Assembly (NCBI GenBank): GCA_965242485.1
Contig: CBDESM010000003.1
Span: 1,357,362-1,421,361, forward strand
Length of the DNA: 64,000 nucleotides
Reading direction: 5' to 3'
DNA from: Dehalococcoidia bacterium
GTDB lineage: Bacteria > Chloroflexota > Dehalococcoidia > Bin125
In this document: one piece after another, positions 1 through 64,000 of the stretch
How positions within the stretch are numbered: position 1 is the stretch's first letter
Layout of the letters: each line of letters begins with the position of its first letter
Notes under the pieces: model-generated
What the model was told of the DNA's origin: nothing
Seen by the model: the letters and a program-made list of their open reading frames with translations, nothing else
Database searches by the model: none
Translations under genes and position numbers: made by a program

Positions 1-155
1 GAGCCGGCGCGAAACGGCTCGCGTGCGCCCGTTGAGCACGAGATGGCGAACGTTGGAACCGGGATCGACGGCCCGTTCGATCTCGTCCAAATTCGAGACG
101 ACTAGATCGATTTGGCTGGCGCGGGAAGCGTTCATCAGCGCGGTGCCGCGGAACC

Positions 156-395
156 TCATTCGATGATCCGCAGCCCGTCGCGCATCGCCTTGAAGGCCGC
201 CAAATGCTCCACCGGCTGGGCATAGCGATCCCTCGTCACGAACGCTTCGTAGCCGTTGGCCAGCGCATAGTCGAACAGGACGGGATCGCTGCTGCCGGCC
301 AGCTGCAGCGACTCGACATGGGAGGCGTCGACGCCGCGGGCGCGCAACTCGGACTCCAGTTCGCGGGCCGCGCTCTCATCCACAAAGAAGCGCAT
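156..395 (-). CDS. DUF5615-like (PIN-fold, Mut7-C-like) small protein; putative toxin partner of the upstream HTH–DUF433 gene
   Basis: 79 aa. Clear paralogue of ORF 21333..21746, which starts MRLLLDENITPRL, a typical DUF5615 N-terminus. The two share the C-terminal motif ...AIDAMRKGLRIVE / ...AFKAMRDGLRIIE. Overlaps the upstream gene by 20 nt on the same strand. Confidence 0.55.
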   Translation of the reverse strand: MRFFVDESAARELESELRARGVDASHVESLQLAGSSDPVLFDYALANGYEAFVTRDRYAQPVEHLAAFKAMRDGLRIIE

Positions 396-1017
396 CGGCC
401 TGTCCGACCCCGCCCAATGCGCACTCGAATTCCACCGCTCGCCGCGCTTGATACGGCGTGATCCAATATGCAGCGGCGGCGGCCGCGTAGTCCCGCTTCG
501 AGCAGTACTCGGACAGCACGATCCACGTATCCACCCGCCTGCCCCGGAGCACCGGCAGGCAGCTGCGGCGGCCGGGGACCATCTCTACCGCGTCGGCGTA
601 CTCGTAGAGGCGGCCGAGCGGGCCTTCGTGCCAGCGCTCGGCGAAGAAGCGGTGCGCGTCGATCTGCTCGGGCAGCGCGTCGCGGATGCTGATCGGTACT
701 AGGTCGGTCGCCCAGCGGGCGCAGGTTGCGTCGAGGCGGGCGAGCGCGGCGGGCAGCTCCGCTTCCGGCAGGCCCAGCTCGAGCAGCTTGGCCGCGGCCA
801 GGATGCGGTGCAGGTCGTCCCAGTCGTAGTAGCGCGGCGGATCGTCGAACTCCGCCTGCATTTCCGGCGGTTCCCGGTTCTCCAGCGAGGCCGGCATCAG
901 CCCGCTCGCCCGCCACTGCTCCAGCCGCTCGAGGCTGAAGCCGGACAAGCCCGCGACGATCCGCGGGGTCAGCGCACCGTGCTGGTGCATCTCGTTTCCG
1001 GCCGGGTCGCAGCTCAT
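376..1017 (-). CDS. MerR-like HTH + C-terminal DUF433 domain protein (putative antitoxin/regulator of the DUF5615 gene)
   Basis: Start chosen at ATG 1017 (MSCDPAGN...), preceded by GGGAGGGG. This matches the MSCKEP start of the paralogue at 20723. The C-terminal YWITPYQARRAVEFE is a DUF433 signature. The N-terminal 'LSGFSLERLEQWRASGL...YYDWDDLHRILAAAKLLELGL' is MerR-type HTH-like. Paralogues at 20723 and 23503. Confidence 0.55.
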   Translation of the reverse strand: MSCDPAGNEMHQHGALTPRIVAGLSGFSLERLEQWRASGLMPASLENREPPEMQAEFDDPPRYYDWDDLHRILAAAKLLELGLPEAELPAALARLDATCARWATDLVPISIRDALPEQIDAHRFFAERWHEGPLGRLYEYADAVEMVPGRRSCLPVLRGRRVDTWIVLSEYCSKRDYAAAAAAYWITPYQARRAVEFECALGGVGQADALLCG

Positions 1018-1075
1018 CGGGCATCCCCTCCCGCGCGTGGCCCGATCAGCGTATCCGCGCGGGGCGGCCGCGGGC

Positions 1076-2305
1076 TCAGCCCAGCAGCAGCGGGATTTCC
1101 ATCTCTTCGGGGCGCAGGCCGGCGTGGTAGCCGCGCAGGCTGGAGATGCCGCTGCCACGGTCGCCGTAGAGGAGCACGTCGCGGCCCGGGCCGAGCGCGA
1201 CGTAGTCGCCGATCCGCTCGGCCGCCTCGGCGGAGATGCGGCCGGGGCCGAACAGCTCCAGCTGTTCCGCTTCGCCGCGCGAGAGCAGCGCCCAGCGCTC
1301 GCCCCAGCGTTCGCGGAATTTGGCGGCGAAGGTTTCGCCGGCGCCGGCGCGCGTGCAGAACATCGGCACCCGCGGCTCGCCGTGCGGGGGCAGGTGCAGA
1401 TCGTCCAGCAGCGGGTCGTCGTGCAGGATCACGTCCTTGCCCGCCTCGTCGACGCGCAGCGCGCCGTGGTCGGCGCTGACCGCGATCCGCGCGCGCCCGT
1501 CCAGTCGTTCCCTGAGCCGGGCCAGCGCGGCGTCGATCGCGTGCAGCGCGGCCAGCGCTTCGGGATGCTCGGGCCCGCGGCGGTGCGAGGCGGAATCAAG
1601 CATCGGCAGGTAGAGGTAGTGGATGCCGCCCTCGGCCTCGTCGATCAACCGCCGGCCGACGACGTCGACGGCGCTGCGCAGGTGCCGGTACGAGTCGGTC
1701 GGCCAATTGCCCCGTCCCCAGGAAGTGAACTCGCTGTCGGCGATCGCGGCCGGGTGGTAGGTGCGCAACGGACCGGGCATGGCCGCGAGCCGGGACGGGC
1801 AGGGGAACGCTTCGCGCGGGCCGACCCCGAAGCGCTGCAGGCGCCGCTCGGAGGCGCGGTCGATGAACGGCAGGATCGTCGCCGTGACGCCGCGGCGGTG
1901 CAGGTGCGTGAACCAGGACGGAACGGCGTGGCGCGAGGGCCATTCGCCGGTCGCGATCGCGGAGAGCGCGGCCGCGGTCGTCGAGGGGAAGACGGAGCGC
2001 AACGGGATGCGCTCCGCCCGCGCGAAGAACGAGGGCCCGCAGCCGTGCCGCTCGTCGTCGCAGACGTGGTCGAGGAAGACGTCGCCCAAGCCGTCGACGA
2101 GCACGAACAGGAGCGGGCGGTCGGCGCCGATCCGTTCGACCAGCGCGGCGGCGGCGCGGTCGCCGGGACCGAGCGGCAGGCCGCCGATCCGCGCGAGGGC
2201 GCGGGCCAGGTCCACCGTGGTGGGCGGCCCGCCGGCGGGGTGCAGGAGCTCGCCGTCCGCGAGCCAGCGCTCGACCCGTTCGCGGTCGGACCCGGCCCGG
2301 CTCAC
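1076..2305 (-). CDS. Alkaline-phosphatase-superfamily type I phosphodiesterase / nucleotide pyrophosphatase family protein
   Basis: 409 aa. Motifs LLFVLVDGLG and VFPSTTAAALSAIATGEWPSRHAV are typical of the NPP/PF01663 metal-binding core. Confidence 0.6.
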   Translation of the reverse strand: MSRAGSDRERVERWLADGELLHPAGGPPTTVDLARALARIGGLPLGPGDRAAAALVERIGADRPLLFVLVDGLGDVFLDHVCDDERHGCGPSFFARAERIPLRSVFPSTTAAALSAIATGEWPSRHAVPSWFTHLHRRGVTATILPFIDRASERRLQRFGVGPREAFPCPSRLAAMPGPLRTYHPAAIADSEFTSWGRGNWPTDSYRHLRSAVDVVGRRLIDEAEGGIHYLYLPMLDSASHRRGPEHPEALAALHAIDAALARLRERLDGRARIAVSADHGALRVDEAGKDVILHDDPLLDDLHLPPHGEPRVPMFCTRAGAGETFAAKFRERWGERWALLSRGEAEQLELFGPGRISAEAAERIGDYVALGPGRDVLLYGDRGSGISSLRGYHAGLRPEEMEIPLLLG

Positions 2306-2341
2306 GCGACGGCCCTTCCGCCGCGGCTCGCGGCGGCCCGG

Positions 2342-3199
2342 CTAGATCTGCGAATAGCCGGTGCCGGGCGCGTCGACGCCGGTGCCGGCGGGGGTCTTGC
2401 CGCCCATGTCCCAGCCGAACTCCTTCAGGATCTGCTGCGAGTAGGTGACGCGGCCGGTGACCTGGTCGAGCGGCTCGGAGGCGAGCAGCAGCGCGGCCTG
2501 CGCCATGATCTCGACGCTCTCGGCGTCGTTCGGGTCGCGGCCCTCCATCAGGCGGTGGTGGACGACGCCGGGCGTGGGCACGATCTGGGAGGGGCTGTAG
2601 CAGCTGACGGAGACGCCGAACTGGTAGACCTCGGAGGCGAGCCCCTGGGTGAAGCGTTCGAGCGCGGCCTTTTCCGCGCCGTAGAGCGAGCCGCCGCCGC
2701 CGTCGCCCTCGTAGGGGCCGCGGCCGGGGCCGATCGCGGCGGCGCTGGAGACGTTGACGATGGCGCCCGTCTTGCGCTCGATCATGCCGCCCTCGTTGAG
2801 GCAGAGCTGCGACATGTAGAAGGGGCCGTGGAAGTTGACCGCGGTCGAGCGCAGCCAGCGGTTGACGGGGAAGTCCTTGACCGGGATGAAGTAGGTCAGG
2901 GCCGCGTTGTTGACGAGGATGTCGGGCGGGCCGTAGGTATCGATGCACTGCTGCACGATCTGGGCGCACTCGTCGTACTCGGAGACGTTGCCGGCGACGG
3001 CGGTCGCCTCGCCGCCGGCGTCCTTGATGTTCTTGATCGTCATCTCGAGCGAGCCGGGCAGGGGGTGGGTGCCCTCCTCGAGGGTGCGGGCCGTCGCGAT
3101 CACCTGCGCGCCCTCGGCCGCGAAGCATTCCGCGATCGCCGCGCCGATCCCGCGGCTCGCGCCGGTCACGATCGCCGTCTTGCCGTCCAACTTGCCCAT
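2342..3199 (-). CDS. SDR family oxidoreductase
   Basis: Start MGKLDGKTAIVTGASRGIGAAIA (TGxxxGIG Rossmann motif), AAGGAG RBS upstream. NNAA and YxxxK-type SDR core present. Confidence 0.75.
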   Translation of the reverse strand: MGKLDGKTAIVTGASRGIGAAIAECFAAEGAQVIATARTLEEGTHPLPGSLEMTIKNIKDAGGEATAVAGNVSEYDECAQIVQQCIDTYGPPDILVNNAALTYFIPVKDFPVNRWLRSTAVNFHGPFYMSQLCLNEGGMIERKTGAIVNVSSAAAIGPGRGPYEGDGGGGSLYGAEKAALERFTQGLASEVYQFGVSVSCYSPSQIVPTPGVVHHRLMEGRDPNDAESVEIMAQAALLLASEPLDQVTGRVTYSQQILKEFGWDMGGKTPAGTGVDAPGTGYSQI

Positions 3200-3261
3200 G
3201 CTGCTGCTCCTTGAATTGCGGGGGGATGCGGGGAGCATAACGGGCGGCGCGGCCGGAGCGG

Positions 3262-4440
3262 TCAGGTTCCGGCCCGCTGCCAGCGCGCGCCCGGCTCGAT
3301 CCGCCGCCGCGCCAGCCGGGCGAGCGCGGCAAACGCGCCGACGCCGATGCCGAGCCGAGCGCGGAGGCCCGCGTAGGTGGCGTCGCCGCGCGTGATCCGG
3401 CAGCAGGTGCGCCAGAAGCGATCGGAGTGCTGGAGCAGGCGCACGTAGGGCCAGGGCAGCGCGTGGAACAGCGCTTGGAGATCGCGGGCGGCGGCCAGCT
3501 CGGGCTCGATCTCGCGCTCGACCGCCGCCGCGTAGGCGCGGAAGTCCGCTTCCTCGCCGGCGATGATCCGCAGCGCCGCCGCGGCCGCCAGCCGGCCGGA
3601 GCGGATCGCGTTGCCGATGCCCTCGCCGGAGAGCGGGTCGATCAGCCCGGCCGCGTCGCCGACGAGGGCGGCGCGGCCGGCGTGGAGCGCGTCGCCGGGG
3701 TCGCGCAGGGGCAGGTGGTGGCCGCGCAGGCCCGACAGCCCGCCGCCGTCGAAGCCCTCGCTGCCGGCGTAGTCGGCCAGCTCGCGGCGCAGGCCGCCGG
3801 CGATGGCGGGGAAGCCGCCGACGCCGAGGTTGCAGTGGTCGCCCTTGGGGAAGACCCAGCCGTAGCCGCCGGCGAGGCTGCCCAAATCGAGGCCGACGTG
3901 CTCGCTCCAGCGCCCGCCGGGGCCGCCGGAGGCGCGCGCGGCGTTGGCCTCGATCGCGACGGCGGCACGCATGCGGGGCAGCCCCAGCGCGGCGCGGCAG
4001 GCCCCGTTCGCCCCGTCCGCGCCGATGATCGCGTCGGCCGAGAACGCGCCGTCGTCCGTGTGCACCGTCGTCCCCTCGAGCCCGCGGACGGCGATGCCCT
4101 GGCGGAATTCGGCGCCGGCCGCGGCCGCCCGCTCGGCCATGTAGGCGTCGAGCCGGGAGCGCTGGGTCATCAGCACCAGCGGCTCCGCGAAGTCGTGCTC
4201 GTACTCGCGCCCGCGGCGGTAGCGGACGCGGAAGCCGCGGATCTCGCGTTCGACGACCGGGTCCAGCGGATAGGGCAGCGCCTTGGCGGCGCTGATCAGC
4301 ACGCCGCCGCCGCAGGGCTTGTCGCGCGGGAAGGCGGCCCGGTCGAGCATCAGCACGCGCGCGCCGGCGGCGGCGAGGTCGTAGGCCGCGCTGGAGCCGG
4401 CCGGCCCCGCGCCGACGATGATCGCGTCGTAGCGGCTCAT
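3262..4440 (-). CDS. Geranylgeranyl reductase family FAD-dependent oxidoreductase
   Basis: Start MSRYDAIIVGAGPAGSSAAYDLA (GxGxxG FAD motif). FPRDKPCGGG and GDAAGLIDPLSGEGI motifs. ATGA overlap with plsY stop. The N-terminal 117 codons of the listed ORF are antisense-type extension. Confidence 0.75.
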   Translation of the reverse strand: MSRYDAIIVGAGPAGSSAAYDLAAAGARVLMLDRAAFPRDKPCGGGVLISAAKALPYPLDPVVEREIRGFRVRYRRGREYEHDFAEPLVLMTQRSRLDAYMAERAAAAGAEFRQGIAVRGLEGTTVHTDDGAFSADAIIGADGANGACRAALGLPRMRAAVAIEANAARASGGPGGRWSEHVGLDLGSLAGGYGWVFPKGDHCNLGVGGFPAIAGGLRRELADYAGSEGFDGGGLSGLRGHHLPLRDPGDALHAGRAALVGDAAGLIDPLSGEGIGNAIRSGRLAAAAALRIIAGEEADFRAYAAAVEREIEPELAAARDLQALFHALPWPYVRLLQHSDRFWRTCCRITRGDATYAGLRARLGIGVGAFAALARLARRRIEPGARWQRAGT

Positions 4441-5033
4441 CGCTCCGCCGCCCCGGCCGGGGCGGCCGCGCCGCGCTCGCGCAGGACCTTGTCGATTCCC
4501 GCCTTGAGGCCGGCCGCGATCGGCGCGGCGAAGCAGAAGCCGATCGCCGCGGGCGGGGCGCCGAAGGCGATCGCGAGGAAGGGCAGCGGCGCGGAGACGA
4601 GCAGGATGCCGAGCTCGGCCTTGCGCGTGATCAGGTAGACGATGCCGCCGACGACGAAGGTGGCGCCGAACTGGAGCGGCAGGAACGCGCCGGAAGCGCC
4701 GAGCGAGGCGGCCGCGGCGCGCCCGCCGTTGAAGCGCAGGAAGATCGGGAACATGTGCCCGGCCATGACCAGCGCGCCGGCCGCGGCCCACCAGCCGTGC
4801 TCGAGCCCGGCCCAGCGCGCGATCGAGACCGCGAGCAGGCCCTTGCCGATGTCGGCCAGGATGATGCCGACACCCGCGGCCTGGCCCGCGCCCTCGCGGG
4901 CCGCGTTGGCCGCGCCCACGTTGCCGTCGCCGGCGCGCCGCAGGTCCCCGCCCGTGAGCGCGCGGAAGACGAGCCAGGCGACGGGAATCGAGCCGAGCAG
5001 GTAGGCGGCTGCCAGGACGCCGGCCTCGGTCAC
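4437..5033 (-). CDS. plsY: Glycerol-3-phosphate acyltransferase PlsY
   Basis: 198 aa, multi-TM. GSIPVAWLVFRAL...GDGNVGAANA matches the PlsY signature. Confidence 0.8.
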   Translation of the reverse strand: MTEAGVLAAAYLLGSIPVAWLVFRALTGGDLRRAGDGNVGAANAAREGAGQAAGVGIILADIGKGLLAVSIARWAGLEHGWWAAAGALVMAGHMFPIFLRFNGGRAAAASLGASGAFLPLQFGATFVVGGIVYLITRKAELGILLVSAPLPFLAIAFGAPPAAIGFCFAAPIAAGLKAGIDKVLRERGAAAPAGAAER

Positions 5034-5076
5034 GGCCGGCTCCGCCGCCCCCGCCCGAACGCGCCGGCCGCCACCG

Positions 5077-6009
5077 TCAGTTCTGGCCGTCGTAGACGGG
5101 CGTGATCCAGTGCGCGTAGGCGTCGAGCCGGCCCAGGATCGCGTCGAAGAAGAGCCGCTGCAGCTGGCCGGTCACGTGCCCGATGCCGCCGTCGCCGACC
5201 TGCCGCCGGTCGACCGAGAGCAGCGGCGTCACGTGCGCCGCCGTGCCCGTCATGAACACCTCGTCGGCCAGCCAGAGCTCGCTGCGGTCGATCGAGCGCT
5301 CGACCGTCTCGATCCCCAGTTCCGTGCGGGCGAGCTCGATCACGGTGGCGCGGGTGATGCCGACGAGGATGTTGTCGCTCGAAGGCGGCGTGTAGATCAC
5401 GCCGTCCTGCACCATGAAGATGTTCTCGCCCGAACCTTCCGAGACGCTGCCGTCGTGGTTCAGCATGATCGCCTCGTCGAAGCCGTGGTGCACCGCCTCG
5501 GTGTTGGCCAAGGCCGAGTTGATGTAGACCCCGTTGACCTTCAGCCGCACCGGGATCGAGGTGTCGTCGGCCCGCCGCCAGGACGAGGTCATCACGTGCA
5601 CGCCGGCGTTGGTGTCGAGGTACGCGCCGAAGGGGGCGACGAACGCGAGGAAGTCGTCCTCGACGTCGTGCAGCCGCACGCCCAGGACCTCCTGCGACTT
5701 GTAGACCATCGGTCGGACGTAGCAGTCCTCCTTGAGGCCCGAGGCGGCGACCATCTCGTGGGTCAGCGCGCAGAGCTCGTCCTCGCTGTAGCGCAGCGGC
5801 ATCATCAGCCCGTGCGCCGATTTGCGTAGGCGCTGGTAGTGCTCGCGCATGCGGAAGAGGTAGAGCTGCTCGGTTTCCGCATTCCAGTTGGCGCGGATGC
5901 CCTCGAAGACCGCGGTGCCGTAGTTGAAGGCGTGGGTCATGACCCCGATCTTGGCGTCGGCGAGCGGCATCAATTCGCCGCGTAGGTGGGCCATCGGCGT
6001 GCCGGGCAT
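5077..6009 (-). CDS. ilvE: Branched-chain amino acid aminotransferase
   Basis: Start MPGTPMAHLRGEL with GGAGGAA RBS. Class IV aminotransferase features (FEGIRA, yeast-like VRPMVYKS). Confidence 0.8.
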   Translation of the reverse strand: MPGTPMAHLRGELMPLADAKIGVMTHAFNYGTAVFEGIRANWNAETEQLYLFRMREHYQRLRKSAHGLMMPLRYSEDELCALTHEMVAASGLKEDCYVRPMVYKSQEVLGVRLHDVEDDFLAFVAPFGAYLDTNAGVHVMTSSWRRADDTSIPVRLKVNGVYINSALANTEAVHHGFDEAIMLNHDGSVSEGSGENIFMVQDGVIYTPPSSDNILVGITRATVIELARTELGIETVERSIDRSELWLADEVFMTGTAAHVTPLLSVDRRQVGDGGIGHVTGQLQRLFFDAILGRLDAYAHWITPVYDGQN

Positions 6010-6128
6010 GGGCGGTTCCTCCGCTGGGCGCCGCAGGGTTCGCTCCCGCGCGCGGCATGGGACTCGGTGCGGCTCAGCATATCGCGCGGCTGCCCCGCCA
6101 CCGCGCCCGGCCTTCCCGCCCGCTCCCG

Positions 6129-6557
6129 CTAGGCCTCCAGGATCATCTGCGTCTGCGTCACCTGCGCCAGCAGCTTGCCCTCGGCGCTGAGGATCGTCGT
6201 CTGCCAGACGTGCGTGCGGCGGCCGCGGTGCAGCGGGCGGCACTCGCCCCGCACGGTCTCGCCCTCGCGCCCGCCGCGGAAGAAATTCGTCTTCGATTCG
6301 ATCGTCGTCGTGCCCGAGCCGTCCGGCGCGCTGATCATCGTCGCCAGCGCCCCCAGCGTGTCGGCGAAGGCCATGATCGCGCCCCCGTGCAGCAGCCCCG
6401 GCGCCGTGCAGAGCTCCCGCCGCACCTCCAGCTCGCCCGCGATCAGGTCCGGCTCGACCGAAACCAGCCGGATGCCCAGCAGCTCGGGCAGCAGCCCCCG
6501 CATCCGCTCGTACAGCGGCTCCAGCGCGATCTCCCCGCCGCCGGCCCCTTTCGCCAT
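6129..6557 (-). CDS. PaaI/hotdog-fold thioesterase
   Basis: 142 aa, MAKGAGGGEIALEPLYERMRGLLPELLGIRLV...LHGGAIMAFADTLGA...; typical PaaI family. The upstream part of the listed ORF is extension. Confidence 0.7.
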   Translation of the reverse strand: MAKGAGGGEIALEPLYERMRGLLPELLGIRLVSVEPDLIAGELEVRRELCTAPGLLHGGAIMAFADTLGALATMISAPDGSGTTTIESKTNFFRGGREGETVRGECRPLHRGRRTHVWQTTILSAEGKLLAQVTQTQMILEA

Positions 6558-6593
6558 GCCGGGCACGATACCGCCGCGTGGTACCGTCGCGGC

Positions 6594-7499
6594 ATGCCGG
6601 GCAGCCCCGTGTACCGCGTCGGTTCGCGCGAGATCAAAGTCGTCTCCGACGGCGTGATTATGCTCGACGCCGGCGCCGTCTTCGGCCTCGTGCCCAAGGT
6701 GATGTGGTCGCGCGTGATCGACGGCACCAACGAACTCAACCAGATCCCGCTCGCGCTCAACTGCCTGCTGACCGAATCCGACGGCAAGATCGTGCTGATC
6801 GAAACCGGCCAGGGCGACAAGGATTTCGAGCAGATCCGCAAGCGCGGCGGCGAAGTCAAGCACGGCATGCTGCTGCGCGACCTCGCCCGCAACGGCGTCC
6901 GCCCCGAAGACGTCGACATCGTGATCAATACGCACCTGCACAACGACCACGTCGGCTGGAACACCGTCGCCGACACCGGCGCCGAGGGCGGCGGCCACCG
7001 TGCCACCTTCCCCAACGCGCGCTACTACGTGCAGCGTGGCGAGTGGGTCGAGGCGATGCACCCCAACGAGCGCACCCGCGCCACTTACCTAGCCGAAAAC
7101 CTCGTCCCGGTCGAGGAAGCCGGCCAGATCGAGTTCGTCGACGGCGAGGCCCGGATCACCTCCGACATCAAGATGATCGAGACGCCCGGCCACACCGCCG
7201 ACCACGCCGCGGTGGTGATCTCCAACGGCGGCGAAACCGCCGTCTACATGGGCGACATGATCCAGCACGAAGTCCAGCTCGAGCGCGTCGCCTGGCTCTC
7301 CGCCTTCGACGTGCTGCCGCTGGTCAACCTCGAAACCAAGAAGCGGCTGATCGCCGAGGCGATCGCCGGCAACCACCTGCTGATCGCGGTCCACAACGCC
7401 TTCCCCGGCGCCGGCCGCCTCGCCCGCACCGAAAACGGGCGCAGCAGGTGGACGGCCGAGCCGCCGCACGCGACCGCGACCGCAGCGGAGGTGGACTGA
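6594..7499 (+). CDS. MBL-fold metallo-hydrolase (lactonase-like)
   Basis: Start MPGSPVYRV. HxHxDH motif (INTHLHNDHVGWN), later GHTADH and a downstream His. Confidence 0.65.
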   Translation: MPGSPVYRVGSREIKVVSDGVIMLDAGAVFGLVPKVMWSRVIDGTNELNQIPLALNCLLTESDGKIVLIETGQGDKDFEQIRKRGGEVKHGMLLRDLARNGVRPEDVDIVINTHLHNDHVGWNTVADTGAEGGGHRATFPNARYYVQRGEWVEAMHPNERTRATYLAENLVPVEEAGQIEFVDGEARITSDIKMIETPGHTADHAAVVISNGGETAVYMGDMIQHEVQLERVAWLSAFDVLPLVNLETKKRLIAEAIAGNHLLIAVHNAFPGAGRLARTENGRSRWTAEPPHATATAAEVD

Positions 7500-7502
7500 C
7501 CC

Positions 7503-8165
7503 ATGCCCTTCGGAAACCCGCTCGGACCCACCGGCGACCCGATGATGGACCCGCAGGCGGCCATGGCCAGCCTGCCCAAGCCGCGCACCAAGGTCTGGCG
7601 CGAAGAGCGGCTCGTCGACGACGTCTTCCTCGCCTACCTCGACAAGACCGCAGTCCTGCCCGAGCCCGATCTGGTCTGCCGCGTCTTCCTCGTCCTGCGC
7701 CGCGGCGAGCGCCACCTCGCCGTCCGCCTCGGCGACCGCCGCCAGCCGTGGCAGCTGCCCGTGCTCGAGCCCGAGATCACCCCCGCCGTGGAGGACGACG
7801 AGGCCGATATCGAAGCGATGCAGGACGACCGCCGCGAACGGCTCGGCGCGATGCTCTCGAGCGCCCTCGCCGATACTTGGCAGATCCCGCTCGCCGGCTG
7901 GCGCCAGTTCTCGCGCTTCCAGATGACCGCCAAGCAGAACCAGGACCAGTACGAGCCCGGCGCGCGGCGCTACGAGATCGTCGTGGTCGGCGAGTGCGGC
8001 GAACCCGATCAATTGGCCGAAGGAACCGAGTGGACCCGCCGCTTCCTGCGCCCGCGCGACATGAACAAGATCCTGCGCGAGCGCTACTTCGACAAGCCCG
8101 AGCTGATGCAGGCCCACGAGCGCCAGGTGATCGAAGCCCTCTCGGCCGCTGCGGCGGCCGGCTGA
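7503..8165 (+). CDS. Hypothetical protein
   Basis: 220 aa with protein-like composition (W/Y/F/K present); the antisense frames are R/G/A-rich. No family recognised. Confidence 0.45.
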   Translation: MPFGNPLGPTGDPMMDPQAAMASLPKPRTKVWREERLVDDVFLAYLDKTAVLPEPDLVCRVFLVLRRGERHLAVRLGDRRQPWQLPVLEPEITPAVEDDEADIEAMQDDRRERLGAMLSSALADTWQIPLAGWRQFSRFQMTAKQNQDQYEPGARRYEIVVVGECGEPDQLAEGTEWTRRFLRPRDMNKILRERYFDKPELMQAHERQVIEALSAAAAAG

Positions 8166-8435
8166 GGCGGCGCTGCTAGACTGGGCTTGTCATGGATGTC
8201 ATGGATGCCGTCATGAACACTGCGAGGCTTCCGCGCGGCGCTTCCGGCCGCGCCCCGTTCATCGCCCGGCCGCTCGTCGCTGTACCCGGCGGTTCCGCGC
8301 GACGCGCCCGCGGCTGAGAGCGCCGCGCGCATCGCCGCGGAACCAGCGCCGGTCGCGGGGCCGGCGCTCGCCGTTCCACCCGCCATCGCCTCCTCTCCCG
8401 CCCAGCGCGGAAGCCCCTCCGAACAGGAACGAACC
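8166..8435 (+). promoter_or_regulatory. Candidate ilvBNC leader/attenuator region
   Basis: 270-nt untranslated gap before ilvB. Contains a 41-codon small ORF (MDVMDAVMNTARLP...), a near-tandem 'gtcatggat' repeat, and two GC-rich palindromes (gcgccgg-N8-ccggcgc; ggttccgcg...cgcggaacc). Confidence 0.25.
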
Positions 8436-10115
8436 ATGCGAATGTCCGGCGCCGACATCCTGATGCACTGCCTCCGCGCCGAAGGCGTCGAGATCTTCTT
8501 CGGCTACCCCGGCGGCGTCGTCCTGCCGCTCTACAACCGGCTCGGCGACTACCCCGACATCAAGCACGTGCTGGTCCGCCACGAGCAGGCCGCGGCCCAC
8601 GCCGCCGACGGCTACGCCCGCGTTTCCGGCAAGATCGGCGTCTGCCTCGCCACCTCCGGCCCCGGCGCCACCAACCTCGTCACCGGCATCACCACCGCCT
8701 ACATGGACTCCGTCCCGATGGTCGTGATCACCGGCAACGTCGCCCGCGACCTGATCGGCCGCGACGGCTTCCAGGAGGCCGACATCACCGGCATCACCCT
8801 GCCGATCACCAAGCACAACTACCTGCTGATGCGGGCCAACGAGATCGCCCCCGCGGTCAAGGAAGCCTTCCACATCGCCGGCACCGGCCGCACCGGCCCG
8901 GTCCTCGTCGACATCCCCAAGGACGTCTTCATCGAAGAGGCCGAGTGGGACGGATACCCCCGCGAAGTCTCGCTGCGCGGCTACCCGGCCATGGACATCC
9001 CCCGCGCCGACGAGGTGGCCAAGGCGGCCGACGCGATCAACGCGGCCGAGAAGCCGATCATCATCGCCGGCCAGGGCGTCGTCGCCTCGGGCGCCGCGGC
9101 CGAACTGAAGCAGCTCGCCGAATCGGCCGACATCCCCGTGCTCACCACCCTGCTCGGCATCTCCGGCTTCCCCGACACCCACGAGCTCTCCTTCGGCTTC
9201 CTCGGCATGCACGGCAACTACTACGCCAACATGGCCGCCGACCGCGCCGACGTCGTGATCGGCATCGGCATGCGCTTCGACGACCGCGCCATGGGCCGCT
9301 TCGCCGACTTCAACCCCGGCGCCAAAATCGTCCACATCGACATCGACCCGGCCGAGATCGGCAAGAACTTCGAGACCCACGCGCCCGTCAACGGCGACGT
9401 CCGCGAGACGCTCGCGCGGCTGCTGCCCCAGCTCGACGCCGCCTCGCGCCCCGAATGGCGGGCCGAGATCGAGGCGATCAAGGCCGACCACCCGACCGAC
9501 TACATCGAAGAGGGCACTGACGTCACCGGCCCCTGGCTGGTCCAGGCCCTGGCCGAGGAAACCGACGGCGCGGCCACCATCGTCACCGGGGTCGGCCAGC
9601 ACCAGATGTGGGCGGCGCAGTACTACCCCTACTCGACCCCGCGCCAGTGGGCCACCAGCGGCGGCCTCGGCACGATGGGCTACGAAGTCCCCGCCGCCAT
9701 GGGCGCCCAGTTCGCCCAGAAGGAGCCGGTCTGGTCGATCTGCGGCGACGGCGGCTTCCAGATGACCTCGCAGGAGCTGCAGACCGTGCGCGAGCACGAC
9801 CTGCCCGTGCGCTACGCGATCTTCAACAACCACTACCTCGGCATGGTCCGCCAGTGGCAGGAGCTGTTCTACGAGAACAACTACCACTCGGTCGACTTGG
9901 GCCAGCCCGACTTCCTCAAGCTGGCCGACGCCTACGGCATCCCCGGCCTGCGCGCCGAAACCCGCGCCGAAGCCCGCCAGGTGCTGCGCGAGGCCAACGC
10001 GGCCGAGGGCCCCGTCGTGATCGACTTCCGCCTCCAGCCCGAGGAGAACGTCTGGCCGATGGTCCCGGCCGGCGCCGCGCTCTCCGAAACCATCGAATCC
10101 CCGGCCGAGCTCTAG
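8436..10115 (+). CDS. ilvB: Acetolactate synthase large subunit
   Basis: 559 aa; TPP enzyme with GYPGG...ATSGPGATN...GDG motifs, followed by ilvN and ilvC. Confidence 0.9.
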   Translation: MRMSGADILMHCLRAEGVEIFFGYPGGVVLPLYNRLGDYPDIKHVLVRHEQAAAHAADGYARVSGKIGVCLATSGPGATNLVTGITTAYMDSVPMVVITGNVARDLIGRDGFQEADITGITLPITKHNYLLMRANEIAPAVKEAFHIAGTGRTGPVLVDIPKDVFIEEAEWDGYPREVSLRGYPAMDIPRADEVAKAADAINAAEKPIIIAGQGVVASGAAAELKQLAESADIPVLTTLLGISGFPDTHELSFGFLGMHGNYYANMAADRADVVIGIGMRFDDRAMGRFADFNPGAKIVHIDIDPAEIGKNFETHAPVNGDVRETLARLLPQLDAASRPEWRAEIEAIKADHPTDYIEEGTDVTGPWLVQALAEETDGAATIVTGVGQHQMWAAQYYPYSTPRQWATSGGLGTMGYEVPAAMGAQFAQKEPVWSICGDGGFQMTSQELQTVREHDLPVRYAIFNNHYLGMVRQWQELFYENNYHSVDLGQPDFLKLADAYGIPGLRAETRAEARQVLREANAAEGPVVIDFRLQPEENVWPMVPAGAALSETIESPAEL

Positions 10116-10137
10116 GCCCGGCAGCGAAGGCGGCAGC

Positions 10138-10725
10138 ATGCCCTCCATCAACACCATCGTCGCCCACGTCGAGGACCGCCCCGGCGTCCTCGCCCGCGTC
10201 GCCTCCCTCTTCCGCCGCCGCGGCTTCAACATCGAGTCGCTCACCGTCGGCCCCTGCGAGGAAGCGGGCATCTCCCGCATGACCATCGTCGTCGACGGCG
10301 ACGACCGCACCGTCGACCAAGTCTGCCGCCAGCTCTACAAGCTGATCGACGTCGTCTCCGTCTTCGACATCACCTACTCGCCGATGGTCGACCGCGAGCT
10401 GGCGATGATCAAAGTCGCGGCCCAGAACTTCAACCGCCGCGAAGTGCTCGACGTCGTCCAGATGTTCCGCGCCGACGTGGTCGACGTCAACGAAGATTCG
10501 CTGATCGTCCAAGTCCTCGGCGACGAGGGCAAGGTCAACGCCGCGCTGCGCATGTTCGAGCCCTTCGGCATCCTCGAGATGGTGCGCACCGGCCGCGTCG
10601 CGATGACCCGCGGCTCGCAGACCAGCAAGCCGCCGCCGATGTCCGACGCCGAAGCCACCGCCGCCGCCGTCCGCGCCATGCTCGGCCGCCGCCCCGAAGG
10701 CGTGCTGCCCTTCGCCAGCGACTGA
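10138..10725 (+). CDS. ilvN: Acetolactate synthase small (regulatory) subunit
   Basis: ACT domain start [35 protein letters not shown]. Confidence 0.85.
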
Positions 10726-10829
10726 TCGCGGCTGATCGCGGCCGCCCGCGTCGGAGCCCGCGGCCGTCGGCGGTAGACTCGCGCCGCCACGCCGATTTCC
10801 CCGCGCCAGCCCCGAGCCAGGAGCCGACC

Positions 10830-11834
10830 ATGCCCGCCACGATGTACTACGACGCCGACGCCGACCTCGACCTGCTCGCCGGCAAGAAAGTCGCCGTGAT
10901 CGGCTTCGGCTCGCAGGGCCACGCGCACGCCCTCAACCTGCGCGACTCCGGCGTCGACGTCATCGTCGGCCTCTACCCCGGCTCGCGCAGCTGGCGGAAG
11001 GTCGAGGAATCCGGACTCGCCGTCGACACCGTCGCCGACGCGGCCGCGGCCGCCGACATCGTGATGGTGCTCACCCCCGACCACGTCCAGAAGCAGATCT
11101 ACGACCAGCACATCGCCCCCTCGATGGTCGAGGGCAAGACCCTGATGTTCGCGCACGGCTTCGCCATCCACTACAACCAGGTGCAGGCCCCGCCCGAGGT
11201 CGACGTGACGATGATCGCGCCCAAGGGCCCCGGCCACCTCGTCCGCCGCGTCTTCGAAGAGGGCGGCGGCGTGCCCGCCCTGCTCGCCATCCACCAGGAC
11301 GCCTCCGAAACCGCCAAGGACATCGCCCTCGCCTACGCCAAGGGCATCGGCGGCACCCGCGCCGGCGTGCTCGAAACCACCTTCCTCGAAGAAACCGAGA
11401 CCGACCTCTTCGGCGAGCAGTCCGTCCTCTGCGGCGGCGTCACCGCGCTCATGCAGTCCGCCTTCGAAGTCCTCGTCGAAGCCGGCTACCAGCCCGAATC
11501 CGCCTACTTCGAGACGATCCACGAGGTCAAGCTGATCGTCGACCTGATCTACGAAGGCGGCTTCGCCAACATGCGCTACTCCGTCAGCGACACCGCCGAA
11601 TACGGCGACCTCACACGCGGCCCGCGCATCATCGACGCCTCCGTCAAGGAGCGCATGCGCGGCATCCTCAACGACATCCAGGACGGCGCCTTCGCCCGCG
11701 AATGGATCATGGAGAACCAGACCGGCCGCCCCGGCTTCGACAAGCTCCGCGCCCGCGCCGCCCGCCACCCCAGCGAAGCAGTCGGCGCCGAACTCCGCGG
11801 CATGATGGCCTGGCTAAACGAAGCCGCCGACTGA
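10830..11834 (+). CDS. ilvC: Ketol-acid reductoisomerase
   Basis: 334 aa; [23 protein letters not shown] Rossmann region, class I KARI. Confidence 0.9.
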
Positions 11835-11853
11835 GCGGAGGCGTCCTCGGCTG

Positions 11854-11979
11854 CTAAGCGTCGTCTTCGGCGCGGCCGACCTTGAGCGCGACGGTTAACT
11901 CTTCTGGGCTGCCGCCCCAGCGTTCGCGGGCCCATTTGAGGACGGGGCCTTGCACGTTTGCTGGTCTGTTGTCGGCCAT
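11854..11979 (-). CDS. Possible 41-aa small ORF (HTH-like fragment)
   Basis: MADNRPANVQGPVLKWARERWGGSPEELTVALKVGRAEDDA, with GGAG/GGGAG RBS, 40 nt downstream of the PH-domain gene. Resembles an XRE-type helix N-terminus; may be a remnant. Confidence 0.2.
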   Translation of the reverse strand: MADNRPANVQGPVLKWARERWGGSPEELTVALKVGRAEDDA

Positions 11980-12019
11980 TGCTCGCTCCCACTCCTACGA
12001 TACGCGGGTGCGCGGCCGT

Positions 12020-12553
12020 TCAGCGGGTTTTTGCGTCGATGCTTTTGAGCAGGTCGCGGATTTCTTCTAGGACGGGTTGGTCGCTTGTTGGGGCGGAGGG
12101 CGCGGGGGTGGGGCTGCTGCTGGTTGTTACTTGGTCGCGTTGGTTGAGGACGGCGTCGCGGAATGCTTCGGTGTCGATGATGCCGTAGAGGTTGCCTTCG
12201 GCGCTGGCGTTGGGGCCGCCGGAGCCGGCTGTTTCGACGCGCAGGCCGCGGATGCCGTAGCGCCGCATGATCGGGCCGTGGTGCAGGCGCAGGTCGGTGA
12301 TCCGGTCCAGCGGGATCGTCGCCTCGCTCTTGGTGAAGACGCCGCGCCGGATCTCCAGCGAGCGCTCGGTCAGCCGCGCCGAGAGGCTGCGGTAGTAGGC
12401 CGGCGCGAACCAAGCCGAGAAGATCAGCCAGAAGGGGATCAGCGGAATCCCCGCCACCGTGATGAAGAGCAGCCCCGTCACCCACCAGCGCCCGTAGGCC
12501 TGCACCGCCGGGTCGAACTCCGCCTCCAGCAGCACCGTCTCGTTCCTCGCCAT
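12020..12553 (-). CDS. PH-domain (bPH_2/YdbS-like) membrane protein
   Basis: Start MARNETVLLEAEF. Two TM helices, then the conserved RGVFTKSEATIPLDRITDL bPH_2 pattern. Confidence 0.6.
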   Translation of the reverse strand: MARNETVLLEAEFDPAVQAYGRWWVTGLLFITVAGIPLIPFWLIFSAWFAPAYYRSLSARLTERSLEIRRGVFTKSEATIPLDRITDLRLHHGPIMRRYGIRGLRVETAGSGGPNASAEGNLYGIIDTEAFRDAVLNQRDQVTTSSSPTPAPSAPTSDQPVLEEIRDLLKSIDAKTR

Positions 12554-12776
12554 CGCGCACCTCCGTCCGCGGCACCCGGCCGCGCCCCGCAACGCTAGCG
12601 AACAGTGGAGCGCGACGCACGGCTGCCTCGCGCTTCCGCCTGCCGGGGGTCTTGCAGTGGACCGGGCCCGGCGGCTATCTTGCGTGCGCCGGCGAGAGCC
12701 GGCCGGGGTTCACGGGCGAGCACCGCGGGGCCTGCATCCACGTATATGACGGCGGGGCAGACGGGAGGGGGCGGCG

Positions 12777-14225
12777 ATGGGCCTAATGGCGCTATTTCGG
12801 CGGGCGGCTGCGCTGCTCGTCGCAGTCGGGCTGCTGGCCGTTTCGGTGGCGGGCGTGTCCGCGGACAACGGGGATGAAGAGACCGCCGTGGCGGCTGTGG
12901 CAACTGAGTTGCGGCCGACGCGGGTGGTTGCCGAGATTCCTGAGGGGTATGAAACATTGTTCCCGCTTGAGTGGGGAGGTGGCAGCCTGCTTCAACTCAA
13001 GGGCCGGTTGGCTGATCTCGGTTGCGCGATGAACACGCTGTGGTTCTATGATCGGGATAGATGGAATGGATACAACCGGTATGATCTGACGTACGATTTC
13101 CCGACCAATCGGCAGTTTCTCCAGCACTATGACCAAGAGGTACCCGCCGGCACGCTCTACGCGACCTGCGCGGATCAACCAGTCGGGAACGACCTACAGC
13201 CGACGCAGATCATCGCGGAGGTGCCGGAAGAATACGACACGATGTTTGAGCTGCAATGGGGAGGCGGGTCACTGCTGCATTTCAAGGGCCGTCTTGCCAC
13301 GATGGGGTGCATCGCAAACAACATTGAGATACACGATCTCGGTGCTGGTCGCACCTACACCTACAATCAATACAACACAAACTCAACAGACAGAGCAAAT
13401 CAACAATTCCTTACCAGCTTTGAACAATTCATACCTTCTGGAGCATTTTCGGCTGATTGCTATAACATCTGTGAATTCAAAGACAGGGAGTGTGTTTCGT
13501 TTGAGGGAGCACGAGATCAACATCAATATTATACAAGTGAAAAGTATCGTCTACAGGACGCAATTTGCACTAATGACTTTCACCCTATCGTTAAAGAAAA
13601 AGTTTTCCCTATACTACCTATGCTTCCCAATATTTGTATCATTAGATCTGGAAATAACACTGGATTTTATGGAGTTGGAGGTACTACATATACTTCAAAT
13701 TCTATACTGTATACCTTAAATATACAACCCTTTATCATGATATTCAGCGACAAAAATTACTATCGTAGAGATAACGAACATAGCGATATTTTGCTCCATG
13801 CAGAAATTCATGAATTGTGTCATATAAATCAACGATGGCACTGGACTCAACGATTAGCGCCCAACTTGAGTTATAACTATTCAGCCAATGCGCCTTGGCA
13901 ATATTTGCAAGCAAGTGAACATGGGAAAGAATTTATGATTGCCATAGGATATCAGATTGGTGGTATTGATTATGTGCCAAGCGCTACGGTATACAAAGAC
14001 ATATATAGTCCAGGAAGTATTATAGAGTTATCAGCTGAATTGTGCACTATGTATATTTTAGATAAAATGGGTCTTAATACTGCTTATAATTATCGCACAT
14101 GGAACATGTGGGATAAGATATTTGAAGAAATTCCAATTCGTGACTTCAATGTAAACAAATACCTCACCCCCCAAATCCGTGAATGGCTTGAAACCTATAT
14201 GATACTCCCTGAAATCACGGAATGA
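12777..14225 (+). CDS. Secreted protein with two N-terminal tandem ~95-aa repeats and a C-terminal HExxH zinc-metallopeptidase-like motif
   Basis: Signal peptide MGLMALFRRAAALLVAVGLLAVSVAGVSA. Repeats AEIPEGYETLFPLEWGGGSLLQLKGRLADLGC... and AEVPEEYDTMFELQWGGGSLLHFKGRLATMGC.... HAEIHELCH motif. GC drops from ~65% to ~35% within the ORF, around nt 13440. Confidence 0.55.
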   Translation: MGLMALFRRAAALLVAVGLLAVSVAGVSADNGDEETAVAAVATELRPTRVVAEIPEGYETLFPLEWGGGSLLQLKGRLADLGCAMNTLWFYDRDRWNGYNRYDLTYDFPTNRQFLQHYDQEVPAGTLYATCADQPVGNDLQPTQIIAEVPEEYDTMFELQWGGGSLLHFKGRLATMGCIANNIEIHDLGAGRTYTYNQYNTNSTDRANQQFLTSFEQFIPSGAFSADCYNICEFKDRECVSFEGARDQHQYYTSEKYRLQDAICTNDFHPIVKEKVFPILPMLPNICIIRSGNNTGFYGVGGTTYTSNSILYTLNIQPFIMIFSDKNYYRRDNEHSDILLHAEIHELCHINQRWHWTQRLAPNLSYNYSANAPWQYLQASEHGKEFMIAIGYQIGGIDYVPSATVYKDIYSPGSIIELSAELCTMYILDKMGLNTAYNYRTWNMWDKIFEEIPIRDFNVNKYLTPQIREWLETYMILPEITE

Positions 14226-14232
14226 GGGCACG

Positions 14233-15168
14233 ATGAGATTCGGCATTCACCTGATCCAGCAGAACATCTCGATGGCGGAGTGCCGGGGGCTTTGGCGCTG
14301 GGCTGATGGGGCGGGGTTTGACTGGTTCGATGTTTCGGACCACTTCTATGAGTCGCCGCAGACGCCGAAGAACGGGCCGTATCTGGAGTGCTTGGCGTGC
14401 CTTGCGGCGCTGGCTTGCGACACCGAGCGGATGCGGATCGGGACCGTGGTGCTGGCGATGGATTACCGGCATCCGGCCGTGCTTGCGAATGCGCTGGCGG
14501 CGATTGACCAGCTCGCGGAGGGGCGGCTGGAGCCGGGTTTCGGGGCGGGCTGGAATCAGCAGGAGTACGAGGCCTACGGGATTCCGTTCGAGCGGATCGG
14601 GCGGCGGCTCGATGTGCTGGAGGAGGGCATCCGGGTGATCCGGCTGCTGTTCGAGCGCGAGCGGGCCGATTTCCAGGGGCGGTTTTTCCAGCTGCGCGAC
14701 GCCGCCTGCCAGCCCAAGCCGCTGCAGGAGCGGGTCCCGTTCTGGATCGGCGGCAACGGCGAGCGGCGCACGCTGCGGCTGATCGCCGAGCATGCCGACG
14801 GCTGGAACTCGCCCTACGTCACGGCGGAGGAATGGCGTCGGCTCTCGGCCGTGCTCGACGCCCATTGCGAGGCGGTCGGCCGCGATCCCGCCACAATCCA
14901 GCGCGACGTCAACCTCTCCTTCCACCTCGCGGCGAGCGAGGCGCACCGCGAGCGCTCGGAGGCGCATTTCACGGAGGCGTTCGGCCCGGCCGGCGACGCC
15001 TTCCGCTCGCGCGGCGCGGTGCTGGGCACGCCGCCGGAGGCGGTCGAGATGCTGGGCGCGTACGCGGAGGCGGGCGTCGACCGGATCAACATCGCGTTGC
15101 GCCCGCCGCTCGACTGGGACGCGCTGCGCGCCTGGGCCGGCGAGGTGCTGCCGGCGTTCGCCGAGTAG
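14233..15168 (+). CDS. LLM-class (luciferase-like) F420/flavin-dependent oxidoreductase
   Basis: 311 aa. TIM-barrel LLM pattern (FDWFDVSDHF..., ERMRIGTVVLAMDYRHPAVLANALAAIDQLAEGRLEPGFGAGW). Confidence 0.65.
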   Translation: MRFGIHLIQQNISMAECRGLWRWADGAGFDWFDVSDHFYESPQTPKNGPYLECLACLAALACDTERMRIGTVVLAMDYRHPAVLANALAAIDQLAEGRLEPGFGAGWNQQEYEAYGIPFERIGRRLDVLEEGIRVIRLLFERERADFQGRFFQLRDAACQPKPLQERVPFWIGGNGERRTLRLIAEHADGWNSPYVTAEEWRRLSAVLDAHCEAVGRDPATIQRDVNLSFHLAASEAHRERSEAHFTEAFGPAGDAFRSRGAVLGTPPEAVEMLGAYAEAGVDRINIALRPPLDWDALRAWAGEVLPAFAE

Positions 15169-15223
15169 CCCCGCTCTAGACTGCGCCCGAACCTGTTCAG
15201 ATCAAGCACCAAGGGAGTTGTCC

Positions 15224-16825
15224 ATGCCCGCCGATCAGACGCGCGAATCTTGGAAGCCGGGACAGGACTGGAAGGGCGCGATCGAGGAGATCGAGTACAT
15301 CAAGTCGCTCGCCCGCGAGATGGGCGGCCCGGCCCGGATCGAGCGCCAGCACTCCGGCGGGCGCTACACGATCCGCGAGCGGATCGACAAGTTCCTCGAT
15401 CCGGGTTCTTTCTTCGAGGCCGGCCCGCTGGTCGGCGCCTACGAGTACGACGGCGACGGCAACCTGCGCGATTTCACGCCGGGCGCGTTCGTGATGGGGA
15501 TGGGCAAGATCGACGGGCGCGACGTGGTGATCGGCGGCGACGATTTCACGATCTCCGGCGGCAGTCCGCACAACGTCTCCAAGGGCGCGTCGCAGTTCGC
15601 CACGCCGATGGCGATGCAGTACGGCCTGCCCTACGTGCAGCTGATCGAGGGCGTCGGCCACAGCGCCAAGCGCGACGAGGAGGAGGGCCGCATGGCCCTG
15701 CCCGGCGGCAACATCTGGTGGCGCCACATCGAGCTGCTCAAGAAGGTGCCCGTCGCCTCCGGGATCATGGGCTCCGTCGCCGGCGCGCCCGCGGCCTTCG
15801 CGCTGCTTTCGCACTTCACCGTGATGGTCAAGGGCAACTCGCAGATCTTCCCCTCCGGCCCGCCCGTCGTCCGCCGCGCCATCGGCGAGACCTTCAACAA
15901 GGAGGAGCTGGGCGGCCACAAGGTGCACGTCCACCAGAGCGGCCAGGTCGACAACGAAGCCGAATCCGAAGAGGACGCCTTCAACCAGATCAAGCAGTTC
16001 CTCTCCTACCTGCCCAACACCACCAACGACGTGCCCGAGCGGATCGAGACCGGCGACGACCCGAACCGCCGGGTCGAGGAGCTGCTGCGGATCATCCCCG
16101 AGAACCGCAAGCGCGCCTACGACCCGCGCAAGCTGATCCGGCTGGTCGTCGACAACGGCGAGTTCTTCGAGATGCGGCCGAAGTGGGGCGGCGCGATCAT
16201 CACCGGCTTCGCCCGCATCGGCGGCTACTCGATCGGGGTGATGGCGAGCGACCCGCTGGTCATGGCCGGGGCGATGAACGGCGACGCGGCCGACAAGTTC
16301 GCCCACTTCGTCGACCTCTGCGACGGCTTCAACCTGCCGATGGTGATCTTCCTCGACATGCCCGGCTTCATGCTGGGCTCGGCTGCCGAGCGGCAGGCGA
16401 CGATGCGGCGCGGCACGCGCGCACTGATCGCGGCCTACGAGGCCGACGTGCCCAAGGTCGAGTTCAACATCCGCAAGTCATACGGCGTCGCGGCCGACGC
16501 GCCCAACAGCATGGGCGAGCCGTTCGGCGTCAACATGCGCTTCGGCTGGCCCGCCGGCGAGTGGGGCGGCATCCCGATCGAGGGCGGCGTCGCCGCCGCC
16601 TACAAGCGCGAGATCGAATCGGCCGAGAACCCGGAAGCGCACCGCGAGATGATCGAGAACCGCCTGCTGCGCCTGCGCAGCCCGATGAAGGCGGCCCACA
16701 ACTTCGACGTGATCGACCTGATCGACCCGCGCGACACCCGCCGCATCGCCCACCGCTTCATCGAAGCCGCCCAGCCGATGCTCAAGCGCCTAGCCCAGCG
16801 CCCCAAACGCGTGATCAGGCCCTAA
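15224..16825 (+). CDS. Acyl-CoA carboxylase carboxyltransferase (beta) subunit
   Basis: Start MPADQTRESWKPG with AAGGGAG RBS. Typical PccB/AccD5-like carboxyltransferase N and C domains. The 5' 144 codons of the listed ORF are extension. Confidence 0.8.
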   Translation: MPADQTRESWKPGQDWKGAIEEIEYIKSLAREMGGPARIERQHSGGRYTIRERIDKFLDPGSFFEAGPLVGAYEYDGDGNLRDFTPGAFVMGMGKIDGRDVVIGGDDFTISGGSPHNVSKGASQFATPMAMQYGLPYVQLIEGVGHSAKRDEEEGRMALPGGNIWWRHIELLKKVPVASGIMGSVAGAPAAFALLSHFTVMVKGNSQIFPSGPPVVRRAIGETFNKEELGGHKVHVHQSGQVDNEAESEEDAFNQIKQFLSYLPNTTNDVPERIETGDDPNRRVEELLRIIPENRKRAYDPRKLIRLVVDNGEFFEMRPKWGGAIITGFARIGGYSIGVMASDPLVMAGAMNGDAADKFAHFVDLCDGFNLPMVIFLDMPGFMLGSAAERQATMRRGTRALIAAYEADVPKVEFNIRKSYGVAADAPNSMGEPFGVNMRFGWPAGEWGGIPIEGGVAAAYKREIESAENPEAHREMIENRLLRLRSPMKAAHNFDVIDLIDPRDTRRIAHRFIEAAQPMLKRLAQRPKRVIRP

Positions 16826-16839
16826 CCGGGCGCGGGGCC

Positions 16840-17388
16840 TCAGGCCGACTTGGTCTCCCACACGGCGGGGTGGCAGTAGTCGTCATCTTCATCGACGTCG
16901 TAGGGGATGAGCGCGGCTGCGTAGGGGATTTCTTCGTCCTGCTTGGAGACCTTGATCGCCGTGTGCGCTCTCGCCATCTCCGCCACTTGGGCCGCGGTCA
17001 AGTTCAGCACCTCATGGATGATGTCTTCGACGGATGCGATCTCCATGGCGGAGAAGCCGCCGAGTTCAGCGCGTTGCAGCGCTACCGGCCGCTGCTGCGA
17101 CTTGCTGAAGCGGTCGCGGAGACGCATCCGAATCTGGTCTTTGTTCTGCAGCTCGCGGAGGTGCGCGTCCAAGTCCTTCAAGATCGGGCCGTGGCGGCCG
17201 CGCAGGAACGTGGCACCGGCGATCGGCTCGCCCCACAGCGAGTAGTGGTGGAACTCGCTCATCCAGAGAATCTGGTGAAGCTTGGCCTTGCCGAAGTGGT
17301 CGTCGCTGAAGCATCGTTCGGCCACGTAGAGGATCAGGTTGCGGAGTTTCTCCGCATCCAGTTCCGGTCGGAACGGGGAGATCTTCAT
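16840..17388 (-). CDS. Panacea-domain (DUF4065, SocA-like antitoxin) protein
   Basis: 182 aa. KLRNLILYVAERCFSD...KAKLHQILWMSEFHHYSLWGEPIAGATFLRGRHGPI matches the Panacea/DUF4065 pattern (KLQKLLY...G.P.....F.A...GPV). Confidence 0.65.
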   Translation of the reverse strand: MKISPFRPELDAEKLRNLILYVAERCFSDDHFGKAKLHQILWMSEFHHYSLWGEPIAGATFLRGRHGPILKDLDAHLRELQNKDQIRMRLRDRFSKSQQRPVALQRAELGGFSAMEIASVEDIIHEVLNLTAAQVAEMARAHTAIKVSKQDEEIPYAAALIPYDVDEDDDYCHPAVWETKSA

Positions 17389-17441
17389 GGCTGCGCGCTC
17401 CGGCTGCTCCGTACCGCCACGGCCTGACGATAGGGTATGCC

Positions 17442-17741
17442 GTGATGTCCGAGCTGCGAGATCCGATTACGGATGTTGAAATCACGGATTACTTCCGGGC
17501 GCAGTGGCGGAGGCTGCTGATGCCCGAACACCTGATCGACGAGATCGCGTTCTCCCTCTACGTCGAGTTCGTCGAAGCGCTGCCGCCGCGATCTCCGGAT
17601 GGGATGTTCTGGGTTTCGCGCGCCGCCCCGCGGCATCCGGACTCCCGCTTCTTCGGCGAGAGCATCCATATCTGCTGCCGCCTCGACGGGACGGTATTGG
17701 TGCTCGATCAGGTGATGACGCGACATCCGTGGCAATCTTGA
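17442..17741 (+). CDS. Hypothetical 99-aa protein, divergent from the Panacea gene
   Basis: Protein-like composition (MMSELRDPITDVEITDYFRAQWRRLLMPEHLIDEIAFSLYVEF...). No family recognised. Confidence 0.4.
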   Translation: MMSELRDPITDVEITDYFRAQWRRLLMPEHLIDEIAFSLYVEFVEALPPRSPDGMFWVSRAAPRHPDSRFFGESIHICCRLDGTVLVLDQVMTRHPWQS

Positions 17742-17798
17742 TGGTGCTCTTGTTCCGCTAGCCTCGCGGCTGCTGGATGCACGAGCCGGAGGGTTGCC

Positions 17799-18830
17799 AT
17801 GCGCGCGGTCGTGATGCGGGACTTCGAACTGATCGTCGACGACATCCCCGTGCCCGAGCCGGCGGCGGGCGAGGTGCTGGTCAAGACGCTGGCCTGCGGC
17901 ATCTGCGGGTCGGACCTGCACTTCCTCAAATTCGCGGAGGACATGGTGCGGGCGTCGAGGGAAGCGGGCTCCGGCGCCTTCACGGTCGACCTCGAGCGGG
18001 ACATCGTGATGGGCCACGAGTTCTGCTGCGAAGTCCTGGAGTACGGCCCGGGCACGGAGCCGACGGTGCCGGTCGGCGAGCGCGTCGTCAGCTTCCCGAC
18101 CAAAGGCGCCTACTCGAACGTCTATCCGGGCGGCTACGGCGAGTACCAGCTGCTGGACGCGGCGATGCTGCTGCCGGTGGCCGACTCGGTGCCGAGCGAG
18201 CACGCGGCGACGACGGAGCCGCTCGCGGTGGGGCTGCACGCGGCGCGGGCGGGGCGCTTCGCGGGCAACGAGGCGGCGGTCGTCTACGGCTGCGGCCCGG
18301 TCGGTCTGGCGACCATTGCGGCGCTGCGCTTGGACGGGATCGGGCCGATCATCGCCTCCGACTTCTCCCCGCGCCGGCGCGAGCTGGCCGGCGCGATGGG
18401 CGCGGACGCGGTGGTGGACCCGCGCGAAACGCCGCCGATGACGGCGCTGGAGCGGCGCGGCTCCTACGGCGAGGTGGTGATGTTCGACGCGATCGGCGTG
18501 CCGGGCACGATCGACCTGCTGATGCGCGAGGCGCCGGGTCGCGGCACGCGGCTCGTGATCGCCGGCGTCTGCATGCAAGATGATCAGATCCGCCCGATGG
18601 CCGGGATCGAAAAGGAACTCTCGATCAAATTCGTGCTCGCCTACACGCCGGCGGAGTTCGCCGACAGCTTGGACGCGATCACGGACGGACGCATCGATCC
18701 GTCGAACCTGGTGACGGGCAAAGTCGGGCTGGACGGCGTGCCGGGCGCGTTCGAGACCTTGGCGGACCCGGAGGAGCACTGCAAGATCATCGTGACGCCG
18801 CATGAAGCGAACGCGCTCAAGGCGCGGTGA
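17799..18830 (+). CDS. Zinc-dependent alcohol dehydrogenase (MDR family)
   Basis: GEVLVKTLACGICGSDLH motif and a GxGxxG region. Confidence 0.75.
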   Translation: MRAVVMRDFELIVDDIPVPEPAAGEVLVKTLACGICGSDLHFLKFAEDMVRASREAGSGAFTVDLERDIVMGHEFCCEVLEYGPGTEPTVPVGERVVSFPTKGAYSNVYPGGYGEYQLLDAAMLLPVADSVPSEHAATTEPLAVGLHAARAGRFAGNEAAVVYGCGPVGLATIAALRLDGIGPIIASDFSPRRRELAGAMGADAVVDPRETPPMTALERRGSYGEVVMFDAIGVPGTIDLLMREAPGRGTRLVIAGVCMQDDQIRPMAGIEKELSIKFVLAYTPAEFADSLDAITDGRIDPSNLVTGKVGLDGVPGAFETLADPEEHCKIIVTPHEANALKAR

Positions 18831-19912
18831 CGAGTACGGTGATGCGCCCGCCGCTCTTCGGGATCAACCGCCAGGATGCATCTTCGGTCGCCGCATTCGC
18901 GGAGGATGTGCGGCGGATCGAGGCGCTCGGCTGGGATGCCGCGTGGACGCCGGAATCGCAACTGCGGCGGCGCGACACCTACGTGCTGCTCGCGGCGGCC
19001 GCGCAGGCGACCGAGACGATCCGGCTGGGCACGCTGCTGGCGAACCCGATCAACCGGCACCCGACCGTGGCGGCGTCCTCGATCTCGACGATTGACGAGC
19101 TGGCGCCGGGCCGCGTAGCGCTGGGCTACGGAGCGGGCGACACCGCGGTGCGGCTGGCCGGGCTGCGGCCGGCGCGGGTGCGCGAGATGGAGGACGGCAT
19201 CGTTTTGATGCGACGGCTGCTCGCGGGCGAACATGTCGAGGTCGGCGCGGAGCGCCCGGCGCATTTGCCCTTCCACCGCCCGGTGCCGGTCTGGCTGACG
19301 GCGGGCGGCCCGCGCACGCTGGAGATGGGCGGCCGCGCCGCCGATGGCGTGTTCATGCGGGTCGGCACGCATCCGGCCAACATCGACGCGACCGTGGCCC
19401 GGATCCGCGCGGGGGCGGCGGCCGCCGGCCGCGAACCGAACGACGTGCCGCTGGGGATCATCTTCCACACGGTGCTGGTTGACGATCCCTCGGAAGCCAC
19501 GGCGATGGCCAAGTCGATGGCGGCCGGCTACTACGAATACTCGCCGATGCTGTTCGCCCCGCCCGGCCTCGCATGGGACGGCCCGGACCCCGAAACACTC
19601 AAGCGCGAGCTCGGCATCTGGCCCGACTTCCATCACGCCCGCGACCTGCTCGCCAGCGGCGCGGCGGTCGATTTCCTCGGCGACGATCATGCCGACGCCT
19701 TCGCGCTGCGCGGCGGCACTGATGACGTGGCGGAGCAGCTGATCGGAGTGCTGCGCAATTGCGCCGACGCGGGCATCCGCTTCGAGCATGTAGTGCTGCA
19801 TCCGATTCCGGACCCGCGCACGCCGGATGTTGGGGCGGATGCATATACGGAGCGGGTCGCGCGCGAGGTGCTGCCGCGGGTGCGCGAGGAAGTTGCGCGC
19901 TGGCCGCTCTAA
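18827..19912 (+). CDS. LLM-class flavin/F420-dependent oxidoreductase
   Basis: 361 aa. GTGA overlap with the ADH stop; GTG start assumed, with an alternative ATG at 18842. LLM-like pattern (FGINRQ..., RLGTLLANPINRHP, VALGYGAG). Confidence 0.55.
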   Translation: MTSTVMRPPLFGINRQDASSVAAFAEDVRRIEALGWDAAWTPESQLRRRDTYVLLAAAAQATETIRLGTLLANPINRHPTVAASSISTIDELAPGRVALGYGAGDTAVRLAGLRPARVREMEDGIVLMRRLLAGEHVEVGAERPAHLPFHRPVPVWLTAGGPRTLEMGGRAADGVFMRVGTHPANIDATVARIRAGAAAAGREPNDVPLGIIFHTVLVDDPSEATAMAKSMAAGYYEYSPMLFAPPGLAWDGPDPETLKRELGIWPDFHHARDLLASGAAVDFLGDDHADAFALRGGTDDVAEQLIGVLRNCADAGIRFEHVVLHPIPDPRTPDVGADAYTERVAREVLPRVREEVARWPL

Positions 19913-19949
19913 CCTGCTGCCGGAACCGCGGGCAAGGCAGGAGGACGAG

Positions 19950-20666
19950 ATGGCAGACCTCGATCACGTGCAGGCGCTGGCTTGGGACATCGGCGGCACG
20001 ATCTTCGACTGGCACCACACGATCCGCGACGAGGTCGCGGCCATCGCCGAGTCGCAGGGCGCGGAGCTCGACGCGGCGGCGTTCACCAACCAGTGGCGCT
20101 TCACGATGTTCCGCCGGCTCCAGCTGGTGCGGCGCGGCGACCTGCCCTGGCTCAACGCCGACCAGCTGCACCGCCGCGTGCTCGACGAGGTGCTCGATGA
20201 TCACCCGCAAATCCAGCTGAACTTCGAGCAACGCGATGAGCTGAATCAAGTCTGGCACCGGCTCAACTGCTGGCCCGGTTCGGCCGAAGCGCTCGAGGCG
20301 CTGCGCTCGCGCTACCGCGTGACCGTCCTCACCGTGATGTCCTGGGCCATAGCCGTGGACAGCTCGAAGCACAACGGCATCTCGTGGGACGGCATCCTCT
20401 CCTGCGAGCTCCTCGGCCACTACAAGCCCGAGCGCGAGGCGTACCAAGCCGGCGCCCGCCTGCTCGGCCTCGAGACGAGTCAAGTGATGATGTGCGCCGC
20501 CCACAAGGGTGACCTCAAGGCCGCCGCCGTGACGGGCATGCCCACGGCCTACGTGCCGATCCCCGGCGAGCGCGGCGAAGGCAACGACCCCGACCTCAGC
20601 CCCGACCCCAGCTTCACCGTCAACGCCACCGATTTCTCCGATCTGGCCAAGCAGCTGCTGGCCTGA
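19950..20666 (+). CDS. HAD-superfamily hydrolase, haloacid-dehalogenase type II-like
   Basis: Start MADLDHVQALAWDIGGTIFDW (motif I DxGGT), with GGAGGA upstream. HYKPEREAYQ region typical of HAD-II. Confidence 0.6.
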   Translation: MADLDHVQALAWDIGGTIFDWHHTIRDEVAAIAESQGAELDAAAFTNQWRFTMFRRLQLVRRGDLPWLNADQLHRRVLDEVLDDHPQIQLNFEQRDELNQVWHRLNCWPGSAEALEALRSRYRVTVLTVMSWAIAVDSSKHNGISWDGILSCELLGHYKPEREAYQAGARLLGLETSQVMMCAAHKGDLKAAAVTGMPTAYVPIPGERGEGNDPDLSPDPSFTVNATDFSDLAKQLLA

Positions 20667-20722
20667 ATTCAACAGCAGGTACCGTGGACGCATCTCGCCG
20701 TTGCGGGGATCAGGAGTGAACG

Positions 20723-21352
20723 ATGAGCTGCAAAGAGCCCGATGAGGCTCGTTCCGGTTGGGGGCTTTTGCCGTCGCGCATCGTTGCCGCTTGTTCGGGG
20801 CTTCCACGGACGGAACTGGATCGCTGGCGGCGTTGCGGGGTGCTGCCCGTGACGGTTGAGTGCTTGGAAGACGGCGAACCCGGCACGGCCGGCTGGCATT
20901 ACACATGGGCTGAACATCAGCGGGCAATCGCCGCGGCCAAGATGCTCGATCTGGGAATCGGGCAGGAGCAACTTGCCAGCGCGATGCAACGGCTCGACGA
21001 AGCGTGCGAATTCTGGCCAGTCACGCTGCTTCCCGAGTTGTTGGAACGGGAGCTTCCCCGCAGTGTGGAGGCGTGGCGCTTCCGAGCGGAGCGGACGTAC
21101 GAAGGCGCCCTCGGCCGCCTGCGGGATTTCGGCGACGTGGTGCGCATGGAGCATCAGAAGCTGGGCGGGATGCCGACGGTGTGCGGACGCCGGATCGGCA
21201 CGGACATGCTGGCACGCGAACATGACGGCGGCAGCACGATCGAGGAGATCTCCCGCGAGTACTGGATCACGCCGGTTGAAGTGAGGCGCGCCGTCGAATT
21301 CGAGCGGGCCGTCGACGAGTTCTGGCTGGCTGATGCGCCTGCTGCTGGATGA
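20723..21352 (+). CDS. MerR-like HTH + DUF433 protein (paralogue 2)
   Basis: 209 aa. C-terminal EYWITPVEVRRAVEFERA is a DUF433 signature; N-terminus parallels the gene at 376..1017. Overlaps the downstream DUF5615 gene by 20 nt. Confidence 0.6.
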   Translation: MSCKEPDEARSGWGLLPSRIVAACSGLPRTELDRWRRCGVLPVTVECLEDGEPGTAGWHYTWAEHQRAIAAAKMLDLGIGQEQLASAMQRLDEACEFWPVTLLPELLERELPRSVEAWRFRAERTYEGALGRLRDFGDVVRMEHQKLGGMPTVCGRRIGTDMLAREHDGGSTIEEISREYWITPVEVRRAVEFERAVDEFWLADAPAAG

Positions 21353-21746
21353 AAACATCACGCCAAGGCTGGTCCACGCGCTCCGGCAGTTCGGGGATCA
21401 CGCGGTCCACGCGAACAACGTCGACCTGAACTCGACGCCGGACCCGACAATTTTGGCGTACGCGGTGGCGAACCGCTACGACGCGATCATTACCCGCGAC
21501 GGCTACGACGAACCGACGGAGCGCCGCGCCGCGATCGACGCAATGCGGAAGGGACTTCGGATCGTGGAGTTGAGGTTCCGATCCAATGCGCGCGGAAGCG
21601 GCAGGGCGCCGGAGCAAATTCAGCTCATACTGGACAACCGGCCGGCAATTCAGCGGGCTGTCGCGGCCAGCTCGACGACGCGGAAGATCGTGCTGAGCGG
21701 AAGCACGATGGGAGTCGTGCGGACCGTCGAACTCTCCGATCTCTAA
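21333..21746 (+). CDS. DUF5615 (PIN-like) protein, putative toxin
   Basis: MRLLLDENITPRLVHALRQFGDHAVHANNVDLNSTPDPTILAYAVANRYDAIITRDGYDE is a canonical DUF5615 start. Confidence 0.7.
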   Translation: MRLLLDENITPRLVHALRQFGDHAVHANNVDLNSTPDPTILAYAVANRYDAIITRDGYDEPTERRAAIDAMRKGLRIVELRFRSNARGSGRAPEQIQLILDNRPAIQRAVAASSTTRKIVLSGSTMGVVRTVELSDL

Positions 21747-21785
21747 TCTTCGTGCCACGGTTCCAATGGCGCCTCGAGAGGCGCC

Positions 21786-22529
21786 TCAGGCGAGGCTGCC
21801 GCCGTCTACGAGGAACTCGGAGCCGGTGCAGAAGCTGGATTCGTCGCTGGCCAGGAAGAGGGCGAGGTTGGCGACTTCGGAGGGGTCGGCGGCGCGGCGC
21901 AGGGGGACGTTGCGGAGGAACCGCTGCGGGTCGGATTCATAGCCGGGCACTTGCTGCAGCATCGCGGTCTCGATCGGGCCGGGGTGGATCGAATTGACGC
22001 GGATGCCGAAGCGGCCCCACTCGCGCGCGGCGACTTTGGTCATGCCGCGGACGGCGAACTTGCTGGCGGTGTAGGCGATCGCGCCCTGCCCGGCGCGGAA
22101 CCCGGCGGTGGACGAGATGTTGACCACCGAGCCCGATTGCTGCTCGATCATCTGCCGGCCGCACGCCTTCATCCCCAGCCAGACGCCGATCTGGTTCACC
22201 TCGATCACCAGCCGGTACGTCTCCTGATCCATCTCGGTCACCGGCGCATTGCGGTAGATGCCGGCGTTGTTGACCAGCACGTCGAGCTTGCCGTGGTCTT
22301 CGACGATCCCGGCGACGATCGCGCCCCATGCGGATTCGTCGGTCACGTCGAGCCGCCGGTAGGAGGCCGCTGCTCCGATCCGCGTGGCCGCCGCTTCGCC
22401 CTCGGCGTCGAGCACGTCGGCCAGGATCACCCGCGCGCCCTCGGCCGCGAACAGTTCCGCCTCGGCCGCGCCCTGTCCGCGCGCGGCGCCCGTGATCAGC
22501 GCCACTTTCCCCGCCAGTCGCTCGCCCAT
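21786..22529 (-). CDS. SDR family oxidoreductase
   Basis: Start MGERLAGKVALITGAARGQGAAEA. NNAG and YxxxK SDR core. Confidence 0.75.
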   Translation of the reverse strand: MGERLAGKVALITGAARGQGAAEAELFAAEGARVILADVLDAEGEAAATRIGAAASYRRLDVTDESAWGAIVAGIVEDHGKLDVLVNNAGIYRNAPVTEMDQETYRLVIEVNQIGVWLGMKACGRQMIEQQSGSVVNISSTAGFRAGQGAIAYTASKFAVRGMTKVAAREWGRFGIRVNSIHPGPIETAMLQQVPGYESDPQRFLRNVPLRRAADPSEVANLALFLASDESSFCTGSEFLVDGGSLA

Positions 22530-22636
22530 CTCGCGCTCCTTCCCCGCAGCCGCGGCCATCGCCCCGGCTGCCGTCGAGCGAGGATAAGCATTCGCGGCGG
22601 CCCTATCTTGGGCGCAGGTTCCGAGAGGGGGACGGC

Positions 22637-23488
22637 ATGGCGGATCGACTGGACGGCAAAGTGGCGGTGGTGACCGGAGGTGCGAGCGGGATCGGCGAGG
22701 GCGCGGTGCAGCTCTTCGCCGAAGAGGGCGCGCGCGTGCTCGCCGCCGACATCCTCGACGAGCGCGGGCAGTCGGTGGTCGAATCGATCGGCCCCAGCGC
22801 GGCCTACATCCACGCCGACGTTTCGAAGGAGGCCGACGTGGCCGGCGCGGTCGCGCACGCCGTCGAGCGCTGGGGCCGGATCGACGCGATCTTCAACAAC
22901 GCCGGCGCGGGCGGCGCGAACGCGGGCCTGCTCGAGATCGACGAGGCCGGCTACGACGCGACGATGGACCTGCTGGTCAAGGGCGTCGTGTTCGGGATCA
23001 AGCACGCCGCGCGGGCGATGATGGAGACGGGCGGCGGCGCGATCGTCAATACGGCCTCCGTGGCCGGGATCAACGCGGGCGCCGGCCCCGCGATCTACAG
23101 CGTCGGCAAGGGCGCCGTCGTCCACCTCACCAAGGTGGCCGCCTATGAACTGGGCCAGCACGGCATCCGCGTCAACTGCATCTGCCCGGGCGGAATCGCG
23201 ACGCCGATCTTCGGCAAGGCGATCGGCCTCAGCCCCGAAGACGCGGACAAGACGGTGGAGGCGATGGCGCAGGTGATGGGCGGGGCGCAGCCGATCGCGC
23301 GCTCCGGCATGCCGCGCGACATCGCCAACGCCGCGCTCTGGCTTTCGAGCGATGATTCCACGTTCGTCACCGGCCACGCGCTCGTCGTTGACGGCGGCCT
23401 CACCCTCGGCCGCCCCCGCACCGGCGAGTTCGACCAGAACATCCGCCAGCTCTTCCAATCCCTCGGTCTCGAAGTCCCCGCCGAGTAG
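22637..23488 (+). CDS. SDR family oxidoreductase
   Basis: MADRLDGKVAVVTGGASGIGEGAV. NNAG...YSVGKGAV catalytic region. Confidence 0.75.
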   Translation: MADRLDGKVAVVTGGASGIGEGAVQLFAEEGARVLAADILDERGQSVVESIGPSAAYIHADVSKEADVAGAVAHAVERWGRIDAIFNNAGAGGANAGLLEIDEAGYDATMDLLVKGVVFGIKHAARAMMETGGGAIVNTASVAGINAGAGPAIYSVGKGAVVHLTKVAAYELGQHGIRVNCICPGGIATPIFGKAIGLSPEDADKTVEAMAQVMGGAQPIARSGMPRDIANAALWLSSDDSTFVTGHALVVDGGLTLGRPRTGEFDQNIRQLFQSLGLEVPAE

Positions 23489-23502
23489 CGAGCGGGCTAC
23501 GA

Positions 23503-24207
23503 TTGGCGCAGGAGATTGCGCTGCCGGGAACATTGACTGTGCCAGAGGTTGATCAAGGCTCGTTGAGCACTCGCTTGGTGGCTTCGCTTGCCGGTGTTCG
23601 GCCGTCGCGGCTGGACGGTTGGCATCGGCGAAGCATCGTTCGGGCCAGCACTTCCAAGGCATCGCCGCCCAATCGTTGGTACACGTGGCGCCGATACTGC
23701 CAAGTTCGCGCTGCCGCGAAGCTGCTCGGACGCGGCGTCCCCGCGCGGGCGCTGCGCGATGAGATCGACGCTCTCGATGCGACGGTGCGCGACTGGCCGC
23801 TGCTGACCCTTGGCGAGTATCGGCATTGCGGTGTAGAGCCATGCAGTGCCGGCCCGCCGTTCCTCGCGGTCGTTCGAAACGGCGGCGGGCGGGACGTGAT
23901 TTGGTTCTTGCATGACGAGGCAGGCCTTCCAAGCGAGGCCGCGAGGCGCTTGGAAGTGATCGGCGAACTCCAAGTCGAAGGACCGCTCGCCGGGCTTGCG
24001 CAATACAGCCAGTGGATCGACATGCGCCCGTCCGTCCAAGCGGGCTGGCCGACAATCGTCAGTACCAGGATCACGACCGGAACTATTGCCGGGTATGCCT
24101 CGACCGGCATGTCCGCCGCCGAGATCGCAGACACGCTTTGGCTGAATCTGATGTTGGTGGAGAAGGCGCTCGCCTTCCAGGCCGAAGTCGGCATCCCGGC
24201 GTCTTGA
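23503..24207 (+). CDS. MerR-like HTH + DUF433-related protein (paralogue 3, no DUF5615 partner)
   Basis: 234 aa. The N-terminal region aligns with the paralogues at 376 and 20723 (LAGVRPSRLDGWHRR...YTWRRYCQVRAAAKLLGRGV). The C-terminus is divergent. Confidence 0.5.
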   Translation: MAQEIALPGTLTVPEVDQGSLSTRLVASLAGVRPSRLDGWHRRSIVRASTSKASPPNRWYTWRRYCQVRAAAKLLGRGVPARALRDEIDALDATVRDWPLLTLGEYRHCGVEPCSAGPPFLAVVRNGGGRDVIWFLHDEAGLPSEAARRLEVIGELQVEGPLAGLAQYSQWIDMRPSVQAGWPTIVSTRITTGTIAGYASTGMSAAEIADTLWLNLMLVEKALAFQAEVGIPAS

Positions 24208-24432
24208 GCAGCGCACGGTCTGCTGACCGCTGCGACCCCGGCACCAAGCCTGCCAGGAAGACTCAGCCCTTTCGGATGCGGATCTGATCCAGACGGCGCG
24301 CGGATCATGAACATCGTCCAGCGCGGTGCCGTGATCGAGCTGTTGATGCCGGCGGATGTCGATGCCTGGCTCTCGGCGCGGGGCCTCCCGGCGCTCCCGC
24401 CGCGCTGATTCGGGGGCGGCTACCCTGCGTTC

Positions 24433-25752
24433 GTGCTGCGGCGACCGATCTTCTACGGCTGGGTCGTCGTCGGGGCGGCATTCATCGCGCAGTTCGTGGC
24501 GGTGGGGGTGCAGACCTCGGTTTCGGGGGCCTTCGCGCCGCCGCTGCTGGAGACCTTCGGCTGGTCGCGCACGCAGTACTTCCTGCCCGACACGGTCGGC
24601 CAGGTCGTGATGATGTTCTTCGGGCTGCTGGTCGGGCCCTACATCGACCGGGTCGGGCCGCGCCGGATCATGCTGATCGGCGTGGCCGTGCTGGCGCCGT
24701 CGCTGTTCATCATCAGCCAGCTCGCGGACCTCTGGCAGTGGATTTTGCTGCGCGGCATCTTCATCGCGCCCGGCGCGGCGCTCTGCGGCTTCCTGCTGGC
24801 CAACGTGACCGTTTCCAAGTGGTTCGTGGCCAAGCGCGGGCGCGCGCTGGGCTGGACCTCGATGGGCGTCTCCGCCGCCGGCGTGTTCTGGCCGATCCTC
24901 GCGGCGCTGATGATCACCGCGGTCGATTGGCGCGCCTCCTGGGCCCTGCTCTCGCTGATCTCCTTGATCGTGCTCGTGCCGATGGCGATGCTGATGCGCG
25001 GCCGGCCGGAGGATTACGGACTCCAGCCCGACGGCGAGGCGGCCTCGATCTCCGAGGAGCAGCGGCTCCGCGCCGAACACGACTTCCGCACCTCGCTGAC
25101 CCGGCGCGAGGCGCTGCGCACGCCCGCCTTCTACCTGATCGTGCTGATCTTCGGCGCTTCCGTCGTGGGCATCTACGCGATCCTGCTCAACGGCCTGCTC
25201 TTCCTGCAGGATCACGGCTTCAGCTACGGCTGGGCCGCGGCGCTGGTGCCGGTGATGTCGATCTGCTCGCTGGTCACCAAGGCGCCTTGGGGCTGGGCGC
25301 TGGACCGCTTCGATTCACGCGCCGTCGGCGCGATCAGCTTCGCCATCGCGGCCGCGGGCTTCGCCGCCGTCGTGCTTTCAGCCGACACCGGCTCGGTGAT
25401 CATCGTGGCGCTGGCGATGGCGCTGCTGGGCTGTGGGATCGGCGGCAACATCCCGATCGGGGAGATGCTCTGGGCCGAGTACTTCGGGCGGCGCTACTTG
25501 GGCGCGGTGCGCGGGCTCGGCTTCCCCGTCTCGAGCGGCATCTCGGCAGTCACGCCCGTCGCGATCGCGCTCTACTTCGACCGGATCGGCTCCTACGACG
25601 GGGCCTTCTACGCCTGCGCGGGGCTCTGGGCGCTGTGCGCGCTGCTCTGCGCGTCGCTGCGGCTGCCGGCGAAGAGGCGGGGGGGCGCCCGCCTCTTCGC
25701 GCAGCGGATGCTGCTCGCCGCCCTGCCCGAGCGGCAGAAGCCGTCGGGCTGA
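24433..25752 (+). CDS. MFS transporter
   Basis: 439 aa, about 12 predicted TM helices; oxalate/formate-antiporter-like organisation. Confidence 0.7.
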   Translation: MLRRPIFYGWVVVGAAFIAQFVAVGVQTSVSGAFAPPLLETFGWSRTQYFLPDTVGQVVMMFFGLLVGPYIDRVGPRRIMLIGVAVLAPSLFIISQLADLWQWILLRGIFIAPGAALCGFLLANVTVSKWFVAKRGRALGWTSMGVSAAGVFWPILAALMITAVDWRASWALLSLISLIVLVPMAMLMRGRPEDYGLQPDGEAASISEEQRLRAEHDFRTSLTRREALRTPAFYLIVLIFGASVVGIYAILLNGLLFLQDHGFSYGWAAALVPVMSICSLVTKAPWGWALDRFDSRAVGAISFAIAAAGFAAVVLSADTGSVIIVALAMALLGCGIGGNIPIGEMLWAEYFGRRYLGAVRGLGFPVSSGISAVTPVAIALYFDRIGSYDGAFYACAGLWALCALLCASLRLPAKRRGGARLFAQRMLLAALPERQKPSG

Positions 25753-25782
25753 GGCGGCGGGCGATCCGCTTCCGCGCGGCTG

Positions 25783-26637
25783 CTAGCTGCCGCGCGTGTC
25801 CGTGCAGTCGGTCGGGATGGTCAGCACCGGGCTGCGCAGCCAGTTGTTGTGGTCCGGGTAGCGCGAGCTGCTCTCGGCCGGGAAGTAGCGCGCGCTGGGC
25901 ACGCAGTCGTCGGCGCCGGTGGCGTCGAAGGCGAACTCGGTGCGGCCGTTGGCGACGCGGCGGGCGATGATGCGTCCGCTGACGCCGTTGCCGAGGTCGA
26001 TCTCGGAACTGCGCAGCCAGCGGCCGATGCGGTCCTCGGGCAGCGGGTCCGGGAAGTAGCGCGCCCGCGGCGTGATCACGTCCGTCTCGCCCTCGAGCCG
26101 CATGCCGAACTCGATCTGGCCCTCGCGGCCGGTGTTGTCGGAGACGCGCGCCACGATCCGCGCCTGGACGGAGTCCTCGTCCGACATGGCTCCGTCATCG
26201 CCGCCCGCATCGGGCTCCGACGCGGGCTCCTCCGGCGCGGGGTCGGGCGGCGGAGGCGGCGCGACCGCGGTGAACTCGCTCGGCTCGACCTTCTTGACCG
26301 AGCCCTGCCCGACGTCGAGCACTTCCGTGCGCCGGGTGCCCGAGCTGCTGACGATCTCGATCCGGCCGGTCGCGGCGTCGGACTGGTTCGGGAAGATCGC
26401 CCACTGGCCGGCGGTGATCACGGCGCGGGTGACCTCTTCGCCGTCGGCCTCGCTGACGAAGCGGACGACGGCGCCGTTGTCGGCGTGGTAGCCGGTGCCC
26501 CAGAACCAGTGCGGGGGCGGGCTCGTGCCCTGCGCGCCGGCGCCGGGGCTGAACAGCGCGAACAGCAGGGCGGCTAAGCCTGCGACGGCCGCAACCTGCC
26601 AGATTCGGCGCTTGAGGGGGAGTTGACTGACATTCAC
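25783..26637 (-). CDS. Secreted hypothetical protein (tandem paralogue 1)
   Basis: GTG start inferred 6 nt after GGAGGT (VNVSQLPLKRRIWQVAAVAGLAALLFALFSPGAGAQG signal peptide). Pro-rich linker. C-terminal half nearly identical at DNA level to the next gene. Confidence 0.55.
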   Translation of the reverse strand: MNVSQLPLKRRIWQVAAVAGLAALLFALFSPGAGAQGTSPPPHWFWGTGYHADNGAVVRFVSEADGEEVTRAVITAGQWAIFPNQSDAATGRIEIVSSSGTRRTEVLDVGQGSVKKVEPSEFTAVAPPPPPDPAPEEPASEPDAGGDDGAMSDEDSVQARIVARVSDNTGREGQIEFGMRLEGETDVITPRARYFPDPLPEDRIGRWLRSSEIDLGNGVSGRIIARRVANGRTEFAFDATGADDCVPSARYFPAESSSRYPDHNNWLRSPVLTIPTDCTDTRGS

Positions 26638-26767
26638 GCTGCGACCTCCATGGTGTTCCGGTTCCACCCGCTGTTGCACTATAGACATAACGCTCGGATA
26701 TAGCGCAAGGTTCCCGCGCTTCCGCGCCAGATTGAGCAGCTGCTCGGCGGCGGCGTCCTGTTCATCG

Positions 26768-27607
26768 CTAGCCGCCGCGCGTGTCCGTGCAGTCGGTCGG
26801 GATGGTCAGCACCGGGCTGCGCAGCCAGTTGTTGTGGTCGGGGTAGCGCGAGCTGCCCTCGGCCGGGAAGTAGCGCGCGCTGGGCACGCAGTCGCCGCCA
26901 TCAGTCGCGTCGAAGGCGAACTCGGTGCGGCCGTCGGCGACGCGGCGGGCGATGATGCGTCCGCTGGCGCCGTTGCCGAGGTCGATCACGGAGCTGCGCA
27001 GCCAGCTGCCGATGCGGCTCTCCGGCAGCGGGTCCGGGAAGTAGCGCGCCCGCGGCGTGATCACGTCCGTCTCGCCCTCGATCCGCATGCCGAACTCGAT
27101 GCTGCCCTCGCGGCCGGGATTGTCGGAAACGCGCGCCACGATCCGCGCTTCAACCGAGCCGGTCTCTGCCGCCGGCTCGGTTTCCGGAGCAGGTTCGGGA
27201 ACCGGTTCCGGTTCCGGCTCAGGCGGGACGTATACGGAGAATTCGCTCGGCAGGATCCGCTGCACCACGCCTTCTCCGACGCTGAACACCTCCGTGCGGC
27301 GGGTCTCGGACTCGGCGACGATCTCGATCCAGCCGGTCGGGGCGGCGAGCCGATGCACCGTGATCGACCACATGCCGTTGCCGATCACGGTGCGGACGGC
27401 CTCTTCGCCGTCGGCCTCGTTGACGAAGCGGAGGACTGCCCCGTTGTCGGCCTTGTAGCTCATGCCCCAGAACCAGTGCGGGGGTCCGTCCGCCGTGCCC
27501 TGCGCGCCGGCGCCCGGGCTGAATGCCGCGAGCAGCAGGGCCGCGAGGCCCGCGATTGCCGCAAGTTGCCAAGTTCGATGCTTGAGGGAGAGTTGACCGA
27601 CGCTCAC
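26768..27607 (-). CDS. Secreted hypothetical protein (tandem paralogue 2)
   Basis: Same RBS/GTG context (GGAGGTCGCAGCGTG) as paralogue 1. Signal peptide, PEPEPEP linker, C-terminal ~150 aa almost identical to paralogue 1. Confidence 0.55.
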   Translation of the reverse strand: MSVGQLSLKHRTWQLAAIAGLAALLLAAFSPGAGAQGTADGPPHWFWGMSYKADNGAVLRFVNEADGEEAVRTVIGNGMWSITVHRLAAPTGWIEIVAESETRRTEVFSVGEGVVQRILPSEFSVYVPPEPEPEPVPEPAPETEPAAETGSVEARIVARVSDNPGREGSIEFGMRIEGETDVITPRARYFPDPLPESRIGSWLRSSVIDLGNGASGRIIARRVADGRTEFAFDATDGGDCVPSARYFPAEGSSRYPDHNNWLRSPVLTIPTDCTDTRGG

Positions 27608-27710
27608 GCTGCGACCTCCATGCCGTTGCGGTTCCACTATCACATAACGACGCGGCTTGGAGGAAGGTTCCCGCGCCTTCGGGCCGGATGCGCGGAGCAG
27701 GCGCAGGCCG

Positions 27711-28469
27711 CTACTTGGCGGTGAAGCCGCCGTCCACGGCCAGTTCCGCGCCGGTAATGTAGGACGCCTCGTCCGACGCGAGGAAGAGCACCGCGTTCGC
27801 CACTTCCTCGACCTCGCCGGTGCGCCGCATCGGGATCGAGCGCCGCAGCCGCGCCAAGTCGTCGGGCGTCTGCGGAGCGCCGCTGCGCATCGGCGGCATG
27901 AAGCCGGGATGGACCGAGTTGACGCGGATGCCATCCGGCGCGAGCCGCACGGCCATCGCCTTGCTCAAGTTCCGCACGCCGGCCTTCGAAGCGTGGTAGG
28001 CCGGGTGCCCGCCGGCGCTGCCGACCAGCCCGTAGATCGAGGAGATGTTGACGATCGAGCCGCCGGGCGGGTCGGAGCCGCGCATCGCTTCCGCGCCGTG
28101 CGTGCAGCCGAGGAAGACGCCGGTCGCGTTGACCGCCATGATCCGGTGCCAGCCCTCGGTGCTGGCCGGATCCGGCTCCGAGCCGCTGCTCAGCCCGGCG
28201 TTGTTGACCAGCGCGTCCAGACCGCCGTGCCGTTCCAGCGCCGTCGCGATCAGCGCCTTCCAATCCGCTTCCGAGCTTACGTCCGCGTGGATGTACAGCG
28301 CCTCGCCGCCCCCGGCCCGGATCTCGGCTGCGACCTGCTCGCCGAGCTCGTCCGAAACGTCGGCGAGGATCACGCGCGCACCCTCGCGGGCGAACAGCCG
28401 CGCCTCGGCCGCGCCCATCCCGGACGCGGCCCCCGTGACGATGGCGGACTTGCCGTCGAGCCGTCCCAT
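27711..28469 (-). CDS. SDR family oxidoreductase
   Basis: MGRLDGKSAIVTGAASGMGAAEA. NNAG and YHASKAG motifs. Confidence 0.75.
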   Translation of the reverse strand: MGRLDGKSAIVTGAASGMGAAEARLFAREGARVILADVSDELGEQVAAEIRAGGGEALYIHADVSSEADWKALIATALERHGGLDALVNNAGLSSGSEPDPASTEGWHRIMAVNATGVFLGCTHGAEAMRGSDPPGGSIVNISSIYGLVGSAGGHPAYHASKAGVRNLSKAMAVRLAPDGIRVNSVHPGFMPPMRSGAPQTPDDLARLRRSIPMRRTGEVEEVANAVLFLASDEASYITGAELAVDGGFTAK

Positions 28470-28502
28470 TCGCGGACCCCGCGATCTGCTTGGCGCGGGC
28501 GG

Positions 28503-29702
28503 CTACGCGCCGTTGCCCGTCACCGACGCGGGCGGCGGCGGCAGGTGGTAGATGCGCTCGGCAGTGTCGCGCAGCACCTTGCGGCGCACGCCCTCGTCGA
28601 GGTCGGTCAGCACCTCGGTGATGTGCTCCTGCGCCTTCGGGTAGAGGCAGGTCGGGTGCGGGAAATCGGTCTCGAACATCACGTTGTCCTCGCCGATCGC
28701 CTCGATCGTCGCGCGCGGCCCGAAATCCTCGAACCAGAACGACGCGTAGACCTGCCGCCGGAAGTACTCCGAGGGCTTCATCGTCAGGCCCTCGCGCTCC
28801 GTCGGCACCGTCTCCTGCCACTGGTAGTCCATCGCCTCCAGCAGGAACGGCACCCAGCCGATCCCGCTCTCGACCGAGACGAAGTTGAGCCGCGGCCAGC
28901 GCTCCAGCATCCCCGAGAAGATCAGGTTGATGATCACCTTGAAGTTGGTGATGAACAGGCAGATCGAGGCCAGCGCCAGCTGCCGCTGCGGCCCGTAGCC
29001 CTTCCAGACCAGCTTGTCGACCACGCCCGCGCCCGCGCCGATGTGGAAGTTGACCGGCATCTCCAGCGCGTCGCAGGCCTCCCAGAACGGATCCCAAGCC
29101 GGGTCGTTCAGGTAGGGCAGCCCGAACGCTTCCGGCGTGTCGCACATCGTGATCCCGGTCATCCCCATGTCGTGGATGCGCTGCAGCTCCTCGACCGCCG
29201 CCGGAATGTCCCAGAACGGCACCAGCCCCTGCGGGAACAGCCGCCCGTCGCCGGCCGCCTGGAACTCCGCCACCGCGTCGTTGTAGACCGTGCAGCAGAC
29301 GTTGCGCAGTTCTTCGTCCTCGATTTTGATGAAGTTCTGCGAGCCGAACCCGGCCACGTTGGGGTACACGATCTGCTGCGCGATGCCCAGCTTGTCCAGC
29401 AGCCCCAGCCGCGCCACGGGGTCGGTCGCCGCGGCCGACATCTCCTCGAACGAGCCCAGCCCGATCACCCCGTACTCCTTCGACCCGTCCTCTTTCACCA
29501 CCGTGAAGCCGGGCGGCCCGAAATCGATCTGCGACTGCCCGTCGGGCGAGATCGCCCAGCGCACGTCGCCGGCGTCGTTGGTGATGATGTGCGGCACCCG
29601 GTCCTTGAACTTCGCCGGCGCCCGCGAGGTCCACAGGTCGGGCGGCTCCGTGTAATGCGAATCGATGTCCACCACCGGGATCCCGTGCACGGTCAAGCTC
29701 AT
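28503..29702 (-). CDS. Amidohydrolase family protein (PF04909-like, ACMSD-type)
   Basis: Start MSLTVHGIPVVDIDSHYTEPPDLW with GAGGAG RBS. DxH...FHIG...ETDFPH metal-binding pattern. Confidence 0.7.
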   Translation of the reverse strand: MSLTVHGIPVVDIDSHYTEPPDLWTSRAPAKFKDRVPHIITNDAGDVRWAISPDGQSQIDFGPPGFTVVKEDGSKEYGVIGLGSFEEMSAAATDPVARLGLLDKLGIAQQIVYPNVAGFGSQNFIKIEDEELRNVCCTVYNDAVAEFQAAGDGRLFPQGLVPFWDIPAAVEELQRIHDMGMTGITMCDTPEAFGLPYLNDPAWDPFWEACDALEMPVNFHIGAGAGVVDKLVWKGYGPQRQLALASICLFITNFKVIINLIFSGMLERWPRLNFVSVESGIGWVPFLLEAMDYQWQETVPTEREGLTMKPSEYFRRQVYASFWFEDFGPRATIEAIGEDNVMFETDFPHPTCLYPKAQEHITEVLTDLDEGVRRKVLRDTAERIYHLPPPPASVTGNGA

Positions 29703-29791
29703 CTCAGGCTCCTCTCGCCCGTATCCAGCTTCCGTAATCCTAGCCCCGCCGGACCTTGCGGGGCGCGGCGGCCCCGCGATACTCTGGCCGC

Positions 29792-30268
29792 ATGTCCGAA
29801 GGCCGAACCCATCACGAAGTCGCCGAAGCGACCGTCGCCTATCCCGCAACGGGACTTGCCGCTTTGCGCGAGCGGCTGGAGGAGTTCGACGGCTGGCTGA
29901 CGCCGGAGCAGCACCGGGTGATCGACGCGGAAGAGGACGGGGTGCCCGTGCTCTGCTTGCAGCTCTGGGTGCGCGATTACCAGGACATCGGGGCGCGCTG
30001 GGAGGCGCGCGACACGGGCGAGCCGCATCCGCCCACGCTCTACGCCTGGCTCAAGTTCCGCTCCCACCGCAAGGACAAGGCCTGGACCGATGCGGAGATC
30101 GAAGCGGCGCTGGCCGACCTGCACCAAGGCGCGCGCGAGATCAAGGACTCCGAGCCGCTCGAACGATCTCCCGATCCGCCGCCGCCCGGCTACGACGATT
30201 ACGACGTCGAGGATTGGTTCATGGACCTGAGATACGGTTTCACATGGCAGCGTCATCTGAAGTCGTGA
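29792..30268 (+). CDS. Hypothetical protein (copy 1 of a tandem duplicate), occupying the antitoxin position upstream of a PIN gene
   Basis: 158 aa, start MSEGRTHHEV. The start context ctggcNgcATGTCCGAAG is shared with copy 2. Tryptophan-rich, protein-like composition. Overlaps the VapC start by 25 nt. Confidence 0.5.
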   Translation: MSEGRTHHEVAEATVAYPATGLAALRERLEEFDGWLTPEQHRVIDAEEDGVPVLCLQLWVRDYQDIGARWEARDTGEPHPPTLYAWLKFRSHRKDKAWTDAEIEAALADLHQGAREIKDSEPLERSPDPPPPGYDDYDVEDWFMDLRYGFTWQRHLKS

Positions 30269-30684
30269 TCGAGCGCCTGCTCGACACCAACGCCGTGTCG
30301 AACTCCCTCAAACCCCGGATCGCGGCGGCGGTCGCTCCCTACCTGCAGACGCCCGGAGCCTCCGCGATCTCGTTCCAAACCGAGGGCGAGCTGGGCGTTT
30401 GGGCCTCATCGCCGACCATCCCTGCGGTCCACGCGCGGCAGATTCGCGCGTTCGTGCGCGATGCGCCGATTCTCTATGCGAATGAAGCGGTCGTCGCCCA
30501 CTACATCACGATCGTCCGTCGCCGGCGCAACGCGGGCCAGCCCGAAAACGTCAAGGACGCCTGGATCGCCGCTACCGCTCTCGCCTACGGCCTGCCCCTG
30601 ATCACCTTCGACCGCCACGGCTTCAACGACATTCCCGACCTCGATCTCACCCTGCTCCGCCTAGCCGGCCGGCTCCCTCGCTAA
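30244..30684 (+). CDS. vapC: PIN-domain ribonuclease, VapC-like toxin
   Basis: MAASSEVVIERLLDTNAVS...DAWIAATALAYGLPLITFDRHGFNDIPDLDL shows the conserved acidic residues of the PIN fold. Confidence 0.7.
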   Translation: MAASSEVVIERLLDTNAVSNSLKPRIAAAVAPYLQTPGASAISFQTEGELGVWASSPTIPAVHARQIRAFVRDAPILYANEAVVAHYITIVRRRRNAGQPENVKDAWIAATALAYGLPLITFDRHGFNDIPDLDLTLLRLAGRLPR

Positions 30685-30693
30685 TCTGGCTGC

Positions 30694-31185
30694 ATGTCCG
30701 AAGATCGAACCCGGCACGAGTCCACCGAAACCGCCCCGAGGCTTGCCGCGCTGCGCGAGCGGTTGGAGACGTTTGACGGCTGGCTGACGCCGGAGCAGCA
30801 CCGGGTGATCGACGCGGAGGAGGACGGGGTGCCCGTGCTCTGCTTGCAGCTCTGGGTGCGGGATTACCAGGACATCGGGGCGCGCTGGGAGGCGCGCGAT
30901 GCGGGCGAGCCGCATCCGCCCGCGCTCTACGCCTGGGTCAAGTTCCGTTCCCACCGCAAGGACAAGGCTTGGGCCGATGCGGAGATCGAAGCGGCGCTGT
31001 CCGACCTGCGCCAAGGCGCGCGCGAGATCAAGGACTCCGAGCCGCTCGGCAGGTCCCCCGACCCGCCGCCACCCGGTTACGAGGACGACTACGACGTCCA
31101 AGACTGGTTCATGGACCTGAGATACGGCTTCACATGGCAGCCGGCTGCGCCCGCCCGACTTGATCGGGCAGGGCGGATTGCCTGA
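30694..31185 (+). CDS. Hypothetical protein (copy 2 of the tandem duplicate, no PIN partner)
   Basis: 163 aa. About 93% identical at protein level to 29792..30268 over about 150 residues, with a different C-terminal tail. Confidence 0.5.
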   Translation: MSEDRTRHESTETAPRLAALRERLETFDGWLTPEQHRVIDAEEDGVPVLCLQLWVRDYQDIGARWEARDAGEPHPPALYAWVKFRSHRKDKAWADAEIEAALSDLRQGAREIKDSEPLGRSPDPPPPGYEDDYDVQDWFMDLRYGFTWQPAAPARLDRAGRIA

Positions 31186-31233
31186 AGCGCGGACGACGGG
31201 CCGCATTCGCAGCGCGAATGCGGCCCGCTTGGA

Positions 31234-32043
31234 TTAGCTGCCGGAGCCGGAGCCCGAACCGCTGCCGGACCCGGACCCACTGCCAGAGCCTGAACCGCTG
31301 CCCGAGCCAGATCCGCTACCGGAGCCGGAGCCCGAACCGGAGCCGCTGTCGCCGTCGGAAGTTGCGGGGGTGGCAACGGGCACTTGGCTGATGCCTTCGC
31401 CACGATGGGTGTCGAGCTGGCTGGACCAGTAGGTGATCCGGTAGGCGTTGGAGCTCACGGTCGTCCAAGTCTTCCCGTTTTCGGACGGGTAGACGATGTC
31501 CTCCTCGGGGATCGGCAGCGGGTCGCCGTTCCGCATGAACGGGGTCAGCGTGTGCGTGCAGACGTAGTCCTCGACCCGCGTCCACTCGTACCAAGTCTGC
31601 CGCCCGCCGCCGGCGTATGTGACTTCCTTCGTGCGCCCCGTCGGACGCCGGCTGTAGACGTGGTTGACCTCGCAGGTCATCGTCCTCTGGAATGACAGCT
31701 GCGGGTAGCGGCAGGTCTGTTCCGGATAGCCCTCCGGGTAGCCGGAGTACCTCGCGGCGCAAGCCGCGATCCGCGCCTCCTCCGCGGCTTGGGCGTCATC
31801 GTCGCCGCCCGAGCCTTCGCCTGATCCTTCACCTGATCCGTCGCCGGATCCTTCGCCCGAGCCTTCGCTTGAATCCTCGCTCGTCCCTGAGCCCGACCCG
31901 GAGCCTGAGTTGGAATCGTCCGACGGCGATTGGGCGCTCGCCGTCGCGGCCAGCGCGAAGACCGCGCCGACCGCCAGCAGGGCGCCGATCAGAAGCCGGC
32001 CGATCCATTCGCCTGATCCCCTGAGCCTGGTGAAGTCCAGCAT
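31234..32043 (-). CDS. Secreted protein with Gly/Ser-rich low-complexity segments and a C-terminal (GS)n tail
   Basis: Start MLDFTRLRGSGEWIGRLLIGALLAVGAVFALAATASA (signal peptide) with GAGGAG RBS. Lies 18-60 nt downstream of the RM gene on the same strand. The C-terminus is 25 x GS. Confidence 0.5.
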   Translation of the reverse strand: MLDFTRLRGSGEWIGRLLIGALLAVGAVFALAATASAQSPSDDSNSGSGSGSGTSEDSSEGSGEGSGDGSGEGSGEGSGGDDDAQAAEEARIAACAARYSGYPEGYPEQTCRYPQLSFQRTMTCEVNHVYSRRPTGRTKEVTYAGGGRQTWYEWTRVEDYVCTHTLTPFMRNGDPLPIPEEDIVYPSENGKTWTTVSSNAYRITYWSSQLDTHRGEGISQVPVATPATSDGDSGSGSGSGSGSGSGSGSGSGSGSGSGSGSGSGSGSGS

Positions 32044-32102
32044 CGATCTTCTCCTCGCGGTTTCCGGTGTAGTTTCACCATACACAACCTTCGCCGCGCA
32101 AC

Positions 32103-34937
32103 TTACTCACCCGGCTCCGTCAGCCGGCGGTTCGAGACCACGGGCTCCGAGGCCAGCATTCGCCGCAGCGGCGTCAGATCCGGCAGCCCCAGCACCTCCG
32201 CCAAGCCCGCATCCAGCCGTTCCCGCGCCGCGCAATCCGCCATCTCCGGCAAGGGCAGCAGCGTCTCCTCCGCCAATTCCTCGAACAGCGCCGCTAGCCG
32301 CTCCAGCTGCCCATCCGCCAGCTCGCGGACGTCGAGCACCGGCATTTCTTCCAAGTCGCCCTTCTTGAGGCTGACCCAGCCGCCTTCGGTTGTCGTTCGC
32401 GTGCCGAGCAGCGTGAGCAGTCCCAAACTGCTGTTCAGCCACAGCGCGAGGCCAAAATCATGCAGCTCTTCCGTGGTTTTGATCTCCCAGAAGACATTCG
32501 AGAGGACGTCCCGGTCGCATTTCATCGAAACCGTGCGGACGGTGTCCAAGCGCAACCGCTCCGCAACGAGCAGTCGCGCCGCCTTTTGCCAGAGATCCGT
32601 GGCGCTCTTCAATCTGCGTCCGGGTCGTGGTTTCGAGAGCGCTGCTAGATGTTTATTCGGTGCAACGCTCAGCGTTGTTCGTTCATTGGTGTCATGTCCG
32701 GCTACGAGCGGGTATGCCGTGTTGGTATCCGTATAGGTGAATCCGTCCAAGATGTCGCGGCGGTCCGGGCCGATGCTGCCGAGCTCGCCGAGCGGACAGA
32801 TTGGAAGCTCGGCTCTCGTCGACTGTCCTGGTACTTGGACCGTGCTACCGGCGAGCAGTGAGTGTGCTGCACGGGCGAGGTCGCCGCGCGAAAACTGCAC
32901 TCCGTCCCATTGTTCTCCCGTCGCGTCGCCTTGCGGCAGCGATATTGCTTCGCCGATGTGGCGGCCGTCGAGTTCGAGCAGGGCTGCGCCCGTTGCTTCG
33001 AGCTCGGCCGGGGGCGTCGCTCCGATCACGTCGGCGAGGCGGCCCGCGTCAAGCACGTTGTCGGGGTTTTCCCACAGATTCACGTAGGTCGTGCGCGACT
33101 CGCCTGTGTCCCCCTCCGCCCGTTTGGTCGCGATCAGCAGCGCTTCCGAGAGGTCGGTGCTGTCGGAGAAATTCCAGCGCTGCGGGTCGTGCGACGCGAT
33201 CACCATGTCCAAGCGGAAGTCGCGCTCGATCAGCGCCCGCGTCTGCTGCCACGAGCGGCCCGTGCAGACGGTCAGCGGCAGTACCAGCGCCAAGCGCCCC
33301 TCGCCGGCGCGGATTTTCGGCGTCACCGCGGCGACGAATGCAGCGCCGACGCCGGCTACGGCGGATGCGCCCTGCGACTTGAGCCGGGCCTTGATCTCGG
33401 ACTGGATTCGCGTCCGCTCCCTGTCCGGCAGGCTGCCGAAGAGCAGGCTCGAACGGGTGAACGGCGGGTTCATGATCGCCAAATCAAGCGGCGGCAGCAC
33501 CGCCGTATCAACTCCTTCTATTACCCCCCCCCCCCCCCCACTTATAGTATTCATCCCGCGTACCTTGGCGGGAGCAACGACCGCGACCGACTCGCCCGCG
33601 CCGAGCGGGTACTGCACGGCGGCCTCGCTCTGGCCGAGGAAATCGAGCGAGCCGAGCTTGACATCGTCGCTCGATGCTTCCAGCGGCATCACGTACAGGT
33701 TCATCCGGTCGAAGTGGATCGCCGGGTTCAGCATCGCCAAGCTGGTCGCCGCGAAGTGCACCGCCGAAAGCTGCACGTCGAACCCGTGCAGCGCCTGCTC
33801 GACCATCACCTTGTGCAGCGCGTCCTTCTTCTGCCCGCCCGCGGTCACGTGCCGCCGTTCCGCCTCCGACGCGACCGCCATCAGCAGCGTTCCGGTGCCG
33901 CAGGCGATGTCCGCGATGTTCAGCGAGGCCGGGAATTCGTGCTGCGCCCAATCCGTCTGCGGCGGCCACTGGTGGAAGACCAGCCGCGCCAGCATCGTCG
34001 CCGCCGGCACCGACGTGTAGTACGCCCCCGTGAATTTGGCGTCGGATAGCAGCGTGTGGAACAGCCGCCCCGACAAGTCGTGCCCCTCGACGTCGCGCGT
34101 CTGCCTGACCGCGTCGATCAGCGGGTCGATCACCGCGGCCTGCGCCGGCGCGGGCGCGTCGCAGAGGATGTCCAAGAGGTCCGCCGCCAGCTGGAAGACC
34201 GGCACGTAGTCGATCTCGTCGCAGATCGTGCGCCAAGCGTCGCGCAGCCCCGGCGCCCCGCGCTTGGCCGCCTCCGAAACCGTGGGCACCTGCGCGTGCG
34301 CGGCCGAGAGCCGCTCCTCGAAGGCGAGCGCGTTGAACAGCACCAGGCAGCCGATCCGCAGCGCCGCCGCCCGCTCCTTCTCCTTGTCCGACTCCGCGAT
34401 CGCGTCCGCGATCCGCTGCCCGATCCGCGCGTGCCGCGAGACTTCCTTGGCCGCCGTCTCCGTCGCGTAGCGCACCGCGCCGGCCGCCGCGGCCACGCGG
34501 TCGACGCCCTCGACGTGCAGGGGCAGCGCCCGCAGGAAATCGGCCAGCTGATGCGCGCTGCCGCTGCGCAGCTGCGGTTCCGGCTCGACCCGCTCCCGCG
34601 TGCTGTGCAGGTACCAGCTCAGATCCTCCGCCTCGGCTAGCGCCCGCCCCACGTCATCGGCCGTGTCCAGCCCCTGCGGATACAGCACCCCGATCCGCCC
34701 GATCGCGGCCGGGAACTCGCCGATTCGCTCCGCCAGCTGCGCGTCCAACTGCGCCCGTGCCCCCGCCCATTTGCACTCGACCAGCGCGAACTCGTCCCCC
34801 GCGAGCCGCTCGACGCGGATATCCGGCGCATCCCCGTCAAGCCGCTGCTCCGCCGCCGCCGCGATCCCCCGCGCCTTCAGCAACTCCCCCAGCAGCGTAT
34901 TCGCCGCCTCCTCCCGAGACCTCCATCGCCGCACCAT
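32103..34937 (-). CDS. Single-polypeptide nuclease + gamma-class N6-adenine DNA methyltransferase + C-terminal target-recognition region. Type IIL/IIG (MmeI-family-like) restriction-modification enzyme.
   Basis: 945 aa from ATG 34937 (MVRRWRS...). PD-(D/E)xK-like N-terminus (APDIRVERLAGDEFALVECKWAG). GAYYTS (the MmeI-type 'HYTS' motif X). Motif I IADIACGTGTLLMAV. Motif IV IMNPPF. A long C-terminal region. The listed ORF extends to a GTG at 35123 through a degenerate duplicated segment. Confidence 0.65.
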   Translation of the reverse strand: MVRRWRSREEAANTLLGELLKARGIAAAAEQRLDGDAPDIRVERLAGDEFALVECKWAGARAQLDAQLAERIGEFPAAIGRIGVLYPQGLDTADDVGRALAEAEDLSWYLHSTRERVEPEPQLRSGSAHQLADFLRALPLHVEGVDRVAAAAGAVRYATETAAKEVSRHARIGQRIADAIAESDKEKERAAALRIGCLVLFNALAFEERLSAAHAQVPTVSEAAKRGAPGLRDAWRTICDEIDYVPVFQLAADLLDILCDAPAPAQAAVIDPLIDAVRQTRDVEGHDLSGRLFHTLLSDAKFTGAYYTSVPAATMLARLVFHQWPPQTDWAQHEFPASLNIADIACGTGTLLMAVASEAERRHVTAGGQKKDALHKVMVEQALHGFDVQLSAVHFAATSLAMLNPAIHFDRMNLYVMPLEASSDDVKLGSLDFLGQSEAAVQYPLGAGESVAVVAPAKVRGMNTISGGGGGVIEGVDTAVLPPLDLAIMNPPFTRSSLLFGSLPDRERTRIQSEIKARLKSQGASAVAGVGAAFVAAVTPKIRAGEGRLALVLPLTVCTGRSWQQTRALIERDFRLDMVIASHDPQRWNFSDSTDLSEALLIATKRAEGDTGESRTTYVNLWENPDNVLDAGRLADVIGATPPAELEATGAALLELDGRHIGEAISLPQGDATGEQWDGVQFSRGDLARAAHSLLAGSTVQVPGQSTRAELPICPLGELGSIGPDRRDILDGFTYTDTNTAYPLVAGHDTNERTTLSVAPNKHLAALSKPRPGRRLKSATDLWQKAARLLVAERLRLDTVRTVSMKCDRDVLSNVFWEIKTTEELHDFGLALWLNSSLGLLTLLGTRTTTEGGWVSLKKGDLEEMPVLDVRELADGQLERLAALFEELAEETLLPLPEMADCAARERLDAGLAEVLGLPDLTPLRRMLASEPVVSNRRLTEPGE
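33524..33539. repeat. Homopolymeric C16 (G16 on the coding strand) inside the RM gene
   Basis: Read directly from the sequence: ttaCCCCCCCCCCCCCCCCactt. On the coding strand it encodes SGGGGGV in-frame, and it is flanked by unusually AT-rich codons. Confidence 0.9.
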
Positions 34938-34939
34938 GC

Positions 34940-35207
34940 CCCCATTGTCGCACAGCGCCCCGGCCGTCCCGTTTAACCGCGCGTGCCGCGAGATTTCCTT
35001 GGCCGCCGTCTCCGTCGCGTAGCGCACCGCGCCAGCGGCGGCCACGCGGTCGACGACCTCAATGTGCTGGGGCAGCGCCCGCCCCATATCCTCGGTCGTG
35101 TCCAGCCCCTGCGGATACAGCACCCTGATTTACCCGATCGCCGCCGGGAACGCGCCGATTCGCTCCGCCAACTGCGCCCGGGCCCCCGCCCATTTGCACT
35201 GGTGCGA
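34940..35207 (-). pseudogene. Degenerate duplicate of codons ~45–115 of the RM gene (contains an in-frame TAA)
   Basis: Minus-strand translation reads ...QCKWAGARAQLAERIGAFPAAIG*IRVLYPQGLDTTEDMGRALPQHIEVVDRVAAAGAVRYATETAAKEISRHAR. This is homologous to the RM gene segment KWAGARAQLDAQLAERIGEFPAAIGRIGVLYPQGLDTADD...SRHAR. About 90% DNA identity to 34420–34760. Confidence 0.4.
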
Positions 35208-35224
35208 TGGGTTATGCTAGATTG
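35195..35224 (+). promoter_or_regulatory. Candidate sigma70-like promoter (TTGCAC-N18-TAGATT) for the low-GC inserted gene
   Basis: It sits exactly at the junction between GC-rich repeat sequence and the low-GC insert, about 50 nt upstream of ATG 35275 (RBS GGAAGGGG). Confidence 0.2.
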
Positions 35225-35274
35225 AAAGCAACGGGGTGGCGAGTGTTGCTCCGAACACAGGAAGGGGCGGGGCG

Positions 35275-36141
35275 ATGCGCTGGGTACTTGTGGCTACAAT
35301 CGCGGTAATCGCAATTGCGCTGGTGGGAGCAATTCTATTTCTTTTTCAATCTGAGCAAGAGCAAGTCGAACCTCAGCCTACTCCACGCACATCCGTTGGG
35401 CGAACAGTCGTAGATGATGCGTATAATAATCCAGTTCCTGTGGATTTCAAGGATGGCAGCACAATTGACGTGCGTCCCGCAATTTTGATAACTGATAAAG
35501 ATGATTGGCGTTTGGCTGTGCAATTTAGACATAGATCAAGTCAACGGCAAAGTCAGCGCACCGTTCTTGGCAGAGTCAAGTCGTCGCAAATTGCTGAAAC
35601 GCGCATGGGCGATTGTTTTGCAAGCAAAGTTGTTCCTACGGGGGCAATAGTGCGCGACTCTGTATTGGCAGTGAAGGTCATCGCTTGTACGCACGATAAT
35701 GGCGATATTACACTTGGCATTCAAGGCTATCGCGCGAATGAACATGGCGATAAAGGCGAACGTTTCATCACCACACGTATTAAAAAAGAGCAACAACGTT
35801 CAGATATTTGGTTTAGTTCTACATTTACCAAAAATACTTACGATCTTATGCCGTGGCACTACACAGCACCACGAGCAGTGCCGACGTATCCTAGACAGTC
35901 TGATGTTCCGTCGTCCAGCCTTGAAGTTGATACAGGTGCTAGGTCGCGGGAAGTTTGTGATATTCACGGCGGGCGATGGACTGGGGGGCGATGCTTGAAA
36001 TATCACCAGCGCCCCATTGTTACGCAATCCGTAGAGTCTGCTTGCCGTGCCGTTTGGGGTGAGACGCAGCAATATTCAGAGTGTGTGTCTTTCTGTAAGT
36101 CAAATCCCACACTGCGGTCTCCAATGTGCGGGCGGCGCTGA
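35275..36141 (+). CDS. Hypothetical membrane-anchored protein encoded in a ~40% GC insert
   Basis: MRWVLVATIAVIAIALVGAILFLF (N-terminal TM) followed by a Cys-containing soluble domain. Composition strikingly different from the flanking ~70% GC DNA. No family recognised. Confidence 0.45.
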   Translation: MRWVLVATIAVIAIALVGAILFLFQSEQEQVEPQPTPRTSVGRTVVDDAYNNPVPVDFKDGSTIDVRPAILITDKDDWRLAVQFRHRSSQRQSQRTVLGRVKSSQIAETRMGDCFASKVVPTGAIVRDSVLAVKVIACTHDNGDITLGIQGYRANEHGDKGERFITTRIKKEQQRSDIWFSSTFTKNTYDLMPWHYTAPRAVPTYPRQSDVPSSSLEVDTGARSREVCDIHGGRWTGGRCLKYHQRPIVTQSVESACRAVWGETQQYSECVSFCKSNPTLRSPMCGRR

Positions 36142-36150
36142 TGTCCACCT

Positions 36151-36315
36151 TCACTCAACCAATGCGAACTTGCCTCTCGCCAGCCGCTCGACGCGGATAT
36201 CCGGCGCATCCCCGTCAAGCCGCTGCTCCGCCGCTGCCACGATCCCCCGCGCCTTCAGCAGCTCCCCCAGCAGCGTATTCGCCGCCTCCTCCCGAGACCT
36301 CCATCTCCGTGCCAT
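36151..36315 (-). pseudogene. Diverged 5' fragment (start codon + 54 codons) of an RM-gene copy
   Basis: Encodes MARRWRSREEAANTLLGELLKARGIVAAAEQRLDGDAPDIRVERLARGKFALVE*, versus MVRRWRSREEAANTLLGELLKARGIAAAAEQRLDGDAPDIRVERLAGDEFALVECK in the intact gene. Together with 34940–35207 it forms one split pseudo-copy of the first ~115 codons. Confidence 0.4.
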
Positions 36316-36339
36316 GCCCCCGATTGTCGCACAGCGCCG

Positions 36340-36420
36340 ATCTTCGCACTAGCTAACCTATGTTATATAAACTTGAAATTATACTCAATACTATTCTATA
36401 CCATTCTTTCGTCGCAATCA
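36340..36420 (-). promoter_or_regulatory. AT-rich putative promoter region upstream of the RM 5' fragment
   Basis: An ~80-nt AT-rich stretch in a 70% GC background. The minus strand reads ...tagtattgagTATAATttcaagtttatataacat..., about 50 nt before the fragment's ATG. Confidence 0.25.
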
Positions 36421-36662
36421 TCCTTCGCGCGTTGTTTCTTCCGCCTGCGGTCTTTCGCATAGAGAGCGCCCAGCCAGTAGGCTCCCGCCATCAAGAACGG
36501 CAGCGCCAGAATCGCGAACTCGACATCTAGTGCTCGGGCAGCGAAATAGAGGGCAATCCCTATTACCGAAAGCGGCAACGCGCGTTCCACGTAACGCGCT
36601 GCCAGCGATCCCTCGTCTATCCACGTCCGGAAGGTTCGGACGAACCCGCGCAAGCGCGTCAT
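36396..36662 (-). CDS. Small hypothetical membrane protein
   Basis: 88 aa with two hydrophobic helices (SVIGIALYFAARAL / FAILALPFLMAGAYWLGALYA). Confidence 0.35.
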   Translation of the reverse strand: MTRLRGFVRTFRTWIDEGSLAARYVERALPLSVIGIALYFAARALDVEFAILALPFLMAGAYWLGALYAKDRRRKKQRAKDDCDERMV

Positions 36663-36736
36663 GATCTCTCCGCTCTCGCCACGATCATTTCAATGGCACT
36701 CTGTTGCGTATTGCTCTCCGTCGCTGTTCAGCGTCC

Positions 36737-37801
36737 TCAGTCTGCGACTGCTTCCGTGCCTGTTGGGGCGGTGAGAATCTCGGCGACCATTGTCTCGGCG
36801 GCTGCGGTTGGGGTTGTGCCTTGTTCTTTGGCGCGGTGGAAGATGTTGCGGGTTGTTTCGAAGACGCTTTCGGCGTGTTGTTGGGACTGTTGGGGGGGCC
36901 AGGACTCGATTTCTATGGCTACGGAGATGAGGCCGCCGCTGTTGACGATGAAATCGGGGGCGTAGAGGATGTTGAGGTTGGCGATTTTGGCGGCGTCTTC
37001 GGGGTCTTGATCGAGTTGGTTGTTGGCTGCGCCGCAGATGCCGCGGCAGCGGAGCTGAGGGATCGTGGTCGCGTTGAGGATGCCGCCGAGCGCGTTGGGG
37101 GAGAGGATGTCGCACTCTGCGCGCATTGCTTCGTCGACGGAGAGGGCGGTTGCGCCGATCTGCGCTGCGAGCGTCGCGGCCGCGTCGGCGCGCACGTCGG
37201 CGACGAGCACTTCGCCGCCTGATTCGGCCAGCCGTGTTGCGACTTTGCCGCCGACCTTGCCGACGCCGACGACGGAGACGCGGCGGCCGGCGAACTCCGG
37301 GCTGCCGTCCAGCGCGTCGAGCGTGGCGCGCATGCCTTGCAGGACGGTCGTCGCCGTGAGTGCGGAGGTGTCGCCCGAGCCGCCCTTGGCCGGCGACATT
37401 CCGCACATGTAGGGCGTCAGCTCGGAGAGGCGGTCGACTTCGGCGGTGGTCGTGCCGACGTCGGTCGTGGTGATGAATTTGCCGCCGAACTCAGTGACGA
37501 ATTCGGCGTAGGAGCGGAGCATCGCGTCGGTTTTCGCGCCGGGGTCGCCGATCACGACGGCCTTGCCGCCGCCGAAGGGGAGGCGCGCGCCGGCGGCCTT
37601 CATCGTCATCGCGCCGGAGAGGCGCAGGACGTCGCGGAGGGCTTCGCCGCGGTCGGCGTAGGGCTGCCAGCGGGTGCCGCCGACGGCGGGGCCGAGCGCG
37701 GTCGAGTGGACGGCGATGATCGCGGTCAGGCCGGCATCGTCGTCGCGCCAGAGCCGCACGTCCTCGTGGGTCGCCGTCGGAATCTGCTCGATCTCCGCCA
37801 T
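36737..37801 (-). CDS. Glu/Leu/Phe/Val dehydrogenase family (leucine/valine dehydrogenase-like)
   Basis: Start MAEIEQIPT with GGAGG RBS. GGGKAVVIGDP catalytic Lys region and the NAD-binding VGVGKVGGKVA motif. The listed 738-aa ORF is an antisense-type extension. Confidence 0.8.
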   Translation of the reverse strand: MAEIEQIPTATHEDVRLWRDDDAGLTAIIAVHSTALGPAVGGTRWQPYADRGEALRDVLRLSGAMTMKAAGARLPFGGGKAVVIGDPGAKTDAMLRSYAEFVTEFGGKFITTTDVGTTTAEVDRLSELTPYMCGMSPAKGGSGDTSALTATTVLQGMRATLDALDGSPEFAGRRVSVVGVGKVGGKVATRLAESGGEVLVADVRADAAATLAAQIGATALSVDEAMRAECDILSPNALGGILNATTIPQLRCRGICGAANNQLDQDPEDAAKIANLNILYAPDFIVNSGGLISVAIEIESWPPQQSQQHAESVFETTRNIFHRAKEQGTTPTAAAETMVAEILTAPTGTEAVAD

Positions 37802-37812
37802 GCTGCGCCTCC

Positions 37813-38991
37813 TCACTCGTCTCCGCGCAGGGCCCGCGCGAGCGCAGCTGCGGCGTCGGGGCCGCTCGCGATCCGTTCGATCGCGCCCTGGGCGTCGATT
37901 GCGATCAAGCGTAAATCTCCGTCGCGCGCGTACAACGCGCCGATGTCGCCGCGCCATGTCAAGCGTGCGACATCTCCGGCGGCGGAATTTCCGCCGAGGA
38001 CCGCGAGCGCGCCGAATTCGCGCAGGTCGCGGAGATCGAGCGCGCCGCAGCCCTCGCAGCCCGGCGGGGCGATAGCGAGCACGACGGGCGCGCCGCGCTG
38101 GTCGCTGAGTCGCCAGCGCCCGCCGTCCGCCAGCTCCGCCGCGAAGTCGGGCGCGAGCAGGCCCCGTTCGACGCCGACCTCGGCATCGGCCGAGCCGGGC
38201 GGCGCTTTGAGCCCGGGCGCGATCTCCGTCCCGCCGACGGCGGAGCGCGAGGCGGCATCCGCGGCGTCGGCGGCGATTCGCTCGTCCGGCGCCTGCCCCG
38301 CGTAGATCAGGGCGATCGTCCCGTCGGGGTCGATGAAGAACGTGCGTGGCGGGCCGGCCGGGCCGCCGCCGCCGTAGGCGCGGAAAACGTCGCCGCTGAA
38401 GTCCATCGGCAGCAGGTAGTTGATGCCGAACTCGTCGGCGAAGTCGCCGGCGGGGCCGCGCGATTCCTCGATGTTGATGCCGGCGATGATCAGGCCGGCG
38501 GCGGCGTGCTCGGCCTGCGCGCGGACGAGCGCGGGCACCTCGCGGCGGCAGGGGCCGCACCAGGAGGCCCAGAAATTCAGCACGACGGCGTGCCCGCGCC
38601 AGTCGGAGAGGCGGAAGCGCCCGCCCTCGAGCGTCTCCAGCTCGAAATCGGGCGCGACCGCGCCGATCTCGGCCGCTACGACCGCGCCCGGCGCGAGCAG
38701 GTAGTCCGGCAGCGGCGCGACGCCGCCTTCGCCCGTGCCGTCTCCCCCGCGCAGCAGGGCCAGCCAGAGCGCGAGCGCGACGGCCGCGACCGCGCCCAGC
38801 CCGGCCAGGACAGTGCGCGCGCCGTGGTACTCGCGCGGACGGTTCGGGTTCTCCGGCGGGAATTCGTCCCCGCCGCCCGCCGACGGGCCGGCCGGCTGGT
38901 CGGTCTCCGGGCTCTCCGGGCTGGTCGGCTGCTCGGCCAATGCGCACCCCCATCCGCGTAGGTATGCTGCCCGCGCGGATGAGTCAAGCAT
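37813..38991 (-). CDS. TlpA/redoxin-like thiol-disulfide oxidoreductase with two thioredoxin-fold repeats, membrane-anchored
   Basis: Start MLDSSARAAYL. TM TVLAGLGAVAAVALALWLALL. First domain WASWCGPCRRE (CxxC). Second domain has the degenerate site APPGCEGCGA. Confidence 0.7.
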   Translation of the reverse strand: MLDSSARAAYLRGWGCALAEQPTSPESPETDQPAGPSAGGGDEFPPENPNRPREYHGARTVLAGLGAVAAVALALWLALLRGGDGTGEGGVAPLPDYLLAPGAVVAAEIGAVAPDFELETLEGGRFRLSDWRGHAVVLNFWASWCGPCRREVPALVRAQAEHAAAGLIIAGINIEESRGPAGDFADEFGINYLLPMDFSGDVFRAYGGGGPAGPPRTFFIDPDGTIALIYAGQAPDERIAADAADAASRSAVGGTEIAPGLKAPPGSADAEVGVERGLLAPDFAAELADGGRWRLSDQRGAPVVLAIAPPGCEGCGALDLRDLREFGALAVLGGNSAAGDVARLTWRGDIGALYARDGDLRLIAIDAQGAIERIASGPDAAAALARALRGDE

Positions 38992-39012
38992 GAGCCGGGC
39001 CGCGGAGGGCGC

Positions 39013-39519
39013 ATGACCGCGCAGCAGATTCCCGCCGAGCCGTTCCTCGAGGCGATCCGCGGCGCGGGCGTCGAGGATGTCGTGCTCGTGCCCGACACGC
39101 ACCAGCGCACGCTGCTGGACGCGATCATGCAGGATCCGGGCATCCGCACGGTCCACTGCTCGACCGAGGACGAGGCGATCGCGGTGAGCGCCGGGCTGAT
39201 CGTGGGCGGGCGCAGCCCGATGATGCAGATCCAGCACGCCGGCCTCTACGCCTGCGTCAACAACCTGCGCGGCGTCGGGCTCGACGGCGGCTTCCCGATC
39301 GTGCTGCTGATCGGCCTGCTCGGGCGCGACCCGGAGCTGGAGCCGCGCGAGGACGGCAGCTCTATGGTGCGCCTCTCCGAACCGCTGCTCGACACGCTCG
39401 GCATCCCCCACTACCTGCTCGACGGCCCCGATGATCTGCACCGGGTCGGCGAGGCCTTCGACGAAGCCCGCGAGCGCGGCGGCCCGGTGGCGCTGCTCGT
39501 GGGCACCACGACCAGCTGA
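39013..39519 (+). CDS. TPP-dependent decarboxylase, alpha subunit (sulfopyruvate/phosphonopyruvate decarboxylase ComD-like)
   Basis: 168 aa, TPP-enzyme N-terminal Pyr domain (GVEDVVLVPDTHQRTLLDAI...CSTEDEAIAVSAGL). Confidence 0.6.
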   Translation: MTAQQIPAEPFLEAIRGAGVEDVVLVPDTHQRTLLDAIMQDPGIRTVHCSTEDEAIAVSAGLIVGGRSPMMQIQHAGLYACVNNLRGVGLDGGFPIVLLIGLLGRDPELEPREDGSSMVRLSEPLLDTLGIPHYLLDGPDDLHRVGEAFDEARERGGPVALLVGTTTS

Positions 39520-39530
39520 GCGGAGCCGTC

Positions 39531-40133
39531 ATGAGCGAACGGGAAGACCGGCGGATGCCGCTCGAATCGGCGCTCGACGTGCTCGCCCGGCGGCGCGGCG
39601 ACGAGGTCGTCGTGGGCACGATGACGGCCAACGCGCCGTGGCGCGAGCGTTCGCCGAGCGACCGCAACCTCGCCTGCCTCGGCTTCATGGGCGGCGCGTC
39701 GACGCTCGCGCTCGGCGTCGCCTTGGCGCGGCCGGAGGTCGGCGTCTGGGTGCTCGACGGCGACGGCTCGCTGCTGATGCAGCTCGGCTCGCTCGCCACC
39801 ATCGCCGGCGCCGCCCCGGCCAACTTCGTCCATGTCGTCTTCCACAACGGCGTCTACGAGACCAGCGGCGCGCAGCCGCTCCCCTCCCAAGCCCAGGTCG
39901 ATTTCGCGGCCATGGCCGAAGCCGCCGGCTACCGCGAGACGGCGCAATTCCACGGCGCGGAAGAGTTCGACGCCGCCCTCGACGAGCTCCTGGCCGCCGA
40001 GGGCCCGACCCTGATCGAGCTCTTCACCCAACCCGCCGGCCGCTTCTTCTCCGCCCGCCCCACCCCGCCCGGCAGCACCCCCGCCCTGCAGCGGATGTGG
40101 CCCGGCGTCCGCGACGCGCTCAGCAGCGGGTAG
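39531..40133 (+). CDS. TPP-dependent decarboxylase, beta subunit (ComE-like)
   Basis: 200 aa, TPP-binding PP domain (LGFMGGASTLALGVALARPEVGVWVLDGDGSLLMQLGSLATI). Confidence 0.6.
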   Translation: MSEREDRRMPLESALDVLARRRGDEVVVGTMTANAPWRERSPSDRNLACLGFMGGASTLALGVALARPEVGVWVLDGDGSLLMQLGSLATIAGAAPANFVHVVFHNGVYETSGAQPLPSQAQVDFAAMAEAAGYRETAQFHGAEEFDAALDELLAAEGPTLIELFTQPAGRFFSARPTPPGSTPALQRMWPGVRDALSSG

Positions 40134-40140
40134 GCGCGGC

Positions 40141-40434
40141 ATGGCGTTTGCAGTCCGCCCGCGGTACGTGTTGGCAGTGCTCGCCGCCTCACTGGTGATC
40201 GGCGTTGCGCTCTTCGCGTCGGCTTGCGATTCTGATGATCCGGAACAGCGCTTGGAGAACGTGCTGGTCGAAGTCGGCGACGAAGATATGGCGCGGCGGG
40301 CGCTTGAATTCGATGCCGCATTCCAAGCTTGCGAGGCCGCGGTCCGCACCAAAGGCTACGGTGGAATCGACGGCGATACCGCTCGCGCGAAGGTGCTTGC
40401 AGAGTGCGCGGTTTGGCTGCTTGAGGGCCGATAG
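40141..40434 (+). CDS. Small putative lipoprotein
   Basis: MAFAVRPRYVLAVLAASLVIGVALFASAC signal peptide with a lipobox-like Cys. Confidence 0.4.
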   Translation: MAFAVRPRYVLAVLAASLVIGVALFASACDSDDPEQRLENVLVEVGDEDMARRALEFDAAFQACEAAVRTKGYGGIDGDTARAKVLAECAVWLLEGR

Positions 40435-40451
40435 CGAGGCGCGTTCTGCAG

Positions 40452-40736
40452 CTAATCGCCGCTCATATCTTCGTACTTGGCTGATTCCCCTTGGCGCGCC
40501 TCGCGGATGACCGTCCAGATGAACGCGAGCAGGGCGATCAGCAGCGGGATCAGGCCGATGATCGTGAGCGTTTCGGGGATGACTGAAGCATCGTCGAGAT
40601 CAGCGCCGAGCAAACCGATGATGCCGAGCACGATCATGCAGGCGACGAACCAAGCGATGCCCGCGCAGATGTACTTTCCGCGTTGCCAGAAATGGTGCCA
40701 GAACGTCATGTCCGCCTCCTCCCGCGCCTGCGCCAA
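40452..40736 (-). CDS. Small hypothetical membrane protein
   Basis: 94 aa, two TM helices (ICAGIAWFVACMIVLGIIGLLG / IIGLIPLLIALLAFIWTVI). Confidence 0.35.
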   Translation of the reverse strand: MAQAREEADMTFWHHFWQRGKYICAGIAWFVACMIVLGIIGLLGADLDDASVIPETLTIIGLIPLLIALLAFIWTVIREARQGESAKYEDMSGD

Positions 40737-40771
40737 GCGTATCCCGCGCGGACTGCGGCGGAGCGGGACTG

Positions 40772-41662
40772 CTAGTGATGATCGTCGCCGTGCGAGGGTT
40801 CTGGTTCGGGGATGCAGCGGTTTTGCAGGGTGCCGATGTTTTGGATTTCTACTTGGACCGTGTCGCCGGGTTGGAGCCAGCGCGGGGGGGTCATGCCGGC
40901 GGCTACGCCGGAGGGGGTGCCGGTGGCGATGACGTCGCCGGGTTCGAGCGTCATTGCGGTGCTGATGTACTCGATGATCTGGTAGCAGTTGAAGATCATG
41001 TACTTGGTGTTCGAGTCTTGGCGGACTTCGCCGTTGACCAGGGTGCGGATGTCCAGGTCGTGCGGGTCGCCGAGCTCGTCGGCGCTGACGATGGCGGGGC
41101 CGGTCGGGCCGTGCGTGTCGAAGGACTTGCCCATCGTGAACTGGCGGGTGCGGTTCTGCCAGTCGCGCACGCTGATGTCGTTGACGATGGTGTAGCCGGC
41201 GATCACGGAAGGGGCGGCGGCGGCGGAGACGTGGCGGCAGGTCTCGCCGATCACGATGCCGAGCTCGCCCTCGTAGTCGACGCGGTCGGAGACGCGGGGG
41301 ATTTCGATTGCGCCGCGGGCCGAGTTGGTGCAGGTCGGCTGCTTGGTGAAGATGGTCGGGAAGGCGGGCTTTTCGGCGTTGGTTTCGGCGATGTGCTCGG
41401 CGTAGTTGAGGCCGACGGCGAGGAATTTGCCCGGCCGCGGGACGGGCGCGAGCAGCTCGACCTCGGCCAGCGGCATGCGGTTGCCGCCCTTCTCGACGGC
41501 GATCTCGGCGGCGATGCGGGCGTCCGCGCCGAGCGCGAGGAAGCCGCGCATGTCGGTCGGCGCGTCGGGCCTGGCCAGCAGCATGTCCACGATTTCGTCG
41601 CCGACGATCACGCCCACGCGCGGCCGATCCTCGTAGGAAAAACTCGCCAGTCGCATGCGCAC
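40772..41662 (-). CDS. Fumarylacetoacetate hydrolase (FAH) family protein
   Basis: 296 aa. FLAVGLNYAEH...YEGELGIVIG...DxxxRDWQ is the typical FAH-fold hydratase/isomerase pattern. Confidence 0.7.
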   Translation of the reverse strand: MRMRLASFSYEDRPRVGVIVGDEIVDMLLARPDAPTDMRGFLALGADARIAAEIAVEKGGNRMPLAEVELLAPVPRPGKFLAVGLNYAEHIAETNAEKPAFPTIFTKQPTCTNSARGAIEIPRVSDRVDYEGELGIVIGETCRHVSAAAAPSVIAGYTIVNDISVRDWQNRTRQFTMGKSFDTHGPTGPAIVSADELGDPHDLDIRTLVNGEVRQDSNTKYMIFNCYQIIEYISTAMTLEPGDVIATGTPSGVAAGMTPPRWLQPGDTVQVEIQNIGTLQNRCIPEPEPSHGDDHH

Positions 41663-41757
41663 CTCCCGTTCTCGCCCGCAGGCTACCAGCGGCCGGATCG
41701 CCGGCCTCCGTGCATTGCGCGCCGCGGCTTTACCATCAGCGATGGAGGAGTTGGCCG

Positions 41758-43812
41758 ATGCGGCGCCTTTCGCGACGCGCGTTCATCCGCTCGGGGGCCC
41801 GCGCGGGGCTCGGCGCCGGGGCGCTCGCGCTGGTCGGGTGCAGCGCGCCGGAGACGTACAACGAGCGCCGCGACGAGGAGCATCAAGCGCCCGCGCCGCC
41901 GCCCGCGCGGCAAGCCGAGTCCGTCGCCGAGTTCGTCGAGCAGCAGGAAGAACCTGCTCCGCCCCCGGCACCGGTGCGGGATCCGCTGCTGTTGCGGCGG
42001 CAGAACGATTGGCGCGGACTGCGGGACGCGACGGGCGGCGTCGAGGGCCCGCGGCCGAAGGGCGACATCGTGCTCAGCACGCCCGGGCCGCAGCACTGGT
42101 CGCCGATCACTCCGGCGGGCTCGTTCCTGCCGGCCTCTTCGGGGCCGCAACTGCTGCCGCTGCTCTACAGCCAGCTGATCACGCTCCGCGTCGACGACGA
42201 AACCGATGCGCACCGCAACACGATCGAGGGCGATCTGGCGTCGAGTTGGGAGGTTGCGGACGGGACGATGATCGTCTTCCACCTGCGGGAGGACGTGCGC
42301 TGGCCCGAGGAATCGGAGCTCGAGGGACGGGCGCTGACGGCGTCCGACGTCGCCGCGATGCATGAACGGTTCCGCGGCGAGGACGCGCATCAGCGGGCGG
42401 CGTACCGCACGGTGACGCGGATCGAGGCGGATGATGCGGCGGGCACGGTCGCGTTCCGGCTCTCGCATCCGACCAGCTTCCTGCTCACGGCGATGACCGC
42501 GCCCGACCACGTCGTGCTGCCGCCGGACTGGGATCCCCTCGACTTGATCCCGCCGCCGTCGAACGATCCGTTCTTGCCGCCGGTTCCGGTGCCGCCGCTG
42601 CCGGGCACGGGGCCGTTCGAGTTCCGCCACTCGGGCGGAATCGGCTCGACCTGGTCGCTGGTGCGGCGCATCGGCTACTTCAAGCAGGACCCGGGCGGCG
42701 CGATCCCGCAGCCCTACGTCGACACGGTCAACGGCGGCATCCTGCCCGATCGGCGCGCGCCGTTCCAAGCCGGGCTGCGGCGGGAGGCCGTGCTCGAGAC
42801 TTGGGCCGACGGCCGCTTCGATGGGCTGGCCTTGGAGTCGGGCGACGAGATCGACGCGGCGCTCGCGCCGTTTTCCGACTCGGTCCTGCAGGTCGCGCCG
42901 CCGGTGCCGCGCCGCGCATCCCATGTCAACGTGATGACGGGCGGCGAGACGGGCATCGGCGATCCGCGCGCGCGGCGGGCGCTCTCGAAGGCGATCGACC
43001 GCGAGGTGCTGGCCGCGCGCTGGCACGGCGGGTTCGCGGACGCCGATTGCGGAATGCACTGGCCGTCCGTCGCCGATCCCGCCAAGGCGGACGGGTTCCG
43101 CGAGTGGCCGTGGTCGCTCGCGGAGCTCGGCGACGGCTTCCGGCATGATCCGGCGGCGGCCGCGGAGTTGCTCGCCGCCGCCGGCTACGGGCCGGAACGA
43201 CCGCTGCCGTTGATCATCGACAGCGGCGAAGCGCCCGGCACGGTGGAAGCCGTTTTGGATAACCGCAACCCGATCCGGCGGGATTTCCTGATCGAGCAAT
43301 GGCGGCAGGTGTTCGGCGACGCGATCAAGGTCGAGCAGCGCGATCTGGTGCGGGTGGACCTGTCGTCGAATTCGTTCGCGTTGCTGCCGCATGAAGATGT
43401 GAACGTCAATTTCACGTTCGGGCCCTTCAGCGGCGGGGCGTTCGCCGCCGAGGCCGATCCGACGACGCTGGGCTTTCCGTCGTCGTCCCTATCCGATTTG
43501 GTGCGCCCGCCAGATGAAGAACAGACGGTGCCTGAAGGGCGCCGCGGCGCGGAGGACGACGCGGAGCTGGATGCGCTCTGGGAGCGCCAGGAGCGGACGC
43601 TGGACCCGTTCGAGCGCTCGGAGATCCTGGAGCAGATCCGCGCCAAGCGAGCGGAGCATATGCTCCCGATCTACTTGGTCAATTCCTATGGACTCTTCGT
43701 CCGCCGCGGCAACGTATATAACTTGGGTGCAACCTACTTCGCGCACAACCCGCTCGATTATCCCAAGCAACTGGAACGCACGTGGAAGCGGATCGGCGAG
43801 GATGAAGCCTGA
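41758..43812 (+). CDS. ABC transporter substrate-binding protein, family 5 (peptide/opine type), Tat-exported lipoprotein
   Basis: Start MRRLSRRAFIRSGARAGLGAGALALVGCSAP (twin-arginine + lipobox). Family-5 SBP blocks (MIVFHLREDVRWPE...). Confidence 0.6.
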   Translation: MRRLSRRAFIRSGARAGLGAGALALVGCSAPETYNERRDEEHQAPAPPPARQAESVAEFVEQQEEPAPPPAPVRDPLLLRRQNDWRGLRDATGGVEGPRPKGDIVLSTPGPQHWSPITPAGSFLPASSGPQLLPLLYSQLITLRVDDETDAHRNTIEGDLASSWEVADGTMIVFHLREDVRWPEESELEGRALTASDVAAMHERFRGEDAHQRAAYRTVTRIEADDAAGTVAFRLSHPTSFLLTAMTAPDHVVLPPDWDPLDLIPPPSNDPFLPPVPVPPLPGTGPFEFRHSGGIGSTWSLVRRIGYFKQDPGGAIPQPYVDTVNGGILPDRRAPFQAGLRREAVLETWADGRFDGLALESGDEIDAALAPFSDSVLQVAPPVPRRASHVNVMTGGETGIGDPRARRALSKAIDREVLAARWHGGFADADCGMHWPSVADPAKADGFREWPWSLAELGDGFRHDPAAAAELLAAAGYGPERPLPLIIDSGEAPGTVEAVLDNRNPIRRDFLIEQWRQVFGDAIKVEQRDLVRVDLSSNSFALLPHEDVNVNFTFGPFSGGAFAAEADPTTLGFPSSSLSDLVRPPDEEQTVPEGRRGAEDDAELDALWERQERTLDPFERSEILEQIRAKRAEHMLPIYLVNSYGLFVRRGNVYNLGATYFAHNPLDYPKQLERTWKRIGEDEA

Positions 43813-43815
43813 CGA

Positions 43816-46254
43816 TCAGTCGGCGCGGACGGCTAGGGGGATGGTGCCGCTGACGTCGTCGTCGTAGAGCTGGTCGATTTGCTGTCTTGAGAGGCTGGTG
43901 AGGCGGGTGAGGACGGTGCGGGTGTCGCGGCCGAGGGTGGGCGAGGGGGAGTCGATGGCTTCGTTGAGCCAGTTGCGGAAGCGGTAGGGCTGGCGGGGGT
44001 AGCGCTTGGCGCCGGCGTAGGTGTGCTGTTGCGTGATGAAGAATTTCCGCGCGGCGAGATGCTCGTCTTCGAGCAGGTCTAGTCCGGTCGCGACCAAGGC
44101 GGCGTTGACGCCGGCGGCTTGCAGTGCGGCGGCGAGCGGCTTGGCTTCGCGTTGGGCGATTTCGGCGGTGATTGCGGAATCGAGCGCGTCGCGTTCGGCG
44201 CCGCGGTGCTCGAAATCGCCCCAGCGTTCGAGCCATTCGGACCTGCCGAGCACGCCGGCGAGGGCGGCGAATTCGCGGTCGTCGGCGCAGGCGATGGCGA
44301 TCCAGCGCTGCGCAAGCGGCTCTTCGCCGTCGGCGCAGCGGTAGGTGTTGTGGGGCGCCATGCGCGGGTGGAAGTTTCCCGCCCGGCCGGGGTCGTCGCC
44401 GGAGATCGCGTAGGCGGTGAGGGCGTCGCCGAGGAACGACGTCGCGGTTTCGGTTTGGGAGAGGTCGACGTGGCAGCCGCCGGGTTCGCCGGCGGCGATC
44501 AGGCGGTCGCGGCGTTCGAGCGCGGAGAGCAGGGCCAGCGCGCCCATCACGCCGGCCAGCGGGTCGCCGCCGGTGGTGCCGCTGAAGATGGGCTGGTCGT
44601 CGGGATAGCCGGTGAGGTGCGGCAGGCCCGACATTTGCTCGGTCGTGTTGGCGAAGGCGGTGTAGTGGCTCCAGCTGCCGGTCAGGCCGAAGCCGGGCAT
44701 CGAGAGCATGATCAGATCGGGGTTGATCTTGCGCAGCGCTTCCCAGTGCAGGCCGAAGTTGCCCATGACGCGGGGGGTGTAGTTTTCGACGATGACGTCG
44801 GCTTCCTCGACCATTTCGCGGATTGCGTTGGCCCCGCGGTCGTCGTTGAGGTTGAGCGTGATGCCCTGCTTGTTGCGGTTGACCCAATTGAACTGGGGGG
44901 CGTTTTCCCAGAAGCGTTCGATATCGGCGGAGCCGCCGGCGCGCCAGCCGTCGATTCGCTGCACGGACTCGACTTTGATCACGTCGGCTCCGGCGTCGGC
45001 CATCATCAGGGTCGTCATCGGGCCGGACATGAACATCGAGAGGTCGATCACGCGCAGGCCTTCGAGCGGCCGCTCGCGGCCGTCGGAATCGCCGCCGCGC
45101 ATGCGCCGGTCGGCGCGCCAGATGTTTTGTTCGCGCGCGGTTTCGGTATGTTCGCCGAGCAGCGGCGTCGGCGCGCCCAATTCGCGCTGTTCGCCGAACA
45201 TCCAGGGAATGCCGGGCATGCGCACGCGGCCGGCGCGGGGATGGTCGAACTCGAGCAGGAACTTGCGCTCGCGGTGCGGCAGCAGATTCAGGACTTCGGC
45301 GAGGTCCGGCACCAAGCCGAAGGGGATGCGCCAGGCCTGCGCGTCGTGGAAGATCTCGTCGGCCGGCCGGTCGCGGGTCTGTTGCGCCAGTTCGTCGGCG
45401 ACGTCGCGGGAGTTGGCATAACGCGACCAGGCGTCGGTGAAGCGGGGGTCGTCGATCAGCTCGGCGCGGTCGAAGAACTGGCACATCACTTCCCACTGCG
45501 CCTGGGTCAAGGTATTCGCGCCGACCCAGCCGTCGGCGGTGGGCAGGATGAACGACGGGGCGGGGCCGATATCGGCGCGGCGGATGCCGATATCGCCGGT
45601 GTAGTCGTAGCGCTGGGTGACCAGCAGGGCCATATTGATCGCGGCTTCGAGCACGGAGACGTCGACGTGATCGCCGCGCCCGGTCTGCTGCTGCGCGCGC
45701 ACGGCGATCAGGGTCGCGACGGCGGCGTATGCGCCGGCCAGGGTTTCGGGCACGTTGCCGCCGAGTTGGAGCGGTTCGCGCTCGGCGCGGCCGCAGAGGT
45801 GGGAGAAGCCGCCCGAGGCGCAGGCGGTGAGGTGGCTCCATTTCCAGCCGACGCGGGGACCGCTCGAACCGAAGCCGCTGACGGTGACGAGGATCAGGCC
45901 GGGGTTGGCGGCGGCGAGGTCGTCGTAGCCGATGCCGCGCTCGGCCAGCTGGGGCTCCGGCTCGCCGGCGATGACGACGTCTGCGCCGGCGAGGATGCGG
46001 TCGCGCAGGTCGCGGTCGTCGTCGCCGAGGACGATGCCGCGCTTGCTGGTGTTGGCGTAGAGGAAGGGCGCGCTGGCTTCGGGATCGTCGGCGTCGGCGA
46101 AGGGGCCGCGGCGGCGCGCGGAGTCGCCGCCGGGCGGCTCGATCTTGATCACGTCCGCGCCGAGATCGCCGAGCAGCTTGGCGGCGAAGGGCGCGGCCAG
46201 CCCCTCCGAGATGTCGGCCACCCGCAGCCCCGAAAGCGCGCGCACGTCGGTCAT
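43816..46254 (-). CDS. CoA-transferase family III (CaiB/BaiF) protein with two tandem CoA-transferase domains
   Basis: Start MTDVRALSGLRVADISEGLAAPFAAKLLGDLGADVIKIEPPGGD. A second copy of the motif appears at LEGLRVIDLSMFMSGPMTTLMMADAGADVIKVES. 812 aa. Confidence 0.7.
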   Translation of the reverse strand: MTDVRALSGLRVADISEGLAAPFAAKLLGDLGADVIKIEPPGGDSARRRGPFADADDPEASAPFLYANTSKRGIVLGDDDRDLRDRILAGADVVIAGEPEPQLAERGIGYDDLAAANPGLILVTVSGFGSSGPRVGWKWSHLTACASGGFSHLCGRAEREPLQLGGNVPETLAGAYAAVATLIAVRAQQQTGRGDHVDVSVLEAAINMALLVTQRYDYTGDIGIRRADIGPAPSFILPTADGWVGANTLTQAQWEVMCQFFDRAELIDDPRFTDAWSRYANSRDVADELAQQTRDRPADEIFHDAQAWRIPFGLVPDLAEVLNLLPHRERKFLLEFDHPRAGRVRMPGIPWMFGEQRELGAPTPLLGEHTETAREQNIWRADRRMRGGDSDGRERPLEGLRVIDLSMFMSGPMTTLMMADAGADVIKVESVQRIDGWRAGGSADIERFWENAPQFNWVNRNKQGITLNLNDDRGANAIREMVEEADVIVENYTPRVMGNFGLHWEALRKINPDLIMLSMPGFGLTGSWSHYTAFANTTEQMSGLPHLTGYPDDQPIFSGTTGGDPLAGVMGALALLSALERRDRLIAAGEPGGCHVDLSQTETATSFLGDALTAYAISGDDPGRAGNFHPRMAPHNTYRCADGEEPLAQRWIAIACADDREFAALAGVLGRSEWLERWGDFEHRGAERDALDSAITAEIAQREAKPLAAALQAAGVNAALVATGLDLLEDEHLAARKFFITQQHTYAGAKRYPRQPYRFRNWLNEAIDSPSPTLGRDTRTVLTRLTSLSRQQIDQLYDDDVSGTIPLAVRAD

Positions 46255-46358
46255 CGCCAGCCTCCTGCGCCCACAGGCTAGCGTCTCGGCGCGCGGAGTC
46301 CGCGAATGTCCTGCATAGAATGCCCGTGCCATGCTCGCGTCGCTGGAGGAACCGACTG

Positions 46359-47840
46359 ATGCCCCGCAATCTTGAAAATCGCACCATCTTCACTGGCGAC
46401 TGCCTCGACATCCTGCGCGGGGTCAACTCGGATTCGGTGGACCTGATCTACCTCGATCCGCCGTTCAACTCAGATCGGACCTACGGCAACGATTTCGATG
46501 ACCACTGGCAGCTCGACCGGTTGCCGGAGGCCGTGATGAAGCGGCTGCTGGAGACGATGGGGCGGGTGACGCAGGACAACGACGGGGCGGGCGCTGTGAT
46601 CAACGCCGCCGGCAAGGTGGCCGGCGAGTCGACTCAGGCGTACCTCACCTACATGTTCGAGCGCATCGCGGAGATGGCGCGGGTCTTGAAGCCGACGGGG
46701 AGCATCTACCTGCATTGCGACGACACGGAAGGCGCGTGGCTGAAGGCGGTGATGGATGCCGTGTTCGGGCGCAGCTGGTACCGCAACGAGATCGTCTGGC
46801 AGCGGACGAGTGCGCACAACGATGCCGGGGCATTCGGCCGCGTCGCCGATTACGTCCTGTTCTACAGCCGTTCGCCGATCAATGAAGCGGCCGTCGTCAC
46901 GCCGCTGAAGGATGAGCACGTGGCCGCGAAGTACCGGCATGACGATGGCGATGGGCGGGGCAGGTACCGCGCCGACGGCGACCTGACGGGGGCCGACCTC
47001 TCCGACGGCGAGAGCGGACGGCCGTGGGGCGGTTACGACCCGTCCGCGCGCGGGCGGCATTGGGCGGTGCCCAAGGCCCGCGGGCGCGGCGAGTATGCCG
47101 ACTGGATCGCGGAGAACATCATTCCGGGATATGAGAAGATCGAGGGCATCCACGCCCGTTTGAATGAGCTGGATGCGGCGGGTTTGATCTACAGGACGAG
47201 CAAGGGCACGCCCAACATCAAGCGCTATCTGAGCGCTTCAAAGGGGCAGGTGCCGACGGCGATCTGGACCGACATCCCGCCTGTGAACTCGCAGGCCGCA
47301 GAGAAGACCGGATATCGGACCCAGAAACCGCTCAAGCTGCTCGAACGAATCATCGCTGCCTCGTCAAACGAGGGCGACCTCGTGCTCGATCCGTTCTGCG
47401 GCTGCGCGACGGCGTGCGTCGCCGCCGAGCGCTTGGGCCGGGATTGGGTCGGCATCGACCAGAATGACGAAGCGCTCCAACAGGTCAAGATCCGGCTCGC
47501 CCAGCAGGAACCCGGAATCGCGCTCTGGGCGGAGAAGGTCGTGCACCGGACGCGCCCGCCCAAGCGGACGGATGAAGGCGACCTGACGCTTTCGGATCCG
47601 ATTCCGCTCTCGGTCAAGCGCGAGATGTACGAGGAGCAAAACGGACGCTGCAATGCGTGGACGATCGGCTGCGAAGAACGCCCTTCGATCTTCAACATTG
47701 AGGTGGATCACATCCGCCCCCGCAGCGCCGGCGGTGCGCACGAGCGGTCGAATCTCCAACTCCTCTGCGGCTGGTGCAACCGCTCCAAGCGTGACCGCAC
47801 GATGGATTACCTCGCACAGCGCATCGCCGAAAGAGGGTGA
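46359..47840 (+). CDS. DNA methyltransferase (PF01555 N4/N6, beta-class) fused to a C-terminal HNH endonuclease domain
   Basis: Start MPRNLENRTIF after GGAGGA. LIYLDPPFNSD (motif IV near the N-terminus). LVLDPFCGCATAC (motif I near the C-terminus, hence beta-class). C-terminal EVDHIRPRSAGGAHERSNLQLLCGWCNRSKRD is an HNH motif. Confidence 0.75.
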   Translation: MPRNLENRTIFTGDCLDILRGVNSDSVDLIYLDPPFNSDRTYGNDFDDHWQLDRLPEAVMKRLLETMGRVTQDNDGAGAVINAAGKVAGESTQAYLTYMFERIAEMARVLKPTGSIYLHCDDTEGAWLKAVMDAVFGRSWYRNEIVWQRTSAHNDAGAFGRVADYVLFYSRSPINEAAVVTPLKDEHVAAKYRHDDGDGRGRYRADGDLTGADLSDGESGRPWGGYDPSARGRHWAVPKARGRGEYADWIAENIIPGYEKIEGIHARLNELDAAGLIYRTSKGTPNIKRYLSASKGQVPTAIWTDIPPVNSQAAEKTGYRTQKPLKLLERIIAASSNEGDLVLDPFCGCATACVAAERLGRDWVGIDQNDEALQQVKIRLAQQEPGIALWAEKVVHRTRPPKRTDEGDLTLSDPIPLSVKREMYEEQNGRCNAWTIGCEERPSIFNIEVDHIRPRSAGGAHERSNLQLLCGWCNRSKRDRTMDYLAQRIAERG

Positions 47841-48128
47841 ATGATGGATTGGCAAGTGGTGCTCAGCACATTCGTCGGAGCGTTGACAGGATCACTGCCA
47901 GTGATTCTCTTGACTTGGTGGCTCACGATGTCAGCACGCAAGTCGGCTGCGAGATCGCAGCGGCGCATTGAAGGATCACTGAAAGGAATTAACGATGCTC
48001 TTCAAGAAATGGCATACTGGGGCGGCTTTGATGCAGAACGCCAAATTGAAGCAGACATGGAAGCAGCGCGTGCGAAGACTCGGGCGCATGAAGAAGGAGA
48101 GGATCCTGAGAATCGGGGAGACGCCTGA
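47841..48128 (+). CDS. Small hypothetical membrane protein (low-GC)
   Basis: 95 aa. TM segment VVLSTFVGALTGSLPVILLTWWLTM. Starts 1 nt after the MTase stop. About 50% GC. Confidence 0.35.
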   Translation: MMDWQVVLSTFVGALTGSLPVILLTWWLTMSARKSAARSQRRIEGSLKGINDALQEMAYWGGFDAERQIEADMEAARAKTRAHEEGEDPENRGDA

Positions 48129-48132
48129 TGAG

Positions 48133-48615
48133 ATGGTCGTCGTCTCTGATCGGCTGCATGATTTAGATTGGATCCCAGTCACGGCGACTAAATTTCCAAT
48201 CCGTTGGTGGATCGGAGCGGATGGCTCGCGGCGAATCGAGCCAGTGAAGGACGCCACACCTAGGAGTCTTCAATTAGCATTCGAGATCAATACGACCACT
48301 GAAATTCGCTTGCTTTGGCTCTCAGCTGGACGCTTCTTACATTTCGAACGCGCATACCACCAAAGTGATGGCCAGTGCGTGATCGAAAGAGGCTCCGGGA
48401 AGATCATATTCTATAACAGATACGCTATTGCGCGCGAAGAGGTGTTCAGTCGTGTACGCCTGATAATCGAATATCTGCCGAAAGAAGACTCATGGTCGGA
48501 AATTGCTTATGCTGAATTCTTGGAGCTTGATACATCCTCTCTTCGCGATGGCTGGAAACGCTGGTTCACAGAATGGATTCGCTTTGCCCGAGTCAGCATC
48601 TTCGGAGATCGGTAG
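48133..48615 (+). CDS. Hypothetical protein (low-GC)
   Basis: Start MVVVSDRL chosen 12 nt after GGGGAG and 5 nt after the previous stop. The longer 47995 start would overlap the small gene by 134 nt. W/Y/F/K/I-rich, genuine-looking composition. Confidence 0.35.
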   Translation: MVVVSDRLHDLDWIPVTATKFPIRWWIGADGSRRIEPVKDATPRSLQLAFEINTTTEIRLLWLSAGRFLHFERAYHQSDGQCVIERGSGKIIFYNRYAIAREEVFSRVRLIIEYLPKEDSWSEIAYAEFLELDTSSLRDGWKRWFTEWIRFARVSIFGDR

Positions 48616-48745
48616 GCTGCGCGGGCTGATCGTCGTTGCGAGGGGTTTGGGGAGATGCGCGAGATCAGCGGGGGCGGGGTGATTGCTGGCGGAGCGGCTT
48701 GCGGGGAGCCTTGTTGGGGGCGGGGCTTGCCGCTCCGCTTGTCGG

Positions 48746-49471
48746 CTATGTTGCGTCTGCGTCGGTCGCGTCTGCGTCGGTCGCGTCTGCATCGGTTGCG
48801 TCTGCATCGGTTGCGTCGGTCGTGCTTTCGGCGATTTCGGCGATTTGGCGGGAGCCGTCGCGCCGGCATTGCCAGCGACCGTCGTCGGTTCGCTGGACGT
48901 GGGGGCCGGACTCGAAGCGGTTGCCAACGTGCCGGTATTCGATGTTGAACCTCTGGTGGTAGCCGGGAATGTCCAGGCCGCCGACGAGAATTGTCAGGAT
49001 CACTGCAGGCCTGCCCGGCCTGCCTTCAATGGCCGGCCTGCCTGGGATACCCGGCCTGCCTGGGATACCCGGCATGGTCTCAACTATGTCAGTGTAGGGA
49101 TCGTCCGGCACCGGCGGCACCGGCGGCACCGGCGGCACCGGCGGCACCTCTGGCTGCGCCTCTATCGCCGGCTGCGCCGGTATGACCACCCTGGTGGTCC
49201 GCGTCTGCCAGCCCAAGCCGGTCTCGCAGGCAAGGTCGGCCAGCGCTTGGGCGACCCGGCCCCGCTCGGCCGGGGTGCTGCCGTGGACGGGCCAAGAGCT
49301 GTCTTCCGGCGTCACGTCGCTGTTGCATACGAAGATGCCGCCTTCGGAGACGCAGTGATCGTCGGCGGAGGCGGAGCCGCCCCAGAGTGCGCTGATTCCG
49401 GCGACCGCGGCCAGCGCGACGACGGCGGCGGCGAGCGGCATGGCTGCCTGCTTCATGGCGGTGAGGATCAT
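48746..49471 (-). CDS. Putative secreted low-complexity repeat protein ((PPV)4, collagen-like GIPGRP repeats, (DAT)n tail)
   Basis: Signal peptide MILTAMKQAAMPLAAAVVALAAVAGISALWGGSASA. The repeats are encoded by the DNA tandem repeats listed below. The upstream part of the listed ORF is the C-terminus of the IS remnant. Confidence 0.4.
   Translation of the reverse strand: MILTAMKQAAMPLAAAVVALAAVAGISALWGGSASADDHCVSEGGIFVCNSDVTPEDSSWPVHGSTPAERGRVAQALADLACETGLGWQTRTTRVVIPAQPAIEAQPEVPPVPPVPPVPPVPDDPYTDIVETMPGIPGRPGIPGRPAIEGRPGRPAVILTILVGGLDIPGYHQRFNIEYRHVGNRFESGPHVQRTDDGRWQCRRDGSRQIAEIAESTTDATDADATDADATDADATDADAT
48756..49150. repeat. Cluster of short tandem DNA repeats (15-mer gtctgcgtcggtcgc x~5; 21-mer ggcctgcctgggatacccggc x~2.5; 9-mer ggcaccggc x~5)
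   Basis: Directly visible in the sequence. In-frame with the minus-strand ORF, so copy-number change would alter protein length without a frameshift. Confidence 0.7.
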
Positions 49472-49479
49472 GTTGCTCT

Positions 49480-50480
49480 CCAACCTGAAGGTCAGCGCCT
49501 TCGACGCTCGGTCGGCCTCGTCAGCGCAGGGGCGACCAGCTCCCCGCGGACGCGCCTCGGGCGCGTTTCGGCTGCGCCCAGAATAGGCGATCCGCGACTG
49601 TGGGGCGCGGGACGGGCCGGAGGGGGCGGGCGGGGCGCTGGGCGAGGGCGGAAGTGGCGTACCGGCGGAAGATCGCAGAGGTGGAGAATCTGGATGCGAA
49701 GCAGGAGGAGATCGAGGTGGAACCGCGGCAGTTGGGAGCCCGCACCCGGCTGCACAGATCGTCCCGATCAGCCGTTCGGCCTTGCCGTTGGTGCGCGGGG
49801 TGCAGGACCGTGTGCGCAAGTGGCGCAGGTCCCAGCGCCCGGCACTCTTCGTGCCAGCGGTCGTTGAGGCAGGCGGGCCCGTTGTCGGTCATCACCTGCT
49901 CAACCGCGAGGCCGCGTTTGGCGCATCAGCGGACGGCGCGGCGCAGAAAGGCGACTGTGTGCTCGGCCCGCTTCGAGGGCGGCGCTTCGGCGCAGGCCAG
50001 CGCGAGCGATCGTCCACGGCGATGTGCGGGTATGCCAGCCGGTACCGGGGCAGAGCGTGCGCGGGTCGGCCAGGATCACCTTGTCGGGCTGGTAGAAGCG
50101 GTCCAGATTCTTGATGTCGACGTGCAGCAGCTCGCCTCACCCGCTCGCGTTCGTAGCGCAGCACCAGCGGCTTCGAAGCCAGTATCTGGCACGAGATGCC
50201 GAACCGCCGCCGCCCCTGCCGACGGTCGAGGCAGGTGCCGCCCAGCTCCACCAGCGGTGCACGGTCAAGCGGCCCGCTTCCTGCCCGCGGGCTGTCTCCG
50301 CGATGCTCGTCCTGCCTCGGCTAGGCGCACCGCGCGCAGCCTCGTCTCGATCGAATGGCGCATCTGCAGCCCCGCTCCGCCGCCACCAGCCAGCGGGACC
50401 CCTTGGGGGGGCATCTCGTTCAACACCAGTCTCGTAGGCGGTCCCCACCCAATCAGCTGTCCCGAACCTCTGTGGTTTTG
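49480..50480 (-). mobile_element. Degraded IS481-family transposase (pseudogene, at least 3 frameshifts and internal deletions)
   Basis: Minus-strand fragments in different frames: HTH-like MRHSIETRLRAVRLAEAG; LTVHRWW; GELLHVDIKNLDRF (catalytic DDE region); HIAVDDRSRW; MTDNGPAC...; PRTNGKAERLIGTI (C-terminal motif). No intact ORF. Confidence 0.65.
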
Positions 50481-50509
50481 AGGGCAGCACATCCCAGGCA
50501 GCGCTGACC

Positions 50510-51295
50510 TTACGACAACCGCGCTGCTAGCTTGCCGCGTTCCGACCACTTCGCCGGTTCGGCCACTTCCCTGATGAGGTTGTAATCGACATGCGTCCAG
50601 TAGGGCAGAGCGTCGTTGAAGAGAGCGATGCGGGGCAGATTGCTCACTCCATTGGATGAATGGGCGATGTCGCCGAACGCCGCGTATGCGGCATTGATGG
50701 CAGCGTCCGCTGACGGTTGATCGCGGCCGTTCACCCACTGGACCAACGCGGTGCGCTCTCCGACCACGTGAAAGTCAATAGTCCAGCGTCGTCCCGATCG
50801 GCCTTCGGCCTGGACTCCGGGGTTGAACGGGACCTGCAGCTCGGTGAGCCAGCTGCCCACCCGATCTTGACTGTCCAGCCGTGAATCTTCCTTCTTCATC
50901 CGGGGAGCACCTGTGAACCACAGGTCAGCGAGGCGGAGCGCAGTCTGCGCGACCGAGTAGACCGCAAAGGGCAATTCGCCAAGTGTCTGGCAGTCACGAC
51001 GCAGCCGGCCGCGGGAGATCGCGACTCCGCTGGTTCGCTGAATGTGGTCCAACAACTCGCTCTGTTTCTTCGTGAGCGCGTCAATGCCTCGCCGAGTCCA
51101 GAGCCAGCCCAAGGCTTCGCCGAAATCGGTGACCGCGTGCGCGTCGCCGTCACTGACGACATACACGTCAATCATCGTCCTGTCCGGATACAGGAGAGGC
51201 GTCGTGACGCGCACGGCTGAGTTGGGGAGTTCTTCGCAGCTGAAATGGCCATGAGCCTTTCCCGCGAGCGCACGGGAGATTTGCGTGGTGTTCAT
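50510..51295 (-). CDS. Uncharacterised ~260-aa protein, family 'A' copy 1 (array member)
   Basis: Paralogue of 51843..52637 and 52653..53444. Shared N-terminal motif TPLLYPD..IDV.V....G...V.DFG.A..WL and central L.FT.GV...GRSG..WT.DF. ATGA overlap with the upstream family-B gene. Confidence 0.55.
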   Translation of the reverse strand: MNTTQISRALAGKAHGHFSCEELPNSAVRVTTPLLYPDRTMIDVYVVSDGDAHAVTDFGEALGWLWTRRGIDALTKKQSELLDHIQRTSGVAISRGRLRRDCQTLGELPFAVYSVAQTALRLADLWFTGAPRMKKEDSRLDSQDRVGSWLTELQVPFNPGVQAEGRSGRRWTIDFHVVGERTALVQWVNGRDQPSADAAINAAYAAFGDIAHSSNGVSNLPRIALFNDALPYWTHVDYNLIREVAEPAKWSERGKLAARLS

Positions 51296-51768
51296 AGCAG
51301 CACCTCTCCCTGTACTTCGGGCATCATAAACGACCCGGTGTGGTGGATGCGGGCTTCAGCGCAGAACTGGAGCCATGCGAAGTCTGGCTCATTCCACGTC
51401 GCTGTGATGTCTTTCGGCTCAAATGCATACACTTCTTCACTTTTATCAGTCCAGATCTGCTTATGCGTTCCCGGATGTCTGCTGCCGTCCAAATTTCGGT
51501 GGTTTACCGCACCCATGTCCAAGCCATAGATGCGCCAGCGCCGCGCATAGATGAGATTGAAGGAGAGTTTGCTTGCGCTCGGGTTGTACCAGCCGTGCAT
51601 CTGCAGTTGCTCTGGGACATCTGCCAGAATCGGTGCCGTGAACATCGCCGCCCCAGCATGGCCAGGGTCTTGGCTCCACTCAATGTCGTCATTGATCTGT
51701 TTCTCGCTTTCGTAGATGAGTCTCCGGACCTCATCCCCTGATAGCTGTTTTGCCACTGCAAGCACCAA
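51292..51768 (-). CDS. Uncharacterised ~150-aa protein, family 'B' copy 2 (array member)
   Basis: Paralogue of 53441..53890. Shared GWYNP...KL.F.......IYGL.MG..H..LD......H...WT......Y.P.DI.A.W..P. Lower GC (~50%). Confidence 0.5.
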   Translation of the reverse strand: MVLAVAKQLSGDEVRRLIYESEKQINDDIEWSQDPGHAGAAMFTAPILADVPEQLQMHGWYNPSASKLSFNLIYARRWRIYGLDMGAVNHRNLDGSRHPGTHKQIWTDKSEEVYAFEPKDITATWNEPDFAWLQFCAEARIHHTGSFMMPEVQGEVLL

Positions 51769-51842
51769 TCTTTCGCACGCGCCGTCTGCATGCTAGCGCT
51801 GCTCAAGATGGCGTGTCAGGCGCCGGCGGCGCGGAAGCCGTG

Positions 51843-52637
51843 TTATGGGGAGCTGCTTCGGGGCGCGCGGAGGATGCGCTCGAACTCGTCCCGGTCGGTC
51901 CAGCGGGCGACGCGGGAGACGGTCGCCAAACGGTTGAAATCCTCGTCGGTCCATGGCGCGGAGTCGCAGTGGAACAGGGATACGAGCTGGCAGCGGGCCG
52001 GTTCTGGAAGCGCATCGCGGATGTCGCGGCAGCCGATGTAGGCGTGTTCGGCAATGCGGGGGGCGGAGTCGGGGTCCGAGGTTCGGAGATGGAAGACCAA
52101 GGAGTGCAACGGCGGCACGGCGACGTCGAAGTCGACCGTGTACTCGTGGCCTGATCGGCCCGCGACTCGGACGCCGGAGGTGAAGGCGATCTCGCGGTGG
52201 CGGAACCAGCGTTGGACATCGGATGAGGCCGTGCCGTCGGCTGGATGGCCGTCGATCCAGCGGAGGTCGGCGACGCGCGCTGCCGCTTGGGCGACGAACA
52301 TGATCGCGGAGCCGATTTCGCCGAGGCTGGCGCAGCGGTAGGAGATCGGGCCGCCATCGAATTCGAGCCGGTCGACCGGTGCGATGCCGGCGAGGTGCTG
52401 CTCCTGGTTCGGCGAGGGCCGGTCGTCCCAGAAGTGCATTTGGAGCCGCGCCATCGCTTCGCCGTAGTCGGTCGCGATGAACTCGCCGTCTTCGATGCAG
52501 ACGAACACGTCGATCACGTCGTTGTCGGGGTACAGCAGCGGCGTCGCGATGCGGACCGCTCCGTTTTCGGTGAGGGAGCACGGGTACTGCGGACCGAGCT
52601 GCCGCGCCGCCTCGTCGCGAAGCTCCGACGGGGTCAC
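51843..52637 (-). CDS. Uncharacterised ~260-aa protein, family 'A' copy 2
   Basis: 264 aa, MTPSELRDEAARQLGPQYPCSLTENGAVRIATPLLYPDNDVIDVFV...; lies 15 nt downstream of copy 3. Confidence 0.55.
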   Translation of the reverse strand: MTPSELRDEAARQLGPQYPCSLTENGAVRIATPLLYPDNDVIDVFVCIEDGEFIATDYGEAMARLQMHFWDDRPSPNQEQHLAGIAPVDRLEFDGGPISYRCASLGEIGSAIMFVAQAAARVADLRWIDGHPADGTASSDVQRWFRHREIAFTSGVRVAGRSGHEYTVDFDVAVPPLHSLVFHLRTSDPDSAPRIAEHAYIGCRDIRDALPEPARCQLVSLFHCDSAPWTDEDFNRLATVSRVARWTDRDEFERILRAPRSSSP

Positions 52638-52652
52638 GTCAGCGCTCCGAAT

Positions 52653-53444
52653 TCATGCGGCGGCTATGGGGCTGCGGAGCACCTCTTCGAGGTCCGAGCG
52701 GTCCGACCATCTCGCGATTCGGGAGACGTGTTCGACCAAGCCGTAGTGCTGGTCGCTCCAAATGTCGGCTTGATCGTCGAAGAGCGAAACGAGTTGCGGA
52801 ATAGGACCGCTCGCCCCGATTTGGCTGAGGTCGACGCAGGCCGCCAGCACATGCTCCGAGAGCCGGCGCGCGGCAGCCCGATCGCCGGTGCTGAGGAGGA
52901 ACACGTATGAAGGCGGAAGCGGCGGGGTCATGATGAAGTCGACCGTCCAAGTGGCGGATGATCGTCCACGGACCCGCTCTCTCTGGCGAAATGGAATCTC
53001 CCGGCTGCGAAGCCACTCGTCGACTTCTTCAGCTGTGGTGCGGAACGTCTGGCTACGGAACGTGAACCAGATGTCGGCCACGCGGAGGGCCGCCTGCCCG
53101 ACCTTGGCGACGGAATCGGCGAGGCTGCCCGGATCGTCGCATTGGAGGCTCAGATCGCCTTGATCCAGATCTACGCCGACCGTGTTCACGACATCGCGCA
53201 GCATCCGTTCTTGGCCGTCCGTGAGACGCCCGGTGCGCGACCTCGTTTCGAGCCAGCCGAGGGCGTCCCCGAAGTCCGAAACGACGATGCGGCCGTCCTG
53301 CTCGGTGACGAAGACGTCGATGCCGTCACCGTCGGGCAGCAGCAGCGGAGTTTGCACCCGGAGCGCGCCCCTCTCGGTCACGGTGCAGGCGTATTGCGCG
53401 GGCAGGCTGTCTCGGAGCCGCGCGCAGAGCTCGTTGGGAGTCAT
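52653..53444 (-). CDS. Uncharacterised ~260-aa protein, family 'A' copy 3
   Basis: 263 aa, MTPNELCARLRDSLPAQYACTVTERGALRVQTPLLLPDGDGIDVFV...; ATGA overlap with the upstream family-B gene. Confidence 0.55.
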   Translation of the reverse strand: MTPNELCARLRDSLPAQYACTVTERGALRVQTPLLLPDGDGIDVFVTEQDGRIVVSDFGDALGWLETRSRTGRLTDGQERMLRDVVNTVGVDLDQGDLSLQCDDPGSLADSVAKVGQAALRVADIWFTFRSQTFRTTAEEVDEWLRSREIPFRQRERVRGRSSATWTVDFIMTPPLPPSYVFLLSTGDRAAARRLSEHVLAACVDLSQIGASGPIPQLVSLFDDQADIWSDQHYGLVEHVSRIARWSDRSDLEEVLRSPIAAA

Positions 53445-53890
53445 GAGAATCCCTCCAACCGGATGGGCGGCGGGTAGAGCTGCCCGTCATGCAGCAAGTG
53501 CGATTCCCGTCGGAACTCCGACCAGACCTGCACGGGGTTCGACCAATCGGCCGAGATGTCGTCGGGCAGATAGCGATTCTGGTCGCGACGCTCTTCGGTC
53601 CAGTAGTGCTTGTGCGGACGGCGCGGATTCGCGATGTCCAGTTCGGGGTGGGTGATTCCCATGCACAGCCCGTAGATTCGCCCGCGGTCCGGTCGAAACA
53701 CGGTGAAGGTGAGTTTTTCCGTGCGCGGGTTGTACCAGCCCTCGAGGCAATGATCATTCGGGTCGGAGGTCTCGACATCGACGCGGAAGCGGAAGGTACG
53801 GGCGTTCCGACGATCGGGCGGCCAATGAATGTCGCCCTCGATGCGCATGGCGAGGTCGCGGAGGAACGCATCTACGTCGTCCTTGTTCAT
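53441..53890 (-). CDS. Uncharacterised ~150-aa protein, family 'B' copy 1
   Basis: Start MNKDDVDAFLRDLAMRIEGDIHW. The upstream part of the listed 275-aa ORF overlaps uppP in another frame and is discarded. Confidence 0.5.
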   Translation of the reverse strand: MNKDDVDAFLRDLAMRIEGDIHWPPDRRNARTFRFRVDVETSDPNDHCLEGWYNPRTEKLTFTVFRPDRGRIYGLCMGITHPELDIANPRRPHKHYWTEERRDQNRYLPDDISADWSNPVQVWSEFRRESHLLHDGQLYPPPIRLEGFS

Positions 53891-53967
53891 TGAGATCGCT
53901 GTCTGCTTTCCGCCTGCGGGGGCGTTTCGCTTGATGCGCCCCGGTCCCTGATCAGAATAACCGTCGG

Positions 53968-54843
53968 TCAGGCGCCGGCGGCGCGGGCGAGGAGGATGGC
54001 GGAGGCGGCTGCGAGGCAGTAGAGGGCGAAGGGGGCGAGGGTGGCGGCTTTGGCGATGTGGAGGAGGGCGCGGATGCCGAGGAGGGCGCTGAGGAAGGCG
54101 GCGGTTGCGCCGATGGCGAGGGCGGCGGGGTCGGCTGAGGCGCCGTCTCGGACGACGTCGTAGAGGGCGAGGAGGCCTGCGCCGGCGAGGGCGGGGATGG
54201 CGAGCCAGAAGGCGAATCTGGTGGCGGCTTCGCGGTTCGCGCCGAGGGAGATGGCGGCGGAGATGCACATGCCGGAGCGGGAGACGCCGGGGAGGACGGC
54301 GATGGCTTGGGCGACGCCGATGGCGGCTGCCTTGGCGAGCGAGAGGCCGGCGAGGCCGCCGGGGGAGGGCTCTGCGCCGGCGGCTCCATGGGCATCAGCA
54401 TCGGCAGGGGCGCCGGCGCCCGATCGCGTCGGAGCGAGGCGGCGTTCGGCGGCGATGAGGATGAGGCCGGTGGCGAGGAGGAAGGCGGCGGCGGGGGTCG
54501 GGCCGCGGAGCTGGTCTTCGAGCAGTTGCCAGGCGATTGCGCCGGCGGCGGCGATGGGGAGCGTGGCGGCGATGCCGAGGGCGAGCAGGCGTCGGGGCTG
54601 GACGCCGTCGACGGGGCGCGCGCGGGCGGAGCGGAGACCAGAGAGGAGGGCGATGATCTCGCGGCGGTAGGCGACGAGGATGGCGGCGAGAGCGCCGGCG
54701 TGGACGGCGGCGTCGAAGGCGAGGCCGGGGTCGTCCCAGCCGAAGAGCCAGCGGGCGATGGAGAGGTGTCCGCTGCTGGAGACGGGGAGGAATTCGGTCG
54801 CGCCTTGGATGATGCCGAGCAGGGCGGCTTGGAACAGGGGCAC
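53968..54843 (-). CDS. uppP: Undecaprenyl-diphosphate phosphatase
   Basis: ALLGIIQGATEFLPVSSSGHL and later GVSRSG motifs; about 8 TM helices. Start assumed at GTG (VPLFQAALLG); the exact start is uncertain. Confidence 0.7.
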   Translation of the reverse strand: MPLFQAALLGIIQGATEFLPVSSSGHLSIARWLFGWDDPGLAFDAAVHAGALAAILVAYRREIIALLSGLRSARARPVDGVQPRRLLALGIAATLPIAAAGAIAWQLLEDQLRGPTPAAAFLLATGLILIAAERRLAPTRSGAGAPADADAHGAAGAEPSPGGLAGLSLAKAAAIGVAQAIAVLPGVSRSGMCISAAISLGANREAATRFAFWLAIPALAGAGLLALYDVVRDGASADPAALAIGATAAFLSALLGIRALLHIAKAATLAPFALYCLAAASAILLARAAGA

Positions 54844-55132
54844 GCGGCTAGGCTTCCGCGTTCCGCGCGCGCGCCGCGCACTGTGCGGGAGGACTCGTCG
54901 AGGTGCACGGGCCGGCAGCCGGGCGGCTCGCACGGTCGCCCGCGACGTGCTGCGCGGAAGGATTCGTCAGGGTGCGCGGGCGGGTTGCCGTGGGATCTGG
55001 GCGGTCGCGCGGGGGGTGCTGTGCGAAGAGATTCGCCGGGGAGTGCGAGCGGGCGGGGGCGCGGGGGGGATAGAGTTGCGGGGATGCCGCGCGGCGGCGC
55101 GAGGGGAGGTTCAGGTGGAGATCACGGAGGTC

Positions 55133-55780
55133 ATGCGGACGGCGTTTTCGGCGCGGGAGTTCACGGATGATCCGGTGCCGGACGAGGTGCTGGAGCGCAT
55201 TTTGGAGCATGCGCGGTTCGCGCCGAGCGGGGGGAATCGCCAAGGCTGGCATGTGATCATCATCCGCGATCGTGCGGTGCGGGAGCGGCTGGCGGAGCTG
55301 GTGCAGGCGCCAGCGCGACGGTACATCGCGCAGGTGCAGGCGGGCGAGAGTCCGTGGAACTCGGTGCGGCCGTCGTCGGTGACGGAGGAGTCGGCGGCGG
55401 CGACGCGGGTGCCGGGCCGCCTGCACCAGCCGTACGTGGAAGCGCCGGCGCTGCTGGCGGTCTGCGTGGATCTGGGGGTGGTGGCGTCGACGGACAAGGA
55501 GCTGGATCGGGTGGGGGTGATTTCGGGCGCGTCGATCTACCCGTTCGTCTGGAACATCCTGCTGATGGCGCGGAACGAGGGGCTGGGCGGAACGCTGACG
55601 ACGCTGATCGCGGCGGCGGAGCCGGAGGCGCGGGAGCTGCTGCAGCTGCCCGAGGACTACGCGCTGTGCGCGCTGCTGCCGATCGGCAAGCCGGTGAAGC
55701 AGCTGACGAAGCTGCGGCGCGGCCCGGTCGGGGGGTTCGCGACGATCGACCGGTTCGACGGGGCGGCGTTCGGGGGCTAG
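55133..55780 (+). CDS. Nitroreductase family protein
   Basis: [44 protein letters not shown] is a classic nitroreductase N-terminus. An alternative GTG start lies at 55115. Confidence 0.7.
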
Positions 55781-56901
55781 CGGCCGGCGGCGATGAGGGC
55801 GTCGAGTTCCCGCTTGAGGCGCGGGAGGATTTCGTCGTAGGGGTAGTGGCCGAGCGATTCTTCGCCGCGCTTGAGGTTGACGGCGGCGGGGCCGCACCAG
55901 AGGCCGAGGTCGGCGTCGTCGGTTTCGCCGGGGCCGTTCACGCGGCAGCCCATGACGGCGATGGTGACGTCGTGGTCGGCGGCGTAGGCGCTCATCCGCT
56001 TCACGTCCTGGGCGAGTTCGACGAACTTTTCGTTTTCGACGCGGGAGCAGGAGGGGCAGGAGATGATGTTGAGGCCCTCGTCGAACTTGGGCGGGACGGA
56101 GCGGAAGCGGCCGGCGGCGATGTCGGCGAGGATTTCGCGGGCGGCATCGATCTCCATGCCCTTGTCGTCGAAGGGGACGGTGAGGGAGACGCGGACGGTG
56201 TCGCCGATGCCCTGGGAGATCAGCTGCTCGAAGGCGACGCGGGTCTTGATTATGCCGTCGGGCGGCATGCCGGCTTCGGTGACGCCGAGGTGGAGGGGGA
56301 CGTCGGGGCGTTCGGCGGCGAACTTGCGGTTGACTTCGACGACTTGCTTCCAGTCGGAGTCCTTGAGCGAGACGACGTAGCGGTCGAAGCCGAGGTCGTC
56401 GAGCAGGGCGCAGTGTTCGGCGGCGCTGGCGACGATGGCGGAGACGTGGTCGGTGGGGTAGCGCTCGAGCATGCGCGGGTCGATGGAGCCGCAGTTGACG
56501 CCGACGCGGATGGCGCAGTCGTGTTCGGCGGCGGTTTCGGCGATGAAGGCGACCTTGTCCTCGATGGACTTCTGCTTCTCGTGGTGGTGGAGATGGCCGG
56601 GGTTGTAGCGGATCTTGTCGACGTGGGGCGCGACGTCGGTGCAGAGGCGGTAGTTCTCCTGGAGGTCGACGGAGAGCGGGGCGGAGGTCTGCCCGCGGAC
56701 CCGGGCGAGGGCTTCGACGTCCCTCTTGGAGTCGACGGCGACGCGGACGAGGTCTGCGCCTGCGGCTTCGAGCAGGCGGACCTGGCGGACGGTGGCTTCG
56801 ACGTCTTGGGTGCGGGTGGCGGCCATGGATTGGACGGCGATGGGCGCGCCGGCGCCGATCTGGACGTCGCGGACTTTCACGGATCGCGTGGGGTTGCGCA
56901 T
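55777..56901 (-). CDS. ispG: 4-hydroxy-3-methylbut-2-en-1-yl diphosphate synthase (flavodoxin)
   Basis: Start [26 protein letters not shown] with GGAGGA RBS. Conserved GcpE C-terminal Cys cluster CPSCSR...GCRVNGPGE. Confidence 0.9.
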
Positions 56902-56953
56902 GGGCCGGTCCTCCGTCCACAGTTTCGCACGCCGGCGGGCATACGATTCGAGG

Positions 56954-57358
56954 GTGCTGTTCAACGCGTTGTTCCTGTTCTTGTTTTTCGCGGCTTGGTG
57001 CGTGCTGGGGGTGCTGGCTTGGATTCCGCTGAGCCTGCGGCGGGGGGCGAAGGGGGCGCTGTTCGCGCTGCCGTTCGCGCTGGCGGGCGGCGCGGCGGGC
57101 GGTGCGGCGGTGCCGCTGCTGGGGCTGGATACGGGGGCCGGGATCGGGGCGAGCATGATCGCCGCGGCGTGCGGGGGGGCGCTGTTGTGCTGGCTGGGCT
57201 ACCGGGCTTGGGACGCGCTGGATTTGGGCGGGCGGTTCGCGGGCTGGGCGCGCGGGACGGGGCGCGGGGCCGGATGGGGCGGGGTATCGTCGCGGCAGTT
57301 TGATCGCGCTGATCACGGAAGCGAACCGGGCGGGCGCGAAGGGGAAAGGCGAGGCTGA
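56954..57358 (+). CDS. Possible small membrane protein translationally coupled to proS (TGATG overlap)
   Basis: GTG start. Hydrophobic segments ([24 protein letters not shown]; [24 protein letters not shown]) followed by a G/R-rich tail. Could be a non-coding leader instead. Confidence 0.25.
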
Positions 57359-59088
57359 TGGCGGCGACGTCGACGCGGATGAGCGGGCTGATGGGGCGGA
57401 CGCTGCGGCGCGCGCCGGCGGACGTGGAGTCGGCCAACCACCAGCTGCTGCTGCGAGCGGGCTGCATCGTGCAGCTGTCGGCGGGCGTGTATTCGTTCCT
57501 CGCGCCGGCCTGGCGGGCGATCCGCAAGGTCGAGCAGATCATCCGCGAGGAGATGGAGGCGGCCGGGGCGCAGGAGATCCGGATGCCGGCGATCCAGCCG
57601 CTGGAGCTGTGGCAGGAGACGGGGCGGGACCAGTCCTACGGGCCGGTGCTGTTCCAGCTGCAGGATCGGCGGGAGCGGGCGATGGTGCTCGCGCCGACGC
57701 ACGAGGAGGCGGTGACGGACATTTTCCGCAAGACGGTGCAGTCGTACCGCGAGCTGCCGCAGCGGGTATTCCAGTTCCAGACGAAGTTCCGCGACGAGCC
57801 GCGGCCGCGCGGGGGGCTGACGCGGGTGCGCGAGTTCATCATGAAGGACGCGTATTCGTTCGACGCGGACGAGGAGTCGTTCCAGGCGACCTACGCGGCG
57901 ATGGCGCGGGCGTACCACAACGTTTTCCGGCGCTGCGGGGTGCCGGTGGTCGCGGTGCAGGCGGATTCGGGGGCGATCGGGGGGAAGCAGTCGGAGGAGT
58001 TCATCTTCCTGACGGAGATCGGCGAGGATTCGATCGCGCTGTGCCCGTCCTGCGGCTATGCGGCGAATCAGGAGCGGGCGGAGTTTTCGCGCGGCGATGC
58101 GCTGGTGGCGGAGCCGGGCGAGGTCGGGGAAGTGGCGACGCCGGGCGCGACGACGATCGCGGGGCTGGCGGAGTTCTTGGGGATCGCGGAGTCGGAGACG
58201 GCCAAGGCGGCGTTTTTCATGGCGGATTCGCGGCCGGTGTTCGCGGTGATCCGGGGCGATCTGGAGGTGAGCGAGCTGAAGCTGGCCAACGCGCTGGGGG
58301 CGCGGGAGATCCGTCCGATGGAGCCGGGCGAGGTGGCGGCGCAAGGCTGGGTGGCGGGATCGGCGTCGCCGGTCGGGATCGATCCGGAGCTGGTCGTCGC
58401 CGATCCGAGCGCGGCGGAGTTCCCGAACCTGGTCGGGGGGGCGAACCGCGAGGGGGTGCATCTGCGCAACCTGAACTACGGGCGGGATTGGACGGCGGCG
58501 ACGGTGGCGGACATCGGGATGGCGCGGGCGGGGGATCCGTGCGCGTCGTGCGGGGCGGGGCCGGAGCTGGAGCTGCAGCGGGGGATCGAGCTGGGGCACA
58601 TTTTCCGGCTGGGGGAGGTGTACGCGGAGCCGATGCAGGCGGCGTACCTGAACGAGGCGGGCGAGCGGGCGCTGCCGATCATGGGCTGCTACGGGATCGG
58701 GCTGGAGCGGCTGGTGGCGGCGGTGGTCGAGGCGAACCACGACGAGGCGGGCATCCGCTGGCCGGCTTCGGTGGCGCCGTGGGACGTGCAGGTGACGGCG
58801 ATCCAGCCGTCGGACGGGGCGGTGGCGGCGGCGGTCGATTCGCTGGAGGCGGAGCTGGGGGAGCGGGGGATCGCGGCGCTGATCGACGACCGCGAGGAGC
58901 GGCCGGGGGTGAAGTTCAACGACGCGGACCTGATCGGGCTGCCGCTGCGGGTGACCGTGGGTCCGCGCGGGCTGGCGGAGGGGAAGGCGGAGCTGAAGCG
59001 GCGCGGCGGCGGCGAGGCGCGGGACGTGGAACTGGCCGACGCCGCGGCCGCGGTCGTGGAGGCGCTGGCCGAGGCAGCCGGCGGATAA
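57358..59088 (+). CDS. proS: Proline--tRNA ligase (bacterial type with editing/INS domain)
   Basis: 576 aa. HQLLLRAGCIVQ start region, class II aaRS motifs, C-terminal anticodon-binding domain. Confidence 0.9.
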   Translation: MAATSTRMSGLMGRTLRRAPADVESANHQLLLRAGCIVQLSAGVYSFLAPAWRAIRKVEQIIREEMEAAGAQEIRMPAIQPLELWQETGRDQSYGPVLFQLQDRRERAMVLAPTHEEAVTDIFRKTVQSYRELPQRVFQFQTKFRDEPRPRGGLTRVREFIMKDAYSFDADEESFQATYAAMARAYHNVFRRCGVPVVAVQADSGAIGGKQSEEFIFLTEIGEDSIALCPSCGYAANQERAEFSRGDALVAEPGEVGEVATPGATTIAGLAEFLGIAESETAKAAFFMADSRPVFAVIRGDLEVSELKLANALGAREIRPMEPGEVAAQGWVAGSASPVGIDPELVVADPSAAEFPNLVGGANREGVHLRNLNYGRDWTAATVADIGMARAGDPCASCGAGPELELQRGIELGHIFRLGEVYAEPMQAAYLNEAGERALPIMGCYGIGLERLVAAVVEANHDEAGIRWPASVAPWDVQVTAIQPSDGAVAAAVDSLEAELGERGIAALIDDREERPGVKFNDADLIGLPLRVTVGPRGLAEGKAELKRRGGGEARDVELADAAAAVVEALAEAAGG

Positions 59089-59198
59089 CGATCCGGACGC
59101 GGCCGGGCGGCGGGGCGCGTGTACACTTGAGGGCAGCGGGATTTCGATCCGCCGATGACGAAGCGCGCCGGACGGGCGGGCGCGAGCGAGCCGACGAG

Positions 59199-60629
59199 AT
59201 GAACGCCGATTTCCTGATTTCGATCAAGCAGCTGACGGCCGAGAAGGCGCTGGACGAAGACGTGGTGTTCGGCGCGGTGGAGCGCGGGATGGCGGCGGCG
59301 GTGAAGCGGGGCTACGGGATGGCGGGCGCGGTGCAGGTGCGGATCGACCGTTCGGGCGGCGGGATGGACGTGTGGTCGGAGCTGGAGGTGGTGGAGATCG
59401 AGGAAGACATCGAGGACGAGGATCTGCAGATCGAGCTGGAGCGGGCGCGGGAGATCAAGCCGGAGGCGCAGATCGGGGAGATGCTGCGCGAGGACCACGA
59501 GATCAGCGGCGTGGGCGGGCGGATCGAGGCGCAGACGGCGAAGCAGGTGGTGCTGCAGGCGCTGCGCGAGGCGGAGCGGGACGCGGTGTTCTCGGAGTAT
59601 TCGGGGCAGGAAGGGGGGATCATTTCGGGCACGGTGCTGCGGGTGGATCAGGGGCAGGTGACGGTGGATCTGGGGCGGGCGCAGGCGATCATGCCGCTGT
59701 CGGAGCAGGTGCGGACGGAGCGGTTCCGCAGCGAACAGCGGGTGAAGGCGGTGATGGTGGAGGTGCTGAAGGCGGCGAAGGGGCCGCAGGTGGTGATCAG
59801 CCGCAACCGGCCGGAGTTCGTGCAGCGGCTGTTCGAGCTGGAAGTGCCGGAGATCAGCCGGGGGCTGGTGGAGATCGCGGCGATCGCGCGGGAGCCGGGG
59901 CAGCGGACGAAGGTGGCGGTGCACGCGCGTCAGGAGGGGGTGGACCCGGTCGGGGCCTGCGTGGGGATGCGGGCGGCGCGGATCCAGAACGTGGTCAACG
60001 AGCTGGACGGGGAGCGGATCGACGTGATCCAGTGGGATCCGGATCCGCGGCGGTACGTGGAGCACGCGCTGAGCCCGGCGCACGTGCTGGCGGTGCGGAT
60101 CGACCCGGAGACGAATACGGCCGAGGTGGCGGTGCCGGACCCGCAGCTGAGCCTGGCGATCGGGCGGGAGGGGCAGAACGCGCGGCTGGCGGCGCGGCTG
60201 ACGAAGCTGCGGATCGACATCAAGCCGCAGACGGTGGCGGAGCGGCTGCAGGCGGAGAACCGGGGGGCGTTCGCGCCGCAGGCGGAGCTGGAGATCGCGC
60301 CCGAGGCGCCGGTCGCGCCGGCTCCTCCGACGGCTGCCCCGCCGGAGGAGCCCGAGCCCGCTCCGGCGCCGGTTCCCGCGGCCGCGCCGCAGGAGGATCG
60401 TCCGGCGGCGGTCGAGGGGGCGGAGCCGGAAGAGGAGCTCGAGCCGGAGCCGGTCGCGGCGGCGGCGGAGCTGGGAGGGGATTCGCGGCCCGGCCAGATC
60501 CGCTTCGGCGAGGACGTGCTGCGGCGGGAGATCGAGGAGCCGCGGCGGCAGCGGCGGCGCCCGCGCTACTACGAAGTCGACGAAGGCTTGGAAGACGACC
60601 CCTACGCGGAATACGAGGACGAGTTCTAA
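59199..60629 (+). CDS. nusA: Transcription termination/antitermination factor NusA
   Basis: Start [29 protein letters not shown]1 and KH domains; acidic Pro/Glu-rich C-terminal tail. The listed 1109-aa ORF is mostly 5' extension. Confidence 0.9.
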
Positions 60630-60717
60630 TCTTCCGCCAGGGAACGGGCGGGGGCGTCCGTCCGCGGCGATGCGGAGCGGCCGGCGGACTCCCGCGCGAA
60701 CGGGGAGGCCGACCGGG

Positions 60718-61008
60718 ATGATCGAGACGGGGCAACGGGGCGGAGGGAGAGCCGGCGGCGGGCCGATCCGGCGCTGCGCGTCGTGCCGGGCGCAACGGGC
60801 GCGGGGTGGGATGCTGCGGGTGGTGCGGCGCGCGGACGGCTCGGTCGAGCTGAGCCGGGGCGGGCACGCGGACGGGCGCAGCGCGTACGTCTGCCGGGCG
60901 AAGGAATGCATCGAACGGGCGGCCGCGGGGCCGCCCTTGGCGCGCGCGCTGCGGACGTCCGTCCCGGCCGCCGTGCTGGCGGAGCTGAAGGCAGAGGAGG
61001 CGGCATGA
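60718..61008 (+). CDS. ylxR: YlxR-family (DUF448) RNA-binding protein
   Basis: [47 protein letters not shown] is the YlxR pattern. Position between nusA and infB. ATGA overlap with infB. Confidence 0.6.
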
Positions 61009-62864
61009 CCACGGCACAAGCCGGCGCGGCGGTGCAGATCCCGCGCACGCTGACGGTGCGCGAGCTGGGCGACCTGCTGGGCCAGACGCCGGTCACGATC
61101 ATCAAGGTGCTGATGACGAACGGCGTCATGGCCGACGTCAGCAAGACGCTGGACTTCGACACGGCGGCGGTCGTCGCGGTCGACTTGGGCTTCGAACCGG
61201 AGGAGGGGCCGGCGCCGACGGCGGACGCGCCGGCGCTTGCGCCGCTGACGGCGGTCGACCTCGCGGGCGGGGACGAGGCGGAGGAAGATCCGCTGCAGCT
61301 GGCGCCGCGGCCGCCGGTGGTGGCGGTGCTTGGGCATGTCGACCACGGCAAGACGTCGCTGCTGGATCGGATCCGGTCGGCGAACGTGGCGGACGGCGAG
61401 GCGGGCGGGATCACGCAGCGGGTGGGCGCGTACCAGGCCTCGCTGCCGACCTCCGAGGGGCCGCGGCTGCTGACGTTCATCGACACGCCGGGCCACGAGG
61501 CGTTCACGGAGATGCGCGCGCGGGGGGCGAACGCGACCGACATCGCGGTGCTGGTGGTGGCGGCGAACGACGGGGTGATGCCGCAGACGCGGGAGGCGAT
61601 CGATCACATCCACGCCTCGGGCGCGAAGATGGTGGTGGCGCTGAACAAGATCGATTTGGAAAACACGGATCCGGCGCGGGTGAAGACGGCGCTGGCGGAG
61701 CATGGCGTGCAGGTCGAGGAGTACGGCGGCAGCGTGCCGCTGCGGGAGGTGTCGGCGACCGAGGGGACGGGGATCGACGAATTGCTGGAGACGATCGTGC
61801 TGGTGGCGGACTTGGAGAATTACCAGGCGAATCCGGCGGGATCGGCGCGGGGCGTGGTGCTGGAAGCGGAACTGGACCGGCGGCAGGGGCCGCGGACGAC
61901 GCTGCTGGTGCAGCGGGGGACGCTGCGGCAGGGGGATTCGCTGCTGGCCGGCCGGACCTGGGGCCGGGTGAAGGCGATGACGTCGTTCAGCGGCGAGCGG
62001 CTGCTGGAGGCGGGGCCGTCGACGCCGGTGGTGGTGCTGGGCCTGCAGGAAGTGGCGGAGGCGGGGGACCGCTTCGCGACGGCGAAGAGCGACCGGGAGG
62101 CGCGGCGGATCCACGAGCAGGCGAAGCGGGAGCGGGAGGCGCGGGAGGCGCAGCTGCGGCGGGGGGCCGGGCTGGACGCGCTGTTCGACGAGATTTCGCG
62201 CGGCGAGACAACGTCGCTGAACTTGATCGTGAAGACGGACGCGGTGGGCAGCGTGGAGGCGCTGCGCGAGTCGCTGGAGCGGCTGTCGAACCCGGAGGTG
62301 CGGGTGAAGGTGATCCACGCGAGCGCGGGGGCGGTCTCGAACGCGGACGTGAGCCTGGCGGCGGCCTCGAAGGGGATCGTGATCGCGTTCAATACGGGCG
62401 TGGAGCCGGCGGCGGAGAAACTGGCGGAAGGCGAGGGGATCGAGATCCGCTCGTACGAGATCATCTACGAGGCGATCGAGCAGGTGGAGGCGGCGATCAG
62501 CGGGATGCTGAAGCCGATCGAGGCGGAGATCGAGGAGGCGCGGGCGGAGGTGCTGCAGGTGTTCCCGATCCGCGGGCTGGGCAACATCGCCGGCTGCCGC
62601 TTGCTGGAGGGGACGGTGCGGCGGGGCGCGCGGGCGCGGGTGCGGCGCGGCGGCGAGGAGATCGCGGACGGGCCGATCAGCAGCCTGCGGCGCTTCCAGG
62701 ACGACGTGCAGCAGGTCGAGGCGGGGCAGGAGTTCGGCGTGGCGCTGGAGCGGTTCGACGGCTTCGAGCCGGGCGACGCGATCGAGTTCTACCGGGTCGA
62801 GGTGCAGTCGCGCGTGATTTCCGGCGGCGAGATCCGGCCGGCGCCGGACGCGGCGCGGAACTGA
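61005..62864 (+). CDS. infB: Translation initiation factor IF-2 (short form)
   Basis: Start [11 protein letters not shown] after GGAGG. G-domain [12 protein letters not shown]...DTPGH...NKID. Confidence 0.9.
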
Positions 62865-62877
62865 TCGGGCGTCCGCG

Positions 62878-63273
62878 GTGGCCGGGCAGGAGCGGATGCC
62901 GCGCGTGAACGAGCTGCTGCGGGGCACGATCGCGGAGATCGTCGCGGACGAGCTGAAGGACCCGCGGCTGGACGTGGCGGTGCTGAGCGTGACGGAGGTG
63001 CGGGCGGCGCGGGACCTGCGGACGGCGCGGGCGTTCATCTCGGTGATGACGTCGCCGGACGACGAGGAGCGGGACGCGCGGACGGCGCCGGCGGAGGCGC
63101 TGCGGGCGTTGGAGGGGGCGGCGCCGCTGGTGCACCGGCTGCTGAAGCGGAGGCTGCGGATGAAGCGGGTGCCGATGATCCGGTTCGAGCTGGATCCGCG
63201 GATGGCGGCGGCGGCGGAGCTGCAGGAGCGGCTGCGGGCGCTGGGCGCGGGGGAAGCGGCGGCCGCGCCGTGA
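62878..63273 (+). CDS. rbfA: Ribosome-binding factor A
   Basis: [31 protein letters not shown] matches the RbfA N-terminus. Confidence 0.8.
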
Positions 63274-64000
63274 GCGAGGAGGGCGGGCGGCCGGAGCGGC
63301 GGCGCGGCGGGCCGCGCGGGCGGCGGCGGCGCGGCAGCGACGGGCCGGCCCTGATCCTGCTGATCGACAAGCCGAGCGGGCCGACCTCGCACGACATGGT
63401 GCGGGAGGCGCGGCGCTGGACGGGGCTGCGGCGGATCGGCCACGGGGGCACGCTGGACCCGCTGGCGACGGGGCTGCTGCCGCTGTTCGTGGGCCCGGCG
63501 ACGCGGCTGAACGAGTACCTCGGCGCCTACGACAAGGAGTACGAGGCGACGGTGCTGCTGGGCGCGGCGACGGATACGGACGACAGCGAGGGGGAGGCGA
63601 TCTCGGGCGGGCCGATCGAGGGCATCGGCGCGGCGGAGATCGAGCGGGCGCTGGAGCGGTTCCGGGGGGAGATCGATCAGGTGCCGCCGAAGTTCAGCGC
63701 GGTGAAGCGGCAGGGCGTGGCGGCGCACCGGGCGGCGCGGGCGGGCGAGCCGCTGGAGCTGGAGCCGCGGCGGGTGACGGTGCATGAGCTGGAGCTGCGT
63801 TCCTACGAGCCGCCGCACGCGGAGCTGGCGATGCGGGTGAGCACGGGGACGTACGTGCGGGCGATCGCGCGGGATCTGGGCGAGGCGCTGGGCTGCGGGG
63901 CGCACGTCGTGGCGATGCGGCGGACGGCGATCGGCGCGGTGCGGGCGGAGGACGCGCATCGACCGGAGGAATTCGAGGCGGCGGCGGACGCGGAGCGGAT
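63270..64000 (+). CDS. truB: tRNA pseudouridine(55) synthase TruB (3'-partial, runs off window)
   Basis: LIDKPSGPTSHDMV...GHGGTLDPLATGLL is the catalytic Asp motif. GTGA overlap with rbfA; the exact start is uncertain. Confidence 0.8.
   Translation, partial: MSEEGGRPERRRGGPRGRRRRGSDGPALILLIDKPSGPTSHDMVREARRWTGLRRIGHGGTLDPLATGLLPLFVGPATRLNEYLGAYDKEYEATVLLGAATDTDDSEGEAISGGPIEGIGAAEIERALERFRGEIDQVPPKFSAVKRQGVAAHRAARAGEPLELEPRRVTVHELELRSYEPPHAELAMRVSTGTYVRAIARDLGEALGCGAHVVAMRRTAIGAVRAEDAHRPEEFEAAADAER

Follow-up and report, generated by a model that had tools for sequence, protein, structure and literature searches.

A GC step within the gene of a putative secreted HExxH protein from a Dehalococcoidia-type lineage and its probable origin by cassette exchange

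Organisation of the locus and composition of the focal gene

The window analysed here is a stretch of 64,000 nucleotides with a mean GC of 0.686. Positions 12777..14225 (+) form one unbroken ORF of 482 aa. Upstream lies the gene of a bPH_2 membrane protein (12020..12592 (-); Pfam PF03703, E = 4e-14), which falls outside the unit described below. The gene of a luciferase-like monooxygenase starts 7 nt past the stop codon (14233..15168 (+); Pfam PF00296, E = 3.6e-44). Both have host-like GC, and no immunity-like gene is found between the focal gene and the monooxygenase gene. The neighbours are housekeeping genes; neither mobility genes, nor a tRNA target, nor flanking direct or inverted repeats were found at the locus. 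As regards the criteria used for genomic islands, the composition is atypical, and the atypical DNA begins and ends within one gene. The 64-kb window holds no second paralogue and no orphan cassette. GC below 0.42 was measured in just 1.2% of the 150-nt windows across the 64 kb. These low-GC windows are confined to the focal gene and to one further island near 35.7 kb.

A conserved region that moves with the gene (12646..12776 (+)) comprises a promoter-like TTGAC...TTA(G/T)CT element and, behind it, a GC-rich 5′ leader that may form two hairpins. It can be aligned among paralogues at non-syntenic loci, and identity to one of them, L013, climbs from <0.5 to 0.91-0.98 starting at about 12690. 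A riboswitch or other known RNA in the 5′ leader was considered and dropped, because an Rfam search of the leader gave no match and covariation was slight (3 of 31 predicted pairs). A scan for promoters and terminators gave no signal above chance.

The ORF opens with a Sec-type signal peptide (12777..12863 (+); GC 0.70), with MGLMALFRRAAALLVAVGLLAVSVAGVSA before and DN after the predicted cleavage site. Read from the sequence, it has a basic n-region, a hydrophobic core and a V-S-A motif, and S-A-D is almost invariant in the family alignment. The leader is GARP-rich, as in other members from high-GC hosts. The two ~95-aa tandem repeats claimed in the earlier note were confirmed (44% identity over 90 aa, E = 9e-30). 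Repeat 1 (~95 aa; 12903..13187 (+); GC 0.58) adopts a β-α-β-β-α-β order in the AF2 model (m407721bb970e, pLDDT 84) and is absent from single-repeat paralogues. Repeat 2 (13188..13478 (+)) is conserved, occurring in every member of the family, and contains the GC step. Within it, the block 13242..13316 (+), WGGGSLLHFKGRLATMGC, is a candidate 5′ recombination anchor, with a mean pairwise nucleotide identity of 0.72-0.76 in 12 genes; identity of the window gene to its paralogues L013 and L003 drops off just past this block. The conserved gene end, 14166..14222 (+), TPQIREWLETYMILPEITE, is a candidate 3′ anchor (mean pairwise nucleotide identity 0.71-0.76), and is 84% identical across 64 nt to the gene L007 of a 42%-GC host. 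The two blocks are the most DNA-conserved of the family, and their peaks match the boundaries of the DNA blocks shared between relatives.

The collapse of GC in mid-ORF that had been noted earlier was confirmed by the GC profile, by GC3 and by a change-point analysis. GC is 0.605 over 12777-13259 (leader 0.70, repeat 1 0.58), declines within repeat 2 from 0.56 (13188-13330) to 0.42 (13331-13478) and is 0.364 over 13440-14225. The ~33-35% first given for the 3′ part was therefore slightly low, but essentially right. The AT-rich tract ends at the stop codon, and GC recovers in the flanks to 0.75 upstream and 0.65 downstream. The maximum-likelihood change point was placed at 13361 (+) (gene nt 585, aa 195), with GC of 0.60 to its left and 0.36 to its right. 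Its log-likelihood ratio (LLR) was 39.9, whereas the other long ORFs (n = 28) did not exceed 11.0 and had a median of 3.5. Along the gene, GC3 falls from 0.77 to about 0.25-0.4, whereas long coding ORFs elsewhere in the window average 0.864 (n = 28). The foreign-like 3′ cassette segment, 13362..14225 (+), has a GC of 0.36, and a GC3 of 0.31 in its last 750 nt. In the comparison of codon usage that the earlier note had called for, the preference flips to donor-like in the 3′ part: the 3′ cassette scored -0.76 to -1.02, genes of 42%-GC genomes -0.90 and host genes +0.69. Repeat 1 had an intermediate score of 0.02, and the 5′ part is intermediate in both composition and codon use, short of fully host-like.

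The HExxH domain and its family

The C-terminal domain (aa 227-482; 13455..14222 (+)) is a putative zincin-like metallopeptidase domain with conserved cysteines. Its model (m23e49407b585; pLDDT 86.5, pTM 0.89) shows in order three strands, a long helix bearing HExxH and a later helix bearing ExxxE. As had been reported, HAEIHELCH is present in the AT-rich part. HELCH, the HExxH motif (13809..13823 (+)), is invariant in 113 sequences and lies in helix 106-131 of the model. The invariant residues are E343, H345, E346, C348, H349, Q352, E417, E421 and C423. ELSAE (14025..14039 (+); helix 189-204) lies in invariant columns and may supply the third zinc ligand through E417 or E421, in a gluzincin-like manner.

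The best Pfam match of the protein was PF18894, at E = 0.032 and 14.8 bits against a cut-off of 23.7. Scans with NCBIfam, PHROGs and PADLOC gave nothing above threshold. A profile search of the PDB gave just one spurious match (E = 0.14), and Foldseek found no match with E < 0.1 for either AF2 model against the PDB or for the C-domain against BFVD. Distant family members reached 24.4 bits with SprT-like, below the cut-off of 25.6. The profile search of the C-terminal part that had been suggested thus returned Pfam zincin families at sub-threshold level only. Of the metalloprotease-like assignment, the invariant and helical HExxH motif stands; a significant match of sequence or structure to an established peptidase family was not obtained. 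Most likely, the gene encodes a zincin-like metallopeptidase that is secreted and disulfide-bonded, the secretion and peptidase activity being predictions. The family resembles the minimal zincins (SprT-like PF10263, M78 PF06114, DUF6782 PF20573, PhageMetallopep PF18894) in having the HExxH helix after a small β-sheet; the weak matches of the window protein and of distant members to these families all fall on the HExxH region, below curated thresholds. What sets it apart is an N-terminal signal peptide and the ~95-aa repeat in one or two copies, together with the conserved cysteines and a remote ExxxE helix.

This family of secreted HExxH proteins is undescribed: it counts 157 representatives among 1.84 billion, has no Pfam or NCBIfam model, and no structural neighbour was found. 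About 190 homologues align end to end with the protein across the junction. A scan of genome contigs gave only two loci, both in one Dehalococcoidia MAG. No relatives were found by scans of JGI metagenomes and IMG/VR. With tblastn, no member of the family was found among phage and plasmid sequences, and thus no vector was identified.

The 5′-high/3′-low GC step recurred in each of the eight homologues that were studied on high-GC contigs (L001, L003, L004, L009, L010, L012, L013 and L014, the step being weaker in L014). Several assemblies bear it, complete long-read chromosomes among them; they include a Dehalococcoidia chromosome of 2.85 Mb (187x) and a circular contig of 2.84 Mb. The neighbouring genes are unrelated at eight further loci. 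On ~42%-GC chromosomes, where the hosts are known from 6-7x contigs only, the gene adjoins ribosomal operons and its composition matches that of the host. More than 95% of the typeable known members are in high-GC hosts, and the cassette pool could mostly circulate there. In one homologue, from another 67%-GC genome, the C-part has a GC3 of 0.68, showing that AT-richness is not demanded by the protein.

Exchange of cassettes among relatives

In order to compare the two parts of the protein, 47 two-repeat proteins (1081 pairs) were used. The identities of the N- and C-parts had a correlation of r = 0.14, and in some pairs N identity was 0.95 and C identity 0.37. Sixteen C-domain clusters are linked to one leader cluster, and seven to the leader cluster of the window gene. 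Low-GC-hosted genes are spread over three C clusters, two of which have high-GC-hosted partners at 85-93% aa identity.

Two comparisons resolve breakpoints. Between L012 and L007, DNA identity is <0.5 over nt 1-400, 0.80-0.98 from about nt 440 to the stop codon and <0.35 beyond (blastn, 90.5% over 943 nt), and the GC step of L012 coincides with this breakpoint. Between L009, on the Dehalococcoidia chromosome, and L008, identity is <0.35, then 0.66-1.00 and mostly at least 0.8 over about nt 165-1100, and <0.37 after (blastn, 88.3% over 940 nt). In both cases a high-GC host (L012, L009) and a 42%-GC chromosome (L007, L008) share the block of ~940 nt, which spans from the repeat start to the stop codon, with up to 100% identity in 90-nt windows. 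When ~38 kb of low-GC sequence was compared with ~140 kb from high-GC hosts, no further nucleotide similarity was found, and the HisRS of low-GC and high-GC hosts are just 45% identical at the aa level. At the syntenic locus L003/L013, the flanks are 0.85-0.96 identical (about 93%), the 5′ part of the gene 0.81-0.83 and the 3′ part 0.39-0.55. There, the cassette was replaced in situ.

On the shared blocks, dN/dS was 0.14-0.23 with dS about 0.4, showing that these blocks are under purifying selection. The AT->GC skew in the copies of high-GC hosts is weak (51:42 and 56:44), consistent with recent arrival. As both host types carry AT-rich cassettes, base composition does not tell which way any one transfer went. 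A DGR-like mechanism was discarded, there being no template or variable repeat near the gene and divergence being spread through the whole domain.

As for the window gene itself, identity to the non-syntenic L013 is 0.91-0.98 from -90 to +180, 0.73-0.89 to about +500 and then 0.28-0.57. The earlier note had proposed a mosaic in which recombination placed a catalytic module on a native secretion and repeat scaffold. This is supported by the 5′ part together with ~90-130 nt upstream, 83-98% identical to L013, and by the 3′ part, 28-57% identical and with donor-like codons. Compared separately, as had been advised, the two halves differ in their identity to relatives, as seen from L013 and from the N/C correlation. 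The swapped unit is however wider than the catalytic domain: since the junction lies within repeat 2, it consists of the repeat, or part of it, and the catalytic domain. In databases, the closest relative of the window C-domain has just 53-54% aa identity. For this cassette, a putative foreign origin is deduced from its composition and codon usage, from its mosaic pattern against L013 and L003 and by analogy with relatives. The cassette (GC 0.36, GC3 0.31) is AT-richer than the sampled low-GC hosts (0.40-0.45), which would point to an even lower-GC donor or to some selection for AT-richness.

Explanations of the mosaic and related systems

Very probably, the focal gene is a genuine mosaic produced by recombination, and belongs to a family with several copies in a ~69%-GC Dehalococcoidia-type lineage. 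Its resident 5′ module, GC-rich and long established, would consist of ~130 nt of promoter and leader, the Sec signal peptide and, here, an extra repeat, the leader and signal part being nearly unchanged in numerous paralogues from separate chromosomal sites. The 3′ cassette of ~0.9-1.0 kb, with the conserved repeat, the linker and the HExxH domain, would have been replaced repeatedly via homologous recombination (double crossover or gene conversion). Crossovers would take place in two anchors. One would be the start or core of the repeat (WGGGS...KGRLATMGC), the other the final ~20 codons (EWLETYMILPEI). For the window gene, a crossover may be placed at about 13320-13365. In composition and codon usage, the cassettes would match bacteria of ~42% GC or less that have the family natively, from which transfer presumably ran towards the GC-rich hosts. 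If cassette turnover outpaces amelioration, a GC cliff would be kept in every copy. The catalytic domain would stay functional and be diversified as alternative alleles.

The earlier note had alternatively considered an assembly chimera, in which the AT-rich stretch represents mis-joined reads of another organism. Composition does shift abruptly within one ORF, and the source was probably a metagenome. However, the flanks are host-like on both sides, the frame is kept through both junctions, the ~190 homologues align over the junction and the step is repeated in independent assemblies, including the 187x chromosome and the circular contig. We therefore rejected this extremely improbable alternative. 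It had also been argued that homologues sharing the composition would imply ordinary bias. The step is indeed shared, but bias does not follow from it, since recurrent family-wide cassette exchange accounts for the shared step. A gene-specific bias would mean a long-resident family with 3′ AT-richness selected through a nucleoid silencer, slow translation of the secreted enzyme or amino-acid composition. It would agree with the pattern being in all high-GC-hosted copies, with an amino-acid composition that is FYMINK-rich too, with the window cassette being AT-richer than the sampled low-GC hosts and with the absence of mobility genes and flanking repeats. We consider it unlikely, in view of the sharply bounded 88-90% DNA identity with 42%-GC chromosomes (100% in some 90-nt windows), the uncorrelated N and C histories, the cassette replaced at the syntenic locus and the homologue with a C-part GC3 of 0.68. 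Selection for AT would moreover leave the match of codon choice to low-GC genomes unexplained; it could add to transfer.

One ancient transfer of the whole gene from a low-GC donor, followed by duplication, with the 5′ end alone undergoing faster amelioration or gene conversion, could account for the graded GC of the window gene (0.70, 0.58, then 0.36), for leaders homogenised among paralogues and for the intermediate codon usage of repeat 1. Synonymous sites of the C-module are however saturated, yet GC3 remains at the donor level (0.31-0.48, as compared to 0.86 for the host), which argues against a single old transfer, as this should have ameliorated. The three low-GC-hosted genes in three C clusters, two with partners at 85-93% aa identity, and the breakpoints of L009 and L012, sharp and not graded, further make this scenario improbable. 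A polymorphic toxin system of Rhs/CDI type, with a C-terminal antibacterial toxin and a downstream immunity protein, would match the conserved N-terminal and variable C-terminal parts and the GC and codon bias differing as in Rhs C-termini, and such systems include metallopeptidase toxin domains (PMC8636562). But the cassette is not followed by any conserved small gene, and each locus has other neighbours; every C-domain is an allele of the same homologous fold and keeps the invariant residues, unlike a set of unrelated toxins; the leader is a plain Sec-type one, with no Rhs/PAAR/VENN-type delivery region in Pfam and NCBIfam scans; and a defence-system library gave no match. There is little probability that the focal gene belongs to such a system.

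Beyond the recombinant mosaic itself, we tentatively propose that the family might be a standing cassette-capture platform, in which several copies with a fixed front of promoter, leader and signal peptide use two anchors for importing protease-domain alleles from very distantly related low-GC bacteria living in the same community, which might be associated with sponges. The hint at a sponge holobiont comes only from a Sanger sponge genome note with a similar assembler, similar MAG names and Dehalococcoidia MAGs. If true, this would represent an adaptive cross-phylum allele pool that diversifies extracellular enzymes and needs neither mobile elements nor immunity genes nor specialised recombinases.

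In colicins and pyocins and in phage tail fibres, an N-terminal module is kept and C-terminal modules are exchanged horizontally, giving mosaic genes. Their modules serve killing or receptor binding and come with immunity or chaperone genes and phage or plasmid vectors, whereas no phage or plasmid relative of the focal family was found. Rhs and CDI systems are alike in joining a conserved N-part to a variable C-part, in having several copies per genome and in a conserved junction sequence. The GC and codon-bias difference of Rhs C-termini has been ascribed to frequent recombination (PMC8636562). Those systems exchange unrelated toxin folds, whereas the focal family swaps diverged alleles of one HExxH/ExxxE/Cys domain. 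Unlike them, it is without a downstream immunity gene, orphan cassette arrays, a YD-repeat shell or a PxxxxDPxGL/VENN motif; it would be exported by a plain signal peptide, and a conserved 3′ anchor bounds the exchange. Delivery domains of Rhs/CDI type (YD shell, PAAR, TPS/FHA) had no Pfam or NCBIfam match in the family.

Lateral transfer of partial genes has been described as common in prokaryotes (Chan et al. 2009; PMC2817436), and the focal family is similar in that breakpoints lie inside the gene and one ORF has two histories. Such transfers are usually detected between fairly close relatives, whereas here ~940-nt blocks are shared across ~27 GC points between hosts with HisRS at 45% identity, and the same two boundaries were hit repeatedly. 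A breakpoint-resolved partial-gene transfer across ~27 percentage points of GC, recurring in a multi-copy family, is unusually clean. A GC cliff within one ORF can persist as a trait of a whole family, upheld by turnover, and does not have to reflect a single accident or an artefact. Such stable cliffs bear on compositional detection of HGT, on models of amelioration and on quality control of MAGs, where they may be flagged as possible chimeras. The family seems to be under diversifying pressure in uncultured Dehalococcoidia, which makes its members candidate host- or competitor-directed effectors.

A compositional break within a single reading frame

The predicted secreted metalloprotease-like gene at 12777..14225 (+ strand) is a single reading frame encoding 482 aa. 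In a window with a mean GC of 0.686, GC falls from 0.70 in the leader to 0.58 in repeat 1, then from 0.56 to 0.42 along repeat 2, and reaches 0.364 over 13440-14225. The AT-rich stretch ends with the stop codon. The 300 nt on either side have GC values of 0.75 (upstream) and 0.65 (downstream), and a luciferase-like monooxygenase gene of host-like GC starts 7 nt after the stop codon. GC3 drops from 0.77 to about 0.25-0.4, whereas 28 other long coding ORFs average 0.864. A two-segment model placed a change point at nt 13361 (aa 195) with an LLR of 39.9, against values of at most 11.0 in the 28 other ORFs. The GC collapse described in the earlier note is real and far beyond chance. The two tandem repeats (44% identity, E = 9e-30) and the HAEIHELCH motif reported there were also recovered. 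Codon usage was scored as the log of host/donor synonymous codon preference, with host genes at +0.69 and genes of 42%-GC contigs at -0.90. The leader scored +0.36, repeat 1 +0.02, the first half of repeat 2 +0.34, its second half -0.76 and the C-domain -1.02.

Exchange of 3′ cassettes between homologues

About 190 homologues were found, none with Pfam or source annotation, and a profile search of 1.84 billion representatives gave only 157 members; the protein family is undescribed. It comprises two-repeat (~470-500 aa) and single-repeat (~375-400 aa) forms. Complete chromosomes of ~2.85 Mb, among them OZ242037.1, deposited as a Dehalococcoidia MAG, carry several paralogues. Chromosomes of ~42% GC, represented by low-coverage contigs, have three or four members, with genes for ribosomal proteins, tRNA synthetases and MreB/PBP2 as neighbours. 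In these hosts, the gene matches host composition over its full length, AT-type signal peptide included. On one such contig (L008, 3410-6384), a single-repeat gene (3410-4519) and a two-repeat gene (4909-6384) lie in tandem, separated by a 92-aa ORF (4549-4827), showing that the low-GC lineage has both architectures.

Blocks of the gene are shared between the two host types. The homologue of L012, a high-GC-type host with the family's usual GC-rich leader, and that of L007, a 42%-GC host, cannot be aligned over gene nt 1-400, are 0.80-0.98 identical from ~nt 440 to the stop codon, and are again unalignable beyond; the breakpoint coincides with the GC step in L012. A similarly bounded block, from ~nt 165 to the stop, links L009 (a Dehalococcoidia chromosome) to L008, with 90-nt windows reaching 100% identity. 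By blastn, identity is 90.5% in the L012/L007 block (943 nt) and 88.3% in the L009/L008 block (940 nt); no further similarity emerged when ~38 kb of low-GC sequence was compared with ~140 kb of high-GC sequence. HisRS, the sole housekeeping gene common to both sets, shows 45% protein identity. With a dN/dS of 0.14-0.23 and a dS of about 0.4, the shared blocks are functional and under purifying selection. Differing sites show a slight, non-significant GC excess in the high-GC host (51:42 and 56:44). Such an excess would be expected if some 10-20% of the divergence had built up under host bias, where long residence predicts a share near 0.7, and fits recent arrival in the high-GC host.

The two parts of the protein vary independently of each other (r = 0.14 between N-part and C-part identity; 47 two-repeat proteins, 1081 pairs), with extreme pairs at N 0.95 / C 0.37 and, in one case, N 0.39 / C 0.93. 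Leaders of one type (at least 80% identity) occur with 16 C-domain clusters, mutually <60% identical, and those of the window gene's type with seven. Three low-GC-hosted genes fall into three different C clusters, together with Dehalococcoidia-hosted genes. At the syntenic locus of two strains, L003 and L013, identity is 0.85-0.96 in the flanks and 0.81-0.83 in the 5′ part of the gene but only 0.39-0.55 in its 3′ part, which is an in-situ replacement. As compared to L003, L013 also carries an extra ~1.2 kb gene (7590-8789; 0.70 GC, 399 aa) directly 3′ of the family gene; it has no Pfam match and is not a family member by tblastn.

The earlier note had proposed a recombination mosaic, with an assembly chimera as the alternative. 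Of the homologous genes on high-GC contigs, eight were examined, and every one had the same high-to-low GC step, weaker in L014. These genes are only 44-67% identical to the window protein and have unrelated housekeeping genes as neighbours; among their contigs are a linear one of 2.85 Mb at 187x and a circular one of 2.84 Mb. The recurrence of the step in independent contigs, the intact frame and the host-like flanks on both sides exclude a chimera. Ordinary gene-specific bias alone does not account for the shared blocks, the modularity and the in-situ replacement. AT-richness is not required either, since GC3 is 0.68 in the same domain of a homologue from another genome, of 67% GC.

The window gene itself displays a mosaic structure and a flip in codon preference. 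When it is aligned with non-syntenic L013, DNA identity in the 5′ module is 0.91-0.98 between ~90 nt 5′ of the ATG and about +180; it stays at 0.73-0.89 as far as about 13270 and then decays to 0.28-0.57. This nearly identical 5′ module and membership of the family point to a Dehalococcoidia-type taxon for the window. In the shared 5′ part dS is 0.36, while the C modules are saturated. The window cassette (13362..14225) is the most AT-rich seen in the family, and no relative above 53-54% aa identity was found among 5.8 billion proteins. Thus, the mosaic structure of this gene is demonstrated, and its cassette would come from an unsampled donor.

Boundaries, origin and upstream region

When DNA conservation was ranked across 12 family genes, two blocks stood out: aa 156-180 (WGGGS..KGRLATMGC; nt identity 0.72-0.76) and the last ~19 codons (EWLETYMILPEI; 0.71-0.76). 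Each exchanged block starts where the conserved repeat begins, or close by, and ends with the stop codon; the change point of the window gene falls just 3′ of the first conserved block. Incoming DNA would recombine with the resident copy by double crossover or gene conversion anchored in these two blocks. Neither mobility genes nor flanking repeats were found around the focal gene, nor phage or plasmid relatives of the family in our searches. Composition and codon usage point to an ultimate low-GC origin of the cassettes; because these are AT-rich in both host types, the direction of single transfer events is not provable.

Of known systems, C-terminal displacement in Rhs/CDI polymorphic toxins comes closest; the C-terminal regions of these toxins differ from the shell in GC and codon bias owing to recombination (PMC8636562). 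The C-terminal part of the present family differs likewise, but three features that define such systems are lacking: the immunity gene, toxin folds unrelated to one another, and the delivery domain. The family further exemplifies lateral transfer of gene fragments (PMC2817436), unusual in the compositional and phylogenetic distance bridged and in its recurrence at fixed boundaries. By analogy, a sponge holobiont is suggested as a possible habitat.

Some 130 nt 5′ of the ATG are conserved among paralogues at non-syntenic loci (window 12646-12776; L013 5869-6000; L003 3192-3321; L001 4873-5000; L010/L004 ~2876-3000 / 4876-5000; L012 803-927). Besides a promoter-like TTGAC(N17-19)TTA(G/T)CT element, this region includes a GC-rich leader that could form two hairpins (GCCGGCGnGAGCCGGC; CGCGGTCAAnnACCGC), so that expression signals come with the resident module itself. 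Compensatory change was seen in only 3 of 31 predicted pairs. The region has no Rfam match and may be a family-specific regulatory leader.

Predicted protein and other features of the window

The leader, as read from the sequence, resembles a Sec signal peptide with a V-S-A cleavage motif, and the protein looks secreted. Confident AF2 models were obtained for the C-domain (pLDDT 86.5, pTM 0.89) and for the repeats (pLDDT 84; order beta-alpha-beta-beta-alpha-beta). The modelled C-domain has three strands, a long helix with the invariant HExxH and a later helix with invariant E417/E421; together with its invariant cysteines, this predicts a zincin-like layout suited to an extracellular protein, and a putative peptidase. 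The focal protein had no significant Pfam match (best PF18894, E = 0.032) and none in NCBIfam or by PDB sequence search. Foldseek against PDB and BFVD gave E > 0.1 throughout, with weak matches leaning to zincins. Distant members show near-threshold SprT-like, M78 and DUF6782 matches at the HExxH region and carry fn3, CarboxypepD_reg or DsbA-like domains. Speculatively, the repeats could be a prodomain.

A second low-GC island (35236-36141, with 34767-34943 and 36145-36321; down to 0.42 GC) codes for a membrane-anchored protein of 301 aa that is rich in Cys and has no Pfam match. A direct repeat of 177 nt (90% identity) on either side of the island duplicates a 5′-terminal portion of a methyltransferase-like gene (32103-35123, minus strand, 1006 aa), an arrangement that resembles an insertion with target duplication. 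Within that gene, the N-terminal region also has internal duplications (34425-34490 / 34977-35042, 94%; 34632-34742 / 35067-35177, 87%). A third, milder patch of about 0.47 GC (47995-48615) encodes a 206-aa protein without Pfam match, directly downstream of an N6/N4 DNA methylase-HNH fusion gene (46320-47840). Because the same methylase-HNH type adjoins a family member in L004, the gene for this protein is possibly defence-island cargo. Low-complexity, repeat-rich coding potential on both strands of 48650-49870 (ATDAD / PVPPVP runs in minus-strand ORF 48746-49819; HRR repeats on the plus strand) possibly reflects a repetitive protein that is secreted or surface-located. A 30-nt inverted repeat lies upstream of the focal gene (9932-9961 / 12231-12260; 93% complementary, arms 2.3 kb apart); it has one arm inside a bPH_2 gene and possibly reflects two diverged bPH-type genes in opposite orientation. 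Finally, strong positive GC skew is sustained over 54001-64000, at 0.19-0.33 per kb, far above the rest of the window.

Follow-up and report, generated by a model that had tools for sequence, protein, structure and literature searches.

Organization of the locus

The DNA analysed here is a 64,000-nt stretch of a Dehalococcoidia bacterium contig (CBDESM010000003.1), referred to below as the window. It carries a compact cluster in which two paralogous genes of a family named X (X1 and X2) stand on either side of a gene encoding a PIN-domain protein (Table 1). The three open reading frames announced by the original prediction, two copies of one gene and a PIN gene, were all recovered at these coordinates, and a GC3 of 82–84% against a GC2 of 45–50% in the X1, PIN, and X2 frames supports coding on the forward strand. 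The second copy had been described as solitary, which it is not: its ATG is located 9 nt past the PIN stop codon, within the same cluster. With ATG 30244 as the start of the PIN gene, the predicted 25-nt overlap with X1 is correct, whereas with GTG 30265 the two genes share 4 nt (GTGA), and the start is ambiguous because relatives use either an ATG- or a GTG-type start.

Table 1. Features of the X–PIN cluster and its downstream flank in the window.
Feature	Position	Strand	Description and basis
TACTCT, −10-like TANNNT hexamer for X1, after CGA	29780..29785	+	Read from sequence
X1, candidate antitoxin gene	29792..30268	+	158 aa, acidic, Trp-rich; ORF list, alignments, AF2, pI
PIN-domain (VapC-like) putative toxin gene	30244 or 30265..30684	+	Pfam PF01850, 6nkl alignment
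TAATCT, −10-like TANNNT hexamer for X2, after CGC	30682..30687	+	Read from sequence
X2 (X′), orphan paralog of X1	30694..31185	+	163 aa; homology with X1 stops at 31141
Segment without counterpart in five related loci	31142..32102		blastn against L001–L006, junction sequences, Pfam
G+C-rich hairpin where the X2 and GS-repeat genes converge	31194..31231		RNA folding
GS-repeat secreted protein gene	31234..32085	−	Pfam

The segment without counterpart contains the X2 tail, the hairpin, and the GS-repeat gene; at its place in relatives, a PIN gene or PIN remnant directly abuts the 3′ end of an RM-like gene. The hairpin folds at −34.7 kcal/mol (z −4.95), a stability reached by none of 200 shuffles, has no U tract, and is likely, as a prediction from folding, to be a bidirectional terminator. 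A consensus terminator scan returned no site, this hairpin included, nor did a sigma-70 consensus scan, and an Rfam scan of 29000–32500 found no RNA family. The only PADLOC match at the locus is a weak one, of a 1006-aa neighbour gene to the MTase_II/IIG models. Pairs of DUF433 and DUF5615 genes are present in the window and in the related locus L002. Faster divergence of the locus was considered and dropped, the X–PIN DNA being 76–80% identical to L002 and L003 against 80–86% for the flanks, a gap too small to support the claim; a mobile-element origin was likewise set aside, as X has no match in viral contigs, phages, plasmids, or JGI metagenomes.

Expression signals

Both X genes are preceded by a TANNNT hexamer. 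TACTCT begins 12 nt ahead of the X1 ATG, and CGC-TAATCT ends 6 nt before the X2 ATG, its first three hexamer bases doubling as the PIN stop codon TAA. A CGN-TANNNT element stands at equal distance before every close X copy, while remote members of the family have an SD-bearing leader in its stead. At X1 and X2 alike, the first T of the hexamer thus precedes the start codon by about 12 nt and there is no SD. This is the position described for bacterial leaderless signals (PMC3160421, PMC3898074), and it suggests a leaderless-type promoter. In this respect the X genes resemble the leaderless toxin–antitoxin (TA) operons of Mycobacterium tuberculosis, which are predominantly leaderless, with TANNNT promoters; 32 of the 37 TA pairs with a mapped transcription start site (TSS) there are leaderless (PMC3898074), X having its CGN-TANNNT −10 element 6 nt before the start codon. 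The M. tuberculosis start sites were mapped, whereas the leaderless state of X is read from a sequence motif in a Dehalococcoidia-like host, and among 12 Chloroflexi genomes just 4 were predicted to contain leaderless genes, which made up about 5% of the genes (PMC3160421).

An inverted repeat upstream of X1 (GCCCCGC/GCGGGGC, 29743–29777) is not kept in the syntenic loci L002, L003, and L006, and on that account was not used as evidence for an operator; no conserved operator palindrome was found upstream of X. For a type II antitoxin, the lack of both a DNA-binding domain and an operator palindrome is unusual. Autorepression of the classical type is doubtful for X because no DNA-binding domain is detectable in it.

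The PIN protein and the X family

The PIN protein matches Pfam PF01850 (E 4.3e-10; 40.7 bits against a cut-off of 23.6), aligns to the solved VapC structure 6nkl, and has an intact acidic quartet (D14, E49, D105, and D123) that is invariant in 20 of 20 PINs of the family; by these sequence criteria it is a real VapC-like toxin. NCBIfam VapC equivalog models match it below their cut-offs and it is therefore assigned to a divergent VapC subfamily. None of the PADLOC defence models matched the PIN protein.

X1 is acidic (pI 4.75; all X members lie between 4.4 and 5.5) and, as had been noted, Trp-rich, with tryptophan at 7 of 158 residues (4.4%). It is composed of an alpha/beta core (residues 20–120), a PPPPGY linker, and a C-terminal motif, GY-x-DYD-xx-DW-xx-DLR-x-G, that is invariant in alignments of the family, whose members are 150–175 aa long. 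The AlphaFold (AF2) model is confident (pLDDT 83.5), and since the C-terminal helices are placed at pLDDT 74–89 in the better model, the conserved motif may belong to the fold rather than form a free toxin-binding tail. That the protein has no recognizable family was borne out: none of 21 X members matched Pfam, NCBIfam, PHROGs, or PADLOC, sequence and profile searches of the PDB with X gave no match, and neither did a Foldseek search of the model against the PDB (best E 0.13, TM ≤0.3). Weak matches to DUF4995 (E 0.02, 6 of 21 members) and to ribosomal protein S14 and DnaJ2 in the PDB (E >0.04) were judged to be chance. Searches for AbrB, RHH, Phd, MerR, and HTH domains in X detected none, and no DNA-binding domain was recognizable. 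X is very rare: among the 5.8 and 1.84 billion proteins searched there were 15 + 5 clusters for X and 32 for PIN, each family occurring exclusively with the other in the contexts examined, and the approximately 20 X clusters all come from a few Dehalococcoidia-like metagenome lineages. By sequence and model comparison X falls outside known families and folds, and it probably represents an antitoxin of a new type.

VapB antitoxins are proteins of about 70–90 aa that combine an AbrB, RHH, Phd/YefM, MerR, or HTH DNA-binding domain with a C-terminal toxin-binding tail. The X–PIN locus is like VapBC in its putative toxin, a PIN protein of some 140 aa that has four conserved acidic residues, in the acidic partner encoded directly upstream with a 4- or 25-nt overlap, in the several copies per genome, and in the preferential decay of the toxin gene. 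It differs in that X is about twice the size of VapB, lacks every one of the AbrB, RHH, Phd, MerR, and HTH domains, and has no sequence or Foldseek relative. The PIN partners catalogued by Makarova et al. (2009; PMC2701414) are RHH, AbrB, PHD, COG2442, COG2886, COG2856, and MerR, and X is not among them. The pairs of DUF433/COG2442 with PIN or DUF5615, and of COG2886 with PIN, are non-canonical PIN-type pairs that are abundant in Chloroflexi (PMC2701414) and, like X–PIN, feature antitoxins outside the classical VapB folds; DUF433, however, is a 70–80-aa helical domain classed as DNA/RNA-binding, whereas X, an alpha/beta protein about 158 aa long, is unrelated to it and has no DUF433 match. A further parallel is found in the NetFlax and Panacea/PanA systems, in which a common toxin fold joined to an unrelated antitoxin domain was recognized solely by its conserved two-gene neighbourhood (PMC10440598). 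Unlike these, X occurs in few metagenome lineages, X–PIN is known here from sequence alone, and X is not promiscuous, its partners all belonging to one PIN subfamily.

Pairing of X and PIN in related loci

The pairing survey covered the window and 16 related loci, with 20 distinct intact PIN genes. An intact X gene lies directly upstream of all 20, its end overlapping the PIN start or adjoining it (from 28 nt shared to 2 nt apart), and the pairing holds in remote members at 38–50% identity (L007, L008, and L011–L015). The same X-PIN(-X′) layouts were seen again in independent metagenome assemblies and are therefore not due to chance. Arrays carry one to three X–PIN pairs, with the orders X′-X-PIN, X-PIN-X-PIN-X′, and three pairs also occurring in relatives. 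X was present in every PIN context examined, no orphan PIN was found among these loci, and about nine X copies lack an intact PIN. The paired state extends through every clade, even the most divergent ones, and is by this sequence comparison ancestral.

The original prediction had left room for X as an ordinary non-TA gene behind one copy of which a mobile vapC cassette inserted. The sole support for this is a second copy without PIN and an X family without TA annotation, and it is highly improbable given the X–PIN pair in every clade, a PIN subfamily found only together with X, the derived state of relatives' orphans, which carry scars of both PIN ends, and the co-divergence of X and PIN (Mantel r 0.70–0.80). 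In the close clade, distances between PINs correlate with those between the C parts of X (r 0.71) and not with those between N-domains (r 0.07), and the C-part variants DYDVEDW and DYDIQDW go with PIN types A and B, respectively. This covariation is kept as support and not as proof of contact, since linkage next to PIN could explain it.

Pairing and co-divergence would be equally expected of any obligate heterodimer. Rather than an antitoxin, X might be an obligate partner of the PIN nuclease (for instance a substrate adaptor, sensor, or regulatory subunit) in a two-gene system for RNA processing or anti-phage activity, with an additional role of its own that would account for its survival after PIN loss. 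Its size of twice that of VapB, its globular AF2 fold without a DNA-binding domain, the L006 genome that retains X alone, and the RM-like methyltransferase/nuclease gene that X–PIN arrays adjoin in the close clade all agree with such a role. Linkage to the RM-like gene is, however, absent from the remote clades, and neither X nor PIN matches a PADLOC defence model; moreover, the upstream position, gene overlap, acidic partner, and absence of any PIN without X make up the classical TA signature, and a toxic product predicts the pattern seen, in which the nuclease is lost precisely and repeatedly while X always stays. This one-sided loss is also compatible with an independent primary function of X, but an obligate partner that is no antitoxin seems unlikely overall. 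The idea of a large antitoxin family without RHH, AbrB, or Phd domain, accompanied by an orphan, has gained from the comparison, with pairing down to about 40% identity, the gene overlap, the conserved acidic residues, and the loss of PIN only all pointing to it; X could be assigned to no enzymatic family, and the PIN retains its acidic residues.

Divergence of X1 and X2 and the origin of the orphan

The boundaries of the duplication, which the original prediction had suggested mapping by DNA alignment, lie approximately 17 nt ahead of the two start codons (29773/30675) and at ...TTCACATGGCAGC (30251/31141), as determined by DNA alignment and a repeat finder. Because homology continues to 30251, the repeat reaches 8 nt into the PIN ORF as counted from its ATG, and beyond 31141 the second copy has, as had been observed, a different C-terminal tail. 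The reported identity of about 93% applies to a gapless 300-nt core but not to the whole, the 148 aligned codons being 90% identical in nucleotides and 89% in amino acids. Identity is mosaic: the N-domains are 94% identical, the C parts 86%, and the 5′ ends 73%, and the first 25 codons also contain a 5-codon indel. Divergence of X2 from X1 amounts to a dS of approximately 0.30 with a dN/dS of 0.19, and the X2 C part is 85–86% identical to copies in other genomes and 86% identical to X1. The N-domains of paralogs in sister genomes are likewise homogenized within each genome, and the mosaic is consistent with gene conversion among paralogs of older origin. The signs of a recent tandem duplication, namely uniform near-identity, few synonymous differences, and one clean breakpoint, were not found for X1 and X2, and the recent duplication that had been read from their near-identity is not supported, given the dS, the mosaic, and the homogenized N-domain.

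Several orphan X copies in relatives retain traces of a lost toxin gene. The tails of the X′ copies in L001 and L006 consist of the last 31 nt of PIN plus flank (score 132–142 against a null maximum of 35), the X′ of L004 equals the third L005 pair minus its PIN, and the C-terminal end of P0003 is the PIN C-terminal peptide. Judged by these PIN 5′ and 3′ scars in the aligned sequences, the orphans in relatives demonstrably derive from X–PIN pairs by PIN deletion. The last 14 codons of X2 (PAAPARLDRAGRIA) are specific to the window, and its homology with relatives, too, breaks at 31141. A search with nhmmer and a PIN DNA profile found no PIN remnant behind X2; 10 of 500 shuffles scored as well as the best pairwise alignment of its downstream sequence with PIN (p ~0.02), and a weak colinear match there to PIN nt 29–82 is at most suggestive and is not claimed as a remnant. 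PIN loss at X2 is accordingly suggested by analogy with the relatives together with the synteny break, and X2 looks like the survivor of a second TA pair whose toxin was lost. It keeps all 18 family-invariant residues, and with its low dN/dS and a promoter motif of its own, it looks still functional from its sequence.

The contrary reading, in which X2 is a recent local tandem duplicate without a role, on its way to becoming a pseudogene and with an odd tail that stems from the duplication breakpoint, draws on the 93–94% identity across the central 300 nt, on the end of homology 8 nt into the PIN ORF, and on P0015, an orphan in L016 that is frameshifted. It is quite improbable in view of the synonymous divergence and purifying selection, of a mosaic in which the C part resembles copies in other genomes as much as it does X1, and of the invariant residues and promoter motif that X2 has kept in full. 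X2-type tails are, moreover, also found in other metagenome clusters (P0001 and P0002), and the orphans of relatives arose by PIN deletion and not by partial duplication.

Proposed model and implications

The best explanation of the locus is that X1–PIN probably constitutes a type II TA module of the VapC (PIN RNase) type whose antitoxin belongs to the new family X, not to VapB, with X2 as an orphan antitoxin. X would be made first, from a leaderless-type transcript, and PIN would be translated by coupling across the 4- or 25-nt overlap. X would then bind PIN and block its activity, most likely through the C-terminal segment PPGY-x-DYD-xx-DW-xx-DLR-x-G, which is proposed as the binding part because its history tracks PIN type; the invariant Arg147 of this segment, together with its acidic and aromatic residues, could occupy the PIN active site, which is acidic, and the basic surface that binds RNA. 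X2 would represent the antitoxin left over from a second pair that once belonged to a tandem array and has since lost its PIN; the N-domain of X2 would have been homogenized with that of X1 through gene conversion. Apparently still under purifying selection and with its own promoter-like element, it would probably give extra or cross-reacting antitoxin for the single remaining PIN. As with other orphan antitoxins, X2 is an intact paralog without toxin beside an intact module and could cross-neutralize or counter addiction; it differs in that the deletion scars are directly readable in sister genomes and in that its N-domain has been kept nearly identical to that of the paired X1, apparently by gene conversion.

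A broader combination of these ideas is offered tentatively, as somewhat unlikely to hold in all its parts: X would be a class of antitoxin with a new alpha/beta fold and without a DNA-binding module that neutralizes PIN through its invariant acidic and aromatic C-terminal motif, and the arrays would be recombining cassettes. Gene conversion would even out the antitoxin body while the toxin-specifying C part and PIN diversify, and toxins would be deleted repeatedly, leaving orphan antitoxins that buffer the remaining toxins or guard against incoming ones (anti-addiction).

New antitoxin domains are discovered fairly often, and the reach of the present one is limited by the confinement of the X family to a few uncultured Dehalococcoidia-like lineages. 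VapC/PIN is the largest toxin superfamily, and if X neutralizes PIN, it would be joined by a structurally unrelated antitoxin family without a detectable DNA-binding domain. Such an antitoxin, if confirmed, would raise the question of how the module is regulated. The sister genomes offer a natural record of TA decay, with intact pairs, PIN-deletion scars, and selected orphan antitoxins side by side, and with gene conversion apparently confined to one half of the antitoxin; together these features make both the steps of this decay and the evolution of antitoxin specificity readable.

Gene layout and candidate toxin

In the window, whose G+C content is 68.6%, the three open reading frames (ORFs) of the original prediction were found where it had placed them: X1 and X2, paralogous candidate antitoxin genes of one family (X), and between them PIN, a candidate VapC-type PIN-domain RNase toxin gene. 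G+C of 82-84% at third codon positions versus 45-50% at second positions favours the annotated frames of all three; long antisense ORFs at the cluster are the usual high-GC artefacts. PIN may start at the ATG, overlapping X1 by 25 nt, or at the GTG (GTGA, 4-nt overlap), a choice left ambiguous by the sequence since relatives carry ATG, GTG or both.

DNA alignment and a repeat finder place the X1/X2 repeat from ~17 nt before each ATG to ...TTCACATGGCAGC (30251 and 31141), so that it takes in the opening 8 nt of the PIN ORF as read from the ATG. The copies are 93% identical over a gapless 300-nt core and 90% (nucleotide) and 89% (amino acid) identical over 148 codons, with 73% identity and a 5-codon indel in the first 25 codons.

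Features of the X-PIN cluster and other toxin-antitoxin (TA)-like loci in the window
Feature	Position	Strand	Description
-10-like box of X1	29780-29785	+	TACTCT
X1	29792-30268	+	158-aa ORF
PIN-domain ORF	ATG 30244 or GTG 30265 to 30684	+	PF01850 match
-10-like box of X2	30682-30687	+	TAATCT; first three bases are the PIN stop codon TAA
X2	30694-31185	+	163-aa ORF
Window-specific segment	31142-32102		~960 nt
GS-repeat gene	31234-32085	-	283 aa; signal or TM segment, Cys-containing core
RM-like gene	32103-35123	-	1006 aa; convergent with X-PIN cluster
Partial direct duplication	34425-34777 and 34977-35200		~220 nt; 87-97% identical, spacing 423-552 nt
DUF433 antitoxin-like gene	23503-24207	+	Pfam E 1.9e-8
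DUF5615 PIN-like remnant	24283-24399		last ~39 codons
DUF433 match	789-415	-	tblastn
DUF433 match	21101-21313	+	tblastn
DUF5615 N-terminal half	395-162	-	tblastn

The PIN protein matches Pfam PF01850 above the gathering score (E 4.3e-10) and is alignable with the solved VapC 6nkl, and none of the 20 collected PIN genes of the subfamily deviates at Asp14, Glu49, Asp105 or Asp123. NCBIfam VapC equivalogs match it only below their cut-offs, which marks a divergent VapC-like subfamily; from these features, PIN is plausibly an active toxin.

The X family and its pairing with PIN

The 21 X members had zero family matches in Pfam, NCBIfam, PADLOC and PHROGs, and sequence and profile searches of the PDB with X gave no match. 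All members are acidic (pI 4.4-5.5) and contain 4-5% Trp. AlphaFold reached a pLDDT of 68 with 17 input sequences and 83.5 (pTM 0.68) with 21, including remote members. The predicted model has disordered residues 1-15, then α1 (21-30), β1 (40-48), β2 (51-62), α2 (63-74), β3 (83-93), α3 (100-120), a Pro-rich linker (SPDPPPPGY) and two short helices (139-157); Foldseek found nothing convincing for it in the PDB (best E 0.13, TM 0.3 or less) or BFVD (best E 0.02, TM 0.2-0.4).

A search of 5.8 billion proteins yielded 15 X clusters (90% identity), and one of 1.84 billion added 5 remote representatives. Of 185,579 species genomes a single one, the Dehalococcoidia MAG OZ242037.1 (locus L003), contains X; the family was not found in viral contigs, phages, plasmids or JGI metagenomes. 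The PIN subfamily comprises 32 clusters. Contexts of 16 related loci (L001-L016) were recovered and re-annotated with HMMs of X and PIN. Across these and the window, an intact X lies directly upstream of every intact PIN (20 distinct genes), the two genes overlapping by up to 28 nt or standing at most 2 nt apart, and the pairing persists in L007, L008 and L011-L015, whose members share just 38-50% identity with the window protein. Some nine X copies (X') have no intact PIN of their own, and no PIN without X was seen in this set. Arrays are common; the arrangements include X-PIN-X' (L001 and the window), X'-X-PIN (L002, L003, L016), X-PIN-X-PIN-X' (L004), X' alone (L006), two X-PIN pairs (L012) and three (L005, L013); L014 and L015 each contain one truncated PIN (95 and 111 aa, respectively).

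The most economical reading takes X1-PIN for a type II TA module of the VapC type whose antitoxin belongs to a new family, and X2 for an orphan antitoxin. The conserved upstream position and coupling, the acidic partner, the intact toxin active site, the exclusive co-occurrence of X and PIN and the strictly one-sided loss argue for it; the chief competing reading, less probable, is that X has a function of its own and accompanies PIN in a role other than antitoxin. Known antitoxin partners of PIN toxins are RHH, AbrB, PHD, COG2442, COG2886 and MerR proteins (PMC2701414), whereas X belongs to none of these; antitoxin partner swapping is widespread (PMC10440598). Of the two readings originally proposed, an atypically large antitoxin family with an orphan copy is supported by the comparative evidence, and the comparative data contradict the other, insertion of a vapC cassette at a non-TA gene.

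Two variations in gene context were observed. A second, more divergent clade (L012-L015; e.g. L013 2432-5294) has arrays of 2-3 X-PIN pairs at another conserved site, flanked by a DEAD-box helicase gene on one side and an F420H2-quinone-reductase/ammonium-transporter cluster on the other. In the P0016 cluster's clade (L008-L010), an extra conserved 111-aa ORF without a match in a Pfam search lies directly upstream of X-PIN (e.g. L008 4637-4972) and could encode a third component.

Probable gene conversion between X paralogs

X1 and X2 are 94% identical over codons 20-110, where either is just 70-78% identical to copies of other genomes; over codons 111-155 they are 86% identical, and X2 is 85-86% identical to type B copies elsewhere (types A and B being the C-part variants DYDVEDW and DYDIQDW, which follow PIN types). 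Within the L002 and L003 genomes, N-domains are likewise 92-95% and C parts 79-82% identical, the orphaned C-part type being exchanged between the two. Such a mosaic is characteristic of old paralogs undergoing gene conversion, which would have homogenised the body and spared the PIN-adjacent part. The near-identity first taken for a recent duplication is therefore not simply recent, given the dS of 0.30 (dN/dS 0.19), the mosaic and its recurrence in L002 and L003.

In the close clade, divergence of the X C part correlates with that of PIN (r 0.71) and that of the N-domain does not (r 0.07); in the whole family, all X parts co-diverge with PIN (r 0.70-0.80, Mantel p < 0.0005). This supports, but does not prove, a role of the C part as specificity determinant, because physical linkage could give the same pattern. 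X2 keeps 18/18 family-invariant residues, and only a few positions of its C part depart from X1; X2 could therefore plausibly cross-neutralise the single PIN.

Loss of PIN and orphan X copies

The orphans in relatives are products of PIN deletion. The X' tails of L001 and L006 reproduce, exactly or nearly so, the final 31 nt of a PIN with its downstream flank (match score 132-142, shuffle maximum 35), and the L004 X' is the counterpart of the third L005 pair with PIN removed. L004 5098-7407 and L005 3748-6440 are co-existing strain variants from one sample (ERZ23495684): L005 has three intact pairs, and L004 the same first two with a different third X allele and PIN deleted. In the X protein cluster P0003 the C-terminus is the PIN C-terminal peptide GFNHIPDLDLTL, a sign of deletion between RYGF and RHGF microhomologies.

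For X2 of the window, the evidence for such a deletion is weaker. Homology with five relatives ends at 31141 and restarts at ~32103-32110, where the RM-like gene has its 3' end; the window-specific segment between comprises the X2 tail, a strong hairpin 3' of X2 (-34.7 kcal/mol, z -4.95) and a GS-repeat secreted-protein gene, and no significant PIN remnant was found in it. The GS-repeat gene is missing at the equivalent position of five related loci, and an 8/9 match (CCGGCTGCG / CCGGCTCCG) occurs at both segment junctions; the gene may have replaced the second PIN. Its 283-aa protein contains extended low-complexity stretches, (GS)n and (SGEG)n.

The window's DUF433 locus is a second instance of an orphan antitoxin whose toxin was lost: the DUF5615 partner of a pair intact in L002 is reduced to a remnant. 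With the further DUF433 and DUF5615 matches, the window thus holds several TA-like modules.

Expression signals

All close X copies, including those behind a PIN, lack an SD sequence and carry CGN-TANNNT, in which the first T lies 12 nt upstream of the ATG; PIN termination and X2 initiation are packed into 12 nt. The boxes match the leaderless-gene signal of high-GC bacteria (PMC3160421) and resemble the TANNNT promoters of M. tuberculosis TA operons, in which, among the 37 TA pairs whose TSS was mapped, 32 are leaderless (PMC3898074). X2, with its own box, is probably transcribed independently and without a leader. Remote members differ: their leader is some 20 nt long and contains GAGGAG.

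The RM-like neighbour

The RM-like gene, syntenic in L002-L004 and L006 (as two ORFs in some), looks like a fused restriction-modification enzyme, with PD-(D/E)xK-like (DEFALVECKW) and methyltransferase (NPPF) motifs and weak matches to PADLOC MTase_II/IIG. The partial direct duplication lies at and upstream of its 5' end and repeats the peptide VLYPQGLDT...RVAAAGAVRYATETAAKE; the annotated N-terminus may therefore be a duplicated fragment.

Implications

The reach of the X-PIN finding is narrow, the distribution being limited and the function predicted from sequence. Within it, the antitoxin fold is possibly new, and the family's loci clearly line up as natural stages of TA decay and gene conversion.

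Follow-up and report, generated by a model that had tools for sequence, protein, structure and literature searches.

A putative lone Type IIG-like restriction–modification gene from a large unnamed family in a Dehalococcoidia bacterium

Described systems and the layout of the gene

The Type IIG enzyme RM.BpuSI (PDB 3S1S) consists, in this order, of a nuclease, a helical connector (residues 175–289), a γ-class N6-adenine methyltransferase and a C-terminal TRD, and its operon also encodes two companion methylases, M1 and M2 (PMC3185434). Enzymes of the MmeI family (Type IIL; PMC4833311, PMC2731913) are 'lone' fusions without a companion methylase, and the 919-aa MmeI is divided into domains at residues 1–155, 156–300 (the helical spacer), 301–620, 621–825 and 826–919 (PMC4833311). 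A split Type IIG enzyme has been proposed for Haloferax volcanii HVO_A0006 and HVO_A0237, whose genes lie at separate places on pHV4 and in which a stand-alone ~220-aa nuclease protein would complement a nuclease-less Type IIG homologue (PMC4389544). DrdV is a bifunctional single-chain nuclease–methyltransferase–TRD restriction–modification enzyme as well. PglX, the methylase of BREX systems, is not known to carry a PD-(D/E)xK nuclease and acts with BrxA/B/C, PglZ and BrxL.

Within the window, the whole 64,000-nt stretch of DNA analysed, lies an intact gene for a 944-aa protein in which nuclease, methyltransferase and TRD-like domains are joined in one chain (Table 1). The earlier note had described this architecture, which we uphold, and every sequence string it quoted is found in the translation. 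The reading frame is real, given a GC3 of 0.85 versus a GC2 of 0.48 and more than 1000 full-length homologues. It starts at the ATG at 34937, as previously assumed; the alignment with the locus of an 81%-identical homologue (L003) begins at window position 34969. A mechanical ORF extends to 35123, but this in-frame extension is spurious, because a partial, degraded copy of the gene's own 5' end survives as a remnant upstream in the same frame. The duplicate is made up of two blocks (36145–36338 and 34977–35200) with a low-GC insert between them (35201–36144; GC 0.50, GC3 0.42), and its direct repeats D2, D3, D6, D10 and D11 are 87–97% identical. Read from the sequence, the remnant has the TGC codon of ECK changed to TGA and carries an internal deletion.

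Table 1. Features of the locus, in window coordinates
Feature	Residues	Position	Strand	Basis
Nuclease–helical connector–N6-adenine methyltransferase–TRD–helical bundle gene, intact, 944 aa; Type IIG-like R-M-S fusion	1–944	32103..34937	−	ORF and translation
N-terminal PD-(D/E)xK nuclease domain	1–127	34557..34937	−	model fold, residue conservation, profile match
PD-x14-ExK motif, PDIRVERLAGDEFALVECK	38–56	34770–34826	−	
All-helical connector, nuclease to methyltransferase	128–300	34038..34556	−	model secondary structure
γ-class amino-methyltransferase domain	301–622	33072..34037	−	invariant residues, Pfam matches of relatives, hhalign
Motif X, GAYYTS	304–309	34011–34028	−	translation
Motif I, IADIACGTGTLL, includes DIACGTG	341–352	33882–33917	−	translation
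Motif IV, IMNPPF	488–493	33459–33476	−	translation
TRD-like α/β domain	623–865	32343..33071	−	Foldseek alignments
C-terminal helical bundle, with stop codon	866–944	32103..32342	−	helices in the model, pLDDT above 90
Degraded partial tandem duplicate of the 5' end, not part of the functional gene		34977..36338	−	direct repeats
Neighbouring (GS)n gene, 269 aa, not part of the system		31234..32043	−	translation, repeat count
15-bp hairpin without mismatch, directly behind the (GS)n stop, between convergent genes		31196..31228	−	folding energy

Comparison with solved enzymes

The best Foldseek match of the AlphaFold model (pLDDT 86.4, pTM 0.87) is BpuSI (3s1s, E 4e-19), in a full-length alignment and with the same domain order; the connector takes the position of the helical spacers of both BpuSI and MmeI. 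However, the two proteins share only 13% identity, the nuclease motif is PD-x14-ExK where BpuSI has PD-x15-ExK, NPPF stands in place of NPPY, and the two companion methylases of BpuSI have no counterpart in the family of the 944-aa protein. The next matches are M.BseCI and CamA, which are methyltransferase plus TRD proteins (target-normalised TM-score 0.65–0.70), PglX/BrxX (PDB 8C45, 9EWZ; E ~1e-11), with which the γ-class methyltransferase and TRD core fold is shared while the PADLOC match to PglX is negligible (E 2.5e-3), and DrdV (PDB 7LO5/7LVV; E ~2e-10), a weaker, partial structural match of ~680–700 aligned columns to which PDB sequence searches return nothing significant.

The N-terminal block, previously read as PD-(D/E)xK-like, has the putative catalytic residues E30, P38-D39 and E54-x-K56 and a core predicted as α-β-β-β-α-β, in which D39 begins β2 and β3 carries E54/K56. 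Among 45 relatives of 27–38% identity, E30, D39 and E54 never vary. Whether such residues occupy catalytic positions was a point the earlier note had raised; in a profile match of the domain to AF1548 (PDB 1y88, E 0.0025), a PD-(D/E)xK protein, the D and ExK residues do align with those of AF1548. Position 56 is K in 23 and E in 19 of the 45 distant relatives (~40% Glu). A Glu in place of the catalytic Lys is tolerated in some restriction enzymes, BamHI among them. The strict invariance of the other three residues throughout the family, separately encoded N-domains included, argues for a conserved metal-dependent active site.

Invariant positions likewise mark the methyltransferase domain (T308, D343, G347, G349, D387 and N490-P491-P492, again in 45 relatives of 27–38% identity), whose residues 444–476 form a low-confidence loop in the model. 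Distant family members pass the Pfam threshold for N6_Mtase (PF02384) and one passes that for Eco57I (PF07669); the window protein falls below both, and PADLOC restriction–modification models match it only partially, at up to 35 bits. The ~450 residues after NPPF, formerly presumed to recognise the target, are only in part TRD-like: of the 451, about 130 belong to the methyltransferase core, followed by the TRD-like domain (~623–865) and the bundle (866–935). Foldseek alignments to M.BseCI, CamA and BpuSI run through the TRD-like region, over which Pfam searches with the window protein and its relatives give no sequence family. Relative to the mean of the protein, its entropy is 1.17-fold in close and 1.07-fold in distant relatives, against 1.75-fold for the MmeI-family TRD at similar divergence. 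In contrast to that of MmeI, the domain is not hypervariable, which is unusual for enzymes selected for new specificities.

Is the protein a member of the MmeI family, as the earlier note had proposed? Its domains are nearly colinear with those of MmeI (944 versus 919 aa), motif X GA(H/Y)YTS, motif I D(P/I)ACG and motif IV NPPF are in register, and the resemblance of GAYYTS to GAHYTS is borne out by the MmeI sequence in PDB 5HR4. Like MmeI, Tth111II and TaqII, and unlike BpuSI (PMC3185434), it represents a fusion without a companion methylase. Membership itself, however, has to be given up. None of the five MmeI Pfam families (PF20464–PF20467, PF20473), all of which are carried by every MmeI relative, matches the window protein or its relatives; hhalign against the MmeI-family profile reaches a probability of 23% and aligns only the methyltransferase core, in register; and the PADLOC MmeI-type IIG model, which scores 1278 bits on MmeI, is not among the matches of the 944-aa protein's family, for which no model exceeds 37.5 bits. 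In addition, Tyr or Phe stands here where the MmeI family has its absolutely conserved His314, the spacing from D to ExK is 14 residues rather than the 9 of MmeI (D70…E80), and MmeI (5HR4) is not among the top 50 Foldseek matches. By its sequence, then, the 944-aa protein falls outside the MmeI family.

Family, genomic context and the (GS)n gene

The sequence family to which the protein belongs is large, unnamed and uncharacterised, and distinct from the MmeI, Eco57I and BpuSI families; at E≤1e-30 it comprises 832 clusters, and its members are spread over bacterial phyla as well as archaea. No conserved BREX, Type I or companion-methylase gene accompanies it in 81 related loci, Pfam-annotated contexts from other lineages contain no recurrent partner, and the window holds no brx, pglZ, hsdS or hsdR gene, its other large ORFs being metabolic or housekeeping genes. 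This agrees with the earlier view that BREX genes are missing nearby and that the protein is neither a BREX PglX nor a Type I HsdM. Only one neighbour is conserved, namely the protein's own N-terminal nuclease/connector segment, which in 14 of the 81 loci forms a separate ORF immediately upstream (~170–225 aa, with one ORF call of 364 aa; E-values 4e-21 to 9e-63), the gene boundary falling inside the connector at about residue 190. Fused or as an adjacent gene, the nuclease domain is always retained. The split loci resemble the Haloferax proposal in arrangement, the comparison being one of arrangement and not of homology, in that a stand-alone PD-x14-ExK nuclease carries part of the connector; they differ in that their genes are adjacent and co-oriented, whereas the Haloferax pair lies apart, and the window gene is fused.

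Gene neighbours within the family include toxin–antitoxin modules and transposases, members are found on mobilizable plasmids, and certain genomes have two diverged paralogues; one member has an XRE-type helix-turn-helix domain fused to it, and many copies sit among housekeeping genes. In L003, the locus of the closest relative, a UvrD/PDDEXK_1 helicase-nuclease gene lies immediately upstream; it occurs in no other locus, nor in the window.

Downstream on the same strand follows the (GS)n gene. Its product begins with a hydrophobic signal-like segment ending in ...ATASA before a Q, continues with an acidic linker rich in G and S and a Cys-containing core of ~145 aa, and closes with a GS tail. 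The signal peptide, the acidic Gly/Ser-rich stretch and the tail had been described in the earlier note, but the tail is S(GS)18 and not (GS)25 and the gap to the 944-aa gene measures 59 nt, not 60. The gene has a GAGGAG ribosome-binding site and a host-like GC3 (0.82–0.88). The gap folds no better than shuffled sequences (z −0.45), with no terminator-like site predicted, and the hairpin beyond the second gene (−37.1 kcal/mol, z-score −3.9; none of 200 shuffles reached this stability) may be the terminator of a transcript of one or both genes. Co-transcription of the two genes is possible on this layout. Pfam returns only low-complexity noise for the (GS)n protein, and no relatives were found in JGI metagenomes. 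A 970-nt segment with the gene is missing from the syntenic L003, where the methyltransferase stop lies 16 nt from the convergent gene, and the gene is likewise absent from all 83 related loci (flanks of up to 10 kb); this rules it out as a conserved companion. We read it as an unrelated lineage-specific insertion and not as a partner.

Proposed function and rival readings

What, then, does the gene encode? Its product is probably a Type IIG-like restriction–modification enzyme that works on its own, a 'lone' one. Computation shows how the domains are arranged, that catalytic and cofactor residues are conserved, that partner genes are lacking and that the fold resembles those of solved Type IIG/IIL enzymes; the activities (cleavage and methylation), the recognition sequence, the cleavage distance and single- versus double-strand methylation are what we infer. 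Points against this assignment are the sub-threshold N6_Mtase match, PADLOC scores of 35 bits or less, the lack of TRD variability, the change from Lys to Glu in ~40% of distant relatives and the position of MmeI outside the top 50.

Some of these points would suit an orphan or regulatory DNA methyltransferase of fixed specificity, its nuclease-like domain inactive or put to another use such as DNA binding or oligomerisation: the TRD-like domain varies no more than other parts of the chain, the nuclease-free CamA and M.BseCI are strong structural matches, the catalytic Lys is Glu in 19/45 distant relatives, and many copies keep company with housekeeping genes. Such a role is nevertheless unlikely, as E30, D39 and E54 are strictly invariant even in separately encoded N-domains, the nuclease domain is never lost, and contexts are variable and mobile, with two diverged paralogues in some genomes. 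A functional operon of two genes, with the secreted protein contributing or co-regulated, is suggested by the shared strand, the short gap free of terminator-like structure, the strong hairpin only after the second gene, and the ribosome-binding site and host-like codon usage of the (GS)n gene; the missing segment in L003 and the lack of any relative in the 83 loci or the metagenome scan make it improbable.

The protein might also belong, as its methyltransferase subunit, to a system of several genes (BREX PglX, Type I HsdM or Type ISP/III-like) whose partners lie elsewhere, in line with weak PDB profile matches to HsdM (E 0.08) and PglX (E 0.09), the good structural match of PglX/BrxX to the methyltransferase–TRD part and the helicase-nuclease gene in L003. 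Yet those sequence matches are not significant, the helicase is confined to that one locus, brx, pglZ, hsdS and hsdR genes are neither in the window nor recurrent in the 81 loci or Pfam-annotated contexts, and the protein brings its own nuclease and TRD, which leaves this reading very improbable. Finally, the only Pfam/NCBIfam matches of the window protein, all sub-threshold, are to MTS (PF05175), PrmC and CpaM-type models, which might hint at an NPPF methyltransferase acting on rRNA (m2G) or protein glutamine, as RsmC, RsmD or PrmC do. A non-DNA substrate is extremely improbable, since these matches span motif I only, whereas the full-length fold matches TRD-bearing DNA methyltransferases and Type IIG enzymes, relatives pass N6_Mtase and Eco57I, and the domain is fused to a PD-(D/E)xK nuclease.

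As a lone Type IIG-like enzyme, the protein would clamp a specific DNA sequence between its TRD-like and γ-class methyltransferase domains, and the NPPF active site, with S-adenosylmethionine as cofactor, would methylate N6 of a flipped-out adenine in host DNA. At unmethylated, foreign sites, the N-terminal PD-x14-ExK nuclease, kept in position by the helical connector, would cut at a distance from the site; because each chain has one nuclease site, a double-strand cut probably needs two enzyme molecules. With no companion methylase, the enzyme would have to protect the host with its own methyltransferase, as do MmeI, Tth111II and TaqII. The locus would then hold an ordinary kind of bacterial defence gene, from a large uncharacterised family.

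The gene and its predicted architecture

Where does the enzyme gene begin? Scanning for open reading frames returned a long minus-strand frame spanning 32103..35123, yet the real start is the ATG at 34937, as assumed in the earlier note and supported by repeat analysis, by the alignment with L003 (the syntenic locus of an 81%-identical homologue), which begins at window position 34969, and by homologue alignments, which begin at residue 3–8 of the 944-aa protein. Upstream of 34969 lies the degraded remnant of a partial tandem copy of the gene's own 5′ end, in frame by chance; the 1006-aa frame from 35123 was consequently rejected as the real gene, its extension being an in-frame remnant of this duplicated end. 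Within the correct boundaries, the gene is considered genuine because of its codon-position GC (0.71/0.48/0.85 at positions 1/2/3) and its more than 1000 homologues. All four motifs quoted in the earlier note were recovered from the translation (PD…ECK at 38–56, GAYYTS at 304–309, IADIACGTGTLL at 341–352 and IMNPPF at 488–493).

The duplicate itself covers 21 nt of leader and ~170 codons from the start of the methyltransferase gene; it shows 87–97% identity, has lost ~100 nt internally and reads TGA for TGC in the ECK codon. Directly after the ECKW codons it is broken by a low-GC insert encoding a 301-aa ORF. At the position of this duplicate and insert, L003 has a UvrD/PDDEXK_1 helicase-nuclease gene instead.

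Features of the window and predicted segments of the enzyme
Feature	Position	Strand	Description
Low-GC stretch	13001–14000		GC falls sharply to 0.44 versus ~0.69 for the whole window
ORF/PIN array	29756–31185	+	Two copies of a 163–170-aa ORF (84% amino-acid identity, Pfam: none) flanking a PIN-domain gene
PIN-domain gene	30268–30684		
(GS)n gene	31234..32043	−	Same strand as enzyme gene, 59 nt downstream (translation)
Enzyme gene	32103..34937	−	944 aa
Nuclease core	residues 1–127		α-β-β-β-α-β; D39 opens β2, E54-x-K56 on β3 (AlphaFold model)
Connector	residues 128–300		All-helical (AlphaFold model)
Methyltransferase	residues 301–622		Rossmann-type, one disordered loop at 444–476 (AlphaFold model)
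TRD-like α/β domain	residues 623–865		AlphaFold model
Helical bundle	residues 866–935		AlphaFold model
Duplicate of 5′ end	34977–36338		Partial, degraded
Insert in duplicate	35201–36144		GC 0.50, GC3 0.42
ORF in insert	35236–36141	+	N-terminal transmembrane helix; no Pfam match
N6_N4_Mtase–HNH gene	46149–47840	+	PF01555, E 3e-44; C-terminal HNH endonuclease domain, E 1e-9
Type II hammerhead ribozyme	49507–49573	−	Rfam RF02276, full-length match, 46.4 bits versus gathering score 37

The segments listed in the table derive from an AlphaFold model built on a diverse alignment (pLDDT 86.4, pTM 0.87), which replaced a model from close homologues only (pLDDT 64.7) that had left the methyltransferase core unresolved. 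Searching the PDB by sequence with the single window protein found nothing, and the family profile returned solely non-significant matches to HsdM, PglX and CamA. By structure, Foldseek ranked the Type IIG enzyme RM.BpuSI first (E 4e-19, with the alignment covering both chains), ahead of M.BseCI and CamA, proteins of methyltransferase plus target recognition domain (TRD) with target-normalised TM-scores of 0.65–0.70, BREX PglX/BrxX (~1e-11) and DrdV (~2e-10). The α/β domain following the methyltransferase aligns with the TRD regions of BpuSI, M.BseCI and CamA, and judged from the predicted structure the protein would thus carry a TRD in the same chain as nuclease and methyltransferase.

Conservation was assessed in a 45-sequence alignment (27–38% identity to the window protein). 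The order of motifs X, I and IV typical of γ-class amino-methyltransferases is present (GAYYTS, DIACGTG at 343–349 and NPPF at 490–493) and invariant or nearly so, the strictly invariant columns being T308 in motif X, D343/G347/G349/T350/L351 in motif I and N490-P491-P492 in motif IV. Further invariant columns outside these motifs are E30, D39, E54, F248, D287, G290, G385, D387, G429, R567, S591, T594 and E598. Isolated N-domains hit no meaningful Pfam family. The N-domain profile matches the PD-(D/E)xK protein AF1548 (1y88, E 0.0025). Because the D and ExK of AF1548 align to D39 and E54/K56, the PD-ExK residues do align with putative catalytic positions, and the refuting outcome that the earlier note named for them did not arise.

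Relation to MmeI, BREX and Type I enzymes

How close is this protein to MmeI, the Type IIL enzyme to which the earlier note had likened it? The architectural half of that claim holds. The domain layout is almost colinear with that of MmeI (PMC4833311), and the absence of a companion methyltransferase is an MmeI-family trait that the window family shares. Membership by sequence, in contrast, does not hold. Our MmeI query was 100% identical to PDB 5HR4 over 919 residues, and its motif X, checked against that entry, reads GAHYTS. Among the matches listed, 120 of 120 MmeI relatives carry all five MmeI Pfam families (MmeI_N, MmeI_hel, MmeI_Mtase, MmeI_TRD and MmeI_C; PF20464–PF20467, PF20473), which are absent from the window protein and found no match in eight of its relatives at E ≤ 0.1. 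Aligning the two family profiles with hhalign gave a probability of 23% (E ~9e-4), limited to the stretch from motif X through approximately motif VI of the methyltransferase. Similarly, the PADLOC model for MmeI-type IIG enzymes scores MmeI at 1278 bits, whereas the window family tops out at 37.5 bits across PADLOC models, none of its matches being to the MmeI-type model. Of the adenine-box residues His314, Phe484 and Trp570, absolutely conserved in the MmeI family (PMC4833311), the first aligns to Tyr306 (Y in 29, F in 13 and N in 3 sequences of the wide alignment), the Phe of NPPF is conserved in the window family, and the hhalign alignment stops short of the third.

The families also differ in where they vary. 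The ratio of TRD to whole-protein entropy is 1.17 for close and 1.07 for distant relatives of the window protein, compared to 1.75 when MmeI-family proteins of similar divergence are aligned, and the most variable part of the window family's protein is its nuclease domain. In two Dehalococcoidia genomes that each encode two paralogues at 62–67% identity (L011/L028 and L024/L026), paralogues within one genome have diverged about equally in nuclease (54–59% identity) and TRD (55–60%). We had considered the 60–70% full-length identity between relatives as a case against a restriction–modification role, but rejected it since MmeI relatives are equally conserved; the relative variability of the TRD is the sole difference in conservation. 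In sum, the protein is built like a lone Type IIG/IIL enzyme with the corresponding putative activities, yet its sequence family is a distinct one that appears uncharacterised.

The earlier note judged a BREX methylase the less likely option, and this is borne out: a brxA/B/C–pglX–pglZ–brxL cluster is absent from the window, no such gene is conserved in related loci, and matches to PglX are not significant, be it in PADLOC (E 2.5e-3, 14.5 bits) or by PDB profile (8c45, E 0.088). Adjacent hsdS/hsdR genes occur neither in the window nor recurrently in 81 related loci, and Type I HsdM has no TRD of its own, unlike the window protein with its predicted TRD-like domain and nuclease. Membership of either system was rejected for want of partner genes.

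Family spread, split forms and neighbours

Homologues of ~941 aa (60–63% identity) are widespread in MAGs of Dehalococcoidia/Chloroflexota, and an exhaustive HMMER search over 1.84 billion cluster representatives returned 2932 matches, 832 of them at E ≤ 1e-30 and many as a single stretch over residues 6–939 at 30–40% identity. Carriers include Alpha-, Beta- and Gammaproteobacteria, Acidobacteriota, Armatimonadota, Planctomycetota, Desulfobacterota and Bathyarchaeia, as well as two mobilizable plasmids of cultured Proteobacteria. On these plasmids (Aminobacter sp. MSH1 pUSP4, WP_108610813.1, L084; Sulfuricystis multivorans pSTJ1, WP_126447967.1, L085), full-length members have neighbours characteristic of plasmid establishment regions, with genes for a zincin-like metallopeptidase, DUF5710, DUF3560, the PRTRC system and a small N-6 DNA methylase. 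A further carrier is Ca. Fervidibacter sacchari PD1 (NZ_CP130454.1, ~3.25 Mb). Informative names are almost absent among homologues, the few in NCBI being 'N-6 DNA methylase' or 'hypothetical protein'. PADLOC gave only partial matches of the window protein to generic restriction–modification methylase models (≤35 bits); more distant members pass Pfam N6_Mtase and one passes Eco57I. Overall, the sequence family appears uncharacterised and uncovered by Pfam, NCBIfam and PADLOC beyond its methyltransferase core.

Two further observations deserve mention. One 1096-aa relative (P0334) has an N-terminal fusion to an XRE-type helix-turn-helix (HTH_31, E 6e-11), reminiscent of controller proteins in restriction–modification systems. 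Proteins of tailed haloarchaeal viruses of Halorubrum and Haloferax (phage records H6–H15), annotated 'type IIG restriction modification enzyme', match the connector and methyltransferase only (residues 181–621, 26–27% identity).

To survey partners, every ORF lying up to 6 kb from the gene was clustered across 81 related loci. One associate alone kept a fixed position: an upstream ORF in the same orientation, mostly ~170–225 aa long, which occurs in 14 loci with a 'short form' (~750 aa) of the methyltransferase gene. These ORFs are hit by a profile built on residues 1–190 (E 4e-21 to 9e-63), so that the family comes both fused and as a two-gene split; L042 is an example of such a pair (9354–9983 with 10001–12259). 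Judged by sequence, the split ties the nuclease/connector segment in function to the methyltransferase–TRD part. Some unrelated families with metabolic or transporter roles turn up in 4–12 loci without a fixed position. Helicases, second methylases, hsdS/hsdR and brx genes do not recur in the 81 loci, and no companion methylase is conserved there or in Pfam-annotated contexts, which vary among five lineages (toxin–antitoxin genes, transposase, housekeeping and plasmid leading-region genes). The UvrD/PDDEXK helicase upstream in L003 was rejected as a partner, being absent from the window and other loci. As no partner gene recurs, the enzyme classifies as a 'lone' fusion of restriction, modification and specificity (R-M-S), a type described for MmeI, Tth111II and TaqII (PMC3185434). 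BpuSI, by comparison, has two companion methylases (PMC3185434), whereas none is conserved in the window family.

What of the downstream neighbour? The secreted, (GS)-tailed product described in the earlier note is indeed encoded on the same strand, although its tail counts 18 repeats rather than 25: a signal-like N-terminus is followed by an acidic G/S linker, a Cys-containing core and an S(GS)18 tail. The 59-nt gap to the enzyme gene has no unusual structure (z −0.45) and no predicted terminator-like site, and just past the (GS)n stop codon stands a perfect 15-bp hairpin (−37 kcal/mol, z −3.9), which makes read-through from the enzyme gene plausible on sequence grounds. Synteny with L003 is clear (a Leu/Phe/Val-type dehydrogenase gene, the methyltransferase gene and a 159–170-aa ORF block with a PIN gene). 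The 970-nt segment holding the (GS)n gene and its hairpin, however, is missing from L003, where 16 nt separate the methyltransferase stop codon from a convergent gene. Neither the 83 related loci nor a metagenome scan yielded relatives of the (GS)n protein. The two genes sit side by side through a lineage-specific insertion accident and very probably do not make up a system.

Beside the enzyme gene, the array of 163–170-aa ORFs with a PIN gene, of which L003 has three ORF copies, may represent a repeated toxin–antitoxin-like module. The large neighbouring ORFs in the window are metabolic. A second restriction–modification-like gene, the N6_N4_Mtase–HNH fusion, lies ~11 kb from the enzyme gene, the hammerhead ribozyme sits in a lower-GC stretch at 48–52 kb, and the low-GC stretch at 13–14 kb could be another foreign insert. 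For this window's biology the finding is unremarkable: the enzyme gene is a mobile gene of probable defence function within a variable islet, with toxin–antitoxin-like genes and a recent insertion on its flanks.

Proposed mode of action and its meaning

We consider it likely that the protein acts as a complete restriction–modification enzyme, whose activities, recognition site, strandedness of methylation and cleavage distance we infer. The methyltransferase and TRD would recognise a specific DNA site, N6-adenine methylation would shield host DNA, and the tethered PD-ExK domain would cut unmethylated DNA some way off, with two enzyme molecules probably cooperating. In Type IIL enzymes of the MmeI family, just one DNA strand is methylated, and cleavage falls about two helical turns away and requires two sites.

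Four rivals, all of which we regard as unlikely, have to be weighed against this. Were the protein an orphan methylase, its nuclease-like domain would be non-catalytic; bearing on this are position 56, the Lys of ExK, which is K in 23 and E in 19 of the 45 aligned sequences, the acidic triad, strictly kept in the same alignment, and the separately encoded upstream ORFs, which keep E30, PD39 and E54-x-K/E. It might instead be a subunit of a dispersed multi-gene system, against which stands the lack of recurrent hsdS/hsdR or brx genes in the 81 loci. A functional operon with the (GS)n secreted protein would draw on the plausible read-through and has against it the gene's absence from L003. Alternatively, the methyltransferase could act on a non-DNA substrate: its Pfam and NCBIfam matches are sub-threshold and confined to motif I (MTS, Methyltransf_25, PrmC), and its structural neighbours are led by a Type IIG enzyme.

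A bolder reading, which we regard as improbable, holds that the proteins form an undescribed nuclease–methyltransferase lineage (hundreds of 50%-identity clusters across Chloroflexota, Pseudomonadota, Acidobacteriota, Armatimonadota and Bathyarchaeia), with a recognition module under purifying rather than diversifying selection and equally functional as a two-gene split, which may comprise a small nuclease/connector subunit and a methyltransferase–TRD subunit. If true, this would imply a conserved target, be it one motif or a DNA feature, and a nuclease subunit acting in trans, a mode unlike the specificity-shuffling MmeI paradigm that could give a modular engineering scaffold.

Returning to the single-chain restriction–modification enzyme, this kind, Type IIG/IIL, is already well known; unusual in the present family are only the non-hypervariable TRD and the natural split forms. 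Lone R-M-S fusions are enzymes proven to be re-engineerable for new specificities, and a new scaffold that occurs naturally both fused and split could thus be of use. Tools based on Pfam or PADLOC would report at most a methyltransferase-core match and call no single-chain restriction enzyme. The family is abundant in Dehalococcoidia-type Chloroflexota and, if active, would for the first time bring into view a large set of lone single-chain restriction–modification enzymes outside current domain and defence-system libraries.
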